A stretch of 61,142 bases of DNA from Nemertoderma westbladi. Taxonomy: Eukaryota > Animalia > Xenacoelomorpha. This document shows positions 1 through 61,142 of the stretch, one piece after another. A model generated the notes under the pieces. It was not told where the DNA came from, made no database searches, and saw only the letters and a list, made by a program, of their open reading frames with translations. The position numbers were made by a program, and so were the translations under genes. Within the stretch, counting starts at the first letter, position 1; each line of letters begins with the position of its first letter. Where the stretch lies: the NCBI GenBank assembly GCA_032718475.1, contig JAUCBJ010002484.1, positions 1 through 61,142 of the forward strand. Direction: 5' to 3'.

Positions 1-2
1 CG

Positions 3-110
3 TTCTTAGATGGTGAAGTCAAACTACAACTCATCAAGCAATCCAGAGAGAAAACATCGGAAAATAAGGTAAGTGAGAAACCCACTTCTAGGAGAAGAGT
101 AACACCGGTG
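3..110 (+). pseudogene. Gag fragment of copy A, interrupted at 110 by an insertion
   Basis: Translates FLDGEVKLQLIKQSREKTSENKVSEKPTSRRRVTPV, matching the copy B Gag. Homology resumes at ~1382 (CYTDDGESQ). Confidence 0.9.
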
Positions 111-1381
111 CCTAAGGAGGTGAGGTCTCTATAGGGGTGCCGGTAACAGGCGGCGGCGGACTCGTGAGGGTCTGGGGGCACGTTAAATCGTTACTATAGT
201 GCAAGGGAGTTACTGAAGGCCCTCGTGTCTAGCGAACCATGAATCAACATGGTGCCGTGGTACCGTCTAGTCGGCCTGTTGCCGTACTGCCAGTCCTGTA
301 CACAGTAGGGGTGGTGGCATGGCGTGATCTGTGGTTTATGTGGTCTATGTGGTAGGTCTATGTGTGGTATGTATGAGTTGACCAGACTCTTTACTGTCTC
401 CAATCGGTTGCCAAAACGTGTCTTTTCCCAGGGTAGCACTATTGGAATGGAGGTGTTGCATCGGAATGGACAGGTTCCTGATGATTCTGTTGGTACTACT
501 ATTGGAATGGAGGTGGCACCCGGAATATCGGCTGCAAGGAGGGGTTGGTGTTGTAGTGTGGTCCGAGTGAATGATACTCTGGAATCTGTGGTTTGTGTGT
601 GTACGTGGTATACGTGAGTGTGTGTATGGCCACTGCGAGTGAGTGTGGGAAACCTTGCCGGTTGGTTCAGTCGCCGCCGGTTATTAGTAGGACCATATTT
701 TACTGCGCCCCAGCATACTTTGTGCACACAAAGTTATTTTACCCTGTCGGTAAAATAAAGTACTCTCGACTTTTATTAGTCGGTACAATTTTGTCCCCTC
801 TGATTTTGTCACCGATTTTGTCTTCCCCGATTATGTCCTCTGTGTGTGCGTGGTATGCGTCAGATTTTGTGTTTACCGTAGTGTACTTGATTTCGTGAAT
901 ATCTGTTGAGTACACGTGTACAGGACGGGTAAGTGGTTACTTGTTCCTAGCTTTCGAGCTAGTCAGTATTGTTTGTGGAACCGACTTCCCCTCAATACTG
1001 CCGGCGAGGCGGGTGAAAACGGTCAATATTCCACGTTGGGTAGCGCAAGCCCACATGGGACAAGACCGTCGGTTTGGCTCAAGGGTGACCTTGATGCTCG
1101 ATCGCTATCGACTGGTCCACCCGCCGGTTGACTCTCTGAGTTGGCTCAATGTACAGTCAGGCCACAGTAAGTTGACAGTGGGCGATCTTTGTAGTTTGGG
1201 TCGGCCACACACGACGAGCTGTGCCGGTGTGATCGGGGGATTGAAAAGTGAACCCGGGAAGCATCGGGCTACCCTCCGGCCCGGTCTGATAAAAACATCA
1301 GTCGGACTGGCCCCAAGGGTGGTGGGACAGCGTCCGCCTCGTGGGTGCGCCTCGGGGAGGAGCCCAGAAGGACGCAAGCGG
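111..1381. other. Unidentified GC-rich ~1.27 kb insert in gag of copy A
   Basis: Absent from copy B. CGGTG occurs at both junctions (106-110 and 1379-1383). Internal direct repeat actattggaatggaggt (~438 and ~498). No clear TIR or TG..CA ends. Confidence 0.75.
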
Positions 1382-3058
1382 TGTTACACTGACGACGGCG
1401 AAAGCCAAGTTTCCCAAGATGAAGACAGCGGGAAAGACACCGAAAGATCTTATTATATCGACAAAACCTCCAAGGACGTAAGTAAATACAAAGCTCGAAC
1501 CAACAATAGGAGAGAACAGGTTACTAAGAGCCCTCCTCAGTCTCCTAACCGAATGCGCGGGAGAAAGCCCGAAGAAAGAACGAGAGTGCAGAACGTTAAC
1601 CAAGTTAAGGTGAGTAACATCAAACCAAAATGTGCGCTGTGCGACGGGCCTCACCGTTTGAGTGCGTGTGCTGAATTTCTAAAGAAATCCCCTGTAGACA
1701 GACGTACAGTCCTGTGGAATAAGCGGCTATGCTATAATTGCCTCAGATCAGGACACCAACGGCGAACCTGTTACTCCGACGTAAAGTGTGCAAAGTGTGG
1801 CGCGAAACATCACATCTTGTTACACAGTGAGTTCGAACGAGACAACCCGAGTCAGGTAAGTGAGCCCGAATTACATGTCCAATTCAGTGATGTGAACGAC
1901 ACTGACCAAGGTTCTGAGTGGGAAGGATTCTATACAGACGAATTCTCCGATGCCAACGAATCCTGTTATCTAATAAATACCACAGTGTATCGAGCACTTA
2001 CGGATGAAAAGGACACTGACGAGTTTACTCCAACTCCTTTTGACAAACAACCATCTTGGAAAGTTCCAACTTCCAACATAGGAATAAGAGAATTTCCTGT
2101 AGTGCAAGTTCGAGTTCATGGTCCCAACAAGAGTTACATAGTGAACGCCCTACTTGACTCCGGCAGCACAGGAACATTCATCGATCAAGAACTAGCCGAA
2201 GATATCTTTGCTGGACAACCCAAGTTCCGGACTAAATTGAATATGTCAGGAATTATGCAGGTTTGGAAATCTACCCTAACGGCAGATTACTATGTAGGTG
2301 TGTTGTCCACCCCCCAGGATAAGTTAGGAACACAAGGTATAAGGTCAGTAAAAATGGTGGCTATAAAGAACTTTGCTACTACTCAAGCAGAACCTTATAA
2401 CTGGGACGAGGACGAGTGCATCCAACATCTTGAGATACCTCGATTCCAAACCGATTATCCTGGAGTGCAAATACTCATCGGCCAAAACGCGCATGAGGCG
2501 CTCGAGCCATTAGAGAAACGGCCTGCTCAACCACAGCCACTACAAACCTATGCGGTAAGAACTAGAGTAGGTTGGTACTTCACTGGCCCTTCCCGTAGAA
2601 CTCTCAAAGAGAGATTACCTCAACAACAGGTATACCAAGTAAAGGGGGAAGTGGAGAGCAGTGATGTGGACGATCCAACTGAGGGAACACCATACTCCTC
2701 AGATAATGACGATATTAACTCCAATGTAGATCAATGGAGACATTGCCTTGGGACGATTAATCCAGCCAACATCGCTTCCAGAGGAGCAACTCCCCAAGAA
2801 CTGATAGATACTCCAGGCTGGTTAGGTGGATCCGACTCCTTAAGTAAAGAAGAAGAAGAATGGCCTCCTCATCTTACCACGGCAGAGAGTAGACAGGCCA
2901 AGGGAGCGGAGAAACTAACACAAGAACTCAATCGCCCAGCTGGTCGTTTATGTTTACTGGAAAGAGACCGAAAACTGTCCGGAAACTATGGAAGGCAAGA
3001 TACTCTTCCTACGACCACTTCCCTAATCCGACAAATATCTAGGGACTCTATAACGTAA
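941..3058 (+). CDS. Truncated BEL/Pao Gag (three zinc knuckles) plus aspartic protease; native part 1382-3058
   Basis: CALCDGPHRLSAC, CYNCLRSGHQRRTC, CAKCGAKHHILLH; protease ALLDSGS..ILIGQN..RTRVGW; then jumps to the Pao post-RNase H linker (QWRHC..NPANIASRG..WL.G..L..EEEEWP). The N-terminal ~147 codons come from the insert. Confidence 0.85.
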   Translation: MFLAFELVSIVCGTDFPSILPARRVKTVNIPRWVAQAHMGQDRRFGSRVTLMLDRYRLVHPPVDSLSWLNVQSGHSKLTVGDLCSLGRPHTTSCAGVIGGLKSEPGKHRATLRPGLIKTSVGLAPRVVGQRPPRGCASGRSPEGRKRCYTDDGESQVSQDEDSGKDTERSYYIDKTSKDVSKYKARTNNRREQVTKSPPQSPNRMRGRKPEERTRVQNVNQVKVSNIKPKCALCDGPHRLSACAEFLKKSPVDRRTVLWNKRLCYNCLRSGHQRRTCYSDVKCAKCGAKHHILLHSEFERDNPSQVSEPELHVQFSDVNDTDQGSEWEGFYTDEFSDANESCYLINTTVYRALTDEKDTDEFTPTPFDKQPSWKVPTSNIGIREFPVVQVRVHGPNKSYIVNALLDSGSTGTFIDQELAEDIFAGQPKFRTKLNMSGIMQVWKSTLTADYYVGVLSTPQDKLGTQGIRSVKMVAIKNFATTQAEPYNWDEDECIQHLEIPRFQTDYPGVQILIGQNAHEALEPLEKRPAQPQPLQTYAVRTRVGWYFTGPSRRTLKERLPQQQVYQVKGEVESSDVDDPTEGTPYSSDNDDINSNVDQWRHCLGTINPANIASRGATPQELIDTPGWLGGSDSLSKEEEEWPPHLTTAESRQAKGAEKLTQELNRPAGRLCLLERDRKLSGNYGRQDTLPTTTSLIRQISRDSIT

Positions 3059-3603
3059 TAACATATGGAGTGGGCGTGTGGCTATATCATTTTATATTTG
3101 TTTTTATTTTATATTTATGTATGTATTATTATGTAATTTTATTATAATCGTTTTCTTTAATTTTATTTAGTAAAATGTTATTTTAGAAAATTTAGTAAAT
3201 TAGTGCAATATATTAGTGTTTATTACGTACATAATTACTTATAATATATATTTAGTGCGACGGCGAGAAATAATTATTTTCTCTTCCCTTACTGTCCGTA
3301 TCATATTATAAATACGTGACTACAGTAAGATGAAATGTCTGTACTTCTTAAAGTACAATAAAGCCACTACTATATTTAAGTATTATTGGTAGGCAGAGTA
3401 TTAGGAATGCAAAGTTCAGATCCTCGTGTCTCGGCTAAACCAAGCTCTGGGTAGACCTTGGAAACGACTTGCCTCTTCACACTGACATTGCTTCGTGCGA
3501 TATTGCTCTTCTACCTTATAACAAATAATACATATAGTAGCGTGATGTCCCTCTAACAGTAGCGTCAATCGCAAATAAATCTGTTAAACTTTTGACCATC
3601 TGT

Positions 3604-3870
3604 AATTCTAGTCGATTAAGATATCGTGGCACCCACCGATATACTTGAAAGACAAATTCTAGAATCAGTGGTTAACGTCCCCAGACAAGTTCTGGAATAA
3701 ATTGGTGCCCATCCTAAATATTAATTTAATATTTGTTAAAATCTGTAAAATCCCGATCCTTTAAAATTTCTAGTCAATTAAGATATCGCAGTATTTACCG
3801 ATATTCTTAGAAGGACTATTTTACAGAATTAAGGATCCTGAGTCCCCAGATATGCTCTGGAATAAAATTT
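3604..3870 (+). repeat. Two diverged ~100-bp direct repeats (spaced ~160 bp), each with hairpins
   Basis: ttctagtc(g/a)attaagatatcg-loop-cgatat..ctt ... gtccccaga-n5-tctggaataaa at ~3604 and ~3766. Also present in copy B (~21885-22155). Confidence 0.75.
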
Positions 3871-4141
3871 ATGTCAATTTAATATCAAATAATAAAATTC
3901 ACGGGAATAAATTTAAATTCATATTCAAATGAATTTCATAAATTGTCATTTTGTACAATTTATAACATTCCCAAAATTCCAGTAATTAATAGATCATGGG
4001 AGCGGAGATTCATATTGAGTGTACTAGAGTGTGAGAATCTCCAACATATAGTCAATAGCCGATAAAATTTATAAAATCATGCATAAAGAGGATATTGACA
4101 ATTAAAGAATTACTATTAAATAACATCCCAGATCTGTATGC

Positions 4142-4582
4142 ATGAGGATTGCCCTAATTCTACCGCTAGTTTTCCATAATGTCACCATGGCAACACCCAC
4201 GCTAGAATTAGAAACAAGTTAAAGGAACAATAAAAGCTTGCCCCATTGCGTAGCATAAGAGTATACATAGCGCGCTATTAGTATCCAAGGATACATAGTA
4301 ATAACGTGACATTCTGGAAGACACTGACTAACGGACAAATGGCATGCATGTGTGCAGTAAGTAATGATTGTATGGAATTTGTGCGTTTATAGGTGAATGT
4401 TACTACTAAAGTGTGTTTACAGTAGCTAATCGCAATTGTAAAATAGCCCTAACTCTACCGAGATAACCTCAAGTGGATTCAAGCCTTTGGGACGGACAGT
4501 GGTGGGACTTGTGCCGGTTATCGTTGTCGTGCTGTTGCTACATGTTGGCGTAAACACTGCGACAGCGGTACATCGGCGCTGA
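4142..4582 (+). pseudogene. Possible decayed env-like remnant (signal-peptide-like start, Cys-containing segment, TM helix)
   Basis: 4142 MRIALILPLVFHNVTMATP; MACMCAVSNDCMEF..VNVTTKVC with stops; ends GRTVVGLVPVIVVVLLLHVGVNTATAVHRR* at 4582. The same pieces occur in copy B. Confidence 0.4.
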
Positions 4583-4680
4583 GAAACCCACTGTCCGGGG
4601 GCAAAAAGCCTAGTAGGCAGCGACGCCCGCTTGCCTAAAATATTAATTTATATTGATATTAACAAACTCAGATAGCAGAT

Positions 4681-6633
4681 ATGACGGAATTGATAGAAGA
4701 TGACCTTGGTATTAGAGAGCGATATACTCTACCTTTACAAGCGTTTGTGGATAGCTTGATACGCGGTGAAGCCGATCCGACTATTACGGAGGACGATGGT
4801 CGTTATATCGAACCGCCGATGTCCCAGGAACAACTTACGCGTGAAGCGGACTATAGAAAATTCACCGCTCGCTATACGAATCGCAATGGTACGTATATGG
4901 ACTTCTTAACTACCGGCCATCCCACCGATTTACATGATACTGATGATGTAGACACCGAAAGGGAAATGGTTTTATTTAAATATCATTCTCAGCGGAATCG
5001 TAATGATAAACCGAGAATAGAACACGAGAACTCTATTCGCAACCTACTCGACAGAGAAAACGTTGAAGAACCCGATAAGCGTATCAACTTCAACGACTAC
5101 GTGGAATTTTTGCGGGAAACCTATCTCAATATTGCCAGTCAACAGAACCTAGAGACTCGATATCCTCAAGGTATACATCACGATCCCATGGTAGAACTCA
5201 AACGACTCTATTTCACCATGATGTATCTTACCGCAGATCGTCCACTGCCTGTTGTCCCGGACAGTTTTGAACAAATGGAAGAGTATTGCAAAACTGGCGA
5301 ACGATCACCCGCGTTTCCTCTGCAGGACGTACGTCTTTGGTATTATTGTGACTCATGTCCTAGACCTAACCAGCAAACGGAAAGACATAAACATCCGCGG
5401 AGACGTTGTGCTAAACACAGTTTTACGCGTTATACTTACGGGAGTTTCGAGCGAAACCTGTTCGACGTATCACCTACGATCGCCCGTCTAAAACGATCGC
5501 TAAATAAACCCATGATCAGAGTTCCGGAATACTCGGTCAGACCTCCCCATTTCCCCGTGAGACCTCAAACTCTTGATCCTAACAGTCTCACTGATCCTCC
5601 CGAGTTATACTCACTGTTCAAGGATTTGGTGTTGCCCGAGCAGTTAATCGGTGGTGTTCCTGAGGTAGGTTCGTTGGATATTCGACCATCCTATTTGACC
5701 GGATTGGGACGCGGACATCTAACATCGCCATTTAATCCTTACAACCGGCCAGGATTAACTCCGATACAACCTGCCACGGAAGTCGAGGAGAGTGTCATCA
5801 GAAACGCTCTAGACGCCATCCGACAGAAAATCGGAAAGGGAACCCAGGATTTTCTAGAGAAACGTAAATTACAGCAGCAGGTCCAATCGGTGAAAGAGCT
5901 AGCCTTGCCGCAGTTTGATAGAGAAATCCAAAACCTCGAAGAGGACATCGAGCTTGGACGTACGTATTCTCTACAGGAGTTTCTGGAAGAACGCTTACAG
6001 AAACAGGCGGAGGAGAATCAAATGGAGGAGAGGCATACGGAAATGGATGAGAGAGAAGAAGCCGCTTTAGCCCAACCCGAAACTCAGATACTCATAACCG
6101 ATCTCTACTCTAAAACCGTCCGTCATCCCTCGATGGTTCCGCATTTCGGAGACAAACTTTTCGCAAAGATACAACCCCAACCGGTTGATATCAGCATAAG
6201 ATCGCAAAATCTTATCGCTGACGCTCCTATGTTACAGCGTCCGCCAATCGAGGCCGCTCGAGTTGACGGTATACTCGTTGAACCTCCGGACAATCGAGCG
6301 GATCTTGTCCGTCGTATGGTACACGATGTCAACATACGCGCTAGACCTTTACAGAACTCTTTTTATGGAATTAAAGATCACCCTTATTATGTTAATCTGA
6401 CTCAATATTATATGGTAAAACCGGATATACCGATCGCAATCCCATACCTTCTGATGCAATCATATTGCACCCTTCACCCAGGAGTTATAGCCCTCCTCGT
6501 AAAGTGGCTCGCCCCAAAGAGAAAAGGACTCTTGCTAGCTTTAAAAAACTGCGTAAACGCCGTCCGCGCAAGAAAGACTAACTGTTTAGAGTATTTTTAT
6601 ATTTTAGAAACTGTGATTTTGTATATTTTATAG
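4681..6633 (+). CDS. Orphan 650-aa ORF in the env position of copy A
   Basis: Open 650 codons, with a Cys/His cluster CDSC..HKH....CAKH and a Glu/Gln-rich coiled-coil-like segment. The first 121 codons and last ~210 nt are shared with copy B. No family recognised. Confidence 0.75.
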   Translation: MTELIEDDLGIRERYTLPLQAFVDSLIRGEADPTITEDDGRYIEPPMSQEQLTREADYRKFTARYTNRNGTYMDFLTTGHPTDLHDTDDVDTEREMVLFKYHSQRNRNDKPRIEHENSIRNLLDRENVEEPDKRINFNDYVEFLRETYLNIASQQNLETRYPQGIHHDPMVELKRLYFTMMYLTADRPLPVVPDSFEQMEEYCKTGERSPAFPLQDVRLWYYCDSCPRPNQQTERHKHPRRRCAKHSFTRYTYGSFERNLFDVSPTIARLKRSLNKPMIRVPEYSVRPPHFPVRPQTLDPNSLTDPPELYSLFKDLVLPEQLIGGVPEVGSLDIRPSYLTGLGRGHLTSPFNPYNRPGLTPIQPATEVEESVIRNALDAIRQKIGKGTQDFLEKRKLQQQVQSVKELALPQFDREIQNLEEDIELGRTYSLQEFLEERLQKQAEENQMEERHTEMDEREEAALAQPETQILITDLYSKTVRHPSMVPHFGDKLFAKIQPQPVDISIRSQNLIADAPMLQRPPIEAARVDGILVEPPDNRADLVRRMVHDVNIRARPLQNSFYGIKDHPYYVNLTQYYMVKPDIPIAIPYLLMQSYCTLHPGVIALLVKWLAPKRKGLLLALKNCVNAVRARKTNCLEYFYILETVILYIL

Positions 6634-6659
6634 ACTTAAATCCCATTTTCTGGGAGCGG

Positions 6660-7900
6660 TGTAAAAGCTTCTGTGGGATATAACTGGCCCCTTTTGCTTC
6701 GCAATCCAGTTTCCCCACAGGCGCTGGAATACTCTAAAAAGGTTCTCTAACTGTATATATATTCCCCTCGCCCGCAAGGTACCTTTACAGGTGTTTTAAC
6801 GGACATAAAAATCATTCTGCTATATACGTGTTTTGGCGGACATGGTAAGGCAAAAAACCTGTAATGCACCAACTACCTTTCACAGCTTAGCCGTGATGAT
6901 TCATATTACGACATCTAACAGCTGGTTGCTGACATGGAAACAGCCATTGGACGCACGGTTCTTTGTTTGGCTTGAGCCAATCGGAGCGATTTTTCCTGTC
7001 GACGTGTAGCTTTTCAGTCGATCATAAGGAGAGTGTTCAGTCTTACTGTTTTTTCTTGATACTTTGTTGTTATTGCTGTCTAAGCCAGAAACACCGGCCT
7101 TTTAGTAAGAACTATAGTAAACTGCTTGAATTATCGAAAGTATAAACTGTTACCTAACTTAACACTAATTACCTTATACATACTCACTTAATTTAATTGC
7201 ATTAATCATATTGTTTTTACTGTTATTTTACCGTCAGTTATTAATTGTACCTATTTGTTGATGGAAATATTGCTATTTGGATAATACGGATAAATCACCC
7301 AATTCCCAATTTTCTTGATAACACTACAGGTTAGAGAGACCGGCTATACATAACAATTGCGATTTATATTAATGTGGTGTGTATTGAATCCAATGTTATT
7401 TAGCAGACCCTACGTGAGTCAATTACTGCTCTCTTTATGTGTGATCAAATGTACTGACTGTCGGCAGAATAGTGTGTATGATTGTGATTGGTAACAAAGT
7501 ATTTCCTAAAGAATACGCTTTATACTTTAATCATAAGCAGTATCGTTGCGTTTAGTATAAGTCTTAGTTCTGTTTAAATAGATAAAGCGCCACGTCCTAA
7601 AGGAACTGTTAATATTTCCCGAAAGCCAATAATATCTGTCAGAGATTAATTATTAACGATCTATCGAATAATACATTAGGTATACACTGCAACCTTACAC
7701 TGTAATAATACAATTCAAGCATCCGAATTCAGTCTCCCGGGTGTAGATCCATCGGGTGAATGATCGCGCATGGGCTGACTTCGGCTAATGTTTTGCGTAT
7801 TAGCATAAATTATTGTCGTATGCTAAAGTGGTTTTAATTAACTAAAAGACATATAAATTTTGGCAGGTTAAACTGCTAAAGGTCTTCAAAAGCGCGAACA
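6660..7900 (+). repeat. 3' LTR of copy A (1241 bp)
   Basis: TGTAAAAGC...GCGCGAACA, homologous to both copy B LTRs. CCAAT-like boxes at ~6945 and ~6977; TCAGT Inr-like motifs at ~7014 and ~7037. Confidence 0.93.
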
Positions 7901-8487
7901 AGCGCCTACTGGAGAAGACTGGGGGGTCAACGACCTCCGCCGCGTTTCAGGAGGGGCTCCTTGAACTCCGAAACAGCCCCAGGGAGAGTGGCTTCTCCCC
8001 AGCGGACATCATGTTCGGCCATCCTATGAGGTCGCGCGTTCCGGCCCACCACAGCGCCTTCGCTCGGACACTCCAGGAGACCCGGACGGAGCTAGACCGA
8101 GTGGCGCCGGCATTAAAATCAACCAGGACCGCCCAATATAACCGCGGAGCGAAGGCCCTGGAACCACTCGCGGTGGGCACCAGGGTCCGGGTTCAACACC
8201 CGACCAATAAACGGTGGGAGTGCACCGGCACCATCGTTGAGTCCGGTAAACACCAGAAGTATACTGTCCGGATGCCTTCCGGACGCACACTCATCCGGAA
8301 CCGACGCCTACTTATTCCGGACACCGCCCTCCAGGAGACACCCACGGGCCTACCAACCCCGGACGCGATACCCACAGCCCCCAAACTCGTACGCTGGCGT
8401 GAACCCATCATCGAAACTCAACAATTTGAGAAACTTTCAGTTTCCAAACACCCGAGGCGGGTACATCAGCCACCCGACCGACTCTGA
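7901..8487 (+). pseudogene. Ty3/Gypsy integrase C-terminal part, interrupted by copy A
   Basis: RLLEKTGG...FQEGLLELRNSPRESGFSPADIMFGHPMRSRVP...LEPLAVGTRVRVQ...W..TGTIV...YTV...GRTLIRNRRLL; followed by PPT gaaaggggg. Confidence 0.85.
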
Positions 8488-8553
8488 CATCTGAGTAAGA
8501 ACGAATTTTAGCTCGGCACCGCCTCAGGCGGCTAACCCGAGCTCGAAAGGGGG

Positions 8554-8869
8554 TGTGGCAATAGCGACTATGGTACCAGTACCGGCACTATATACTTTCA
8601 CTTTGATGACGACCGAGAGTCTGTCTGTGTCTGTCATATCATCTGTAGATACTTAGGCTATCAGTACCGACTGTCCTGTCTACCGGTACTATGTTTGGGC
8701 CTAGATCCGTGTAGCCCAGTAGGCTACCTTTATTCGATATATGCATTATACTGTTATATGTTATTATACTTATCTGCTCCGGCATATGTTCCGATTTTAC
8801 AACATTGCCTGCACGGCGTCCCGATAACGCGATAACTGGTATGCGGGACCGAGAGTAGATTCCCCCACA
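8554..8869 (+). repeat. Putative 3' LTR of the Gypsy element
   Basis: Starts TGTGG immediately after the PPT. The end is uncertain: CCACA at 8869 or CAACA at 8804. Confidence 0.55.
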
Positions 8870-9764
8870 TACACCTTTGAATACTTTCTAATGCTTTTTT
8901 ACAACTATAGATAATACCCAAGTCATGACTGAGATTTTTACCAATCCATCAGTCCATTGGGACTTACACATAACTAAACAGCTGTGATGAAATGGTACTT
9001 CCTAATGTGGTTCCTTTTATATGTATTCCATTATTGGGAGCCATAAGGGTGAGCGAGGAGGATTCGCATGGGGGGTGGAAAATCTCCTTTACAGCGGGAC
9101 AATTATTGTTAATGATAAAATAAATACAATAAAACACAATATGCAGTGCTTCGCATGAAATACGTATTATTTATCTACATTTATACGATGAATTAATTAA
9201 TTTTATTTGCCTACCGGTAACCTAAATAATACACAATTCACTCTACTAAGGTGCGTCAAATTCGAAGTGTGAAATTATTCATCAGCACTCACCCATATAT
9301 ACTGACCGGTAAACAAAACTAAAACATATTTTAATTCAGTTAGTTATAAAACTTATAAAACTATAACTACGTTATTACGATATGACCCGTAATACTGTCG
9401 TGCAGTATAGCAGTTGTGACGTTTTCTGTCGGACCCATATTTTTCAACAAATATTTATAGTATCGCTTGAAATTTGAAACACAAATAGTTCAAACTTACC
9501 GTCGATAACCACAAGAAGCCAGAATTTTCAAATTTGCTTTTATACACTGCCTTTGGTTCTTGTACCGTTAGTGCAGCATACTTGCACCTTTCTTATCGCG
9601 GCCATTCTTCATATTGCAGGATTACCTTACAGTTGTAGTAGTTTAGTTATTTATGTTACTTTCTTTTTTGTAAAAGAAATACTGTAGTTCAGTATCAGTA
9701 GTTATTACAAAGCTTATTGGGTCTAAATAATTCTGGCTCCATGTGGCGATTATTGATTAATTAC

Positions 9765-10790
9765 AAATGTGACTGACCGAAAATTGAATTAGTTAACAGC
9801 GTTCATCGCAATAAGTAAATGGCAAGCCAAATTTTCAAATAAATTTTTGGGTAGAGTTCATCCATCATGTGCATTACCATAAAAAAATACTTGGCGTAAT
9901 GTTTGTTAAAAATTATTAGATGTTTTGTAAACGTGACTGACGGAAGGCAATTAGGACCACATTTTGATGACATATTTTTGACATTGCAAAGTTCATTTTG
10001 TTATTCTATGATATTTTTAGCTTCAGGCAGCCAAAAACTTCAGTAATTAATAGGCACATTAATTACTCTATAGCTACAAAACGTGACTGACGGGACAAAA
10101 TGGAACCATCAAACATTAATTCCTAGCAGAAACATTCCGAAGTAATTTTAACTTTTTATAGTCAGATATTTATTGTTTATAGACAATATTTGTGATATAA
10201 TATATATATTTTGTTTATTTTTCTTAATTATTATTAGTTATTTTATTTACTCTAATAATTATATAGTGTTTATTAATCCCAGCTAGCAATTTGTAAATTA
10301 ATTAACTTGATGCTATTAATCAATTAGAATTTTATTTTTTAATATTTTCAATTCAATGCACAGATTGAAATATTTTCTGGCCAATGTTCAAAAATTACCA
10401 ATATTCATAGTTTTTGTTTTGCTAATAAAGCTGGAAATTCCGTCAGTCACAGAAAGTTTAGTTATTCTGATACAGAATTAATTTCTTTCAAACTTTATTA
10501 TCCATCATGACCAAAATTCATTCTATGAGCAATATTAACACTATTAGATAAAGGCAATGCCTAAAATTCACCAATAATGCTAAATTCCGTATGTCACATG
10601 TCACTGACGGAATTCTTTAGTTAGCTCTTAAATTAGGTAGGTATTGTTTTTATCTGATCGTTTTAATATTACTCACGTATTTTGGTCATGAGATTATCTG
10701 AATTTGTGGAGAAGAAAGATTGCCAGAAAGCCTTTCTATTTCAGAATAACTTAACTTTAGTATTATTTTATGTGACTGACTGAATTTTCA
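9765..10790. repeat. Dispersed GTGACTGACGGA motifs in both orientations (probable DNA-transposon subterminal remnant)
   Basis: Copies at ~9769, 9933, 10083, 10438 (inverted), 10586 (inverted), 10600 and 10772. Confidence 0.5.
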
Positions 10791-11334
10791 GCAGTGGTGA
10801 GCAAAACATTTGTTTCTGTCGGAAGGCTTATTGAAATCCAATAAATATTTTTGTGAAATAGTTTATTGAAGTGGTGGTTCCAAAATATACTTGCATTAGC
10901 ATGATAATATATTATAGTATAATAAATTTAAATCAATATGAAAAATGCTAATTATTATCACAATTATGTCATCAATTTTCCGGAGACTTTACAACCCAGT
11001 ATTTTTTTTCTAAGTAATCAAATATTCATATCATATATTCATCCATATATCTATATCCTACACTTCAGCACTTTGGATACCGTACTTTTAGGATATGGAA
11101 ACCATTTTTGGTGATATGGATGTTAATTTTTTTATGTTAAGTGTGACCCTTTTTCAATAATCGCCATGTTGACATCGACGGTGAGTTGAACTAGGTGGGT
11201 TTCAAATTTCAAGCAAAATGTTAAAGATCTGTAGAAAATTTTTTTTTTTTGGGGGGGGGGGGGGGGGTCCATTCCGTGTCACCAATATTACGAATCACGG
11301 TGTAAATAGTATAGGTTCAGGTCTCGTTGTTGGA

Positions 11335-11841
11335 TTACCAACTGGGTTTCTTTATGGTACTTCCTTGCGACTGGTAATGATATTCGCGTTCCATCTCCTT
11401 GTAGTTCGGTATGAGATCGTCGCTGCAGGCCTCTCCCGGGAAGTAGGCGACACTACTCCACAGGCGATGGTACGGGTTCACGAGGAACTTCTCCTGAACG
11501 TCGTCCATCTTCATCGCGTTTACGAAGAAATAAGCCAGAAAGAACATAGTTCCCACTTTGAGAGTTCCCACGGGGTTTAGAAACGACCGTTCGTTAAAGT
11601 AGCGCAGTTTCAGGGCCCAGGGTTTGTTCATCCAGCCGTCGTAGAAACGCCCGAGAAAGTCTCCGATGCGGCTGCGACCCAACTGCCGCGGCTCGTGGGG
11701 GGAGAGCACTTGGACCTGGGCCCACCGGCGTCTCCAGTACCGGTGCTCCAGTTCCTCCTGACGCCATACTCCGCCGTCAGGCCAGCGGCCTGGTGCGGCT
11801 GGAGGTTTGTTGGGGTCGACGTATGGCTTGTGTTCGCCCAT
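11335..11841 (-). CDS. NDUFB6: NADH:ubiquinone oxidoreductase subunit B6 (B17)-like
   Basis: RRRWAQVQVLSPHEP resembles the NDUFB6 motif RRRWLKDQELSPREP. One TM segment (VGTMFFLAYFFV), then YFPGE (cf. IFPGD). GC-rich coding island with no introns in the CDS. Confidence 0.75.
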   Translation of the reverse strand: MGEHKPYVDPNKPPAAPGRWPDGGVWRQEELEHRYWRRRWAQVQVLSPHEPRQLGRSRIGDFLGRFYDGWMNKPWALKLRYFNERSFLNPVGTLKVGTMFFLAYFFVNAMKMDDVQEKFLVNPYHRLWSSVAYFPGEACSDDLIPNYKEMEREYHYQSQGSTIKKPSW

Positions 11842-14729
11842 TAGTTAGGTCTCTAGGAAGACGTTATGCCAGTATGTCCAGATGTTAGTCGTCCGTCCAG
11901 GTCGTCTGTAAAGCACTACAGTGCTACTGTACTAGACTAAGCCAGTAGGCAGGTACAGAGGTAGGATTTAGTAGGCCTAGGACTAGCGCAGTACAGCAGT
12001 ATGCAGTAGCGCCTAGCACCTGAGCACCTATGAGCTATGACCTAGGTCAGTAAATCTTAATCTTCTTCAAAATCGAGAAGGTACGTTGTGAGAACCCAGA
12101 CAGCATACTATACCATACAGCCGTAGCCGCATTGTTCGGGTGTTGATGTTATCTTACAACAGTACACACACAGTAGGCCCTACAACTGTGCAATACAACA
12201 TTAAAGTGATACCGATAATGGACGATGCAACCAACAGTTGGCGTACTGCTGTACTGGCGTAGGGCTACGTTTTTACGTTCTCTGGTTCTTGTTAGATGTA
12301 TACACACAGAATGACGTGTGAGGTACCTACTGTACCTCAGTACCTACAGTCAGACAGTAGGATATCCTATCTCTGTATCTTGATTAATCGTCCACTTTTT
12401 AGATAACGATAAAACAGGAAATTTGATTTTATCATAGTCTGACAGTAAAAGTTATACCCCCCACATAAGATTGGATATTGAGGTACTGTAGAGCAGAATG
12501 CGAGTTTAGCTCAGTTACTTCACCTCAATAAACTAAGAGTATTCAGTATTCATTTAAGAATATTTGCGTCCAATTTCCCCTGGAGAGGGATGAATTTTTA
12601 TTGCGATAAGTGTAAAACAATATCTGAAGTTTTGTTGCATAATCCAACAAGTTGAAGAATGAGTGTTCAAGTGGGAATTCGAATTCTGTAGTTCAGTTTC
12701 ATATGAATTGAAATCGTCGGAGGATTATCTGAGTGGAGAGTGTAATTGTAATAAAGTATAGGCTACTTTTCTGCTTTTTTATAGTAAAGTAAACAGTTAC
12801 CGTAAAGTTTAATAATTTGATATAAAGTAGCTTTACCGCTAATTAAATTATGATAATAAATTATGATAAATAATTTAGTAATTACTCGGGAAACCCGTCG
12901 ATATAGTGGAAGTACAGTAGGTGCATTCTTCTTGCAATGTCACCCATCATAACAACCAGTTACATTTAGACTGATAGACAAGAAATTGATTGGAGTGCAA
13001 GATAGTTTATTGTGGTGAAGCAAACGAGTTAAAATCGCATTCTGGTCTACCTCAGTAACTATCTAATTTTATGTTCATATCCCTCCAAGAATGTATTCGA
13101 TAAATGCGTCACCAAAATAATCTAAATATGATATTGCAGCAAAATTTACCTGAGTCCCCATTTTACCAACACACACTGGCAACCACTCCATGGATACTTA
13201 CTGTACTGTACATCACATCGTAATGTCCACACTGTGAATGTTAAGAACGTTTTTGTAAATATTATAGGGTGAATGAATCAACAAAAACATATTGCCCGAT
13301 TTTTTTTATTTTGGCGCAATGTTTTTATAATAGAACGATATACTTGACTGGGAATTGTGTCAAATGCTACGTCCACTCAACCCATGGATTTTATGCTTGT
13401 ATGGCTATAAATTTAAACGATATGTTTTGTGTGTGGTTGTCGGAAGCCATATTTTTCGGAAACCAATATCACACACTGTAAGTATGTAGTAGGACATACT
13501 GTAGTATTATGAATGACAACTTGTCGGTGAGATGGCTTGGAGTTCTTCTGAATGAGGGTCAATCTCGTTTGTTTATTGTATTGGAAATTGTTTAATGAAA
13601 ATATTTTTCATTACAATGAGATGAAGGGTGAATGACACCCGAGTCAGGGTGTCACTCTTGTAGGACGATCTAGTCAATCATTGTCCAAATTAAACTTTTC
13701 AATTATATTCTACTGTATCCTACCATACCTACCATATATCACTAATTTGACATCTTTAAAAAACATATGGTTTACGTTCGATATTTGTATTAACCAATAT
13801 CAAATATGTTAATTAAACACTTTCCTTATATATATAATTGAACGAGAACATACAGTAATTGTTACTGTAAATGCAACTTCTATCTTTACAAACACATTTT
13901 GCAAATCTGTGGCCATTGATTTGCGATTATTTAGGAGTGTGTTTTAAAATTAGTTTTTTTGTATCAACAAAAAAGCAAGTGATTGGCAAACATATCAATT
14001 ATATTACTTTGATTTACAGCTGTTATACCAATGATTAGTTTCATTGATTGTGTCACTTATAAAAATTTGTTACAAAATATATAAATTGTGGTTTTTCCAA
14101 GGTTGTTTTTTAGTTCAAGTGGTTATAGAATCGAAAAAATAATTATTAAATGTTCATCAGACTGGACTGCGACAATACTGTAATTACTAACTGAGCAAAC
14201 AGGTATGTGGACTTCCTACGGTAAGTAGCCCCTGGGCCTAGCCCCCTTAAAACAATCTCATTGTGATTTTAATCGCTATAATTATTCAGTATAAAATTAA
14301 CTCTCTTGCTAAGATTTATGGACTACCTGTACTGTGTTATATTTTTTCCGCGTTTATTTTCTCAACGCTTTCTGCCACATTTTCCTGGGCGTTTTCTGCG
14401 CTTTTTACGTGTGGTAACAAATTGTAGTAAAAATAACATGGCACAGAATTTTGCAGTATTAAATAGTATTAAAATAACGCGTCAACGAAAATGTTTAAGT
14501 CTATTATCCGCAGACAATAACTATAAACTACGTCAAGCGGTTTTGTTTTTATATTAAACGTAGGATATAAATTGACTGACTGATGCATTGCACGTGCTGT
14601 ACGACTGATGCATGCAAGTACTGTAGGCCTAAATTTATTATTTGGTCACTAAAATGGGAAAGCGGGGATAAACTTTCAGTTTATGGGCCATGAGTTGTCG
14701 GTAGGCTATACAATACAGGGTATTAGTAC

Positions 14730-15562
14730 AGTACGTTTGAACGACACTACCCAAACAAGCCTGAAATCAGATAATTAATGGTACCGGTACCGGTATAGGC
14801 GGTATATCAGTATTCTACGTCACACTTTGTGCCTTGATGATTGCGCTGGTATTATTTACTTGAAGGGAATGTATTATTTTAATGTAGGCCTACCAGGTAA
14901 TCTATATTACAAGCTAATAACGGTGGTATGCGATACGGTTAAGTTTATTTCGTATGTTGGTCCTGAAATGGGCTGCGTTTGGGTTGGTTAGGTCAGGTCG
15001 TACAGTAGTTGGCCCTGAAAAGGGCCGTTTGGGTTGGTATGTCAGGAGATTAGAGAAAGGTCGGTTGCGATTTATATGTCTCAAACCACGTTCCAGAACT
15101 TGCAGTTCGTTTGTGCTTAATGTTATTTGCACCGGAGCATCTCCAAACAAGCCACATGAATCCCCTGTCCTTCACCAGCGTAATTTTAGATTGTGCAGTA
15201 CAACCCGGAATAGGACAAAGACAGCGTTGGTTGCCCATTTGATAGTAGAGTACAGGCTGACAGCGACAGGGGACAAGCTCCACGCTTTGCGCAAACTCAA
15301 TAGCGGGCTCCTCAGTCACGATCAGTTTACCAATCTCAATAAAATTCAATTAAGCCTTGACGGTGACAGTAACACTTGTTATAGGTCCAATACATTAATT
15401 AGTAGTGTTCTAGTATAAATACAATACTAATTGTAGAGTATAAGACAATATCCGCATTGTCCTCAAGATGGCGCACAATACTTATATGCCGGTATCGGTA
15501 CCAATTTTTATCAGTTTCTATCCGATTTCAGGATTGTTTGGCTAGTGTCGTTCAAACGTACT
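14730..15562 (-). mobile_element. Internally deleted Merlin/IS1595-like DNA transposon
   Basis: ~40-bp inverted repeats (agtacgtttgaacgacacta.ccaaacaa.cctgaaatc). ORF 15050-15349 has E..AIEF...L..C..C...WRC....GTWFE, typical of the Merlin N-terminus. No DDE core and no TSD seen. Confidence 0.65.
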
Positions 15563-15848
15563 AAACCGCTAGGCCTACACAGTCACCAACCAAGATGTAG
15601 GATAACTGTACCGAAGAATGATTAGACCATAATTTCTTTCAGTTCTGGGGATTTAAATCTGAAGTATTTGTGGACGGACAATCAATAACATTAGCGCATT
15701 ATCAATGCTTATATAAGCCGAGTGTTCGTATTACAATAACAATGATTTAAAACTGTCACCGTACCGGTACATACTACTACTACTATATCGGCATGCTCTG
15801 CTCATTGTGCATAGCTGAAATATATACTGTATGCAGTATAACACGTTC

Positions 15849-16443
15849 GTGGGGACTTCGCGCAGCACGTAGTCGGCAAGCCTTGGCATACGGTTCATAT
15901 AGAGCAAATGGGGCATGTCTAGTTTGGACCCCATATCCCATGCTATAAATGTATTCATTCGATATACAATCATATGTTAATCCGCTAGGTGGTGTCAAAT
16001 TGTTATTCTGCAATTTCGTACTTACCAGTGCAGCACTGTACAGCAGTACCGTACCGGTAGGCCTATGTCATTACTTCTGAGTCTCTAGCGGATCCCCAAT
16101 TAAATGTCTTAACTTTTCAATTTCGTAAAAGATAGACTTCATGATTCTCTACAGGCCACCAAAATTTCAGCTCAGGAAAATGAGGCCTTCCCGAGAAATT
16201 TAACATTTTCTAAAAACCACATAATCTGTCGTAGCTGACGTCAGACTGCATGATTTTTCACCAAACTTTACAAACTTTCTAAACTTTCTCTCTACTACTT
16301 ACCTACTAAGTTTGGTTCAATTCCGAACCAGCGATGCCGAGAAATTCGCGTTCAAACATTTACCAGACAGACAGACGGACATGCCCCATTTGCCCTATAT
16401 GAACCGTATGCCAAGGCTCGCCGACTACGTGTCTCGCCCCACA
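15849..16443. mobile_element. Non-autonomous foldback element with ~60-bp inverted termini and a (CAGA)n tract
   Basis: cacgtagtcggc.agccttggcatacggttcatatag.gcaaatggggcatgtc is inverted at 16377-16436. cagacagacagacggac resembles DINE/HINE-type elements. It separates two pieces of an RTE 3' end. Confidence 0.65.
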
Positions 16444-16445
16444 TA

Positions 16446-16672
16446 TTAAGAATGCTGTGCTGGCTTGTCGACAAAATTGCGCCGCCACAACTCCCTATCA
16501 CCCCCCCCCCCCCATGACATTTGCTAGATCATCTATGCCTATGGCATCGTCCTTTAAGAGGCGTCTCAAGAAAGTTATGGGCTGTTGAGTCGACCATGCT
16601 TATTCACTCCATGAGGCCGCCAAAAGCACAAAGCACAAGATTATGTACTGGCTGTTCCTCATCTTCACGGCG
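16446..16672 (-). mobile_element. Degenerate RTE LINE 3' fragment (tail piece at ~15773-15797)
   Basis: Similar to 40868-41070. The (CTA)n tail plus atcggcatgct lies on the other side of the foldback element. Confidence 0.7.
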
Positions 16673-16892
16673 AATGCAATGTAGTGCAAAGGTAGACCTA
16701 CCTTACATACAGTAGTTTAGCCCAAATGTTGATAGAAAATCATTTTAAATGTAATTTCATTTTGTTACAATTGTGCAATAATGTTTTATTTATTCTACTC
16801 TAACGTACTGCATCTTTCTAAAAATCCAATTAGTGTATTAATTTTTAATATATTTTTTTATTAGAAACGGTTACCCTTCAGAAATATTCGCG

Positions 16893-17063
16893 ATGAAGTT
16901 GATGATTTTAACCCTATCGTTTTTAATTGGCTCCGATGCTGCGATTACCTCGGAAGAGAAAAACCAGATCCTTGAGGCCCATAACAACTACAGGGAATCC
17001 CTGACTGGCACCTTGAATAATGGAAACTCCCTACCTCGACCTGCTACACCACTCTCAGCACTG
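16893..17063 (+). CDS. CAP/SCP-domain secreted protein, exon 1
   Basis: Signal peptide MKLMILTLSFLIGSDA; ILEAHNNYRE CAP motif; donor GT at 17064 (phase 0). Confidence 0.9.
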
Positions 17064-17537
17064 GTTAGTCTGTTCTGTGTTTATGTTTTACTTTTGGAGG
17101 TTAGAAATTATGATTTAACTATTTTTAATATATTTGGCCCTGAAGAACTATGACACATCTGCTGTCTTAAAAAATTGATATTATTTAGTTAACCCGCGGG
17201 TTAAAACCCCCAAAAAAACTACTTTCTCAAATGAACAATACGAGATGGCGGAAGTACAGTACTCTATGCCTACTACTGTATTTATACAGGCATACTATTA
17301 GGCCTACTATTATTTTATTTAATTTAAAACACAAGTATATTTCATATGCGACCAATTTGACATGAAGATAACTTTTTCAATTGCCGTTAAATGTGCGCCT
17401 CTATCTTATTTTTTATTATTATTTCATATAATAGTTGTATTTTTATGCTATTATTATATTACTATTTTTTAAATACTACACTTTAGGCCTATATTGAGCT
17501 GTTCCTGGACTAAATGATCTCTGCTGTTACTATTCAG

Positions 17538-17649
17538 ATTTGGAACAATGAGCTCGCTACTATGGCAGCATCATTAGCCGACAGTTGTAAATTTGCCCAC
17601 GTCACTCATAAGCTCAATGGTAATTCTGTTGGGCAAAATCTGTATGCAT
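17538..17649 (+). CDS. CAP/SCP protein, exon 2
   Basis: ttcAG acceptor; IWNNELATMAASLADSCKFAH...VGQNLYA; donor gtaagt (phase 1). Confidence 0.9.
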
Positions 17650-18162
17650 GTAAGTCTGCTAAAGATTGTTGATACATACAGTAGGCCTACAACTGTAGGG
17701 GGTATCTGTACCGGTAGGTGAACTTGGCGCAAGAAAATTTAAAGCTTCTGGAAAAAGCCAAACGTGCAACCGTCACGTGATCTCATCTTTTAATTGATAA
17801 TTAACATTGCTAATTGGCCTAGATACGATTTAATACGGGCTCCAGCCTATGACCCCGTAGGAATTTTATATATGACTGAGCTACCCTACACAGATGTTTA
17901 GTACAGATATGGGACATTTAAAAAAAAAATATGGGTAGACTTCACGAAATGGTTGCGCTCGTTTTTAGGGGGTTTGAAACATAGCAACGGAGAAAATTGC
18001 CCTAGCAACAGCTCTTTTATGACGAGTTAAAATTTATGAAAAATTAGGCCTACTATTTTGGATGTGAAGAATTTAATGGCATTATTTAGTTTTTTGAAAA
18101 TACCAATAGCAACCAGTGAAAACGACCTTTAAAGTTAGCAGTATTGACATTTTCGACCTTAC

Positions 18163-18325
18163 TCGAACCTGGGACCTCGAGGTGGAAGCCGAGACAACAA
18201 CCACTAGGCCACAGGTTCTTGAGATATAGAGTATTAATTTCAAAGCCAACTACCATTATATTAGCCCCTGATTTTTATTATTGATAATAACAATGTGTTG
18301 GCAAGCTGCGTTTTTCGAGGGTTTT
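18163..18325 (-). repeat. Inverted partial copy of the tRNA-like 412-bp repeat
   Basis: Reverse complement of ~29765-29939, including the A-box and most of the B-box. Confidence 0.85.
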
Positions 18326-19556
18326 TGTTCGCGCTTTTGAAGACCTTTAGCAGTTTAACCTGCCAAAATTTATATGTCTTTTAGTTAATTAACACACCTT
18401 TAGCATACGACAATATTTTATGCTAATAAACAAAACATTAGCCGAAGCCAGCCCATGCGCGATCATTCACCCGATGGATCTACACCCGGGAGGCTGAATT
18501 CGGATGCTTAGATTTTATTATTGCAGTGTAAGGTTGCAGTGTAAGCCTACTGTATTATTCGATTGATCGCTAATATGTAATTTCTGACAGATATTATTAA
18601 CTTTCGGGAAATATTAACAGTTCCTTTAGGACGTGGCGCTCTATCTATTTAAACAGAGCTAGGACTTATACTAAACGCAACGATAAGGCTTATGATTAAA
18701 GTATAAGTCGCATTCTTTAGGAAATGCTTTGTTACCAGTCACATCACACTCACAATCATGCACACTATTCTGCCGACCGTCAGTATATTTGATCACACAT
18801 AAAGAGAACAGCAATTGACTCAGGTAGTGTCTACTAAATAACATTAGATTCAATACACACCACATTGATATAAATCGCAATTGTTATATATAGCCCGCCT
18901 CTCTAACCTGTAGTGTATCAAGAAAATTGGGAATTTGGGTGATTTATCCGTATTATCCAAAGAGCAATATTTCCATCAACAAATAGGTACAATTAATAAC
19001 TGACGGTAAAATAACAGTACAAACAATATGATTAGTGCAGTTAAATTAAGTGAGGTAACACCGCCGGTAACAGTTATACTTTCTATAATCTAAGCAGTTT
19101 TACTAGAGTTCTTAGAGCCGGTGTTTCTGGCTTAGACAGCAATAACAACAAAGTATCAAGTAAAAACAGTAAGACTGAACACTCTCCTTATGATCGGCCG
19201 AAAAGCTACACGTCGACAGGAAAAAACGCTCTGATTGGCTCAAGCCAAACAAAGAACCATGCATCCAATGGCTGTTTCCATGTCAGCAACCAGCTGTTAG
19301 ATGTCGTAATATGAATCATCACGGCTAAGCTGTGAAAGGTATTTGGTGCATTGCAGGTTTTTTGCCTTACCATGTCCGCTAAAACACGTATATAGCAGAA
19401 TGACTTTTATGTCCGTTAAAACACCTGTAACGGTACCTTGCGGGCGAGGGGAATATATATACAGTTAGAGAACCTTTTTAGAGTATTCCAGCGCCTGGGG
19501 GGAAACTGGATTGCGAAGCAAAAGGGGGCCAGTTATATCCCACAGAAGCTTTTACA
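18326..19556 (-). repeat. 3' LTR of copy B (1231 bp)
   Basis: TG..CA termini; appears identical to 28432-29662 by eye. Confidence 0.95.
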
Positions 19557-19634
19557 CCGCTCCCAGAAAATGGGATTTGAGTCTATAAATATACAAAAAT
19601 CACAGTTTCTAATATACGTAAATACTCTAAACAG

Positions 19635-21084
19635 TTAGTCTTTCTTGCGCGGACGGCGTTTACGCAGTTTTTTAAAGCTAGCAAGAGTCCTTTTCTCTTT
19701 GGGGCGAGCCACTTTACGAGGAGGGCTATAACTCCTGGGTGAAGGGTGCAATATGATTGCATCAGAAGGTATGGGATTGCGATCGGTATATCCGCCGGTC
19801 GAAGTACCGGGTTGATTGACATCAACGTCCGGGGAGAGGGGTCTAACGGCTTTGAGAGCTCGTTTCAAGACAGCCGCTCTTACGGGTCCTTTACGAGTGG
19901 TCTGAACGAGGGCCGTGGGTGGACCATAGGCAGTTAGAAACTTCCTTGGTTTAATGGTTCTTTCCAACTCGCGTTCGCGGGCTCTGTACTCGTAAGGCCG
20001 TCGATATACTTCCTGTAACTCAGGGTGTGAGTTGACAAATAAGTCTCCATAGGCCGGATCTTGACGGATAAAGTTTATTAAGTTATACGAATTGATGTCA
20101 CTCGGATTAATGCTCCTGAGGAATTTGCGTACATATTTGGTTGAAATACATTCTCCAACGCGCTTCAATAGTTCATAACTTGATAGGCGCGATTTCTGCT
20201 CGACGGAGGCAAACAAATATGGATGGAACGCATAAACTCCTTCGTAGGCGCGTCCAGGATAATAGCGATGGCGTGAATCACAATGTAAATCAGCGTTCGC
20301 TTCCCAAGCTCTGATATAACGTAGTACAATCATTTCATCTACGCTCTCTAAATCATGGTTAAAGGGACAATCAAAGCTGGCGTGTCCTTTTAATTGACAA
20401 TGATGGCATTGAGTCATAAATTGGGGGCAGACAGCAAAAATGTGCAAATTATTAAGCCGACAATATGCACAATAGATTTTCATCGACGGTTGCTCGTGGA
20501 AATAGGAACAAAGATCGTTGGTGTCCATAGACGTAATATGGTCTCTCGATACGCACAGCCGACAACGTTGTCTAGAAACATAATTGGCATGGCGATAATC
20601 ATACGCAGTAAGACACTGTGGACCTTGATACCATTCTAGGCTGTAATCGTAGTCGCTGTTCCGAGCGCGATAGGCTGAATCTCCTCAGATTCTAGGCATA
20701 TTGGTTCGTCTTCCCAGTCTGTTACGAATAGAATTTTCGTGATCTATTCTCGGTTTATCGTTACGACTCCGCTGGGTATGATATTTAAATAGAACCATTT
20801 CCCTTTAGGGTGTCTACATCGTCCGTATCATGTAAATCGATAGGATGGCCGGTAGTTAAGAAGTCCATATACGTACCATTACGATGCGTATAGCGAGCGG
20901 TTAATTTTCGATAGTCCAATTCACGCGTAAGTTGCTCTTGGGACATCGGCGGTTCGATATAACGACCATCGTCCTCCGTAATAGTCGGATCGGCTTCACC
21001 GCGTATCAAGCTATCCACAAACGCTTGTAAAGGTAGAGTATATCGCTCTCTAATACCAAGGTCATCTTCTATTAATTCCGTCAT
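19635..21084 (-). pseudogene. Orphan ORF of copy B: shared N-terminus, three zinc-knuckle-like motifs, basic C-tail; one frameshift and one stop
   Basis: 21084-20721 matches copy A 4681-5043 with a 1-nt insertion at ~20807. An in-frame TGA at 20687-20685 precedes CRLCVSRDH..C, CAYCRLNNLHIFAVC and CHHCQLKGHASFDC. Ends RKVARPKEKRTLASFKKLRKRRPRKKD*. Confidence 0.75.
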
Positions 21085-22702
21085 ATCTGCTATCTGAGTT
21101 TATTAATATTAGTATGAGTCAATATTTAGGCAAGCGGGCGTCGCTGCCTACTAGTCTTTGACCCCGGACAGTGGGTTTCTCAGCGCCGATGTACCGTTGT
21201 CGCGGTGTTTGCGCCAACATGTAGCAACAGCACGACAACGATAATCGACACAAGTCCCACCACTGTCCGTCCCAAAGGCTTGAATCCACTTGAGGTTATC
21301 TCGGTAGAGTTAGGCTACTTTACAATTGCGATTAGCTACTGTAAACACACTTTAGTAGTATCATTCACCTATAAACGCACAAATTCCATACAATCATTAC
21401 TTACTGCACACAGCCATTTTGTCCGTTAGTCATTGTCTTCCAGAATGTCACGTTATTACTATGTATCCTTGGATACTAATAGTGCGCTATGTATTCTCTT
21501 ATGCTACGCAATGGGGCAAGCCTTTATTGTTCCTTTAACTTGCTTCTAATTCTAGTGTGGGTGTTGCCATGGTGACATTATGGAAAACTAGCGGTAGAAT
21601 TAGGGTAATTCTCATGCATACAGATCTGGGATGTTATTTAATAGTAATTCTTTAATTGTCAATATCCTCTTTATGCATGATTTTATAAATTTTATCGGCT
21701 ATTGACTATATGTTGGAGATTCTCACACTCTAATACACTCAATATGAATCTCCGCTCCCATGATCTATTAATTACTGGAATTTTGGGAATGTTATAAATT
21801 GCACAAAATGACAATTTATGAAATTCATTTGAATATGAATTTAAATTTATTCCCGTGAATTTTATTATTTGATGTTAAATTGACACAAATTTTATTCCAG
21901 AGCATATCTGGGGACTTAGGATCCTTAATTCTATAAAATAGTCCTTCTAAGAATATCGGTAAATACTGCGATATCTTAATTGACTAGAAATTTTAAAGGA
22001 TCGGGATTTTACAGATTTTAATAAATATTAAATTAATATTTAGGATGGGCACCGATTTATTCCAGAACTTGTCTGGGGACATTAACCACTGATTCTAGAA
22101 TTTGTCTTTCAAGTATATCGGTGGGTGCCACGATATCTTAATCGACTAGAATTACAGAAGGTCAAAAGTTTAACAGATTTATTTGCGATTTACGCTACTG
22201 TTAGAGGGACATCACGCTACTATATGTATTATTTGTTATAAGGTAGAAGAGCAATATCGCACGAAGCAATGTCAGTGTGAAGAGGCAAGTCGTTTCCAAG
22301 GTCTACCCAGAGCTTGGTTTAGCCGAGACACGAGGATCTGAACTTTGCATTCCTAATACTCTGCCTACCAATAATACTTAAATATAGTAGGAGCTTTATT
22401 GTACTTTAATAAGTACGGACATTTCATCTTACTGTAGTCACGTATTTATAATATGATACGGACAGTAAGGAAAGAGAAAAAATAATTATTTCTCGCCGTC
22501 GCACTAAATATATATTATAAATAATTACGTACGTAATAAACACTAATATATTGCACTAATCTACTAAATAATCCCTAAAATAACATTCTACCAAATAAAA
22601 TTAAAGAAAACGATTATAACAATATTACATAATAATACATACATAAATATAAAATAAAAACAAATATAAAATGATATAGTCACACACCCACTCCATATGT
22701 TA

Positions 22703-25700
22703 TTACGTTATGGAGTCCCTAGATATTTGTCGGATTAGGGAAGTGGTCGTAGGAAGAGTATCTTGCCTTCCATAGTTTCCGGACAGTTTTTGGTCTCTTT
22801 CCAGTAAACATAAACGACCAGCTGGGTGATTGGGTTGTCGTGTTACTTTCTCCGCTCCCTTGGCCTGTCTACTCTCCGCCGTGGTAAGATGAGGAGGCCA
22901 TTCATCTTCTTCTTTACTTAGGGAGTCGGGTCCACCTAACCAGCCGGGAGTATCTATCCGTTCTTGAGGAGTCGCTCCTCTGGAAGCGATGTCGGCTAGA
23001 TTAATCATCTCGGGGCGATGTCTCCATTGATCTTCATTGGAGTTAATATCGTCATTATCTGAGGAGTATGGTGTTCCCTCAGTTAGTTCGTCCACTTCAC
23101 TGCTCTCCACTTCCCAACCATTTATCTGGCATATTCTTTCTGGTGGTAGTCTCTCTTCGAGAGTTCTGCGGGAAGGGCCAGTAAAGTACCAACCTACTCT
23201 AGTTCTTACCGCATAGGTTTGTAGTGGCTGCGGTTGAGCAGGTCGTTTTTCCAATGTCTCGAGCGCCTCGTGCGCGTTTTGGCCGATAAGTATTTGCACT
23301 CCAGGATATTCTGTCTGGAATCGAGGTATTTTAAGTTGTTGGATGCTCTTGTCCTCGTTCCAGTTATAAGGCTCTACTTGGGTATTAGCGAAGTTCTTTA
23401 TAGCTACCATTTTTACTGACCTTATACTTTGTGCTCCTAATTTATCCTGGGGGGTGGACAACGCACCTACATAGTAATCTGCCGTTAGGGTAGATTTCCA
23501 AACCTGCATAATTCCTGACATATTCAATTTAGTCCGGAACTTGGGTTGTCCAGCAAAGATATCTTCGGCTAGTTCTTGATCGATGAATGTTCCTGTGCTG
23601 CCGGAGTCAAGTAGGGCGTTCACTATGTAACTCTTGTTGGGACCATGAACTCGAACTTGCACTACAGGAAATTCTCTTATTCCTATGTTGGAAGTTGGAA
23701 CTTTCCAAGATGGTTGTTTGTCAAAAGGAGTTGGAGTAAACTCGTCAGTGTCCTTTTCATCCGTAAGTGCTCGATACACTGTGGTATTTATTAGATAACA
23801 GGATTCGTTGGCATCGGAGAATTCGTCTGTATAGAATCCTTCCCACTCAGAACTTTGGTCAGTGTCGTTCACATCACTGAATTGGACATGTGATTTGGGC
23901 TCACTTACCTGACTCGGGCTGTTTCGTTCGAATTCACTTTGTAACAAGATGTGATGTTTCGCACCGCACTTTGCACACTTTATGTCGGAGTAACAGGTTC
24001 GCCGCTGGTGTCCGCGTCTGAGGCAATTATAGCATAACCGCTTGTCCCACACAACTGTACGTCTGTCTACAAGGGATTTCTTTAGGAATTCCGCACACGC
24101 ACTCAAACGGTGGGGCCCGTCGCACAGCGCACAGTTTGGTTTAATGTTACTCACTTTACCTTGGGTGACGTTATGCACTCTAGTTCTTTCTTCGGGCTTT
24201 CTTCCGTGTACTCTGTTAGGAAACAGAAGAGGAGTCTTATCAACCTGTTCTCTCCTGTCATGGGTTCGAGCTTTAGATTTACTTACGTTCTTTGAGGTCT
24301 TGTTAACATAGTAAAATTTCTCGGTGTCTTTCCCGCTGTCTTCTTCTTGAGAAGCTTGGCTTTCGCCGTCATCAGTATAACACACCGGTGTTACTCTTCT
24401 CCTAGAAACGGGTTTCTCACTTACCTTATTTTCCGGTGTTTTCTCTCTGGATTGCTTTAGGAGTTGTAATTTCACTTCGCCATCCAAGAATGACATGAGA
24501 TCAGCCATGGTAGGGTCTCGTTGTTGTTGTTCCATCGTATATAACACCTTCTTGTCCCAGCGTGTACCTACTCCACCCTTGGGCAAAGTAGATGCTAAGG
24601 CTCCTACAACCATAGAATTCTGGTATTCATGAGACTTACCTAACCAATCTAGTTGTCTACAGATCTCCTGAATCTCATCGGAAAACTCTATAATCCCGCT
24701 GCTAAGAAACTTTCGGGGGGCCATTAATTTCGCATATAAATACCTAGCTATGTTATTCCTATTACCATACCTGATGTTTAGTGTATCCCAAACTTGTCTT
24801 AATCCATCTGGATGTCCAATAAATTTTAAAGCCATTGACTTGGGAGGTCCTTCCAAGCACTCGATGAGGAATCTAAGTTTCTCTCCGTTGGATAACACAG
24901 AGTTCTGTATGTTATCTTTATAATATTCATTAAAAGGTAACCATTTCATCTCATCTCCATTGAACTTGACTATCTCTCCAACCTTTACCGCTTGACGGGC
25001 TTCGGTTCTAGCCATTTGACGAGTAAAACTTTCTTGGGCCATCGTGTTATTGAATATCGAGTTATCGGTATATAAATTTCTCGAATTATTATCAAGTCTA
25101 TTGGGAATGTCATTAACAACAGGCGTATAATCACCCTTAATAGGGTTTGCTATAGGAGTTTCTACTTCACTAGCAGTATAGATGCGTGTAGGCTCCACAC
25201 CTTGCGCATGTAATACTTCAGACCTAACAGGCTGACACACCGTTACAGGGGTTATTGGTATTCCCTTTTGTAGGTTGACTAATTTGTCGCATTCTAGTGC
25301 GATACTTTGCTGCACTTTTTGCAACTCTAACCTACTTTCCCTTACTGTTCCCTTGAGCTGCTGAACAGTCTCTTCCATTTCCCTGACCTGCTGAGAGGAG
25401 CGCAAACAGTGTTCCCTCAGCTGCTCGAGCAGGAGACCCATCTCCCGTCGTCCCTCAGCTACCCACTCAACCGCCGAAGCGGGAGTCGCCAACGTAGTAG
25501 CGGGCGAGCGAGAGACGACGGGCGATAAATTCTTGATACCTCGCTCGGCGTCCAGGACGGGTTCGGACTCGGGAACAGTCCTACTGGGCACAGGTAGTTT
25601 AGTACTGTGCAAAGGGAATCTAGAGGTGGTTTCTGGGAGCACAGGTGTCTCTAGCACTGAAGGGGTGTCTTCGAGAACAGGCCCAATTATTTCAGGCTCA

Positions 25701-26161
25701 TCTGTTATAATAGGGAGCCTTTTTATAGCAATAATTTGGTCTCTGGGTTCAAGATTACCTAAGTCTACACTATCCAGTTGCATTGTCACCTCAGGAGGTA
25801 ATGTCCGCTTGAGCATCCGTCTACGTCCGCTTGAACGAGATTTATTAACTCTACCTTCGGGATCTCTCATATCACCTTCATCGGAGGAGGCAAATCCCTG
25901 GCTTCTGGAGGTATATCGACTCAGGAACCGCATCTGAGCTGCAACCATAGCTGTCCTTTGTTTTTCCAGCTCTAGTTGGGTGGTCTCTTCAGATGCCTTC
26001 CGTTCTGCTTCTGCCACTGCCTCTGCCGCTGCTACTTTTCTTTCCGCTTCTGCTGTTGCCATTGCCTCTGCCACCTTCTTTTCAAGACACTGTCCAAGTC
26101 TAAGACTCATTCTAACACCTTCCAAAAGACTATCTGACAGTGCCCGTTTTGTGTCAGACAT
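22703..26161 (-). CDS. BEL/Pao Gag-protease polyprotein (1152 aa) lacking RT, RNase H and integrase
   Basis: N-terminal coiled coil; DUF1759-type capsid (KFNGD..KWLPF...LSNGEKLRFL..CLEG...L..RYG); three zinc knuckles; LLDSGS protease; Pao linker remnant (ADIASRG..WLGGP..L..EDEWP). Confidence 0.93.
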   Translation of the reverse strand: MSDTKRALSDSLLEGVRMSLRLGQCLEKKVAEAMATAEAERKVAAAEAVAEAERKASEETTQLELEKQRTAMVAAQMRFLSRYTSRSQGFASSDEGDMRDPEGRVNKSRSSGRRRMLKRTLPPEVTMQLDSVDLGNLEPRDQIIAIKRLPIITDEPEIIGPVLEDTPSVLETPVLPETTSRFPLHSTKLPVPSRTVPESEPVLDAERGIKNLSPVVSRSPATTLATPASAVEWVAEGRREMGLLLEQLREHCLRSSQQVREMEETVQQLKGTVRESRLELQKVQQSIALECDKLVNLQKGIPITPVTVCQPVRSEVLHAQGVEPTRIYTASEVETPIANPIKGDYTPVVNDIPNRLDNNSRNLYTDNSIFNNTMAQESFTRQMARTEARQAVKVGEIVKFNGDEMKWLPFNEYYKDNIQNSVLSNGEKLRFLIECLEGPPKSMALKFIGHPDGLRQVWDTLNIRYGNRNNIARYLYAKLMAPRKFLSSGIIEFSDEIQEICRQLDWLGKSHEYQNSMVVGALASTLPKGGVGTRWDKKVLYTMEQQQRDPTMADLMSFLDGEVKLQLLKQSREKTPENKVSEKPVSRRRVTPVCYTDDGESQASQEEDSGKDTEKFYYVNKTSKNVSKSKARTHDRREQVDKTPLLFPNRVHGRKPEERTRVHNVTQGKVSNIKPNCALCDGPHRLSACAEFLKKSLVDRRTVVWDKRLCYNCLRRGHQRRTCYSDIKCAKCGAKHHILLQSEFERNSPSQVSEPKSHVQFSDVNDTDQSSEWEGFYTDEFSDANESCYLINTTVYRALTDEKDTDEFTPTPFDKQPSWKVPTSNIGIREFPVVQVRVHGPNKSYIVNALLDSGSTGTFIDQELAEDIFAGQPKFRTKLNMSGIMQVWKSTLTADYYVGALSTPQDKLGAQSIRSVKMVAIKNFANTQVEPYNWNEDKSIQQLKIPRFQTEYPGVQILIGQNAHEALETLEKRPAQPQPLQTYAVRTRVGWYFTGPSRRTLEERLPPERICQINGWEVESSEVDELTEGTPYSSDNDDINSNEDQWRHRPEMINLADIASRGATPQERIDTPGWLGGPDSLSKEEDEWPPHLTTAESRQAKGAEKVTRQPNHPAGRLCLLERDQKLSGNYGRQDTLPTTTSLIRQISRDSIT

Positions 26162-26261
26162 TTTTTGTTTGTACAGTTGAATGCCTACTGCTATATTACA
26201 GTTAAAGCAAGTCTAGTAATTCAGTATCACTGCTAGCCTAGTAATCAATTACCGATACTGC

Positions 26262-26546
26262 TACTCAGTGTAACGTGGTATATATATAAAATATATTAGA
26301 ATACCGGTATGCTTATAGTATATATAAGTATTATTACAGACGAGATTTGTCACAGAGTACCGGTATATAAATTTAGCACAAATATATATAAATATATAAT
26401 AGGCCTATAGTGAATACCGGTATACAGCTTACACTTATAGTATATATAAGTATAATTATGAACTAGAATTAATTACAGAGTACCGGTATGATTTCAGCTC
26501 AAATTTATAGAAATAAATATAATAAGCCTATGGTAAATACTGGTAT
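26262..26546. repeat. Degenerate AT-rich tandem repeats in the copy B leader
   Basis: Recurring taccggtat...cttatagtatatataagtat...acagagtaccggtat units. Confidence 0.6.
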
Positions 26547-27547
26547 GTCAATTATTTTAGAATAATTGAATTTCTGAATATTTTAGGGTTACTTGGTTAC
26601 TTTAACTTACTTTATTACCGTTATTTAAGCAGTAGTCCAACTGATATTGAGACCTAGTTGTTGTATGGCAGGCCTACTATTTATAAATCGTTTGAGTTGA
26701 TTTATAATATTTATATACCCGTTTAAAATGGGTTTTTGTCAATATTTGAAATAAATGTTATTATTTCTGGGGGAGTCACTACACAGAAGCTGAACGCCTC
26801 TCAGTGAAGTGCTATTTATTTGACACTAAAACTGATAATTCTAATTTACCTAAGTTACTTAATTACTACAAATTACTTACGATACGGGTGAGATTAATTC
26901 TCTAATTAAACACAACAAAATATTACGTACGAAATTTTTAGGGTAATTTTACAGGAAGTCTACAAACCAGTCCAACAAAGGGTTAGATTTCTGGTTATTA
27001 CAAAGGACAGGGTTCTACGGTATTTAAATAATAAGTAGTAGTAAATATATTGTACTGTCCAGATGGGAAAATACCACCGCCTGACGACCTATAACCGTAT
27101 CGCTATAGGTACTACGTTATGTATCACGGATTGTTCCTACCCAGAAGCTAATAGAGCTAACGAATGTGCCTATCAACCACTTTACAACACAAATATACTG
27201 CCTACACTAATTACTTCGGAAAGCACTGTACACTAAACCCTAAATTAGGTACAAGTACCGGTATAACAAATAATCAGTAGTTAAATATACTTGAACAGTT
27301 AAAAGAACCACGGCATCTGCTGGAGTGACCGAAGCACAAAATCTCCAGTCTTTACCTACGCCGAGCAGCCCTGATGTAGTACCGGGGTTAGTTTAACTAT
27401 AACGGTATGTATAACAAGCACAATTACTGTAGGAATAAACTTGGGGACATGAATGTTGCGAATAATCGCATAAACTCTGAATAATAAATATTACGCTACC
27501 CGTACAGAATACTGAAACAAATACAAACCAAACGCTGGCAAACTACT

Positions 27548-27993
27548 ATCAAGCCTAAACAAACTACAGTATGTGCAGATTCTGAAACTGTTAGTTAGTA
27601 TGCGTTCTAACACGGTAGTACGACTTACTCTTTAAGAGGGGATTGACCTTACAGCTTATGGCTGCCCCAACTTACTAACGGCACTTTATCAGACCAACTC
27701 TACACACGCAGCAATCCCTTCAGACCTAAAAATAGCTAGACAACAATCCAGCCTACAAATATTTGAGTAATAACTATTACGGTACCTGAACAGACCACAC
27801 AAACAAACACAGGCTAAAACACTGAAAGACTACAATCAAGCCTAAATAAACTACAGTATGTGCAGATTCTGAAACTGTTAGTTAGTATGCGTTCTAACAC
27901 GGTAGTACGACTTATTCTTTAAGAGGGGATTGACCTTCAGCATATGGCTGCCCCAACTTACTAACGGCACTTTATCAGACCAACTCTACACAC
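27548..27993. repeat. ~160-bp direct duplication in the copy B leader
   Basis: atcaagcctaaa.aaactacagtatgtgcagattctg...accaactctacacac at ~27548 and ~27835. Confidence 0.85.
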
Positions 27994-28305
27994 ACCGCAA
28001 TCTCTCCAAACTCAACAACAGTCAGACAGCAGCTCAGCCTACAATTATCTGAACAATCTGAGCAGGGTCATACGCCTTCTGCTCAATATTAGCCTACTAG
28101 TAAATAAAACCGACAGAAATAAGTAAACTATACAAAAGAATGAGGGGTGATCAATCCCTATTCCCCTGGCAGCCTACAATATACAATAGATCACAATCGA
28201 AATAATACTAAATGTACTTGTACAGCAGTACCGGTACCGGTGATGACAGTTAGGCCTACTGACCTACAGAAGCACCGGTTCAGTTTTACCAGTCACTATG
28301 GTATT

Positions 28306-28431
28306 TTGCAACCTTATTGCCTACTGCAATAAGATTATAAACTGTTACTGTTCGACAGAACAGTATTAAACTGTATTTAATGCCTACACTTGCAACCTTA
28401 TTGCCTACTGCAATAAGATTATAACTGTTAC
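28306..28431 (-). promoter_or_regulatory. Non-canonical primer-binding region, tandemly duplicated and complementary to the LTR
   Basis: No TGG follows the 5' LTR. 28420-28431 is the inverted repeat of 29173-29184, and 28382-28416 pairs with 28624-28652. The unit is duplicated at ~28306-28354. Confidence 0.6.
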
Positions 28432-29662
28432 TGTTCGCGCTTTTGAAGACCTTTAGCAGTTTAACCTGCCAAAATTTATATGTCTTTTAGTTAATTAACA
28501 CACCTTTAGCATACGACAATATTTTATGCTAATAAACAAAACATTAGCCGAAGCCAGCCCATGCGCGATCATTCACCCGATGGATCTACACCCGGGAGGC
28601 TGAATTCGGATGCTTAGATTTTATTATTGCAGTGTAAGGTTGCAGTGTAAGCCTACTGTATTATTCGATTGATCGCTAATATGTAATTTCTGACAGATAT
28701 TATTAACTTTCGGGAAATATTAACAGTTCCTTTAGGACGTGGCGCTCTATCTATTTAAACAGAGCTAGGACTTATACTAAACGCAACGATAAGGCTTATG
28801 ATTAAAGTATAAGTCGCATTCTTTAGGAAATGCTTTGTTACCAGTCACATCACACTCACAATCATGCACACTATTCTGCCGACCGTCAGTATATTTGATC
28901 ACACATAAAGAGAACAGCAATTGACTCAGGTAGTGTCTACTAAATAACATTAGATTCAATACACACCACATTGATATAAATCGCAATTGTTATATATAGC
29001 CCGCCTCTCTAACCTGTAGTGTATCAAGAAAATTGGGAATTTGGGTGATTTATCCGTATTATCCAAAGAGCAATATTTCCATCAACAAATAGGTACAATT
29101 AATAACTGACGGTAAAATAACAGTACAAACAATATGATTAGTGCAGTTAAATTAAGTGAGGTAACACCGCCGGTAACAGTTATACTTTCTATAATCTAAG
29201 CAGTTTTACTAGAGTTCTTAGAGCCGGTGTTTCTGGCTTAGACAGCAATAACAACAAAGTATCAAGTAAAAACAGTAAGACTGAACACTCTCCTTATGAT
29301 CGGCCGAAAAGCTACACGTCGACAGGAAAAAACGCTCTGATTGGCTCAAGCCAAACAAAGAACCATGCATCCAATGGCTGTTTCCATGTCAGCAACCAGC
29401 TGTTAGATGTCGTAATATGAATCATCACGGCTAAGCTGTGAAAGGTATTTGGTGCATTGCAGGTTTTTTGCCTTACCATGTCCGCTAAAACACGTATATA
29501 GCAGAATGACTTTTATGTCCGTTAAAACACCTGTAACGGTACCTTGCGGGCGAGGGGAATATATATACAGTTAGAGAACCTTTTTAGAGTATTCCAGCGC
29601 CTGGGGGGAAACTGGATTGCGAAGCAAAAGGGGGCCAGTTATATCCCACAGAAGCTTTTACA
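28432..29662 (-). repeat. 5' LTR of copy B (1231 bp)
   Basis: Direct repeat of 18326-19556. Confidence 0.95.
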
Positions 29663-29679
29663 GTTTTTGTTACAAAAAA

Positions 29680-30572
29680 AATTGCGCCAATAAAAGTTAT
29701 TTTCGGTAAAATAAACTTATCATTCGAGGTTAAGACCCCTAGATCCCTTCCTATAATAAATGTATCATAACAAAAATCCTCGACAAACAAAGCTTGCCAA
29801 CAATAATAATAAACTATCAATAATAAAAATCAGGGGCTAATAAAATGGCAGCTGGCTTTGAAATTAATACTCCATATCTCAAGAACCTGTGGCCTAGTGG
29901 TTGTTGTCTCGGCTTCCACCTCGAGGTCCCAGGTTCGAATCCGACACCACGCTGAAGAGACCCGGTATGGTCGAAACGCGTACGTGGTTTGGAGAGATAT
30001 GAGATATTAATTTCCATAAAAATTACGCGATTCCTAAATTTGTACACTACCCGGTTAAAAAGTACGCATGTGATGGGATTAGTCCTACAATTGCGCCAAT
30101 AAAAGATAAGTTATTTTCGGTAAAATAAACTTATCATTCGAGGTTAAGACCCCTAGATCTCTTCCTATAAAATGTATAATAACAAAAATCCTCGACAAAC
30201 AAAGCTTGCCAACAATAATAATAAACTATCAATAATAAAAATCAGGGGCTAATAAAATGGCAGCTGGCTTTGAAATTAATACTCCATATCTCAAGAACCT
30301 GTGGCCTAGTGGTTGTTGTCTCGGCTTCCACCTCGAGGTCCCAGGTTCGAATCCGACACCACGCTGAAGAGACCCAGTATGGTCGAAACGCGTACGTGGT
30401 TTGGAGAGATATGAGATATTAATTTCCATAAAAATTACGCGATTCCTAAATTTGTACACTACCCGGTTAAAAAGTACGCATGTGATGGGATTAGTCCTAC
30501 AATTGCGCCAATAAAAGATAAGTTATTTTCGGTAAAATAAACTTATCATTTAAGTTTAAGACCCCTAGATCC
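29680..30572 (+). repeat. ~412-bp tandem repeat (about 2.2 units) containing a tRNA/SINE-like Pol III head
   Basis: Units start at 29680, 30089 and 30501. A-box TGGCCTAGTGG (29890, 30302), B-box GGTTCGAATCC (29932, 30344), CTTCCAC anticodon-like loop. Confidence 0.85.
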
Positions 30573-30743
30573 ATTAACTTGTTTAATATTTCGAAAATCA
30601 CTCGGTATAATATAATTTACAAGTACGATACAAGGGGTGGGGTATTATTGGCGTTGCAACTAATTTATTAAGTTTTTATTATAAATTGTAGTAAGCTTGG
30701 GTAGTGAGGCACCATATAAGGATTGTTTATTATTACCCTTTAG

Positions 30744-30880
30744 GTTCAAGATCGGATGGTGGACCATGTCTCGATGATGCAGCTAGTCCTGTAAATTCTT
30801 GGTACAGTGAGGTATCGCTGATGGAGAAATGGGAGGAACTTAATAGCGGCAACTGGTATCCTATTGGACACTTCACCCAG
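30744..30880 (+). CDS. CAP/SCP protein, exon 3
   Basis: ttAG acceptor, phase 1 compatible; VNSWYSEV...IGHFTQ CAP signature; donor GT at 30881. Confidence 0.9.
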
Positions 30881-31859
30881 GTACTTAATATAGGACTTTA
30901 TTATATTGTGGGGCGAGCCACGAAAGTATGCGAGCTTAACATAAGGGTACCACTTTATCAACCTAATGTCTGTCCATCTGTAGATCCGTATATTTAAACG
31001 TTAATAACTCAGCGATAAAATATATCCAAACTTTGTACACAAATAGTAGAGTAAGTCAAAAGTTTAGAAATGTTCCAAGTAAAATTTAAGTGTGGAACTT
31101 CGAGAAGCTAAGATAAAAGCAGTTAGTTAGTTAATTATGTTAATTGCAGTAAAAGACGGCATTTTCCGCGTGTCCTTTCAATACATATAAAAAAAATTTA
31201 AAAAAATTATACATAGTTTTTAATTATTTAAAGTGATATCATTAATAAATCACTGTTTAATTTATCTAAACGTAATTAACCCCTTTGAATTTATGCCTTC
31301 CACACACACGAGATTGTCTCTGGGAGGTAATTCTGCCAGTGTGTTCACTGATGCAGACCTGCATCCATTAATTACTATACGTTAACTTAAATATAACTTA
31401 TAACGTATAACTTTAATATCTCATTTATCTTGCACAATAATTTTTCTTGTCCGTTTAAATCACTCATTGTGTCATCTGATTTTGACTTTTTCTGTCCGCC
31501 GGTAATTTACGATTAGGTTCGTTAATCAAGGTTCGGTATCTCTAATGCTGTTCTCTTAGGCTATCACTACCGGTATCAGTATACAGTATATAGAGCTAGA
31601 GCAGTATTTTGCAGTATTGCTGTATTGTAGGTATAAACTCAGATCAGTCCATAAACTCATATGTGCTCAAAAAACTACTTATTCCCATTTTGATAGTCGC
31701 AGGTAGCGAAAATATCGGGCCGTTTTTAGCCAAAAAGACAGCATGAAAGATAAGGGATAAAGATAAAGGATATATACAAATATACTGTACATAAAAAGAT
31801 GCCACCGTAAAGTGCTCCGCCTTTCCCTCAATTCTTAATTGTTATTAATCAATTGTTAT

Positions 31860-32091
31860 AAAATTCCGCCTCTGTAACCTGCTTCTTTTCCTCATTTAGT
31901 AAAGTGACCGTTTAATGTTTTGATTAGAAAAGTCCTTTTCTGTAACCTGCTCCTTTCCCTTAATGCTAATGGGTAAAACTAATCGTTTATTGTTTTGGTT
32001 AGAAAATCCCGCCTATGTAACCTGCTCCTTTACTTCATTTGGTAAAGTGACCGTTTATTGTTTTGGTTAGAAAAGCCTGCCTCTGTAACCT
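31860..32091. repeat. Degenerate ~72-bp tandem repeat (3-4 units)
   Basis: Recurring ctgtaacctgctcctt...taaagtgaccgtttattgttttggttagaaaa. Confidence 0.7.
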
Positions 32092-33338
32092 GATCGTATT
32101 AGAATTAGCTAAATTATTTCTCTGAGATATTGACATGGTAAATTAATTTAATAATATTTCAATATCATTATTACAAAGTCATTTGCATTAAGATAAGTTT
32201 TAATATTTTTGATAAATTGGCGCGTCTACGATCTTAATCATAAAACACAAAATCGCTGTCAAGACGTACCTGTTATCAATCTCACGTACTGGGACCGTCT
32301 GTGCCTTTGGGTTGGGCGGGGGTGCAGATTAAATGGGTTGTTGAAGCTGAAGAACAGTTCCATCTTCATTGATTTATTGACAGTTAGGTTAAATTTCTTA
32401 AATATCGTTTTAATTTATGTCTCATAACTGAGCCTCGTACTGCGCAAAGGCCCCACGGACGTTATTGAGCTCATGCTTGCAAAATCTTGTGCAGGTGCAT
32501 GTAAATTATATGAAATATGTAATGTATGTATAATATACTGTATGTACTGTACACTTGTACAGTATATGAATTATTACATGTAAAGTAGTTGGGTGAGTGG
32601 TGCTGTTCAAGGTCACAATTTGAAGTCATAGGTAATATGAGTTGTACTATTACGGCCAGCAACACAGGTTGTACAGAGAAAACGTCTCAGCGCCGTTTAC
32701 CCGGGGCTTCTAGATATTCTTTGTTTACTCGACAACATTCTAAGTCAATAAGTTCTCCATTCAGCACATTACATCAACCACTTTTTATGATTCGCAAATA
32801 AATTAATGACAATTATTACAATCTGAGTTGAGGGGTGGATCGCACAGCATGTTAAATATTGATCTGCGCTTGATATTTTTGCCGGTGTCTTAATGTGCTT
32901 GCACACCAGGATAGATGAGAAAACTCAAAAATATTTTACAATTTCATCAGATAATTAATAAAAACTGAAAGCATGAAAATATTTCTACCAACTTTTGGCA
33001 TGATTGAGATAAATAATAATGATATAGAAACGCTAACTTGCTCTACCAATCGACCCGCCTAAGTCCATTAAAATGAGAATCATATAACTCTAAATGGACA
33101 GCATAACTCCTACTACAGTAGAGACAATATGGTTCATCAATATGGATTATATGCCTTACAATTTGAATGCAATCCTAAACATAATCCAAACCACAAAAAA
33201 CTTATCTGCAATGTTTTTGTGGACAATGTCATGGACCAGACAGGTTGAATTTCAAATATGACCATTTTTGATGGACCACAATTAATAGACATCATCATAT
33301 TATTTTAAATTTGATTATAATACAAATGGTTCTTGCAG

Positions 33339-33546
33339 GTTATTTGGGAGAAAACAAAAGAAGTTGGATGTGGCATTAGGTACTGTTCAGGAAATGGTAA
33401 GACTATTGTCGCTTGTGATTATTATCCCGCCGGTAATTATATGGGTCAATACGCTTACCAAGCTGGAGAGGGGTCTGGTGATCCTGAGTCCCCATCCACA
33501 ACTACAACCATATCATCATCCTCATCATTGCCAACATCAATATCAG
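33339..33546 (+). CDS. CAP/SCP protein, exon 4
   Basis: gcAG acceptor; VIWEKTKEVGCG...IVACDYYPAGNY signature and a Ser/Thr linker; donor GT at 33547 (phase 1). Confidence 0.9.
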
Positions 33547-33987
33547 GTTGGTAATTACTGCACATCCGAAATACTATGTGATGTCTGAAGTAAATGTATG
33601 AAATAAGGTAAATAAATGGCTATCATTTTGTATAGTAATGAACAAGGTGTTCTAGAACTAATTTTGTTCTAGAACGACTTGATAAATGAACAATTGATTA
33701 GGCCTAGGTAGTTTCCATCCAGGGTTTCCGTCTTGTAATAGGGAGAACAAATCTCTTATAACGGGAATATTGCTGTTGACGGTAATTTGAGTGATTGATA
33801 AATGGCCAACAATTAATAAATATCAAATAGAATCTCAATACGTCCTGGAGATAACTGGGTTTCACTATGGAGAACCTTATTAACCATTATAAGATATAGA
33901 AATACATATATCACGAAATACATTGAATTTGCCCATAATATATATAATACCCACTAAATTATAGCCATTTTCTTTTTTCTTCACTAG

Positions 33988-34820
33988 TGTCTGAGACCGA
34001 GCAATTAGTTATTCCAACAACACTTGTCAGTGAAAACGTTAATGGCCCAGAGTCCAGATGCAGTCACAAGATTGCTTCAACATACCCTTATGACAATGAG
34101 GAGCTCCGATTGCTAATCGACCAGTCTGATAGCTGTAGTCAGGAAATAAAGATCAACATGAAAGGAGTCTACAGCGCTGATTTATGCTGGTACGATCGGA
34201 TAGGTGGTGCACATGATTTCCGCAGCTGGGGCCCGGGAGAGTGCAACCAGAGTGGAGAGGATTGTATTGAAACAGTCGTTATTAATGATAAAGCTCTGTT
34301 GCCTGTTACAGAACTCGGCTTAGGGGATACCGGGTCGTCTAGTGAAGAGATTTATTGGGAGGAAGTTGGTGACATAATCTGCAACAGCCGTTGTTTAAAC
34401 AAACCATCAAAATCCATATTTAATGCCAATCTAGAGAATAATTCTGTCAAGGGATATGAATCTGCCTGCGGTTATGAGATTGAGATTCAATATGATGCAC
34501 CAGTCGCTGAGATCGTACAAACGATTAATGATGCACTGCACTGTGGGGGTATTTGCTATCAGACAATAACGATGAATTCACGTGGCGCTGCATCGGAAGA
34601 CCAGTGTTGGATTGATGTCGATAATGGATCCCACACTTTTGATCACGAATCCCCAGTGCCATTAAAATGCCACCAGAGTTCAAATTTCTGCACGGAGATA
34701 ATTACCATCACAAACGCCGCTCAGTTGCCGCTCACCATGTTAGCATTGGGCGATACTGGTAACAGTGGCGAAGAAATACGATCGGTGGAGGTGAGCGATC
34801 TGGTCTGCGAAAAGATTTAA
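33988..34820 (+). CDS. CAP/SCP protein, exon 5: two CASPR/neurexin-IV-like fibrinogen/COLFI-type modules
   Basis: Polypyrimidine-AG acceptor, phase 1. Two repeats of Y..LI..S..C.Q.I...CW.D..G..H...C.....C.E...I.....LP.T.L.LGDTG.S.EEI...V.D..C. Exon total is 1461 nt (486 aa plus stop). Confidence 0.8.
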
Positions 34821-35987
34821 TGAAGAGACTGAAGGCTGCAAAATCAGTGTGGGACTGGTGAAGGGAAAGCAATCGACTCTAGGTAAACGTTACAGCACAA
34901 ATCACTACCATCACCTCATCAGTCAACTTTTCCTCCCCTATCATTACCGAGACTTGTGCTAAGATTCTCTTAGCATTAGAAGGTTCATTCTAAAAGATGG
35001 TCAACCAAAGTTATCACCACTGACACTTCACTCAACATTATTATAGTCCCCCAACCGCACACCACCCACTCAACCCAAACCAACCTCACAATATACCCCT
35101 CATGCCATCTCACACCACCCACCACCCAATCTCACCACTATATACCAGCCCACATACCTTCACAACCACCTCTCACCCAATCACACCATCATCATCACCA
35201 AACTCAGCAATTTCAGTTACTGTTGGTTCAACTAGTGTAGGAAGTTTTAAAGTTACCGAAACTAAACTACTGGGCTTTTTATTATACGAAGGTGTTGGTT
35301 ATTTACTTTTATTTAAAAGGGTGAAATCATTGCAGATGTTAGATATTATTATAACTAATTATTATCCCTGAAAAACACTACCATTTTCACATATTTATAG
35401 CTGGACAGCCAGACACACTTTATAACCTGGTTAAATACGAGTTATATAGAAATACATGCGTGAGCTACTTTATATCCCGTATACAAACTTTTCATGAGTG
35501 TTATTAATAGAACCCACTCAATAAATTGATAATTTTATTAACGTTGTTAATTCGCCGAGTTGGACTTGCATTAAATTCCCCCCCCCCCCCCCTCACCACA
35601 TTTTATATGTTTCCTACGCAATGCAACGTAACTTATATTCTAGAATTTACACCTTGTCCTGGAGTAAATGTAATTCGGAAATCTGAATATCTAAGAAATT
35701 TTAATTTTATAATATTTTTTCTTCTATTTTTAGCAATAAGATATTAAAGAAGTGTTTAATCTACACATTGCTAGAGATTTTAAAATTAATTCCGGGATCT
35801 TTGTATGTTAGCTAATAGCTAGCTTAAAAACTCAAAATGCGATTTTCGTGTGATTTATTTTGATTATTATTCATAATGAGCTATTAGTTTTCATGGTAGC
35901 TAGTGATATATTCATAACTATAAGATAGAGACAGATTGGTTGTTTGGTTTGGCTTAGGAATATTAATTAATTAGAATGGAGTGAGCG

Positions 35988-36093
35988 CATGCAAATTGCC
36001 CTCAATGTGCATGCATATTGCACACAATGTGCATGCAAATTGCACACAATGTGCATGCATATTGTACACAATGTGCATGCATATTGTACACAA
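35988..36093. repeat. 22-bp minisatellite
   Basis: aatgtgcatgca(a/t)attg(c/t)acac repeated about 4-5 times. Confidence 0.85.
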
Positions 36094-37825
36094 TATTTTC
36101 TGCTAGCTGGTACATGCTACTGTACTATAATGTTCTAGAACAAATTGTTTATATTCCAGAAATACTTTGTAAATATTTTTGAACATTTTATTATTGGTAC
36201 CGGTTCTAGTATATTATGTATAGCCATGGTACTAGTATAGTACCACCCATAAAAAATATAGCCTAAAATTAGGCCCTATATAGGCCTAGTACCGTACCGG
36301 TACCTAAAATAAAATATTCATTTTTTTCAAATTATTTTTAATATTTTCAAAAAATACTAGCTAATAAAAAACACTAGCTACCATAAAAAATATCTAATAA
36401 GGTTCTAGAACATTAACCAATTTTCTAGAACATAATAAAATGCAATAAAACCAAATAAAAAGACAAATTTTTACAAATTTGCTGTACCATGGCTATATAT
36501 AGGCTTACTATAATAGTATCTTTTTAATTATGTTTCAGGTACCGGTAGCTAGTATTTTAATTATTTTTACGAGCTAGAATTGTTTGAAATTTTAAAAATA
36601 ATATTTTTTATTTTTGTTATTGGCAAGTGTTCTAGAACATTAGTAGATATTATATACTACGATATCTATTGGTTTTTATTTTTTTTACTAGCTAGTATTT
36701 ATATTCAAATTATAAAAAAAATTGTTTGATGCAAAAAAACATTAGCTATTTACATTTGCCTATTTAAGCGGTACTTTATCGTTATTACGTGCCCCAAGAT
36801 TTATTTCGTTATTACGTTCCCAAACGTTGTTCGACAATTCTTTATGCGGTTGCAGTTCCGTATAGAACTGCATTACAGACTTGCTTTTCATTTGGGACTG
36901 CCAAATTAAGCCATCACTCAGCTTTATATCGCTCATCTCTCTCATCTCATTTTGGCAGTTCGGGCATTGACTTTCATTAATAATAAACCATGAAGCTTGA
37001 AATCATCTCTTGTGGCAGTAGCAGTGATTAATTCACGATAGTTAACGTTTGAAACTACAGGGAAATTCATGTGTAGTGTTTTCAATAATATACAGCGTCA
37101 ACCTGTACATTTATTAATATTGTTATTGTTATGTATATTGTTATTGTATTGTTGTTGTATATTGTTTACTAGATATTTTAAATTTGATAAATAACTAGTT
37201 ATATATGTTCTAGAAAATTATATTTGTAATTTTATTTTTGTTCTAAAATAGTGTATTTAATATTGTTCTAGAACTCTACAATGATGCCATGGTAACAATG
37301 ATTTATGTTATAAAAACATTGGAACATACACATGTTATAGTAACATAAATAAACTTTGGGGCATGTAATAACGAAAAGTATATAGTATAAATATATAGTA
37401 TTATATATATTATAGAGTATAATTAAAATGTATTATGCCATTTTTTCTCAACATACAACATACAGAAATATCACTAAAAAATGTTCTGGAAAAAATATCT
37501 GTACTATAACATATTTTTTTAATTTAATTTAATTTAATTTAATCTAGAACATTTTGTAGAATAATACATAAAAAAAATGGAATATTCTAGCTATCATGTA
37601 TTTATTAACAAAATGTTAATACAAAAGTAAATGTTATCAAAAACAAATGTTCGTGAAAGGGTGTGTAAACAACACATATATCTAATAACGAACTTATTTT
37701 TGTTTTTAAACCAAATTTATGAAATATTGAAATTGAAAATAATTCCCGAAGATTTAAAGAAGGCTGATATAAATAATATATGCATGCAGCTGTGATATAC
37801 CATTATTGTACCAAGTGATATCGTG

Positions 37826-39765
37826 ATGTCTACGAGTACAACACGTACTGGTAGTGATGAGGTGTTTTATGAGTTACATAAATGTAACGAAAAGTGTTGT
37901 CCACCTGAGTTGGAGAAGTCTGGTACTGAAATCGGCGCCGTCAAAATAGGGTGGAATAGGCCACGTAATTGGATACCAACGTTCTTCAAACTGCTAAAAG
38001 GTACAAAACATAACGGAAGTTATAGTGGTGAAATATTTTCTGAACTTCATAGATGTAGTGAATTTTGTCCTCCCATGACGGCAAAACCTGGATTTGAAGC
38101 AAAGAAAAATAGATTTCATGCCCTCGACATGGCTTGGAATAGGCCACCCAAATGGACACCCTCATTATTCAAAAGGAATTTTGAAAATGAAGTAAACCCT
38201 ACTGAAGACATTGAAAGGTCTTTAGACAATAAAATTTCTACGGACAAGAAACGGTCTACCGACATGAAAAGGGAAAATAGACGAAGGTTTACGGTGAATG
38301 TTTGGAGTAGAAAACGTAGATTAATTTTTGGACTTCTTATTGGCCTATTGGTCGCGGTGATATCTGGAGTAATAACTTGGGTTATTTGGAAGGAACTTAA
38401 AGATGATACTTCTGGGACCACACCCCCACCCAGCACTATAACAACACCCCCACCCATCACTATATCAACACCCCCACTCACCACTATAACACCCACACCA
38501 ACCAGAACAACACCTCCACCCTCTACTACAGTATAACACCTGTAATTACCAGTAGGCCGACAATACAATCAGTTTTAGCTACTACTACAACACACTCCCA
38601 ACCGCTACAAGACACTCATCTACCGCTACAAGACACTCATCTACTGCTACAACGCACGCCCCTACCGCTACAACACACTCATATACTGCTACAACACACT
38701 CCTCTACCGCTACAATAAAACCCTCCTATAACTACAACGCACTCATCTACTGCTACAACATACGCCACTAACGCTACAACACACCCACCTACTACTACAA
38801 CACACTCATCTACTGCTACAACATACGCCACTAACGCTACAACACACCCACCTACTACTACAACACACTCATCTACTGCTACAACATACGCCACTAACGC
38901 TACAACACACCCACCTACTACTACAACACACTCATCTACTGCTACAACATACGCCACTAACGCTACAACACACCCACCTACTACTACAACACACTCATCT
39001 ACTGCTACAACACACCCACCCACTACTACAACACACTCATCTACTGCTACAACATACGCCACTAACGCTACAACACACCCACCTACTACTACAACACACT
39101 CATCTACTGCTACAACATACGCCACTAACGCTACAATACACCCACCCACTACTACAACACACTCATCTACTGCTACAACACACCCACGCACTACTACAAC
39201 ACAAGCCCACTTGTTTCCATGCTACAATAATAACGGTACACCGTGTACTAACACCGAACAATGATTGGCATTACAAAAGAATCTGACCTGCCTGGACTCT
39301 GATACTTAATACAGTATCGAAATCGCCCCTCTGCCATTAATTTCAATATAAATTTGACTGATTATAAAGATGGATTTGGGAACAACAGTCGTGAGTCGTG
39401 GGTACTACTGAGTCGGTTTAGAAACAAGACATTGGGTAACAACACATTGGGAATGCGATCTAAAAATAAGAAATCTTATCATAGCTCAGTATACGAATAT
39501 ATACGAATGTAACCATGGATTCAGAAGAATATAACTACACACGCTTATATACGGAGGATTTTATTCTGAAAATATAATAGTTATCGATACATGGTTGGCT
39601 GAAGATCGGACCGGAGGTTGGTGGCAAACAAAAGAATCGAAAACAAACCCCAACGGAGATTATCGGTCTGCTGATGGTGCAATGGGATCCTCTTGAGGCG
39701 ATCGCAGGGTTGATATTTCGTTTGAAATGTCAATTGCAGAATCTGGTACTTTTTCAGTTAATTAA
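37826..39765 (+). pseudogene. Intronless type II membrane protein: duplicated Cys motif, TM, Thr-rich mucin stalk, fibrinogen-like (FReD) domain; frameshifted
   Basis: TM LIFGLLIGLLVAVISGVITWVIW after RKRR; stop at 38536; TTTTHSSTATTYATNATTHPP repeats; NFNINLTDYKDGFGNNSRESW (~39340) and GGWWQTKESKTNPNGDY (~39613) match FReD motifs. Confidence 0.7.
38580..39202 (+). repeat. 21/63-bp coding minisatellite (mucin-like)
   Basis: actactacaacacactcatctactgctacaacatacgccactaacgctacaacacacccacct units. Confidence 0.9.
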
Positions 39766-40015
39766 TGCCCGAGTACACCTTATACTACTATTGTGATGAA
39801 TACTGTAATGTAAATGACGCATCTTTTATTGATTAAACTCTTCATATTATTTTGTTTGTCATTTTTTTACTGTGCGGAAAAACTTATGCAACATAACACA
39901 ACCATTTTTATCCTCTCTCAAAACGTCGCAATATACAAGGAGGCTCGCCAGGGGCGGATCTTGGAATTGGCTAAAGGGGTGACTGACATGCTAAGTCTGA
40001 GATACAGTAATCCAT

Positions 40016-40162
40016 AATCAGAGGTGTGGGGTCACAGTCCCCAACAGGGTTTAGCTGTGGGTGGAATCAGAGGTGTGGGGTCACAGTCCCCAACAGGGTT
40101 TAGCTGTGGGTGGAATCAGAGGTGTGGGGTCACAGTCCCCAACAGGGTTTAGCTGTGGGTGG
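40016..40162. repeat. Perfect 49-bp tandem repeat x3
   Basis: aatcagaggtgtggggtcacagtccccaacagggtttagctgtgggtgg. Confidence 0.95.
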
Positions 40163-40372
40163 AGCCCCGTTGGGGGCGGGAATATACTGTAGTATGGGTA
40201 TGCTATGTGGTAGTCCCCCCCCCCACTCCCGCACCGCCCCAACAAATTTTCAAATTATTTATCATTAGGTATTTTTATTATTATTCAATATTATTTAGTA
40301 TAAAATCCTCAAAAATAAATTGAACAAAATTATTATAATTTGTTGAACTTCAGTAAACTAATAATTTTTTTG

Positions 40373-40652
40373 GGCCCATGTGAAGAATACCAGACTTTCT
40401 GCCGTTATATTTCACTTTGCAGTTACCTCCATGTGAAGAATACCAGGTTTTCGCCAAAAACACAGGTTACAGAAGGGCTGAATCTAACCAAAACAATAAA
40501 CGAATTAGTAAATGTACAGGTTATAAGACAGAAATAAGCGCTATAAAACACTTAATAAAGATACATTAAAAAAAATAAAAGATCTTCTTCATATATAAAA
40601 TTCCAATAAAAAGTCGACCGAAAAGTGAAATCCTGGTTTTCTTCACATGGGC
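40373..40652. mobile_element. Small MITE-like element
   Basis: gcccatgtgaagaataccag ... ctggttttcttcacatgggc inverted termini, with an internal extra copy at ~40429. Confidence 0.55.
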
Positions 40653-40818
40653 GTTTTTTCAATTTATTAACCGTATTATTTTTTGTCAAAAAGAGAAATA
40701 ACCTTTTTGTTAACTCCAAGAAATTGATGAGTTAATATATATAATTTATATAAGTAGTAACAACCGACGATTCCTCTATGGGCATAGCAATCTATAACTT
40801 TCCCTGAGTTTCTTTGGA

Positions 40819-41450
40819 CTACTTGCTACTACTACTAGTATCGGCATGCTGCATTGCAGCTGCATTTTTAAGAATGCTGTGCCGGCTTGTCGACAACATT
40901 GCGCCGCCACAACTCCCTATCACCCATGACATTTGCTAGATCATCCGCATCTTCAAGGCCAGTGTCCTTTAAGATGCGTCTCAAGAAAGTCATGGGCTGT
41001 CCACCATGCTTATTCACTCCATGAGGCTGCCAAAGTACAAGATTATGCACTGGCTGGTCCTCACGGCGAAAGCAATGTCCTGCAAAGCGGAGGCGATTTT
41101 GTTCTAGTGTCAAGCTTGGGGAACCAATGAGACACCTCCAATGTTATATAGTGTCTGGTTGGAGATGTGTGCATTGAACTTGACACAATAAACCCGGCGT
41201 AGCATTCTTGTGAATGTGCCGTCCAGAGATTTGGTGTCCTCAGCAGTTAGAGCCCAGCATGGACTCCCATAGAGGAGTACTGGAACTACTGCTGCTCTAA
41301 ATAACCGGACCTTAAGTTTCCGATTAATTCTCGGTGACTTACAAATCCTGGAAAGCCTATTCAAGGCTGCCCATGCCTTTCCCTTACGTATTCGAAGGTC
41401 CTCACCTGACTTCCGGATCCATGATCCCAGGTAACAGAAGTCATCCACAT
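40819..41450 (-). mobile_element. 5'-truncated RTE-clade LINE with (TAG)n tail
   Basis: DDFCYLGS...RKLKVRLFRAAVVPVLLYGS..W...RLRFAGHCFR; near-identical to 44643-45270. Confidence 0.88.
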
Positions 41451-41467
41451 GACTCCACCTACTCCAC

Positions 41468-41962
41468 TACTCCACCTACTGGCTCCCTAAGTTGAGGAAA
41501 TCCTGCCAAGTACCTAACTGATCTAGACTTTGCTGATGTCTTAGGAGTACTCTCAGTATCACTAGAGGGAGCCCAATGGCTCCTCAGCTCATTAGAACAG
41601 GCTGCTTCTAGTGTTGGTCTTTTTATTAACTCCTAAAAGACCAAAATTTTGACAGTTAAATTTGAAAGTCCTCAGCAAGTATCTGACCGGATGAGCATAA
41701 GCTCAAAGGATGGTATGCTTGAGCATGTGGACGACTTCTGTTACCTGGGATCATGGATCCGGAAGAAACGTGAGAACCTTCGAATACGTAAGGGAAAGAG
41801 GCATGGGCAGCCTTGAATAGGCTTTCCAGGATTTGGAAATCACAGAGAATTAATCGGAATCTTAATTTACTTAACTTAATTTACTTCATTTTGTCGACAA
41901 GCCGGCACAGCATTCTTACGAATGCAGCTGCAATGCAGCAGGCCGATCCTAGTAGTAGTAGT
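41468..41962 (+). mobile_element. RTE-clade LINE fragment, head-to-head with the previous copy, internally deleted
   Basis: LDFADV(D)LGVL...DDFCYLGS, then a jump to the 3' end and an agtagtagtagt tail. Confidence 0.85.
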
Positions 41963-42420
41963 GCCAATCGTTTCAGGGTGGTAGAGGATCACTATCAGAT
42001 ATGTAGAGGCACAGCCATCATGTGTGGCTTATTCGTCCAGGCATGGCACTAACTAATTTTGAGTGCAATCACCAGTTATAACAGCCTGACAGATGTCATA
42101 AAGATAGCGTTGATCATTTGAGAATTGTTCTGTGATCTCATTGTCAACAGCAGGAAACGCTTGAATAGTGATTACCTCAAAGCCTGCAAGTGGTAATGTA
42201 TGACAATTATAGAGTCTTCTACCTACAAGTCCAGAGAATGTATTAGACCCAGTAGTAGGGCCATCTATTTCACATATCAAGTGACGTTGCGGTAACTCAT
42301 TGATGTGAATTAAACAAAGAGCATGTTGGGGGAAAGTGGTTTATTCAGATGCCATTCTAGAATTGCTATAACACCATTGTTCTTCCCAGTGTTGACATTG
42401 GTACTGTCACAATCAGCTGC
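41963..42420 (-). pseudogene. Degenerate DDE transposase fragment, hAT (hATm)-like
   Basis: CDSTNVNTGKNNGVIAILE..L.KPL...ELP.RHL...DGPTTG..TFSG..G...SNDQRYLYDICQAV.TG.C, with stops and frameshifts. Confidence 0.55.
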
Positions 42421-44324
42421 AAAACATTATAAATTTAAGATTGGTGCATTACATACATCATGTATTTATTTGACTTATTTTATTTATTTTGTTACATTAT
42501 GTCAACTTTTCAGCGTTCTGGTGAATTACTCGTAACGCTGCAAAGTATTCAATGGCATGGAAACAACTTCAACTACCGTATTCCAGAATGTATCATTTCA
42601 CTGTATTAAGGTTACTTTTCAGCGTTAAAGACACTTGTTTATTTATGTAAACCTCCCTCGCTGCGCTCGCTCGGTACATAAATAAACTCGGGTCATAACG
42701 CTGCAAAGTGCTACTTTGCACACAATGATGTAAATAGTTATTGTATTATTCCTTTACTTATTTAATTATAACTATAACCCTTATTTAATTACATTTTGTA
42801 AGTGGGTATTGTTTATATCTATGTACTGTATATTTTATAGTAGTAGACTAAATACCATAATACCATTCGATGTAGTTATTCTCTATCCATAGAGTGGAAG
42901 GGTTTACTGTGGAAGATCGGGATCACCCATGTTGGTGAACAGGTATTCCTTGGCTTAACGAGCCTAAAAGATTCACCCATTCATTACATAATATTTAATA
43001 CCGGTAGCTTTATATTACTTAGTCACATAACTTACCTACTAAGAGTTGATCCAATTTGGTGTCATTATTTTCCAGACATTCCGGAATAGACTTTGTAATG
43101 TTATGTGCACTACCCGTAGGTGATGTAGCATGACCAATAAAAATAAATTTGGTATAATCAGAAGCGCAAATGTATGCTCTTTAAGAATATAGAAAGTCCT
43201 CCGCAGCATACCTTGGTCAACTTTTTTTATAGCCATTTTCGTGAACCCTATCCATAAATATAATTAATTAATGTACATGATCTTCACTTGGAATATTTCA
43301 TTGTTGCTAAGAGACAATGTTATAATTCATAATACTTATCTGTTAATTACATACATAATTGTATACATAATGTAGACTGAAATTTACCGGTGTTAGCTAG
43401 TAGTTTACCCCACTCACGCCTGGTTGCTGGCGTTATATTGGTTGCAAGGCAAACAAAGCTTGAATTTGACCTATTAATATTATTATTACGTTCTCCAAAC
43501 TTAGTAATGATTTAGATCTGGGGTCTAGTTATGCATGTCTGACTCATCAACTGAACATACTGTAAGGGACATGCCTATCAAAATACTCGACTGGCTTGTA
43601 TGCACACTAGTTAGATGTGCTTAATTATTCTGAAAATATAATGGGGTATGGTAAATTCCATATTGACATCATCTCAACATTTCACAATAAAAAATTGCAT
43701 AATATTACTAAAATAATTGCCAATTAGGTTTTGACAAATTTTTCAAAAAATTCAATATTAAATTTTTTTAAATGGAAATATTTCATGATGAAATTATTCC
43801 TCAACATCGATGCAACATTAAATAATCAAAATATTATATTCTGGAACACTGTTGTGGTAGCTAGTAAAAATTTGCCAAAACCTAATTGGCAATTATTTTA
43901 GTATGTAAATAATGCTCTAGAACAAAAAGAAATATTTAAATTTTAGAGAAATCTAACTACGCTTTACTATCACATTAAAGTAGTTAATAGTTTACAAAAT
44001 AAACAATTCATAACTGACTTTTTATTAGTAAAACTGGAGTTATTTATAGCAAGTTGTCTAGAACAAGAAAGTTTCATTAAAAGAGCAGTTTACTTGTTCA
44101 TGGATCGGCACTCTTGTCAAGCAAAAGGGTCCCAAAATGAGGTTTTTTCTAATACAAATTTTATACTTGGAAATACATTATAAATTGATTCTATCATGTT
44201 ATATTTCTGTTCTAGAAAATAAGTAGATATGTTTTTTTTTATGGTAGCTATTGTTTTTTTACTAGCTAGTATTTATTGAAATTATAAAAAAAAAAATAAA
44301 AAACTGGAGAAAGTTCTTAATTGA

Positions 44325-47260
44325 GTAATGAATGAACTAAAGGAAAGGTCTAGAACAGCAAAGTTGTGGCTTTCTTATATTGAGTGTGTTAACACCTTGA
44401 AGTTGTTCATTCGTGCAGAGAGAACCAGAGATTGGAATACGCATGGACTGATCTTATCATCGAACAAGTCATGATGAGATCTGTCAAGAGCAGAGGAGGT
44501 CTTACTAGAGGTCGAGGGATTACAGAATCTGTTAGATTGATGTGGGTATACAGTATCCATGAATGTGCCCAAGTGCATTATGCCATGACCACACTGACAG
44601 AACATTCTCTCAGGACCAGTAAACAGCATGTGGAGCTTACTACTACTACTACTACTACTAGGATCGGCATGCTGCATTGCAGCTGCCTTTTTAAGAATGC
44701 TGTGCCGGCTTGTCAACAAAATTGCACCGCCACAACTCCCTATCACCCATGACATTTGCTAGATCATCCGCATCTTTAAGGCCAGTGTCCTTTAAGATGC
44801 GTCTCAAGAAAGTCATGGGCTGTCCACCATGCTTATTCACTCCATGAGGCTGCCAAAGTACAAGATTATGCACTGGCTGGTCCTCACGGCGAAAGCAATG
44901 TCCTGCAAAGCGGAGGCGATTTTGTTCTAGTGTCAAGCTTGGGGGAACCAATGAGACACCTCCAATTTTATATAGTGTCTGGTTGGAGATGTGTGCAGTA
45001 CTTGACACAATTAACCCGGCGTAGCATTCTTGTGAATGTGCCATCCAGAGATTTGGTGTCCTCAGCAGTTAGAGCCCAGCATGGACTCCCGTAGAGGAGT
45101 ACTGGAACTACTGCTGCTCTAAATAATCGGACCTTAAGTTTCCGATTAATTCTCGGTGACTTCCAAATCCTGGAAAGCCTATTCAAGGCTGCCCATGCCT
45201 TTCCGTTACGTATTCGAAGGTCCTCACCTGACTTCTGGATCCATGATCCCAGGTAACAGAAGTCGTCCACATGCTCAAGCATACTATCCTTTGAGCTTAT
45301 GCTCATCCGATCAGAGACTTGCTGAGGACTTTCAAAGTTAACTGTCAGAATTTTGGTCTTTCTGGAGTTAATAAAAAGACCAACACTAGAAGCAGCATGT
45401 TCTAATGAGCTGAGGAGCCGTTGGGCTCCCTCTAATGATTCTGAGAGTACTCCTAAGTCATCAGCAAAGTCTAGATCAATTAGGTACTTGGCAGGATTTC
45501 CTCGACTTCTGGAGCCAGTAGGTGGAGTTATCATCACCCCATCATTATTATGATGATCTAAGGACATGCGTAGAACATAGTCAACCACCATAATGAACAA
45601 GAATGGTGCAAGTGTGTCTCCTTGGAGGACGCCCCATAACACTTCAAATGGTTCTGTGTCACCGTCAACAGTAGACAAAATGTTGTCGAACCATCGTATA
45701 CTGATCTGATTGCTGCAATAATTTCATCAGGAATCCCATATAATGAAAGTATGCTGAACATACGTGACCAAGAGACTGAATCAAAGGCCTTGAAGAAGTC
45801 AACAAAGATAACAGCCAGATGCCTGTCTTTCTTTTTTGGAGCTTACTATTGCAAGAAGAACAAGGGATATTGACGACATGGTTGAAATTATCAATTGGAT
45901 ATCCCAAAATAACCCATTTGACTCAAAACCTCCCTGGGTTGCGATCATTATCATCATGGTAATGGGATGCGAGAAATGCATAAAGATTGAAGGACAAGCT
46001 ATTCATATTGATCCAAATATGGTCCAAATATGATTCACAACTTATCATTGTTATGGAAAGATTTTCCAACTTCAGTATTCAAGGATTCTCAGATGCGAAA
46101 AACAAACAAAGCGGTTCTAGCACATCACCTTACTGTTGGTATTCCAGAAACCCGTTCACCAGAACATGCTACACATGTTTTAGATGGTGGTGCTCTACTT
46201 CAAAGGGTATGGTGGATACCAAAAGCTATGTACAGAGATATAGGTGCTCAATATCTGAAATATATTGAAGCAAATTATGGCCCATCCAACATTGTCTTTG
46301 ATGGATACAATGCATGGATCAATAAAAGACCCAGAACATCAGCGAAGGTAAGGAAAACATCTGCCAACATTCAAATTTGCGATGACTTGCAAGTAGCCCT
46401 CAAGTAGTCCCTCAAAATGTGTTTTTGTACAACGAGAAGAATAAAGATCAGTTGATAAAGATGTTGTCTCGTCTCTTTACAGCAGATGGACACTCAGTAG
46501 TTCAAAGTGAAGGCGATGCAGACACCGAGATTGTCTTTGAAGCACTGCGATTGGCTGCCAAAGGAGACACTGTGATTCTGGTAGCTGATGACACCGATAT
46601 TCTTGTTATTTTGTTATTGGATGTGACTCAACTTCTGCAATATTTGGGCATGGTAAATGTGAGCTAATTAAACTCATTTACAGATCACAAGAGATCCTTC
46701 GCTGTTGTGAAACGATAAATAATGAAAATTCTTCACAAACCGATGTTGCGAGTGCAGGGCAAAATATATTTAATAAAATGTATTCCGGAAAACCTGGGGA
46801 TTCACTTGATACACTCAGATATATCCTTTATATGGAGTTTGCTGCGACATCAACCAAGAAGTTGCAACCTGATCGACTTCTCCCTAATGAACGAACAGCA
46901 TTATTCCACTCCCTTCGAGTTCACCTGCAAGTTGTTGTATGGAAGAGTCTTGGTAAGTGTCTACTGGATCCTTACCAGTGGGGGTGGGAGGTGCAGAATA
47001 ATAAGTACATACCTGTAATGACGGATTTAGATCCTGCTCCGGAGGAAATTCTGCATTTTATAAGATGTAAGTGTAAGATCTCATCGAGAAATTGCTGTGG
47101 CACAAAGCAATGTTCTTGTCGAATACACGGGCTGACATGTGTAACTGCTTGCAGTGACTGCCGAGGAACTGATTGCAGTAATATAATCCAAGTCGTGCTA
47201 GACCAAGAAGGAGAAGCGGACGAATATGAAGATGGTACAACGTTATATAGTTCTGGATAG
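44325..47260 (+). pseudogene. Academ (AcademX-like) transposase remnant: XPG/PIN-like nuclease plus Cys-rich C-terminus
   Basis: SRTAKLWLSYI..LFIRAERT.DW; WTDLIIEQVMMRSVKSRGGLTRGRG; VLDGGALL..VFDGY; EGDADT..DDTDIL; HSLRVHLQ..WGW..PAP..CKC..CSC..GLTC..C..C.G..C.N. Interrupted by an RTE. Confidence 0.7.
44643..45836 (-). mobile_element. 5'-truncated RTE-clade LINE inserted in the Academ ORF
   Basis: FVDFFKAFDS, GVLQGDTLAPFLF, LDFADD; (TAG)n tail; 12-bp TSD tggagcttacta at 44631-44642 and 45837-45848. Confidence 0.92.
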
Positions 47261-47741
47261 ATACTTTTATAATGGCTGAAATTTTTTTTTAAGACAAATT
47301 ATTAAATTTTATTATTATAATATTAACAATTAATATTAACAAAAATAACATATTTTTATTATTAACTCTTTTCTAATAACATTATTATATTTATTTTTCT
47401 ATTTATTAACAATCATTATTTATAAATAACATTAATTGTTTATTTAAGTAACATTAATTATTACAGATATGGTTTAATAAAAGGTGTATAGATACAATTG
47501 TTCCACTAATAAAGGGTGATATTATTTATTATAATAACTTTGGTTCATGATAAACTATAGGTATATTATACATTTTCAATATTTCTAATATAAATTGATT
47601 ATATTTAATAATTATTATATTTTTGGTTTAATAAACTATCATTTCTTCAATTTATAAATATTAATACCGGGAATAGGAGTTACCATGGTAGGAGTAGGGG
47701 TGGTCCCTTTTCCTCAAGATGGCGAAATCGATGGTTGATAT

Positions 47742-49689
47742 TTATTATTAAACTTTATGTTATATATAGATAACAAAGACAATGCACGCAGGTGTTGATA
47801 ACCATATTGTAGTGCACGCCTGTGATATAACTGACCGTTACTTAATGTAGGCCTACTGTAAGCAAAACAACGTATTATAGGCTACACATAATATTATATA
47901 ATACATAAATTGATAATAATATAATGTTATGGCAGAAAATAAACTAACTAAATTAAACTGATAATAGTGACACTACAATATACCTATTTACTTAATCAGT
48001 ATGGTTAACAGTACCAAAACTAATATTGCTTGGATTCCGCTACGATATTTATAAACAACTGTTAAACTCCCGACAACGTGAACAGTGACAACATGTCATG
48101 TATGTACATGGGTTATCGCAGTCAAATATGGGCATCCTTACTCGACTGTAATGCAAAAACAGTTGACGTTTAAATACTGAAAGCTTCTTGATTTTCCGGA
48201 TTGCAAGAGGTAGATTATTCCACTCCTTCCCAATCCGGTTACAGAAAGAAGCATAAAACGTTTCAGTATGGCAAAGATTACCGAATATTCTAGGATCCAC
48301 GCCCCAGCTACGTTCTCTAATAGCAGGTAGTGCAACGTCAAAGCGATTATAGACAACACCATGATAAAATAGGAGATCTAAGATCTCTTTCCGATAGCAA
48401 ATTGGAGTTAGATTTAAATTGCCTAACCTCTCGCTGTATGAGAGATCATGCTGATACCCACAAAGGCTGCGAGTTACACGTCGCTGAACCCCTTCCAGTC
48501 GAAGGCGGTTATGTTTGATGTGTGTGTCCCACACTGGACTGGCGTACTCCAATTTACTACGGCACAACGAAACAAATAACTTTTTCATTAGTTCACCATG
48601 TGAACTATCACACACTCTCCTTATCATTAACCAAGTTTTATTCGTCCTACCAACAACGTTATCAATGTGCGCTGACCAATATAGGTTCCCGGTGATTTTC
48701 AAACCTAGATCGGTGAAACTAGTTACACGACCAAGTGGGTGGCCCCTCAAATTATAAAAATATAAATTTAGGAATTTCTTCCTAGTTATAGTTAGCACCT
48801 TGCATTTCTTAGTGTTAAAACTCATACCCCATGTCGGCCATGTCTCGCTCCAAACAAGTAATTTATCTAAGCTGCCTTGTAGGTCCCAGCAGTCTGTAAC
48901 AGATTTTATTTCAGAGAAAAGCTTAGAGTCATCAGCATAAAGAGAAACCGTGTGGTCTCTTTCTGCCACACGCGGCATGTCATTGATATACATACTGAAC
49001 AAAATGGGCCCCAACAAGGACCCCTGTGGGACCCCTGACCGCACATCTAGCCAATAGGAAACTGAGCCATTGTGTGACACACATTGCCTACGGTTTGATA
49101 AATATGATTCCATCAATTTCAGTATTGCACCACTAAAACCAAAGCTTTTTAGCTTATGAATCAATAACGTATGGGGTACACTATCAAATGCCTTGGAAAA
49201 ATCCAAGTACAGCACATCTACCTGCCCACCATTATCTAAAATCTTACCAATAGTATGATATGCACCAATGAGCTGGGTCACTGTTGAGCGACCAGCACAG
49301 AAACCATGTTGACTAAGAGAGAACAGTGGTTTAATCTGATATATGATGTGATCACATAAACATCGTTCATATACTTTAGATATAACTGACAACAAAGACA
49401 CTGGCCTATAGTTGTCAGCAATATTACGCTCTAGCTTCTTATATACGGGAATAACCACTGCACTCTTCCAAGCCTCAGGAAAAATACCTGTCGCCAGTGA
49501 CAAATTAAATATATTGCACAATGACTCACTTAATTCATCTGCACACTGAATTAGAACAATGGGTGGAATTGCATCAAAGCCTGCAGCCTTGTTGCTATTT
49601 AAAGATCGTAAAATCTTGAGCACATGTTGTGGAGAAAAGCATGTGCTTTCCAGATTACAATTCCGCCAACTAAAAATGTATGGTAGCAC
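47742..49689 (-). mobile_element. 5'-truncated CR1/L2-group LINE with open RT ORF (48049-~49689)
   Basis: NYRPVSLL, YLDFSKAFDSV, GVPQGSLLGP, YADD. ATAT at both junctions. The flanks rejoin into a repeat unit like the one at 49790-49850. Confidence 0.88.
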
Positions 49690-50499
49690 ATATGGCGAAT
49701 CACCGGTTGCCATAGTAACTGAGACTTGAAAATATTATCAATAAATTTTCCATAGTCGATATAGTGGGGTTAGGAGTTGGTTCCGTTGCCTCAAGATGGC
49801 CAAATCGATGGTTGATATGGTGAATCTACCAGTTGCCATGGTAACTGAGAATTGAAAATATGTTCAATGAATTCTCCGTTGGCGATATAGTGGGGGTAGG
49901 AGCTAGCCCAGTTGCTTTAAATGTAATTATATCTATTCTTATGTCGGTTGCTATGGAAACGGGATTTGTGAGAGTTGCCCACCCTATTGAAGAGAGGACT
50001 TTTCAGAGTAGTTGTGTAACTTGTTTTTTTTCGTCCACACAGACAAACACCAGAAATAACGTTACCATTAATTAATGATTCTTAACAATCAGCAGCTTTG
50101 GAAACCTCTAGAATCAGAATTACCAAACCAAAGGCAAAACTTACAGATTAAAATTTTTACTACTTGTACTTTTCGTTCTGGTACACCAGAATGGTACTAA
50201 AAATGATGTTTGCATTTTCCAGAAATATTTGTATCTAGTTTCATTGTGATCAGCTATCTCGAAAACCCATATACATTCAGAATTATCAAAACAAACGTAA
50301 CAATTTTAGTTTAGCATTTTTATGTACTTGTACTTTTTCGTCCTGTGGGAGCAAGATAGCACCAAATATATTTTTAACAAGTTTTATCATGACGATTTCT
50401 TTGAGATGCTATGATGGCTTAACAAATAATATTTTTGGCACCACCATGTAATCCACAATTTGCATGCTGTAACTCAGAAGTTCATTAAGAATGCCATTT

Positions 50500-51040
50500 C
50501 CTGAGGAATGTAGAAGTTAACTGTCAAAATGTTGGTTTTCTTGGAGGTAACATGGTCTACCAACCCTAAAAATAGCCTATTATAATGAGCAAGAGGCCAT
50601 TGGGCTCCATCTAGTGTTTCTGAGAGTACTCCTAGGTCATCAGCAAAGTCTGATCTGTTGGGTGTATTTCTTCGATTTCTGCAGCCAGTAGGTGGTGTTA
50701 CCATCATACCCCATCCATGATAATGGTGATCTATGGGATATGCGTATCACATAGACTACGACAATTATCAATAGGAATAGTGCAAGTGTGTCTCCCTGGA
50801 GGACTCCCCATAACACTTCGAATGGATCTGTTTCACCATCAATGCTAGACACAAATGTCGTCGAACCATCGTATACTGATCTGATGCTGCAATAATTTCA
50901 TCAGGAATCCCACATGCTACCATTAAGCTAAACATACTTGGTCGGGAGACTGAGTCGAAGGCATTAAAGAACTCAACAAAGATAACAGCCAGATGTCGGT
51001 TTTTTTTATAACTCTTCGATTATCCTTCTAAGTGCCAAAA
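50500..51040 (-). mobile_element. Older degenerate RTE RT fragment
   Basis: GVLQGDTLA, DFADDLGVL; diverged from the 44643-45836 copy. Confidence 0.8.
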
Positions 51041-51619
51041 TGGGTTTCATGGTCCCACGGATAAATATCCTATGGATAAAGAACTGCAGAAAAGGAAGTT
51101 AGGAAATGCAATATTGTAAAATATTAGTTTATTTGTTGTATAACTTTTTAAAATATATATTGTTTGCTATTACTAGTTTCCAAATAATATTATTCAATCA
51201 ATTACTTTTTAAAACAGGTGCCTCATAATAATAGGTTCATTAATATGTCATCTTCAGTCATATTTATCTTACAAATCCGTGCATTGTGTATATATTATGC
51301 AACTTGTTAGTCCAATATATATATCAGAACTATTGCCTCATATCAAATATTATTTCGGGCTCGCATATGGTGTAACTTAGCATACATTTAATTACCGGTT
51401 AACAGTACTTACATGAAGGCTTTTTACTGTATTTTATAGATATAAAATGTGTAAAAGTGTAAAGTTATTAAAAATATAGTTTCACATTTCAGTGTTTACC
51501 GAGCGCCATCGCCAGCGAGGTTAATAAATGGTCGATAAATGCAAAATTTAGTTTGATCATCCTAAGTTATGTTTAAATGACTTAATAAATTTATACAGTC
51601 TATGAATGTCAAAAAATAA

Positions 51620-54606
51620 GCAGGTAAACAACTTACAGTCTTACACCCCACAAACTAACAAAAAACATTAAAACATGACATTAAACGCAGGCCACTAGGG
51701 CAATCGAAAACCATAAACAATACAAACAAAAAAACGACATAAACAACAAACAAAAACAAAAAACAAATATATTAAACATGCTCAACATACAGGTATGTAT
51801 CGCACCCTAACCGTAACCTTACCGCCATACACTAAATGATACCGGTTTATACTGCACAAAAGCTAAGCCTATATTTTATAAGAAAATATATGACATTTTG
51901 TCGCCGCAAAGTGGTAGAACTAGGGCAAATATAATTAATTTTAAAAAATTTGGTTGCGTTTCGGTGCCTGAGACCTAGTACAGTATGCGGTAATCTCAGA
52001 CATCTCCTCAGCTGGACAAAGTAATACCCAAAGCCTATCTATACTGCACCAATGACCTACTATAATCGCACCAAACTCTGTTACCACTCTCCCAAACAGA
52101 CATCAGACCGCAGAACAATGAAACCAATATGGTAAGTGAATCTATGTTACCTAATGGAAAACTGGTACGTAGCTAGGGTATACAACACACACACGCGCAG
52201 TACAAAACATATTAGATTTTATAAAAATACATAAAAATAATAAAAATACAAAATGTCATATATTTTCTTATAAAATATAGGCTTAGCTTTTGCGCAGTAT
52301 AAACCGGTATCATTTAGTGTATGGCAGTTAGGTTACGGTTAGGGTGCGACTCATACCTGTATGTTGAACATGTTTAATATATATATATTTTTTTTTTGTT
52401 GTTGTTTATGTCATTTTTTGTTTGTATAGTTTGTGGTTTTCGATGGCCCTAGTGGCTGAGTACTATTTTGGTAAGACTCTAGTTGTTTACCTGTTTATTT
52501 TTTATATACATACAACAAGCCTCCTGTTAGTCAGTATGTCACATGCGACCTTTAATTATCATTTCATGAAGTAGAGCAGAATTTGCGACATTGCTGCAAG
52601 TTAAAAAATGTAATATGTTTTGTAATGCGCGTGTGTATACCCTAGCTATGTACCAGTTTTTATATTGGGTAACATAGATTCACTTACTATATTTGTTTCA
52701 TTGTTCTGCAATCTGATGTCTGTTTTGGGAGAATGGTAACAGAGTTTGGTGCGATTATTTGATGATGGCTGATGATGGAAATTTGATGTACTAACTTTTT
52801 CCGAAACTTTTCTCACTGACGACCACGCTCTTATTAACCTTATCAAAATTGCTGGATATCAAGACCCAATTTTAACGAACCGATCATATGGGAAAAAATT
52901 AAACCGTGGCGGTACAGCAATTTTCGATTCAAATAACCTTGAATTCAGTGGTTGTCCCGATATCCAGATGGCTGGACTCGAGAGTACTTGGGTAAAAATT
53001 AAACGTCCCCGTAATTCCAAACCTCTTATAATTGGTACAATCTATCGCCCCGACTCTGTAGCTCACGCTGAATTTCCAACAGTACTGGACTCAACCCTCT
53101 CTAACCTTTCTAAAAATAACCTTAACATTGTTATAACTGGTGATATGAATATTAACCTATTAAACCGAACACTGATTCATCTTCCTATATCGATCTACTG
53201 ACCTCTTATGGTTTCGTCCAATTAATAAATCAACCTACTCGAATTTTTCACTCTGAACTTCCAGGACGTACCATTCACTATGAAACACTAATCGACCATA
53301 TCTTTACTAACATCATAACTTACTCAACTAATTCCAGTACAATTTCTTGTAAAATTGGCACCAGCGACCACCAACCCACCTTTGTTATTCTCGAAAAATA
53401 CTCCTCTTTTACCATTGCCCCTAAACCAACATTTAAGTTCGATTTCTCAAACTTCAATCCATCTGTAATCTTCTCTGAGCACTAGTACCTTTACTAATAA
53501 CTTGAACACTTCCGATAAATTCGACAACTTTTACAATGACCTTAATAACATCTGTTCTAGATACGTCCCCCATACCGCAGTCCCTCCTCATTCCATTCCA
53601 CTTAAACCATGAATGACCTATAACCTAATTAACTGTACCCTTACAAAAAATAAGCTGTACCGTGCCTATATTAAAAACCCCTCTCACACTAATCTCTTAG
53701 TTTTTACAACTTACCGCAACCGAGTAATTAACCGCTACACTCCGTACTGCTGAAAATAATTATTACGCTAGACATGTTAAAACTAATGCCGGCAATATTA
53801 AGAAAACCTGGTTTATAATTAATTCCGCTTTAAATAGAAACAATAAATCCAAACTCCCTACTAAACTTACAGTTAAAACCGATCTTAATATTGAAACGAT
53901 TACTGACCCATCTTCCATAGCCGAGATTTTTAATATACACTTCTCCACTATTGGACAATCACTAGCCAGTACTATTCCTACATCGCCGCGCAGACCAACC
54001 CGACATATTAACCCACCTCGTAACTCTTTCTCCCTAATCGAAACCTGCCCCGTTGAAGTTGAATTCAAACTATTCCAGCTAGACCCCACACTTCTTCTAA
54101 CGACCCATTTCCAACTAGATTGCTCATTCTGGCTGCTAAACCATAAACCATTCGGTAATCCTTTGTCCAGCTGATACGGTGTCTGAGATTACCGCGTACT
54201 CCCAGGCACCGAAACGCAACCATATTTTTATAAAATTGATTATATTTGCCCAATTCGACCCCTTTGTGGCGACAAAATGTCATATTTTTTTTATAAAATA
54301 TAGGCTTAGCATTTGTGCAGTATAAACCGGTATCATTTAGTGTATGGCGGTTAGGTTAGGGTTAGGGTGCGATACATACCTGTATGTTGAGCATGTTTAA
54401 TATATTTGTTTTTTTATGTCGTTTTTGTTTGTATTGTTTGTGGTTTTTGATGGCCCTATTGGCTGAGTACTATTTTGGGCGTTATTGTCCTTATTCTTTG
54501 TTTTTTGTTAGTTTGCGGGGTCTAAGACTCGAGTGGTTTACCTGTTTATTTTTTATATAATATACAACAAGCCCCCTATTAGTCAATATGTCGCGGGCGA
54601 CCTTTA
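51620..54606. mobile_element. Rearranged foldback / Kolobok-like non-autonomous element(s) with long inverted arms
   Basis: 51620-52015 is inverted relative to 54166-54545; 52248-52500 is another inverted copy; 52065-52195 is inverted relative to 52625-52757. Termini read GCGACCT+TTAA at ~52555 and ~54607. Confidence 0.6.
52845..54065 (+). pseudogene. CR1/L2-type LINE ORF2 N-terminal fragment (APE endonuclease)
   Basis: RGGTAIF, IIGTIYRP, ITGDMNINLL, INQPTR, TLIDHIFTN, SDHQP, KKTWFIIN, FNIHFSTIG; stops and frameshifts. Confidence 0.8.
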
Positions 54607-54734
54607 ACCCTATTCAACCTGGGTGTTGGCGTTTAACGCCAACATTTTCAAACATTGTTAATTCCATTATATAATTATTTGCTGTAAATTTGAGATTTCT
54701 TGACTTTTCCTAAAATTTACTGGCGAATCTAGTT

Positions 54735-54850
54735 ATGGTATTTATTTTTTTGTACGACATTTGGTTTTTTCGCAAATAGCGCTTTGTTGCACATGGTATT
54801 TATTTTTTTGTACGACATTTGGTTTTTTCGCAAATAGCGCTTTGTTGCAC
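54735..54850. repeat. Tandem duplication of ~58 bp
   Basis: atggtatttatttttttgtacgacatttggttttttcgcaaatagcgctttgttgcac twice. Confidence 0.85.
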
Positions 54851-56087
54851 TAAAGTTGAGAATTTCGTTTGAATTTCCAAAAGTCAGCAGTTGTGAGTTC
54901 ATGATATTCCTAACTCCTAAAATTGAGGTGTTATGGTTGGATAACCACATTGGGAATTGTAGCCAATCACAGTGCAAGCTCTTCAAACTATTTTAGCAGA
55001 CTCAAATCTGAATGAAATTAAATTTACCTGGAAATGGATTAGGTTGTTGTTAACCATCCCACAGCGGGATAGATTGATGAATGTATTTTACAGACTACCC
55101 AGGAAACTGCCCTACACAGCATGACAGAAAATAATTGGACCAGACATCAACACAGGCAATATGTGTTGGGTAGCTAACCCAGAGAACCCTTGTTATTAGT
55201 CTTTTATTGATTTTTATTAATTCTTGATGATCATCTATGCTTGACATGGGAACATGTAGCAATCTTGGCAAAATATTACAGGCAGGGAAATTGAATATAT
55301 TTCCTATTGGGCAAATAGGGCACGAGTGGAAAACTCTAAACACAAGGGCAGAATATTTGAATTTCGCTGAACTAAAAATAATTTGTCATCTTCAAATAAT
55401 TTGTTACTAAACAATGTCCTAGAATATAGTGTCATAATTCAGTGATTTGGACACCCCAAATTTTTCTACAAATCTTAATGAGATTGTATGAAATTTGAAA
55501 CAGAGATAGTTTCACCTCCCTGCTCCTTATTGGGTGAGTAGGAATTTAAATTTTGCTTTTATTTTTTTTTTTTAGCTACAAGCGTTTAAAAAAAGTGTCT
55601 CCGTCGATATTGCACCAGTTACACTGCAGTTATTCTTCAGCCTTATTTTGATTTGTTTGTACCAATTGAAAGCTGGCCCTGTAAGGATTCCAAATGTAAA
55701 AACATGAATTTGGTTGGGAAATTGCTGAGCTATTGGCATTCGAACGTAGCATGTATTTGCTTCCGCTGCAGGCCATTTATTCTATTAAATAAATACACAA
55801 TGTTCTAGAACATTTTGTTTATCTCATAACCTTCTCCCCTACTTGATAATTAACGAGCAATAAAATTAATTATTGACCCTTACATTGCTAATTCGCCGAG
55901 ACAGGAATCTCCCCCCCCCCCCTCCTGCATTTGAAATCAAAGCAATATAAAACTTATCAAATTACAAAATATTTAACAATTATGCATACAAACCGAGAGA
56001 GTAAAGTAACTACGAAGATATTATAATATGAGCAAAATCAAATATATAGAATAAGTAAGAATGAGAAATAGCTAATGCCTCTACTGG

Positions 56088-56172
56088 TGTCCGGACACTT
56101 CCCCCCCAGACACTTCCCCCCCCCCGGACACTTCCCCCCCAGACACTTCCCCCCCGCGGACACTTCCCCCCC
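56088..56172. repeat. (GACACTTCCCCCCC)n tract, G-quadruplex-prone on the minus strand
   Basis: Five units; resembles terminal tandem arrays of invertebrate DNA transposons. Confidence 0.75.
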
Positions 56173-57154
56173 GACTGATCTTAACTTCGCACATTCGTAT
56201 TTTTCATTTTGTAAGGTAAACGGACCGCTTGTATCCAGATAAGTTGTATCCAATTTTCCTTTCTTAGCTCAGAAAGTCACCTTTTGCATCCCGAATTTAC
56301 ATTTTATATCCAAGTTTTATTTATGGGTTTTATCAATGCAATTACATCTTACATCGTATTGTTTGCTAATCTTTAAACAATTAATTAGATGACCAATAAA
56401 TTCCATCCCCCAAATGATATACTGTTTTTATTAACTATAGAATCATAATAGTCTACTCACTCTAAAAAATAATTTGGCAAACTGCAGTATATCTGCTAGC
56501 ATAACAAATTACAAACATAACCATTATACTAATTCATAAAAATAAGTACCGTCGAGAGATAGACATGTAATTTTAAACATATACTGTATTATTAATTGTT
56601 CAACACACACTAACGTTAAAACAATTTTAGTTGTCAGCGACACCATTTCAGTATATGGTAACAAAAAATGTGTATTACTGTACATTGTAATTTTCGAATA
56701 CATCGTTTCTAGGTACATGAGTGTCATTTGACATTCAAAAATCGAATTAATAGCGCAAAATATGACGGCAAATACAAACTAAAATTCACAAGGGGCTTGA
56801 ATTCTAAATCGATTTATAACACATATCTAATTATATTCCGACCCTGAACTAACATACAACCAAATATAAAAATACATGTTGACATAATATAATATAATTT
56901 ACAATAATTTAATTAAATGGATAAAAAAAAATAAAAAATTGAAATATTAAATATAAATATAAATATAGGCCTACAATATAAATTATATTGTGATGAAGAA
57001 AATATGAATGCTTTAGTTTCATTATTTACTACTGTAATAATTATTAAAGTACGAATATTATTCTGAACAAAAGTTGATAAATATGGCCAGATACAGTACT
57101 AATAAAGACCATTGAGTTTCAGAAAATGAGTTTTTGAAACGTCTCATTAATTAA

Positions 57155-57499
57155 TTAATTGGCAGCATCAGAATAACATAATGAACATAAGAGTTCACTG
57201 TGGTCCAGGCATGATGTGTTACCACATTTAGCGCACCGAGTTCGGACTTTCTTTAGGTTTTGCTGAACTTTCCGTTTGTTGGAATTACCTGCGGTTGCCT
57301 GCAAGCACCCGGAGCAACGCAACGGCTTCTCAACCCGCGGTTGTTGGTGGTAGGTTGGACGATTCAGCGGGAGTTCCAACGGCTTCACCCAAGATAATTG
57401 CCATCTGGGATTTGGTTGTCCTGGTCGTGTGGATCTCTCCCTAATCTGAGGAATGACCAAGCTTTCTGCCAGCTCCCAAATAAATCGAGACGACTTTAC
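57155..57499 (-). pseudogene. piggyBac transposase, last exon (Cys-rich domain)
   Basis: gtgcAG acceptor; VKSSRFIWELAESLV...CSGC...CAKCGNTSCLDH...CSLC*. Confidence 0.75.
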
Positions 57500-57899
57500 C
57501 TGCACAACAAAATGTTAAAAATGTATTTATTAGAAGGCCCATGTGAACATTCCCAGAGTGAAACTTTTACTCTTCTAACCACAACAATAAACTATGTTGT
57601 TACCTTACAACTGAGTGAAAGGAGCAGGACATAGACGTTGTATTTTCAGGTCCCAGTTTAGGTCCCCTTAGTGGGAATTTATAAAACTTCAAAAAAATGA
57701 CGGGACACCCCCCCCCCCCCTCCATTAGGGCCCATCCTCCCATAATTTGCACCCCCCCCCCCCTTCCTTCCCCCTATGAAATATTCTGGATCAGCGCCTG
57801 CAAGACATGAATACATAGACGAAAGATTGTATAAATTCTAAAAAATAATAATATACAATACGCTATGTAGTATCCCTATACAAGTTATTTTAAATTTAA

Positions 57900-58500
57900 C
57901 CCTTTGCGTACCAAATATAAATTACATTGTGTTTTCCTCCCAAGGACCAAGAAAAAAAATTTCATCGGACCAAGGATTATTTTTCTTATCGTACCAGAGA
58001 TTAATAAAAAGCGAATAACTATTACTAATTATCCTAGACTCCCAAATAGGCGTCACACTGCCACCTAAATTATTGTCAAAATTTGTAATTCATTCATTTT
58101 TGAACCCCATGGGCGGCACAAGGTCGCCTTTATAATTTGTAACATAATTATTGGCTAAATTTAAATTTATAAGTTCTCCTAATCAATTGAAAACCCTTCA
58201 AGCAGAATATAAAAGTAACTTTTCTAGTGTAGTTTTTCCTGCCCAACACAAATATGAACTCAATTTTTCCGTACCAGAAGTCATAATAAAGTTATAAGAG
58301 TATTTAGATAAAGGCGGCACACTGCCGCCCTGGGAGTCAGGTGATATTATATATGTAAAGGCGGCACCCTGCCGCCCTGGGGGTTATTATATAATTATCT
58401 AAAGGCGGCAGACTGCCAACTTAAAGGCTCTGGTCCTGAATAAGGTATAATGATAAAGGCGGCAGTGTGCCGCCTTTTTTAAGTGTTGGTACACAAAGGG
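57900..58500. mobile_element. piggyBac-type MITE (601 bp)
   Basis: TTAA-CCCTTTGCGTACCA ... TGGTACACAAAGGG-TTAA; internal aaaggcggca...tgccgcc palindromic repeats. Confidence 0.88.
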
Positions 58501-58518
58501 TTAACATTTGATACAAAC

Positions 58519-59292
58519 CTTTTTCGATCTCGGATCTTTATTATTATTGTAGGCCCACACAGTCTGTGCATTGACGCGACTTGTATCAAGCATATAGGCA
58601 TTGGCCGTCATGGTCCACTTTCTTGATTTCGTTTTCGTCGTTAAACTTCCTTGGCGTTGGTCCATGATATCTGTTCCGCCTTTTGTATAGTCGTATACTT
58701 TGTAATGGCCGTATTTCTTCTTTTCATCTTTCGTGTGCGTCAACATTGGAGGCATGGTGGATAGTAGAAGAACATTGTGCTTCTTTTCTTTGCTCTTTAC
58801 TTTCACGACATAAGAAGAAAGTGATATTTTTTTATTGTCGAGTTTATAAAGTACTTTAGTGTCAAATAATTTACGTGTTTGAGTCTTTTTAATTTCGGAC
58901 GGTACACCTTTTCTATTGGACATCATCGTTCCTATTATTGTAATGTTCTTTTCGAGCAGGTTGTCAGCTAGTGGAACTGACGTATATAGACGGTCCGTAC
59001 TAATATTGCGTCCTTTTATATCCACCAGCTTATGTAAAGTGTTAACAGATCAACGAGATCACAGGTCAACGAGATGAATAACAAACAACATTATCGTTTC
59101 TCTTTATGTAGTGATCATCGCCCTCCTTAGGTTTACCGCTGTAGAAATGAGCGCCATAGGTAAATGGAGCCCGAACTTCATTAATTGAGCGAGATAGCTA
59201 ACCATATTTCGCCGGTTTATTAGGGTTATAATTCTTTAAAGAAGTCTCCACTCTCGTCGGATACAGGGTTTCGTCAACAGTCAAGAAATCAC
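58519..59292 (-). pseudogene. piggyBac transposase, catalytic exon (DDD), damaged
   Basis: LTVDETLYP..YNPNKPAKYG*, NISTDRLYTS, GTMMSNRKGVP, YDYTKGGTDIMDQ. AG acceptor at 59294-59293 and GT donor at 58518. Confidence 0.82.
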
Positions 59293-59435
59293 CTATAACA
59301 TATAATTATCAATTTATTATTGGTAATATGGGTGAATGAGTCCCCAGATTCTATAATTCGCCGATAATCCTTTCTCCCATTTTATATCCTAATAATATTA
59401 TAAATATATTATTAACATTATGAAATAATAATATA

Positions 59436-61142
59436 CAGGGTGTTCCACAAAATTTGACACGTTTTTGTTTTTTAATAACTTTGCGCGATCTCAACCTAAT
59501 TTCCTAGTTTTGGTGGCAATCGGAAGCCGAAAGATAAACTTAAACTTTGGTTTGGGTATGGCATGTTTTAGTTGCTATGGAAACTTAATGTTGTTATATA
59601 AAACAAGAGTTTGATTATCCACTTAATTTTACTATAAATATAAAGGTATAAAACTGCACATATTAGTGAAATAATGAAACATATAGGTAGTGGGCTAAAA
59701 TAGTTTAATATTGGGTAAGTTTACAATGAGTTTGCTACTACTTTATACTAATTTAATTTAATGAATTATAATAATTTACTACTAATACACTTCAATATGT
59801 CCTCCTCCAATATGCTGGACGTGATCCAGTCTTCTGCGCATCTCCTTGAAGCAATTAGCGAAGTAATCCTGGGACAATGAACTAAAGGCATCCCGAATTG
59901 CCGTCTTCAGTTTACATTTTGAAGATTCTGGGCGTACACTAGATTCTTCACATGCCTCCATAGACTAAAATCCAAGGAGTCATGTCTGGTGATCGTGGCG
60001 GCCATTTTACAGGAGCATCTCGACCGATCCATCGTCCCTGAAAGTTTTCATTGAGAAAATCTCTTACCAATAAGCCCCAGTGGGGTGGTGCACCGTCTTG
60101 TTGGAAGATTGCCGTGGAGAGATTTGATAACTGGGGAACAAAGTAGTCCTTTAGCAAGTCTAGGTAAGAGAACCTGTTTACAGTAGAATGGGGGAAGAAA
60201 TAGGGGCCAATTAGTTTGGTTTCGGACATCGCAGCCCACACTGTAACCTTTGGGGTATCCCTAAACTTTCCTACAATTTTATGAGGATTCTCCTTTCCCC
60301 AAATCCTACAATTCCATCTGTTTACTTGGCCGTTGATATGAAAAGTTGCCTCGTCGCTGAAGAACATGTTATTCAGGTCCTTATCATGGAGGTACTCTGC
60401 TATTTTAGAAGCGGCTTCTACTCGTGTTGAATAATCTGAGGATTGTAGTCCATGAACGACTTGGAGTTTGTAAACTCTAAAGTGAAGATTCTTTGCAGTC
60501 CTATGCAAACATCCAAGACTAACATTTAGAGCCAATGATGCTCTACGATAATGAGGTTTCTGGGTGTGCGGTTAAATATTGGCCAATATTATTAACAACA
60601 TTTTCACTAAGGGGCAGTCTACCGGAACCTTTCTTACGCAAAAGCGTTTTTTCGTTTCGAAATTTAATGACAATCCTAGATATGTCTTTCCTTGCAGGTC
60701 GCCTTTCTCCAGGATATTTATGGGAATACTGTAGTGATACAAGTTTTGCAGATTTCAGCTCAAAAAACTTACTTATGATGAAAACTTTCTGATCTCCAGA
60801 AAACATATTAGTTATTAAATTGACATCTAAATGTAACCAAAAAAGTTTATATGCTGTAATTATGTAGTGACTGTAGGCCTAACCATGAAGACATCAATAA
60901 CAGTTGACAACCAATATGCAACACATGTACCAATATGTAACAAATGCACAATTAAAACACACTTAAAGCAACAGATAGTGATGATGTTGTCTAGAATAAA
61001 TAAATTTAGATTGTTACTATGACTTCAGTAATACTTAATTTAGATCAATATTTAAAATTTGTCTTATATTCAACATCTCCCTCATAAATTATCTGAGAAC
61101 ATTTCATACTATTTTTCAGAATAAGTGTTAGTGTGAATAATG
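59436..61142 (-). mobile_element. Tc1/mariner DD41D (rosa/Visitor-like) element; transposase pseudogene 59782-60806
   Basis: TA-CAGGGTGTTCCACAAAA terminus; FSDEATF, FQQDGAPPH, WPPRSPDMTP(LD) giving 41-residue spacing after correcting a 1-nt deletion; ends GGGHIEVY*. The other TIR is outside the window. Confidence 0.85.

Follow-up and report, generated by a model that had tools for sequence, protein, structure and literature searches.

Self-priming of reverse transcription by an element's own RNA has been described for Tf1, Tj1, and their relatives (PMC4600332, PMC7175516, PMC2864245, and PMC5443660, in their accessible sections). The PBS of Tf1 pairs with the initial 11 bases, which RNase H separates from base 12 onward by a cut after base 11 (accessible sections of PMC7175516 and PMC4600332). 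An earlier note on the DNA analyzed here took Tf1, of the Gypsy group, as the precedent for self-priming; that precedent stands but is not confined to the Tf1 group, as self-priming has also been predicted in the plant Ty1/copia TAR lineage (Houba and Osr-1) and in Tcn1, with a TAR rule that asks for an LTR complement of 10 or more bases whose start lies 0 to 5 bases past the 5' LTR (PMC6317226, accessible sections). For BEL/Pao, the ICTV profile of the Belpaoviridae names host tRNA as the primer, with tRNA-Arg or tRNA-Gly binding a site of 18 nt (PMC8742986). Fungal GalEa elements and bivalve TRIMs are described as having no PBS after the 5' LTR (PMC5445492 and PMC6934838, in the sections available). 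We found no report of self-priming in BEL/Pao in the literature searched, which took in few subscription papers or Repbase reports. The accessible parts of PMC3601003, PMC6934838, PMC5445492, PMC8220671, and PMC2656454 do not link the two, and in term counts the words PBS, tRNA, and priming were absent from both PMC3118150 and PMC554778, as was the word primer from PMC3118150.

We analyzed a 61,142-nt stretch of DNA (the window) by self-comparison and delimited one full-length element, copy B (29662-18326, minus strand, 11,337 bp). Copy B has the TG...CA LTR ends, target-site duplication, and PPT that are features of BEL/Pao, although its PPT is short (Table 1). The identity of its LTRs suggests a recent insertion, repeat collapse during assembly being an alternative source of that identity. 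A second copy, copy A, lies on the plus strand, is 91-94% identical to copy B, and ends at 7900, with its 5' end beyond the window. The gag region of copy A is broken by a ~1.27-kb insertion (window 111-1380, plus strand), and an extra 656-codon ORF with no Pfam match precedes its 3' LTR (4663-6633, plus strand). In copy B, the shared start of this frame is interrupted and is followed by a different, CCHC-rich frame of 349 codons, for which Pfam likewise gave no match. The long noncoding leader of copy B contains a ~286-bp tandem duplication (27478-28052, 86% identical).

Table 1. Features of copies A and B, in window coordinates
Feature	Position	Strand	Remarks
5' LTR of copy B, TGT...ACA	28432..29662	-	1231 bp
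3' LTR of copy B	18326..19556	-	1231/1231 bases same as 5' LTR
Target-site duplication AAAAC, 5 bp	29663..29667	-	partner 18321-18325
Candidate PPT, short purine-rich tract abutting 3' LTR	19557..19564	-	
TATA-like box, LTR 96-104, candidate promoter upstream of primer segment	29559..29567	-	motif scan, in A and B
Initiator-like TCAGTC, LTR 379-384	29279..29284	-	~100 nt upstream of primer segment; motif scan, in A and B
Candidate self-primer segment, LTR 479-490	29173..29184	-	exact complement of outer site
LTR arm (1011-1039) of predicted 29-bp LTR/leader helix	28624..28652	-	end overlaps AATAAA 28625-28620
Primer-binding position, outer site, 12 nt	28420..28431	-	no TGG; directly after LTR
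Leader arm (+16 to +50) of predicted helix	28382..28416	-	part can form local hairpin of ~11 bp
Inner duplicate: last 6 LTR bases, copy-A-type primer site (28336-28348), part of helix arm	28306..28354	-	
1169-codon ORF: Gag (DUF1759, zinc knuckles), protease (LDSG), RNase H C-terminal remnant	22703..26212	-	
Extra 349-codon ORF with CCHC-like knuckles	19635..20684	-	weak zf-CCHC leads, best scores 0.84-0.85
3' LTR of copy A	6660..7900	+	~91% identical to copy B LTR
Copy A primer segment with extra base	7141-7153	+	inside copy A 3' LTR

The assignment of the element to BEL/Pao, first made from the letters alone, was borne out by its proteins. The 1169-codon ORF matched DUF1759 in Pfam (E = 8.9e-14), and most of its 90 homologs, whose identity to it is low throughout, carry Pao-family domains (PF05380, PF03564, and PF18701 among the homolog domains). 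A remnant of ~50 residues joined to the protease (~22880-23041) aligned with the RNase H of six full-length homologs at 33-45% identity. In the same alignment, RT, integrase, and most of RNase H were absent from both copies. Copy B lacks the complete PR-RT-RH-IN order of a BEL/Pao pol and is a deletion derivative, not an autonomous member. Because RT and integrase are missing from A and B alike, the family has spread in cut-down form, with RT needed in trans. The Ty3/gypsy protein ancestry of the Tf1/sushi chromoviruses was not found, the proteins being those of BEL/Pao.

Several other features were observed in the surrounding window. Two type I hammerhead matches (29946-29988 and 30358-30400, plus strand; 24.7 and 26.5 bits, E = 0.026 and 0.0065, below the Rfam gathering score) sit in 412-bp tandem units at ~29680-30575, just outside the 5' LTR, with a partial inverted copy at 18163-18329; the element probably integrated into these units, which would be a repeat of the retrozyme-like kind. 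GC-richer ORFs at 7901-8490 (plus strand) directly follow the 3' LTR of copy A and resemble, by eye, the integrase end of another retrotransposon, with no Pfam match for 7846-8484. An NDUFB6-like frame of 169 codons without a stop (11335-11844, minus strand; Pfam E = 2.2e-6) represents a host gene or a processed copy and suggests an animal host. Other mobile elements are represented by two RVT_1 frames and one DDE_Tnp_1_7 frame among 44968-45723, 48049-49734, and 58501-59049 (all minus strand).

Directly after the 5' LTR of copy B, the first bases contain no TGG, in contrast to BEL/Pao elements with their 18-nt PBS, which matches the 3' end of a tRNA. Instead, GTAACAGTTATA (28431-28420) abuts the LTR end at 28432 with zero spacer. 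Both the missing TGG and the exact complementarity of this 12-mer to 29173-29184 had been claimed before, and both were confirmed on coordinates and sequence. A 12-base complement in the LTR has a chance expectation of 2.2e-4 by composition. Exact LTR complements of this length occur at 2 of 8,845 internal-region start positions, the outer site being one, and none of 200 random controls (offsets 0-3) matched it. With 12 nt of own-LTR complement at offset 0, the site falls within the self-priming rule of at least 10 nt located 0 to 5 nt after the LTR. The primer of copy B is contiguous rather than assembled by joining LTR sequence at a GT-AG junction: no LTR junction gave 10 or more bases, and the best split match was 9 nt, which 7 of 200 controls also reached. 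Rfam returned no match inside the element. The primer segment lies between a strong donor at LTR 187 and a stretch, ending at LTR 557, that resembles an acceptor by eye and contains branch-point-like words (29476 to 29106, minus strand), so that splicing could remove the primer from the RNA.

A second, inner copy of the site lies farther into the leader. The earlier note described the LTR end and PBS as a duplicated unit; the duplication is present (28306-28354 versus 28390-28437, identical at 48 of 49 positions), but only the last 6 LTR bases are repeated in it. As had also been proposed, the inner site carries the extra base seen in the copy A LTR (7141-7153), and each site fits one LTR form: the outer site makes 12 contiguous pairs with the B LTR versus 9 with the A LTR, whereas the inner site makes 13 with A versus 9 with B. 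The claimed covariation of this indel holds in that sense, but it is a covariation between two different copies, because the primer site belonging to copy A falls beyond the window. Within copy B, the outer site fits the minority form present in the element's LTRs, and the common form persists in the inner duplicate. Such a one-base match between site and LTR would be expected if the primer were copied into the site in every cycle; it is a single event.

To place this difference among other copies, we turned to sequencing runs. Nine were listed, none recorded as RNA, and six contain all or part of the stretch examined. Contigs from four runs of four studies were compared over copy A 7070-7215, and the best-covering run may be the source sample itself. 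In three well-covered runs (X4 has no cover over the segment), no substitution or indel was listed at 2% or more across 7070-7158, in contigs short enough that variants can hide and that site and LTR are not joined on one molecule. All 29 listed changes fell at 7159-7181, right after the primer segment, and the expected strand-jump position coincides with this variable stretch. None of the listed loose contig ends (19 of 27) lay inside the primer segment; such ends marked a variable stretch near 7103-7120. Since no variants were listed over the copy A segment, the commoner form is that of A, in which the extra base is present. The B form was found in one contig each in X4 and X6, and the extra-base site was found in a different leader at 12 loose ends in X1 and in one X6 contig. 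Two X6 contig variants, which are outer or inner sites, make only 9 to 11 contiguous pairs with the A form. In X3 and X6, a joint going back 65 bases suggests that the tandem leader units vary.

Beyond the 12-mer, the leader can pair extensively with the LTR. The three further helices pointed out previously (28407-28416 with 28624-28633, 28391-28400 with 28635-28644, and 28382-28390 with 28644-28652, the last including one G-U) are present and total 29 pairs, because the last two share base 28644. The predicted stability of the combined helix was -49 kcal/mol, matched by none of 200 single-base shuffles, and mean pair probabilities of the first two helices were 0.93-0.97 in 18 of 18 ViennaRNA folds. 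Like the Tf1-type stem between the 3' part of the LTR and the leader, the predicted helix encloses the primer-binding position; Lin and Levin are said to have found in 1998 that Tf1 self-priming requires a supporting stem. The helix is predicted to leave the outer site single-stranded in its loop: opening the site there would cost 0.3 kcal/mol, as it is mostly unpaired, opening the primer segment would cost 2.3 to 3.4 kcal/mol, and the duplex between them would yield -17.4 kcal/mol. The outer primer duplex had a probability of 0.00-0.01 in free folds, a value that is uninformative because the duplex crosses the long helix as a pseudoknot, which ViennaRNA cannot model. With one construct, the free fold favored the inner site at both temperatures (~0.9). 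The LTR arm overlaps the LTR's only AATAAA; therefore, the region called "U5-like" in the earlier note may be R, and polyadenylation control may be an additional or an alternative function of the helix.

To compare copy B with other members of the superfamily, we aligned five homologs and obtained 78 BEL/Pao loci from metagenome contigs (drawn from the best 80 of at least 558 confirmed stretches). We screened 49 of these; the remaining 29 were excluded because the match started far into pol or little upstream sequence was present. Nine of the 49 loci, belonging to six families (L006; L047; L053; L056, L061, and L067; L066; L075 and L078), have a site of 11 to 15 bases that is complementary to a predicted GT-AG splice junction in their own LTR. 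These sites lie 0 to 3 bases after CA or TA, upstream of gag, and the match runs across an intron of 76 to 423 bases in the locus's own upstream or downstream repeat. The nine loci came from 9,011 candidate positions, compared with 3 hits at 28,116 coding positions in the control. In L053 (whose LTRs are only 71% alike), L061, L066, and L067, the site is 0 to 3 bases from an LTR end set independently by repeat comparison, and none of 200 controls scored as high as L061 or L066. L075 and L078 have no clean CA end, and L006, L047, and L056 have no independently set LTR end. The ACA-then-GT boundary of copy B is shared by L006, L056, L061, and L067.

TGG-type, tRNA-like sites were found in 6 of the 49 loci, three at defined ends (L026, L032, and L054) and three classed by eye (L044, L072, and L073), the sequence pattern being too loose by itself. 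The other 34 loci fall in neither class. Complements of at least 11 bases after CA were considered as contiguous self-primers and rejected: they were hairpins or palindromes, or else ordinary matches that did not lie at a defined LTR end. No contiguous-type relative was thus established among the 49. The 22-base LTR-end pattern of copy B had no match in the metagenome contigs, and no relatives were found among viral contigs. In a FastTree phylogeny (1,676 columns; stop-free frames of 38 loci with at least 1,200 residues plus two shorter labeled loci), the six tRNA-type loci grouped in one clade with three unlabeled loci (support, 1.0), and the junction-type loci were scattered across the rest of the tree. 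The copy B protein sat on a long branch beside L007 (support, 0.70) and was not placed with the splice-built families. A significant LTR/leader duplex was present in copy B, L006, and tRNA-type L026 and absent from L053, L056, L066, L067, L078, L054, and L032. The long helix is not diagnostic of self-priming, because a significant one is absent from five of six tested self-priming-type relatives and present in one of three tRNA-type loci. The contiguous primer of copy B is likely an intron-less version of the splice-built primer of related families.

Taken together, these data support the interpretation that the earlier note had reached from one locus, with six other BEL/Pao families giving independent comparative support: Tf1-like self-priming by the element's own RNA, for which RT would come in trans, accounts for the findings best, and we consider it probable. 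In this model, Pol II transcription would start at or upstream of LTR 479, with the TATA-like and initiator-like words of Table 1 as candidate signals. Given an upstream start, the primer would be capped and long, unlike a free 11-mer. The leader is predicted to fold back on LTR 1011-1039, leaving the site single-stranded in the loop, and LTR 479-490 to pair with the outer site across the helix. If the element follows Tf1, a trans-acting RNase H would then cleave immediately 3' of base 490, RT from an autonomous relative would extend the resulting 3'-OH into the LTR end, and the strong-stop DNA would jump to the 3' LTR near position 491. Plus-strand synthesis would then copy the primer and rewrite the used outer site to match the element's own LTR, and the unused inner duplicate would retain the commoner form.

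The strongest competing explanation, which we nevertheless regard as unlikely, is that the LTR segment is a TATA box or otherwise part of U3 and is missing from the RNA 5' end; the site would then pair with the 3' LTR copy, circularizing the RNA or priming from a second packaged RNA. The A form of the segment starts with TATAAA and could therefore be a TATA box upstream of the transcript, and an initiator-like word follows 27 nt downstream in B and 45 nt downstream in A, a difference in spacing that itself speaks against this explanation. A TATA box would likewise be conserved, with variation near the start site after it. However, the B form has lost the sixth TATA base even though copy B has identical LTRs, the complement extends over 7 bases past the TATA word, and a better TATA-like box is present at LTR 96-104 in both copies. 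In the relatives, moreover, the matched segment is a splice junction and not a TATA word.

Priming by a host RNA (an internal tRNA fragment, a mitochondrial tRNA, or another small RNA), with the LTR match secondary, seems to us more doubtful still. Six bases of the primer segment presumably read like a tRNA-Asn anticodon loop. A spliced-leader RNA, said to prime tunicate Tor elements, was not found in that role in the literature searched. Host priming would fit the ICTV profile, in which the family is tRNA primed (PMC8742986), and half-tRNA primers occur in Ty1/copia (PMC6317226, accessible sections). In copy B, the primer cannot be a mature tRNA 3' end because there is no TGG, and no tRNA genes were found within the window. 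A host primer also leaves unexplained why the LTR complement is exact and conserved, why site and LTR agree in the one-base difference, and why six families each have a different site fitting their own LTR.

Of lower probability again is the proposal that priming takes another route and that the pairings are relics or act as an RNA switch with a regulatory role, for example in packaging or in hiding the 5' polyadenylation signal. The overlap of the long helix with the only AATAAA, the alternative local hairpin in the leader, and the significant duplex in tRNA-type L026 would all suit such a role. This proposal accounts for the long helix but not for a 12-mer at zero spacing, where minus-strand synthesis must start, and it is compatible with self-priming if regulation is the helix's second role. 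Chance complementarity or an assembly artifact is highly improbable: the DNA is AT rich, repeat collapse can yield identical LTRs, and no contig spans the element, but the expectation is that given above for a chance match, both segment forms occur in other runs, and the signature recurs in other families.

Extending the self-priming reading beyond this element, we give about an even chance to a broader hypothesis: that much of BEL/Pao replicates without tRNA by means of a self-primer in the 5' RNA, which a spliced LTR intron builds in many families and which is ready-made in the copy B family, probably after intron loss. With every round of replication the primer would rewrite its own site, and priming by tRNA may be confined to some BEL/Pao lineages. 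Of these findings, the splice-built relatives are more surprising than the contiguous primer. The ICTV profile calls BEL/Pao replication poorly understood and treats the group as tRNA primed (PMC8742986). Since self-priming has already been predicted in Ty1/copia, BEL/Pao would, if the self-priming reading is correct, be the third LTR superfamily with this mechanism and the first in which splicing may build the primer. Self-priming would also account for BEL/Pao copies without a detectable PBS and would be expected to let elements evade control exerted through the supply of tRNA or through its fragments.

Compared with known systems, copy B resembles Tf1 and Tf2 of Schizosaccharomyces pombe, Tj1 of S. 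japonicus, and the Tf1/sushi and Tcn1 elements in having no tRNA site and an 11- to 12-base site complementary to its own LTR. Unlike those Ty3/gypsy elements, it belongs to the BEL/Pao superfamily and is non-autonomous. Its LTR is 1231 bp, with the primer segment 741 bases from the LTR end. The primer of Tf1 consists of the RNA's first bases, and that of copy B may lie farther in. The helix arm of copy B lies ~190 nt from the LTR end, its site is duplicated, and its relatives appear to build the primer by splicing, all of which differ from Tf1. The copia TAR lineage follows the same sequence rule as copy B but consists of plant copia elements. With GalEa and the bivalve TRIMs, copy B shares the lack of a tRNA site after the 5' LTR; those elements, unlike copy B, carry a local hairpin site, and for GalEa the search for an LTR complement was negative. 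With the Belpaoviridae (Semotivirus), it shares a DUF1759 Gag, zinc knuckles, a protease, a Pao-type RNase H remnant, and TG...CA LTRs, but it lacks a tRNA site, RT, and integrase and is 11.3 kb long. The element, as we read it, works like Tf1 yet stands outside the Tf1/sushi group, and it is a BEL/Pao derivative without the tRNA site that is a stated feature of its own family.
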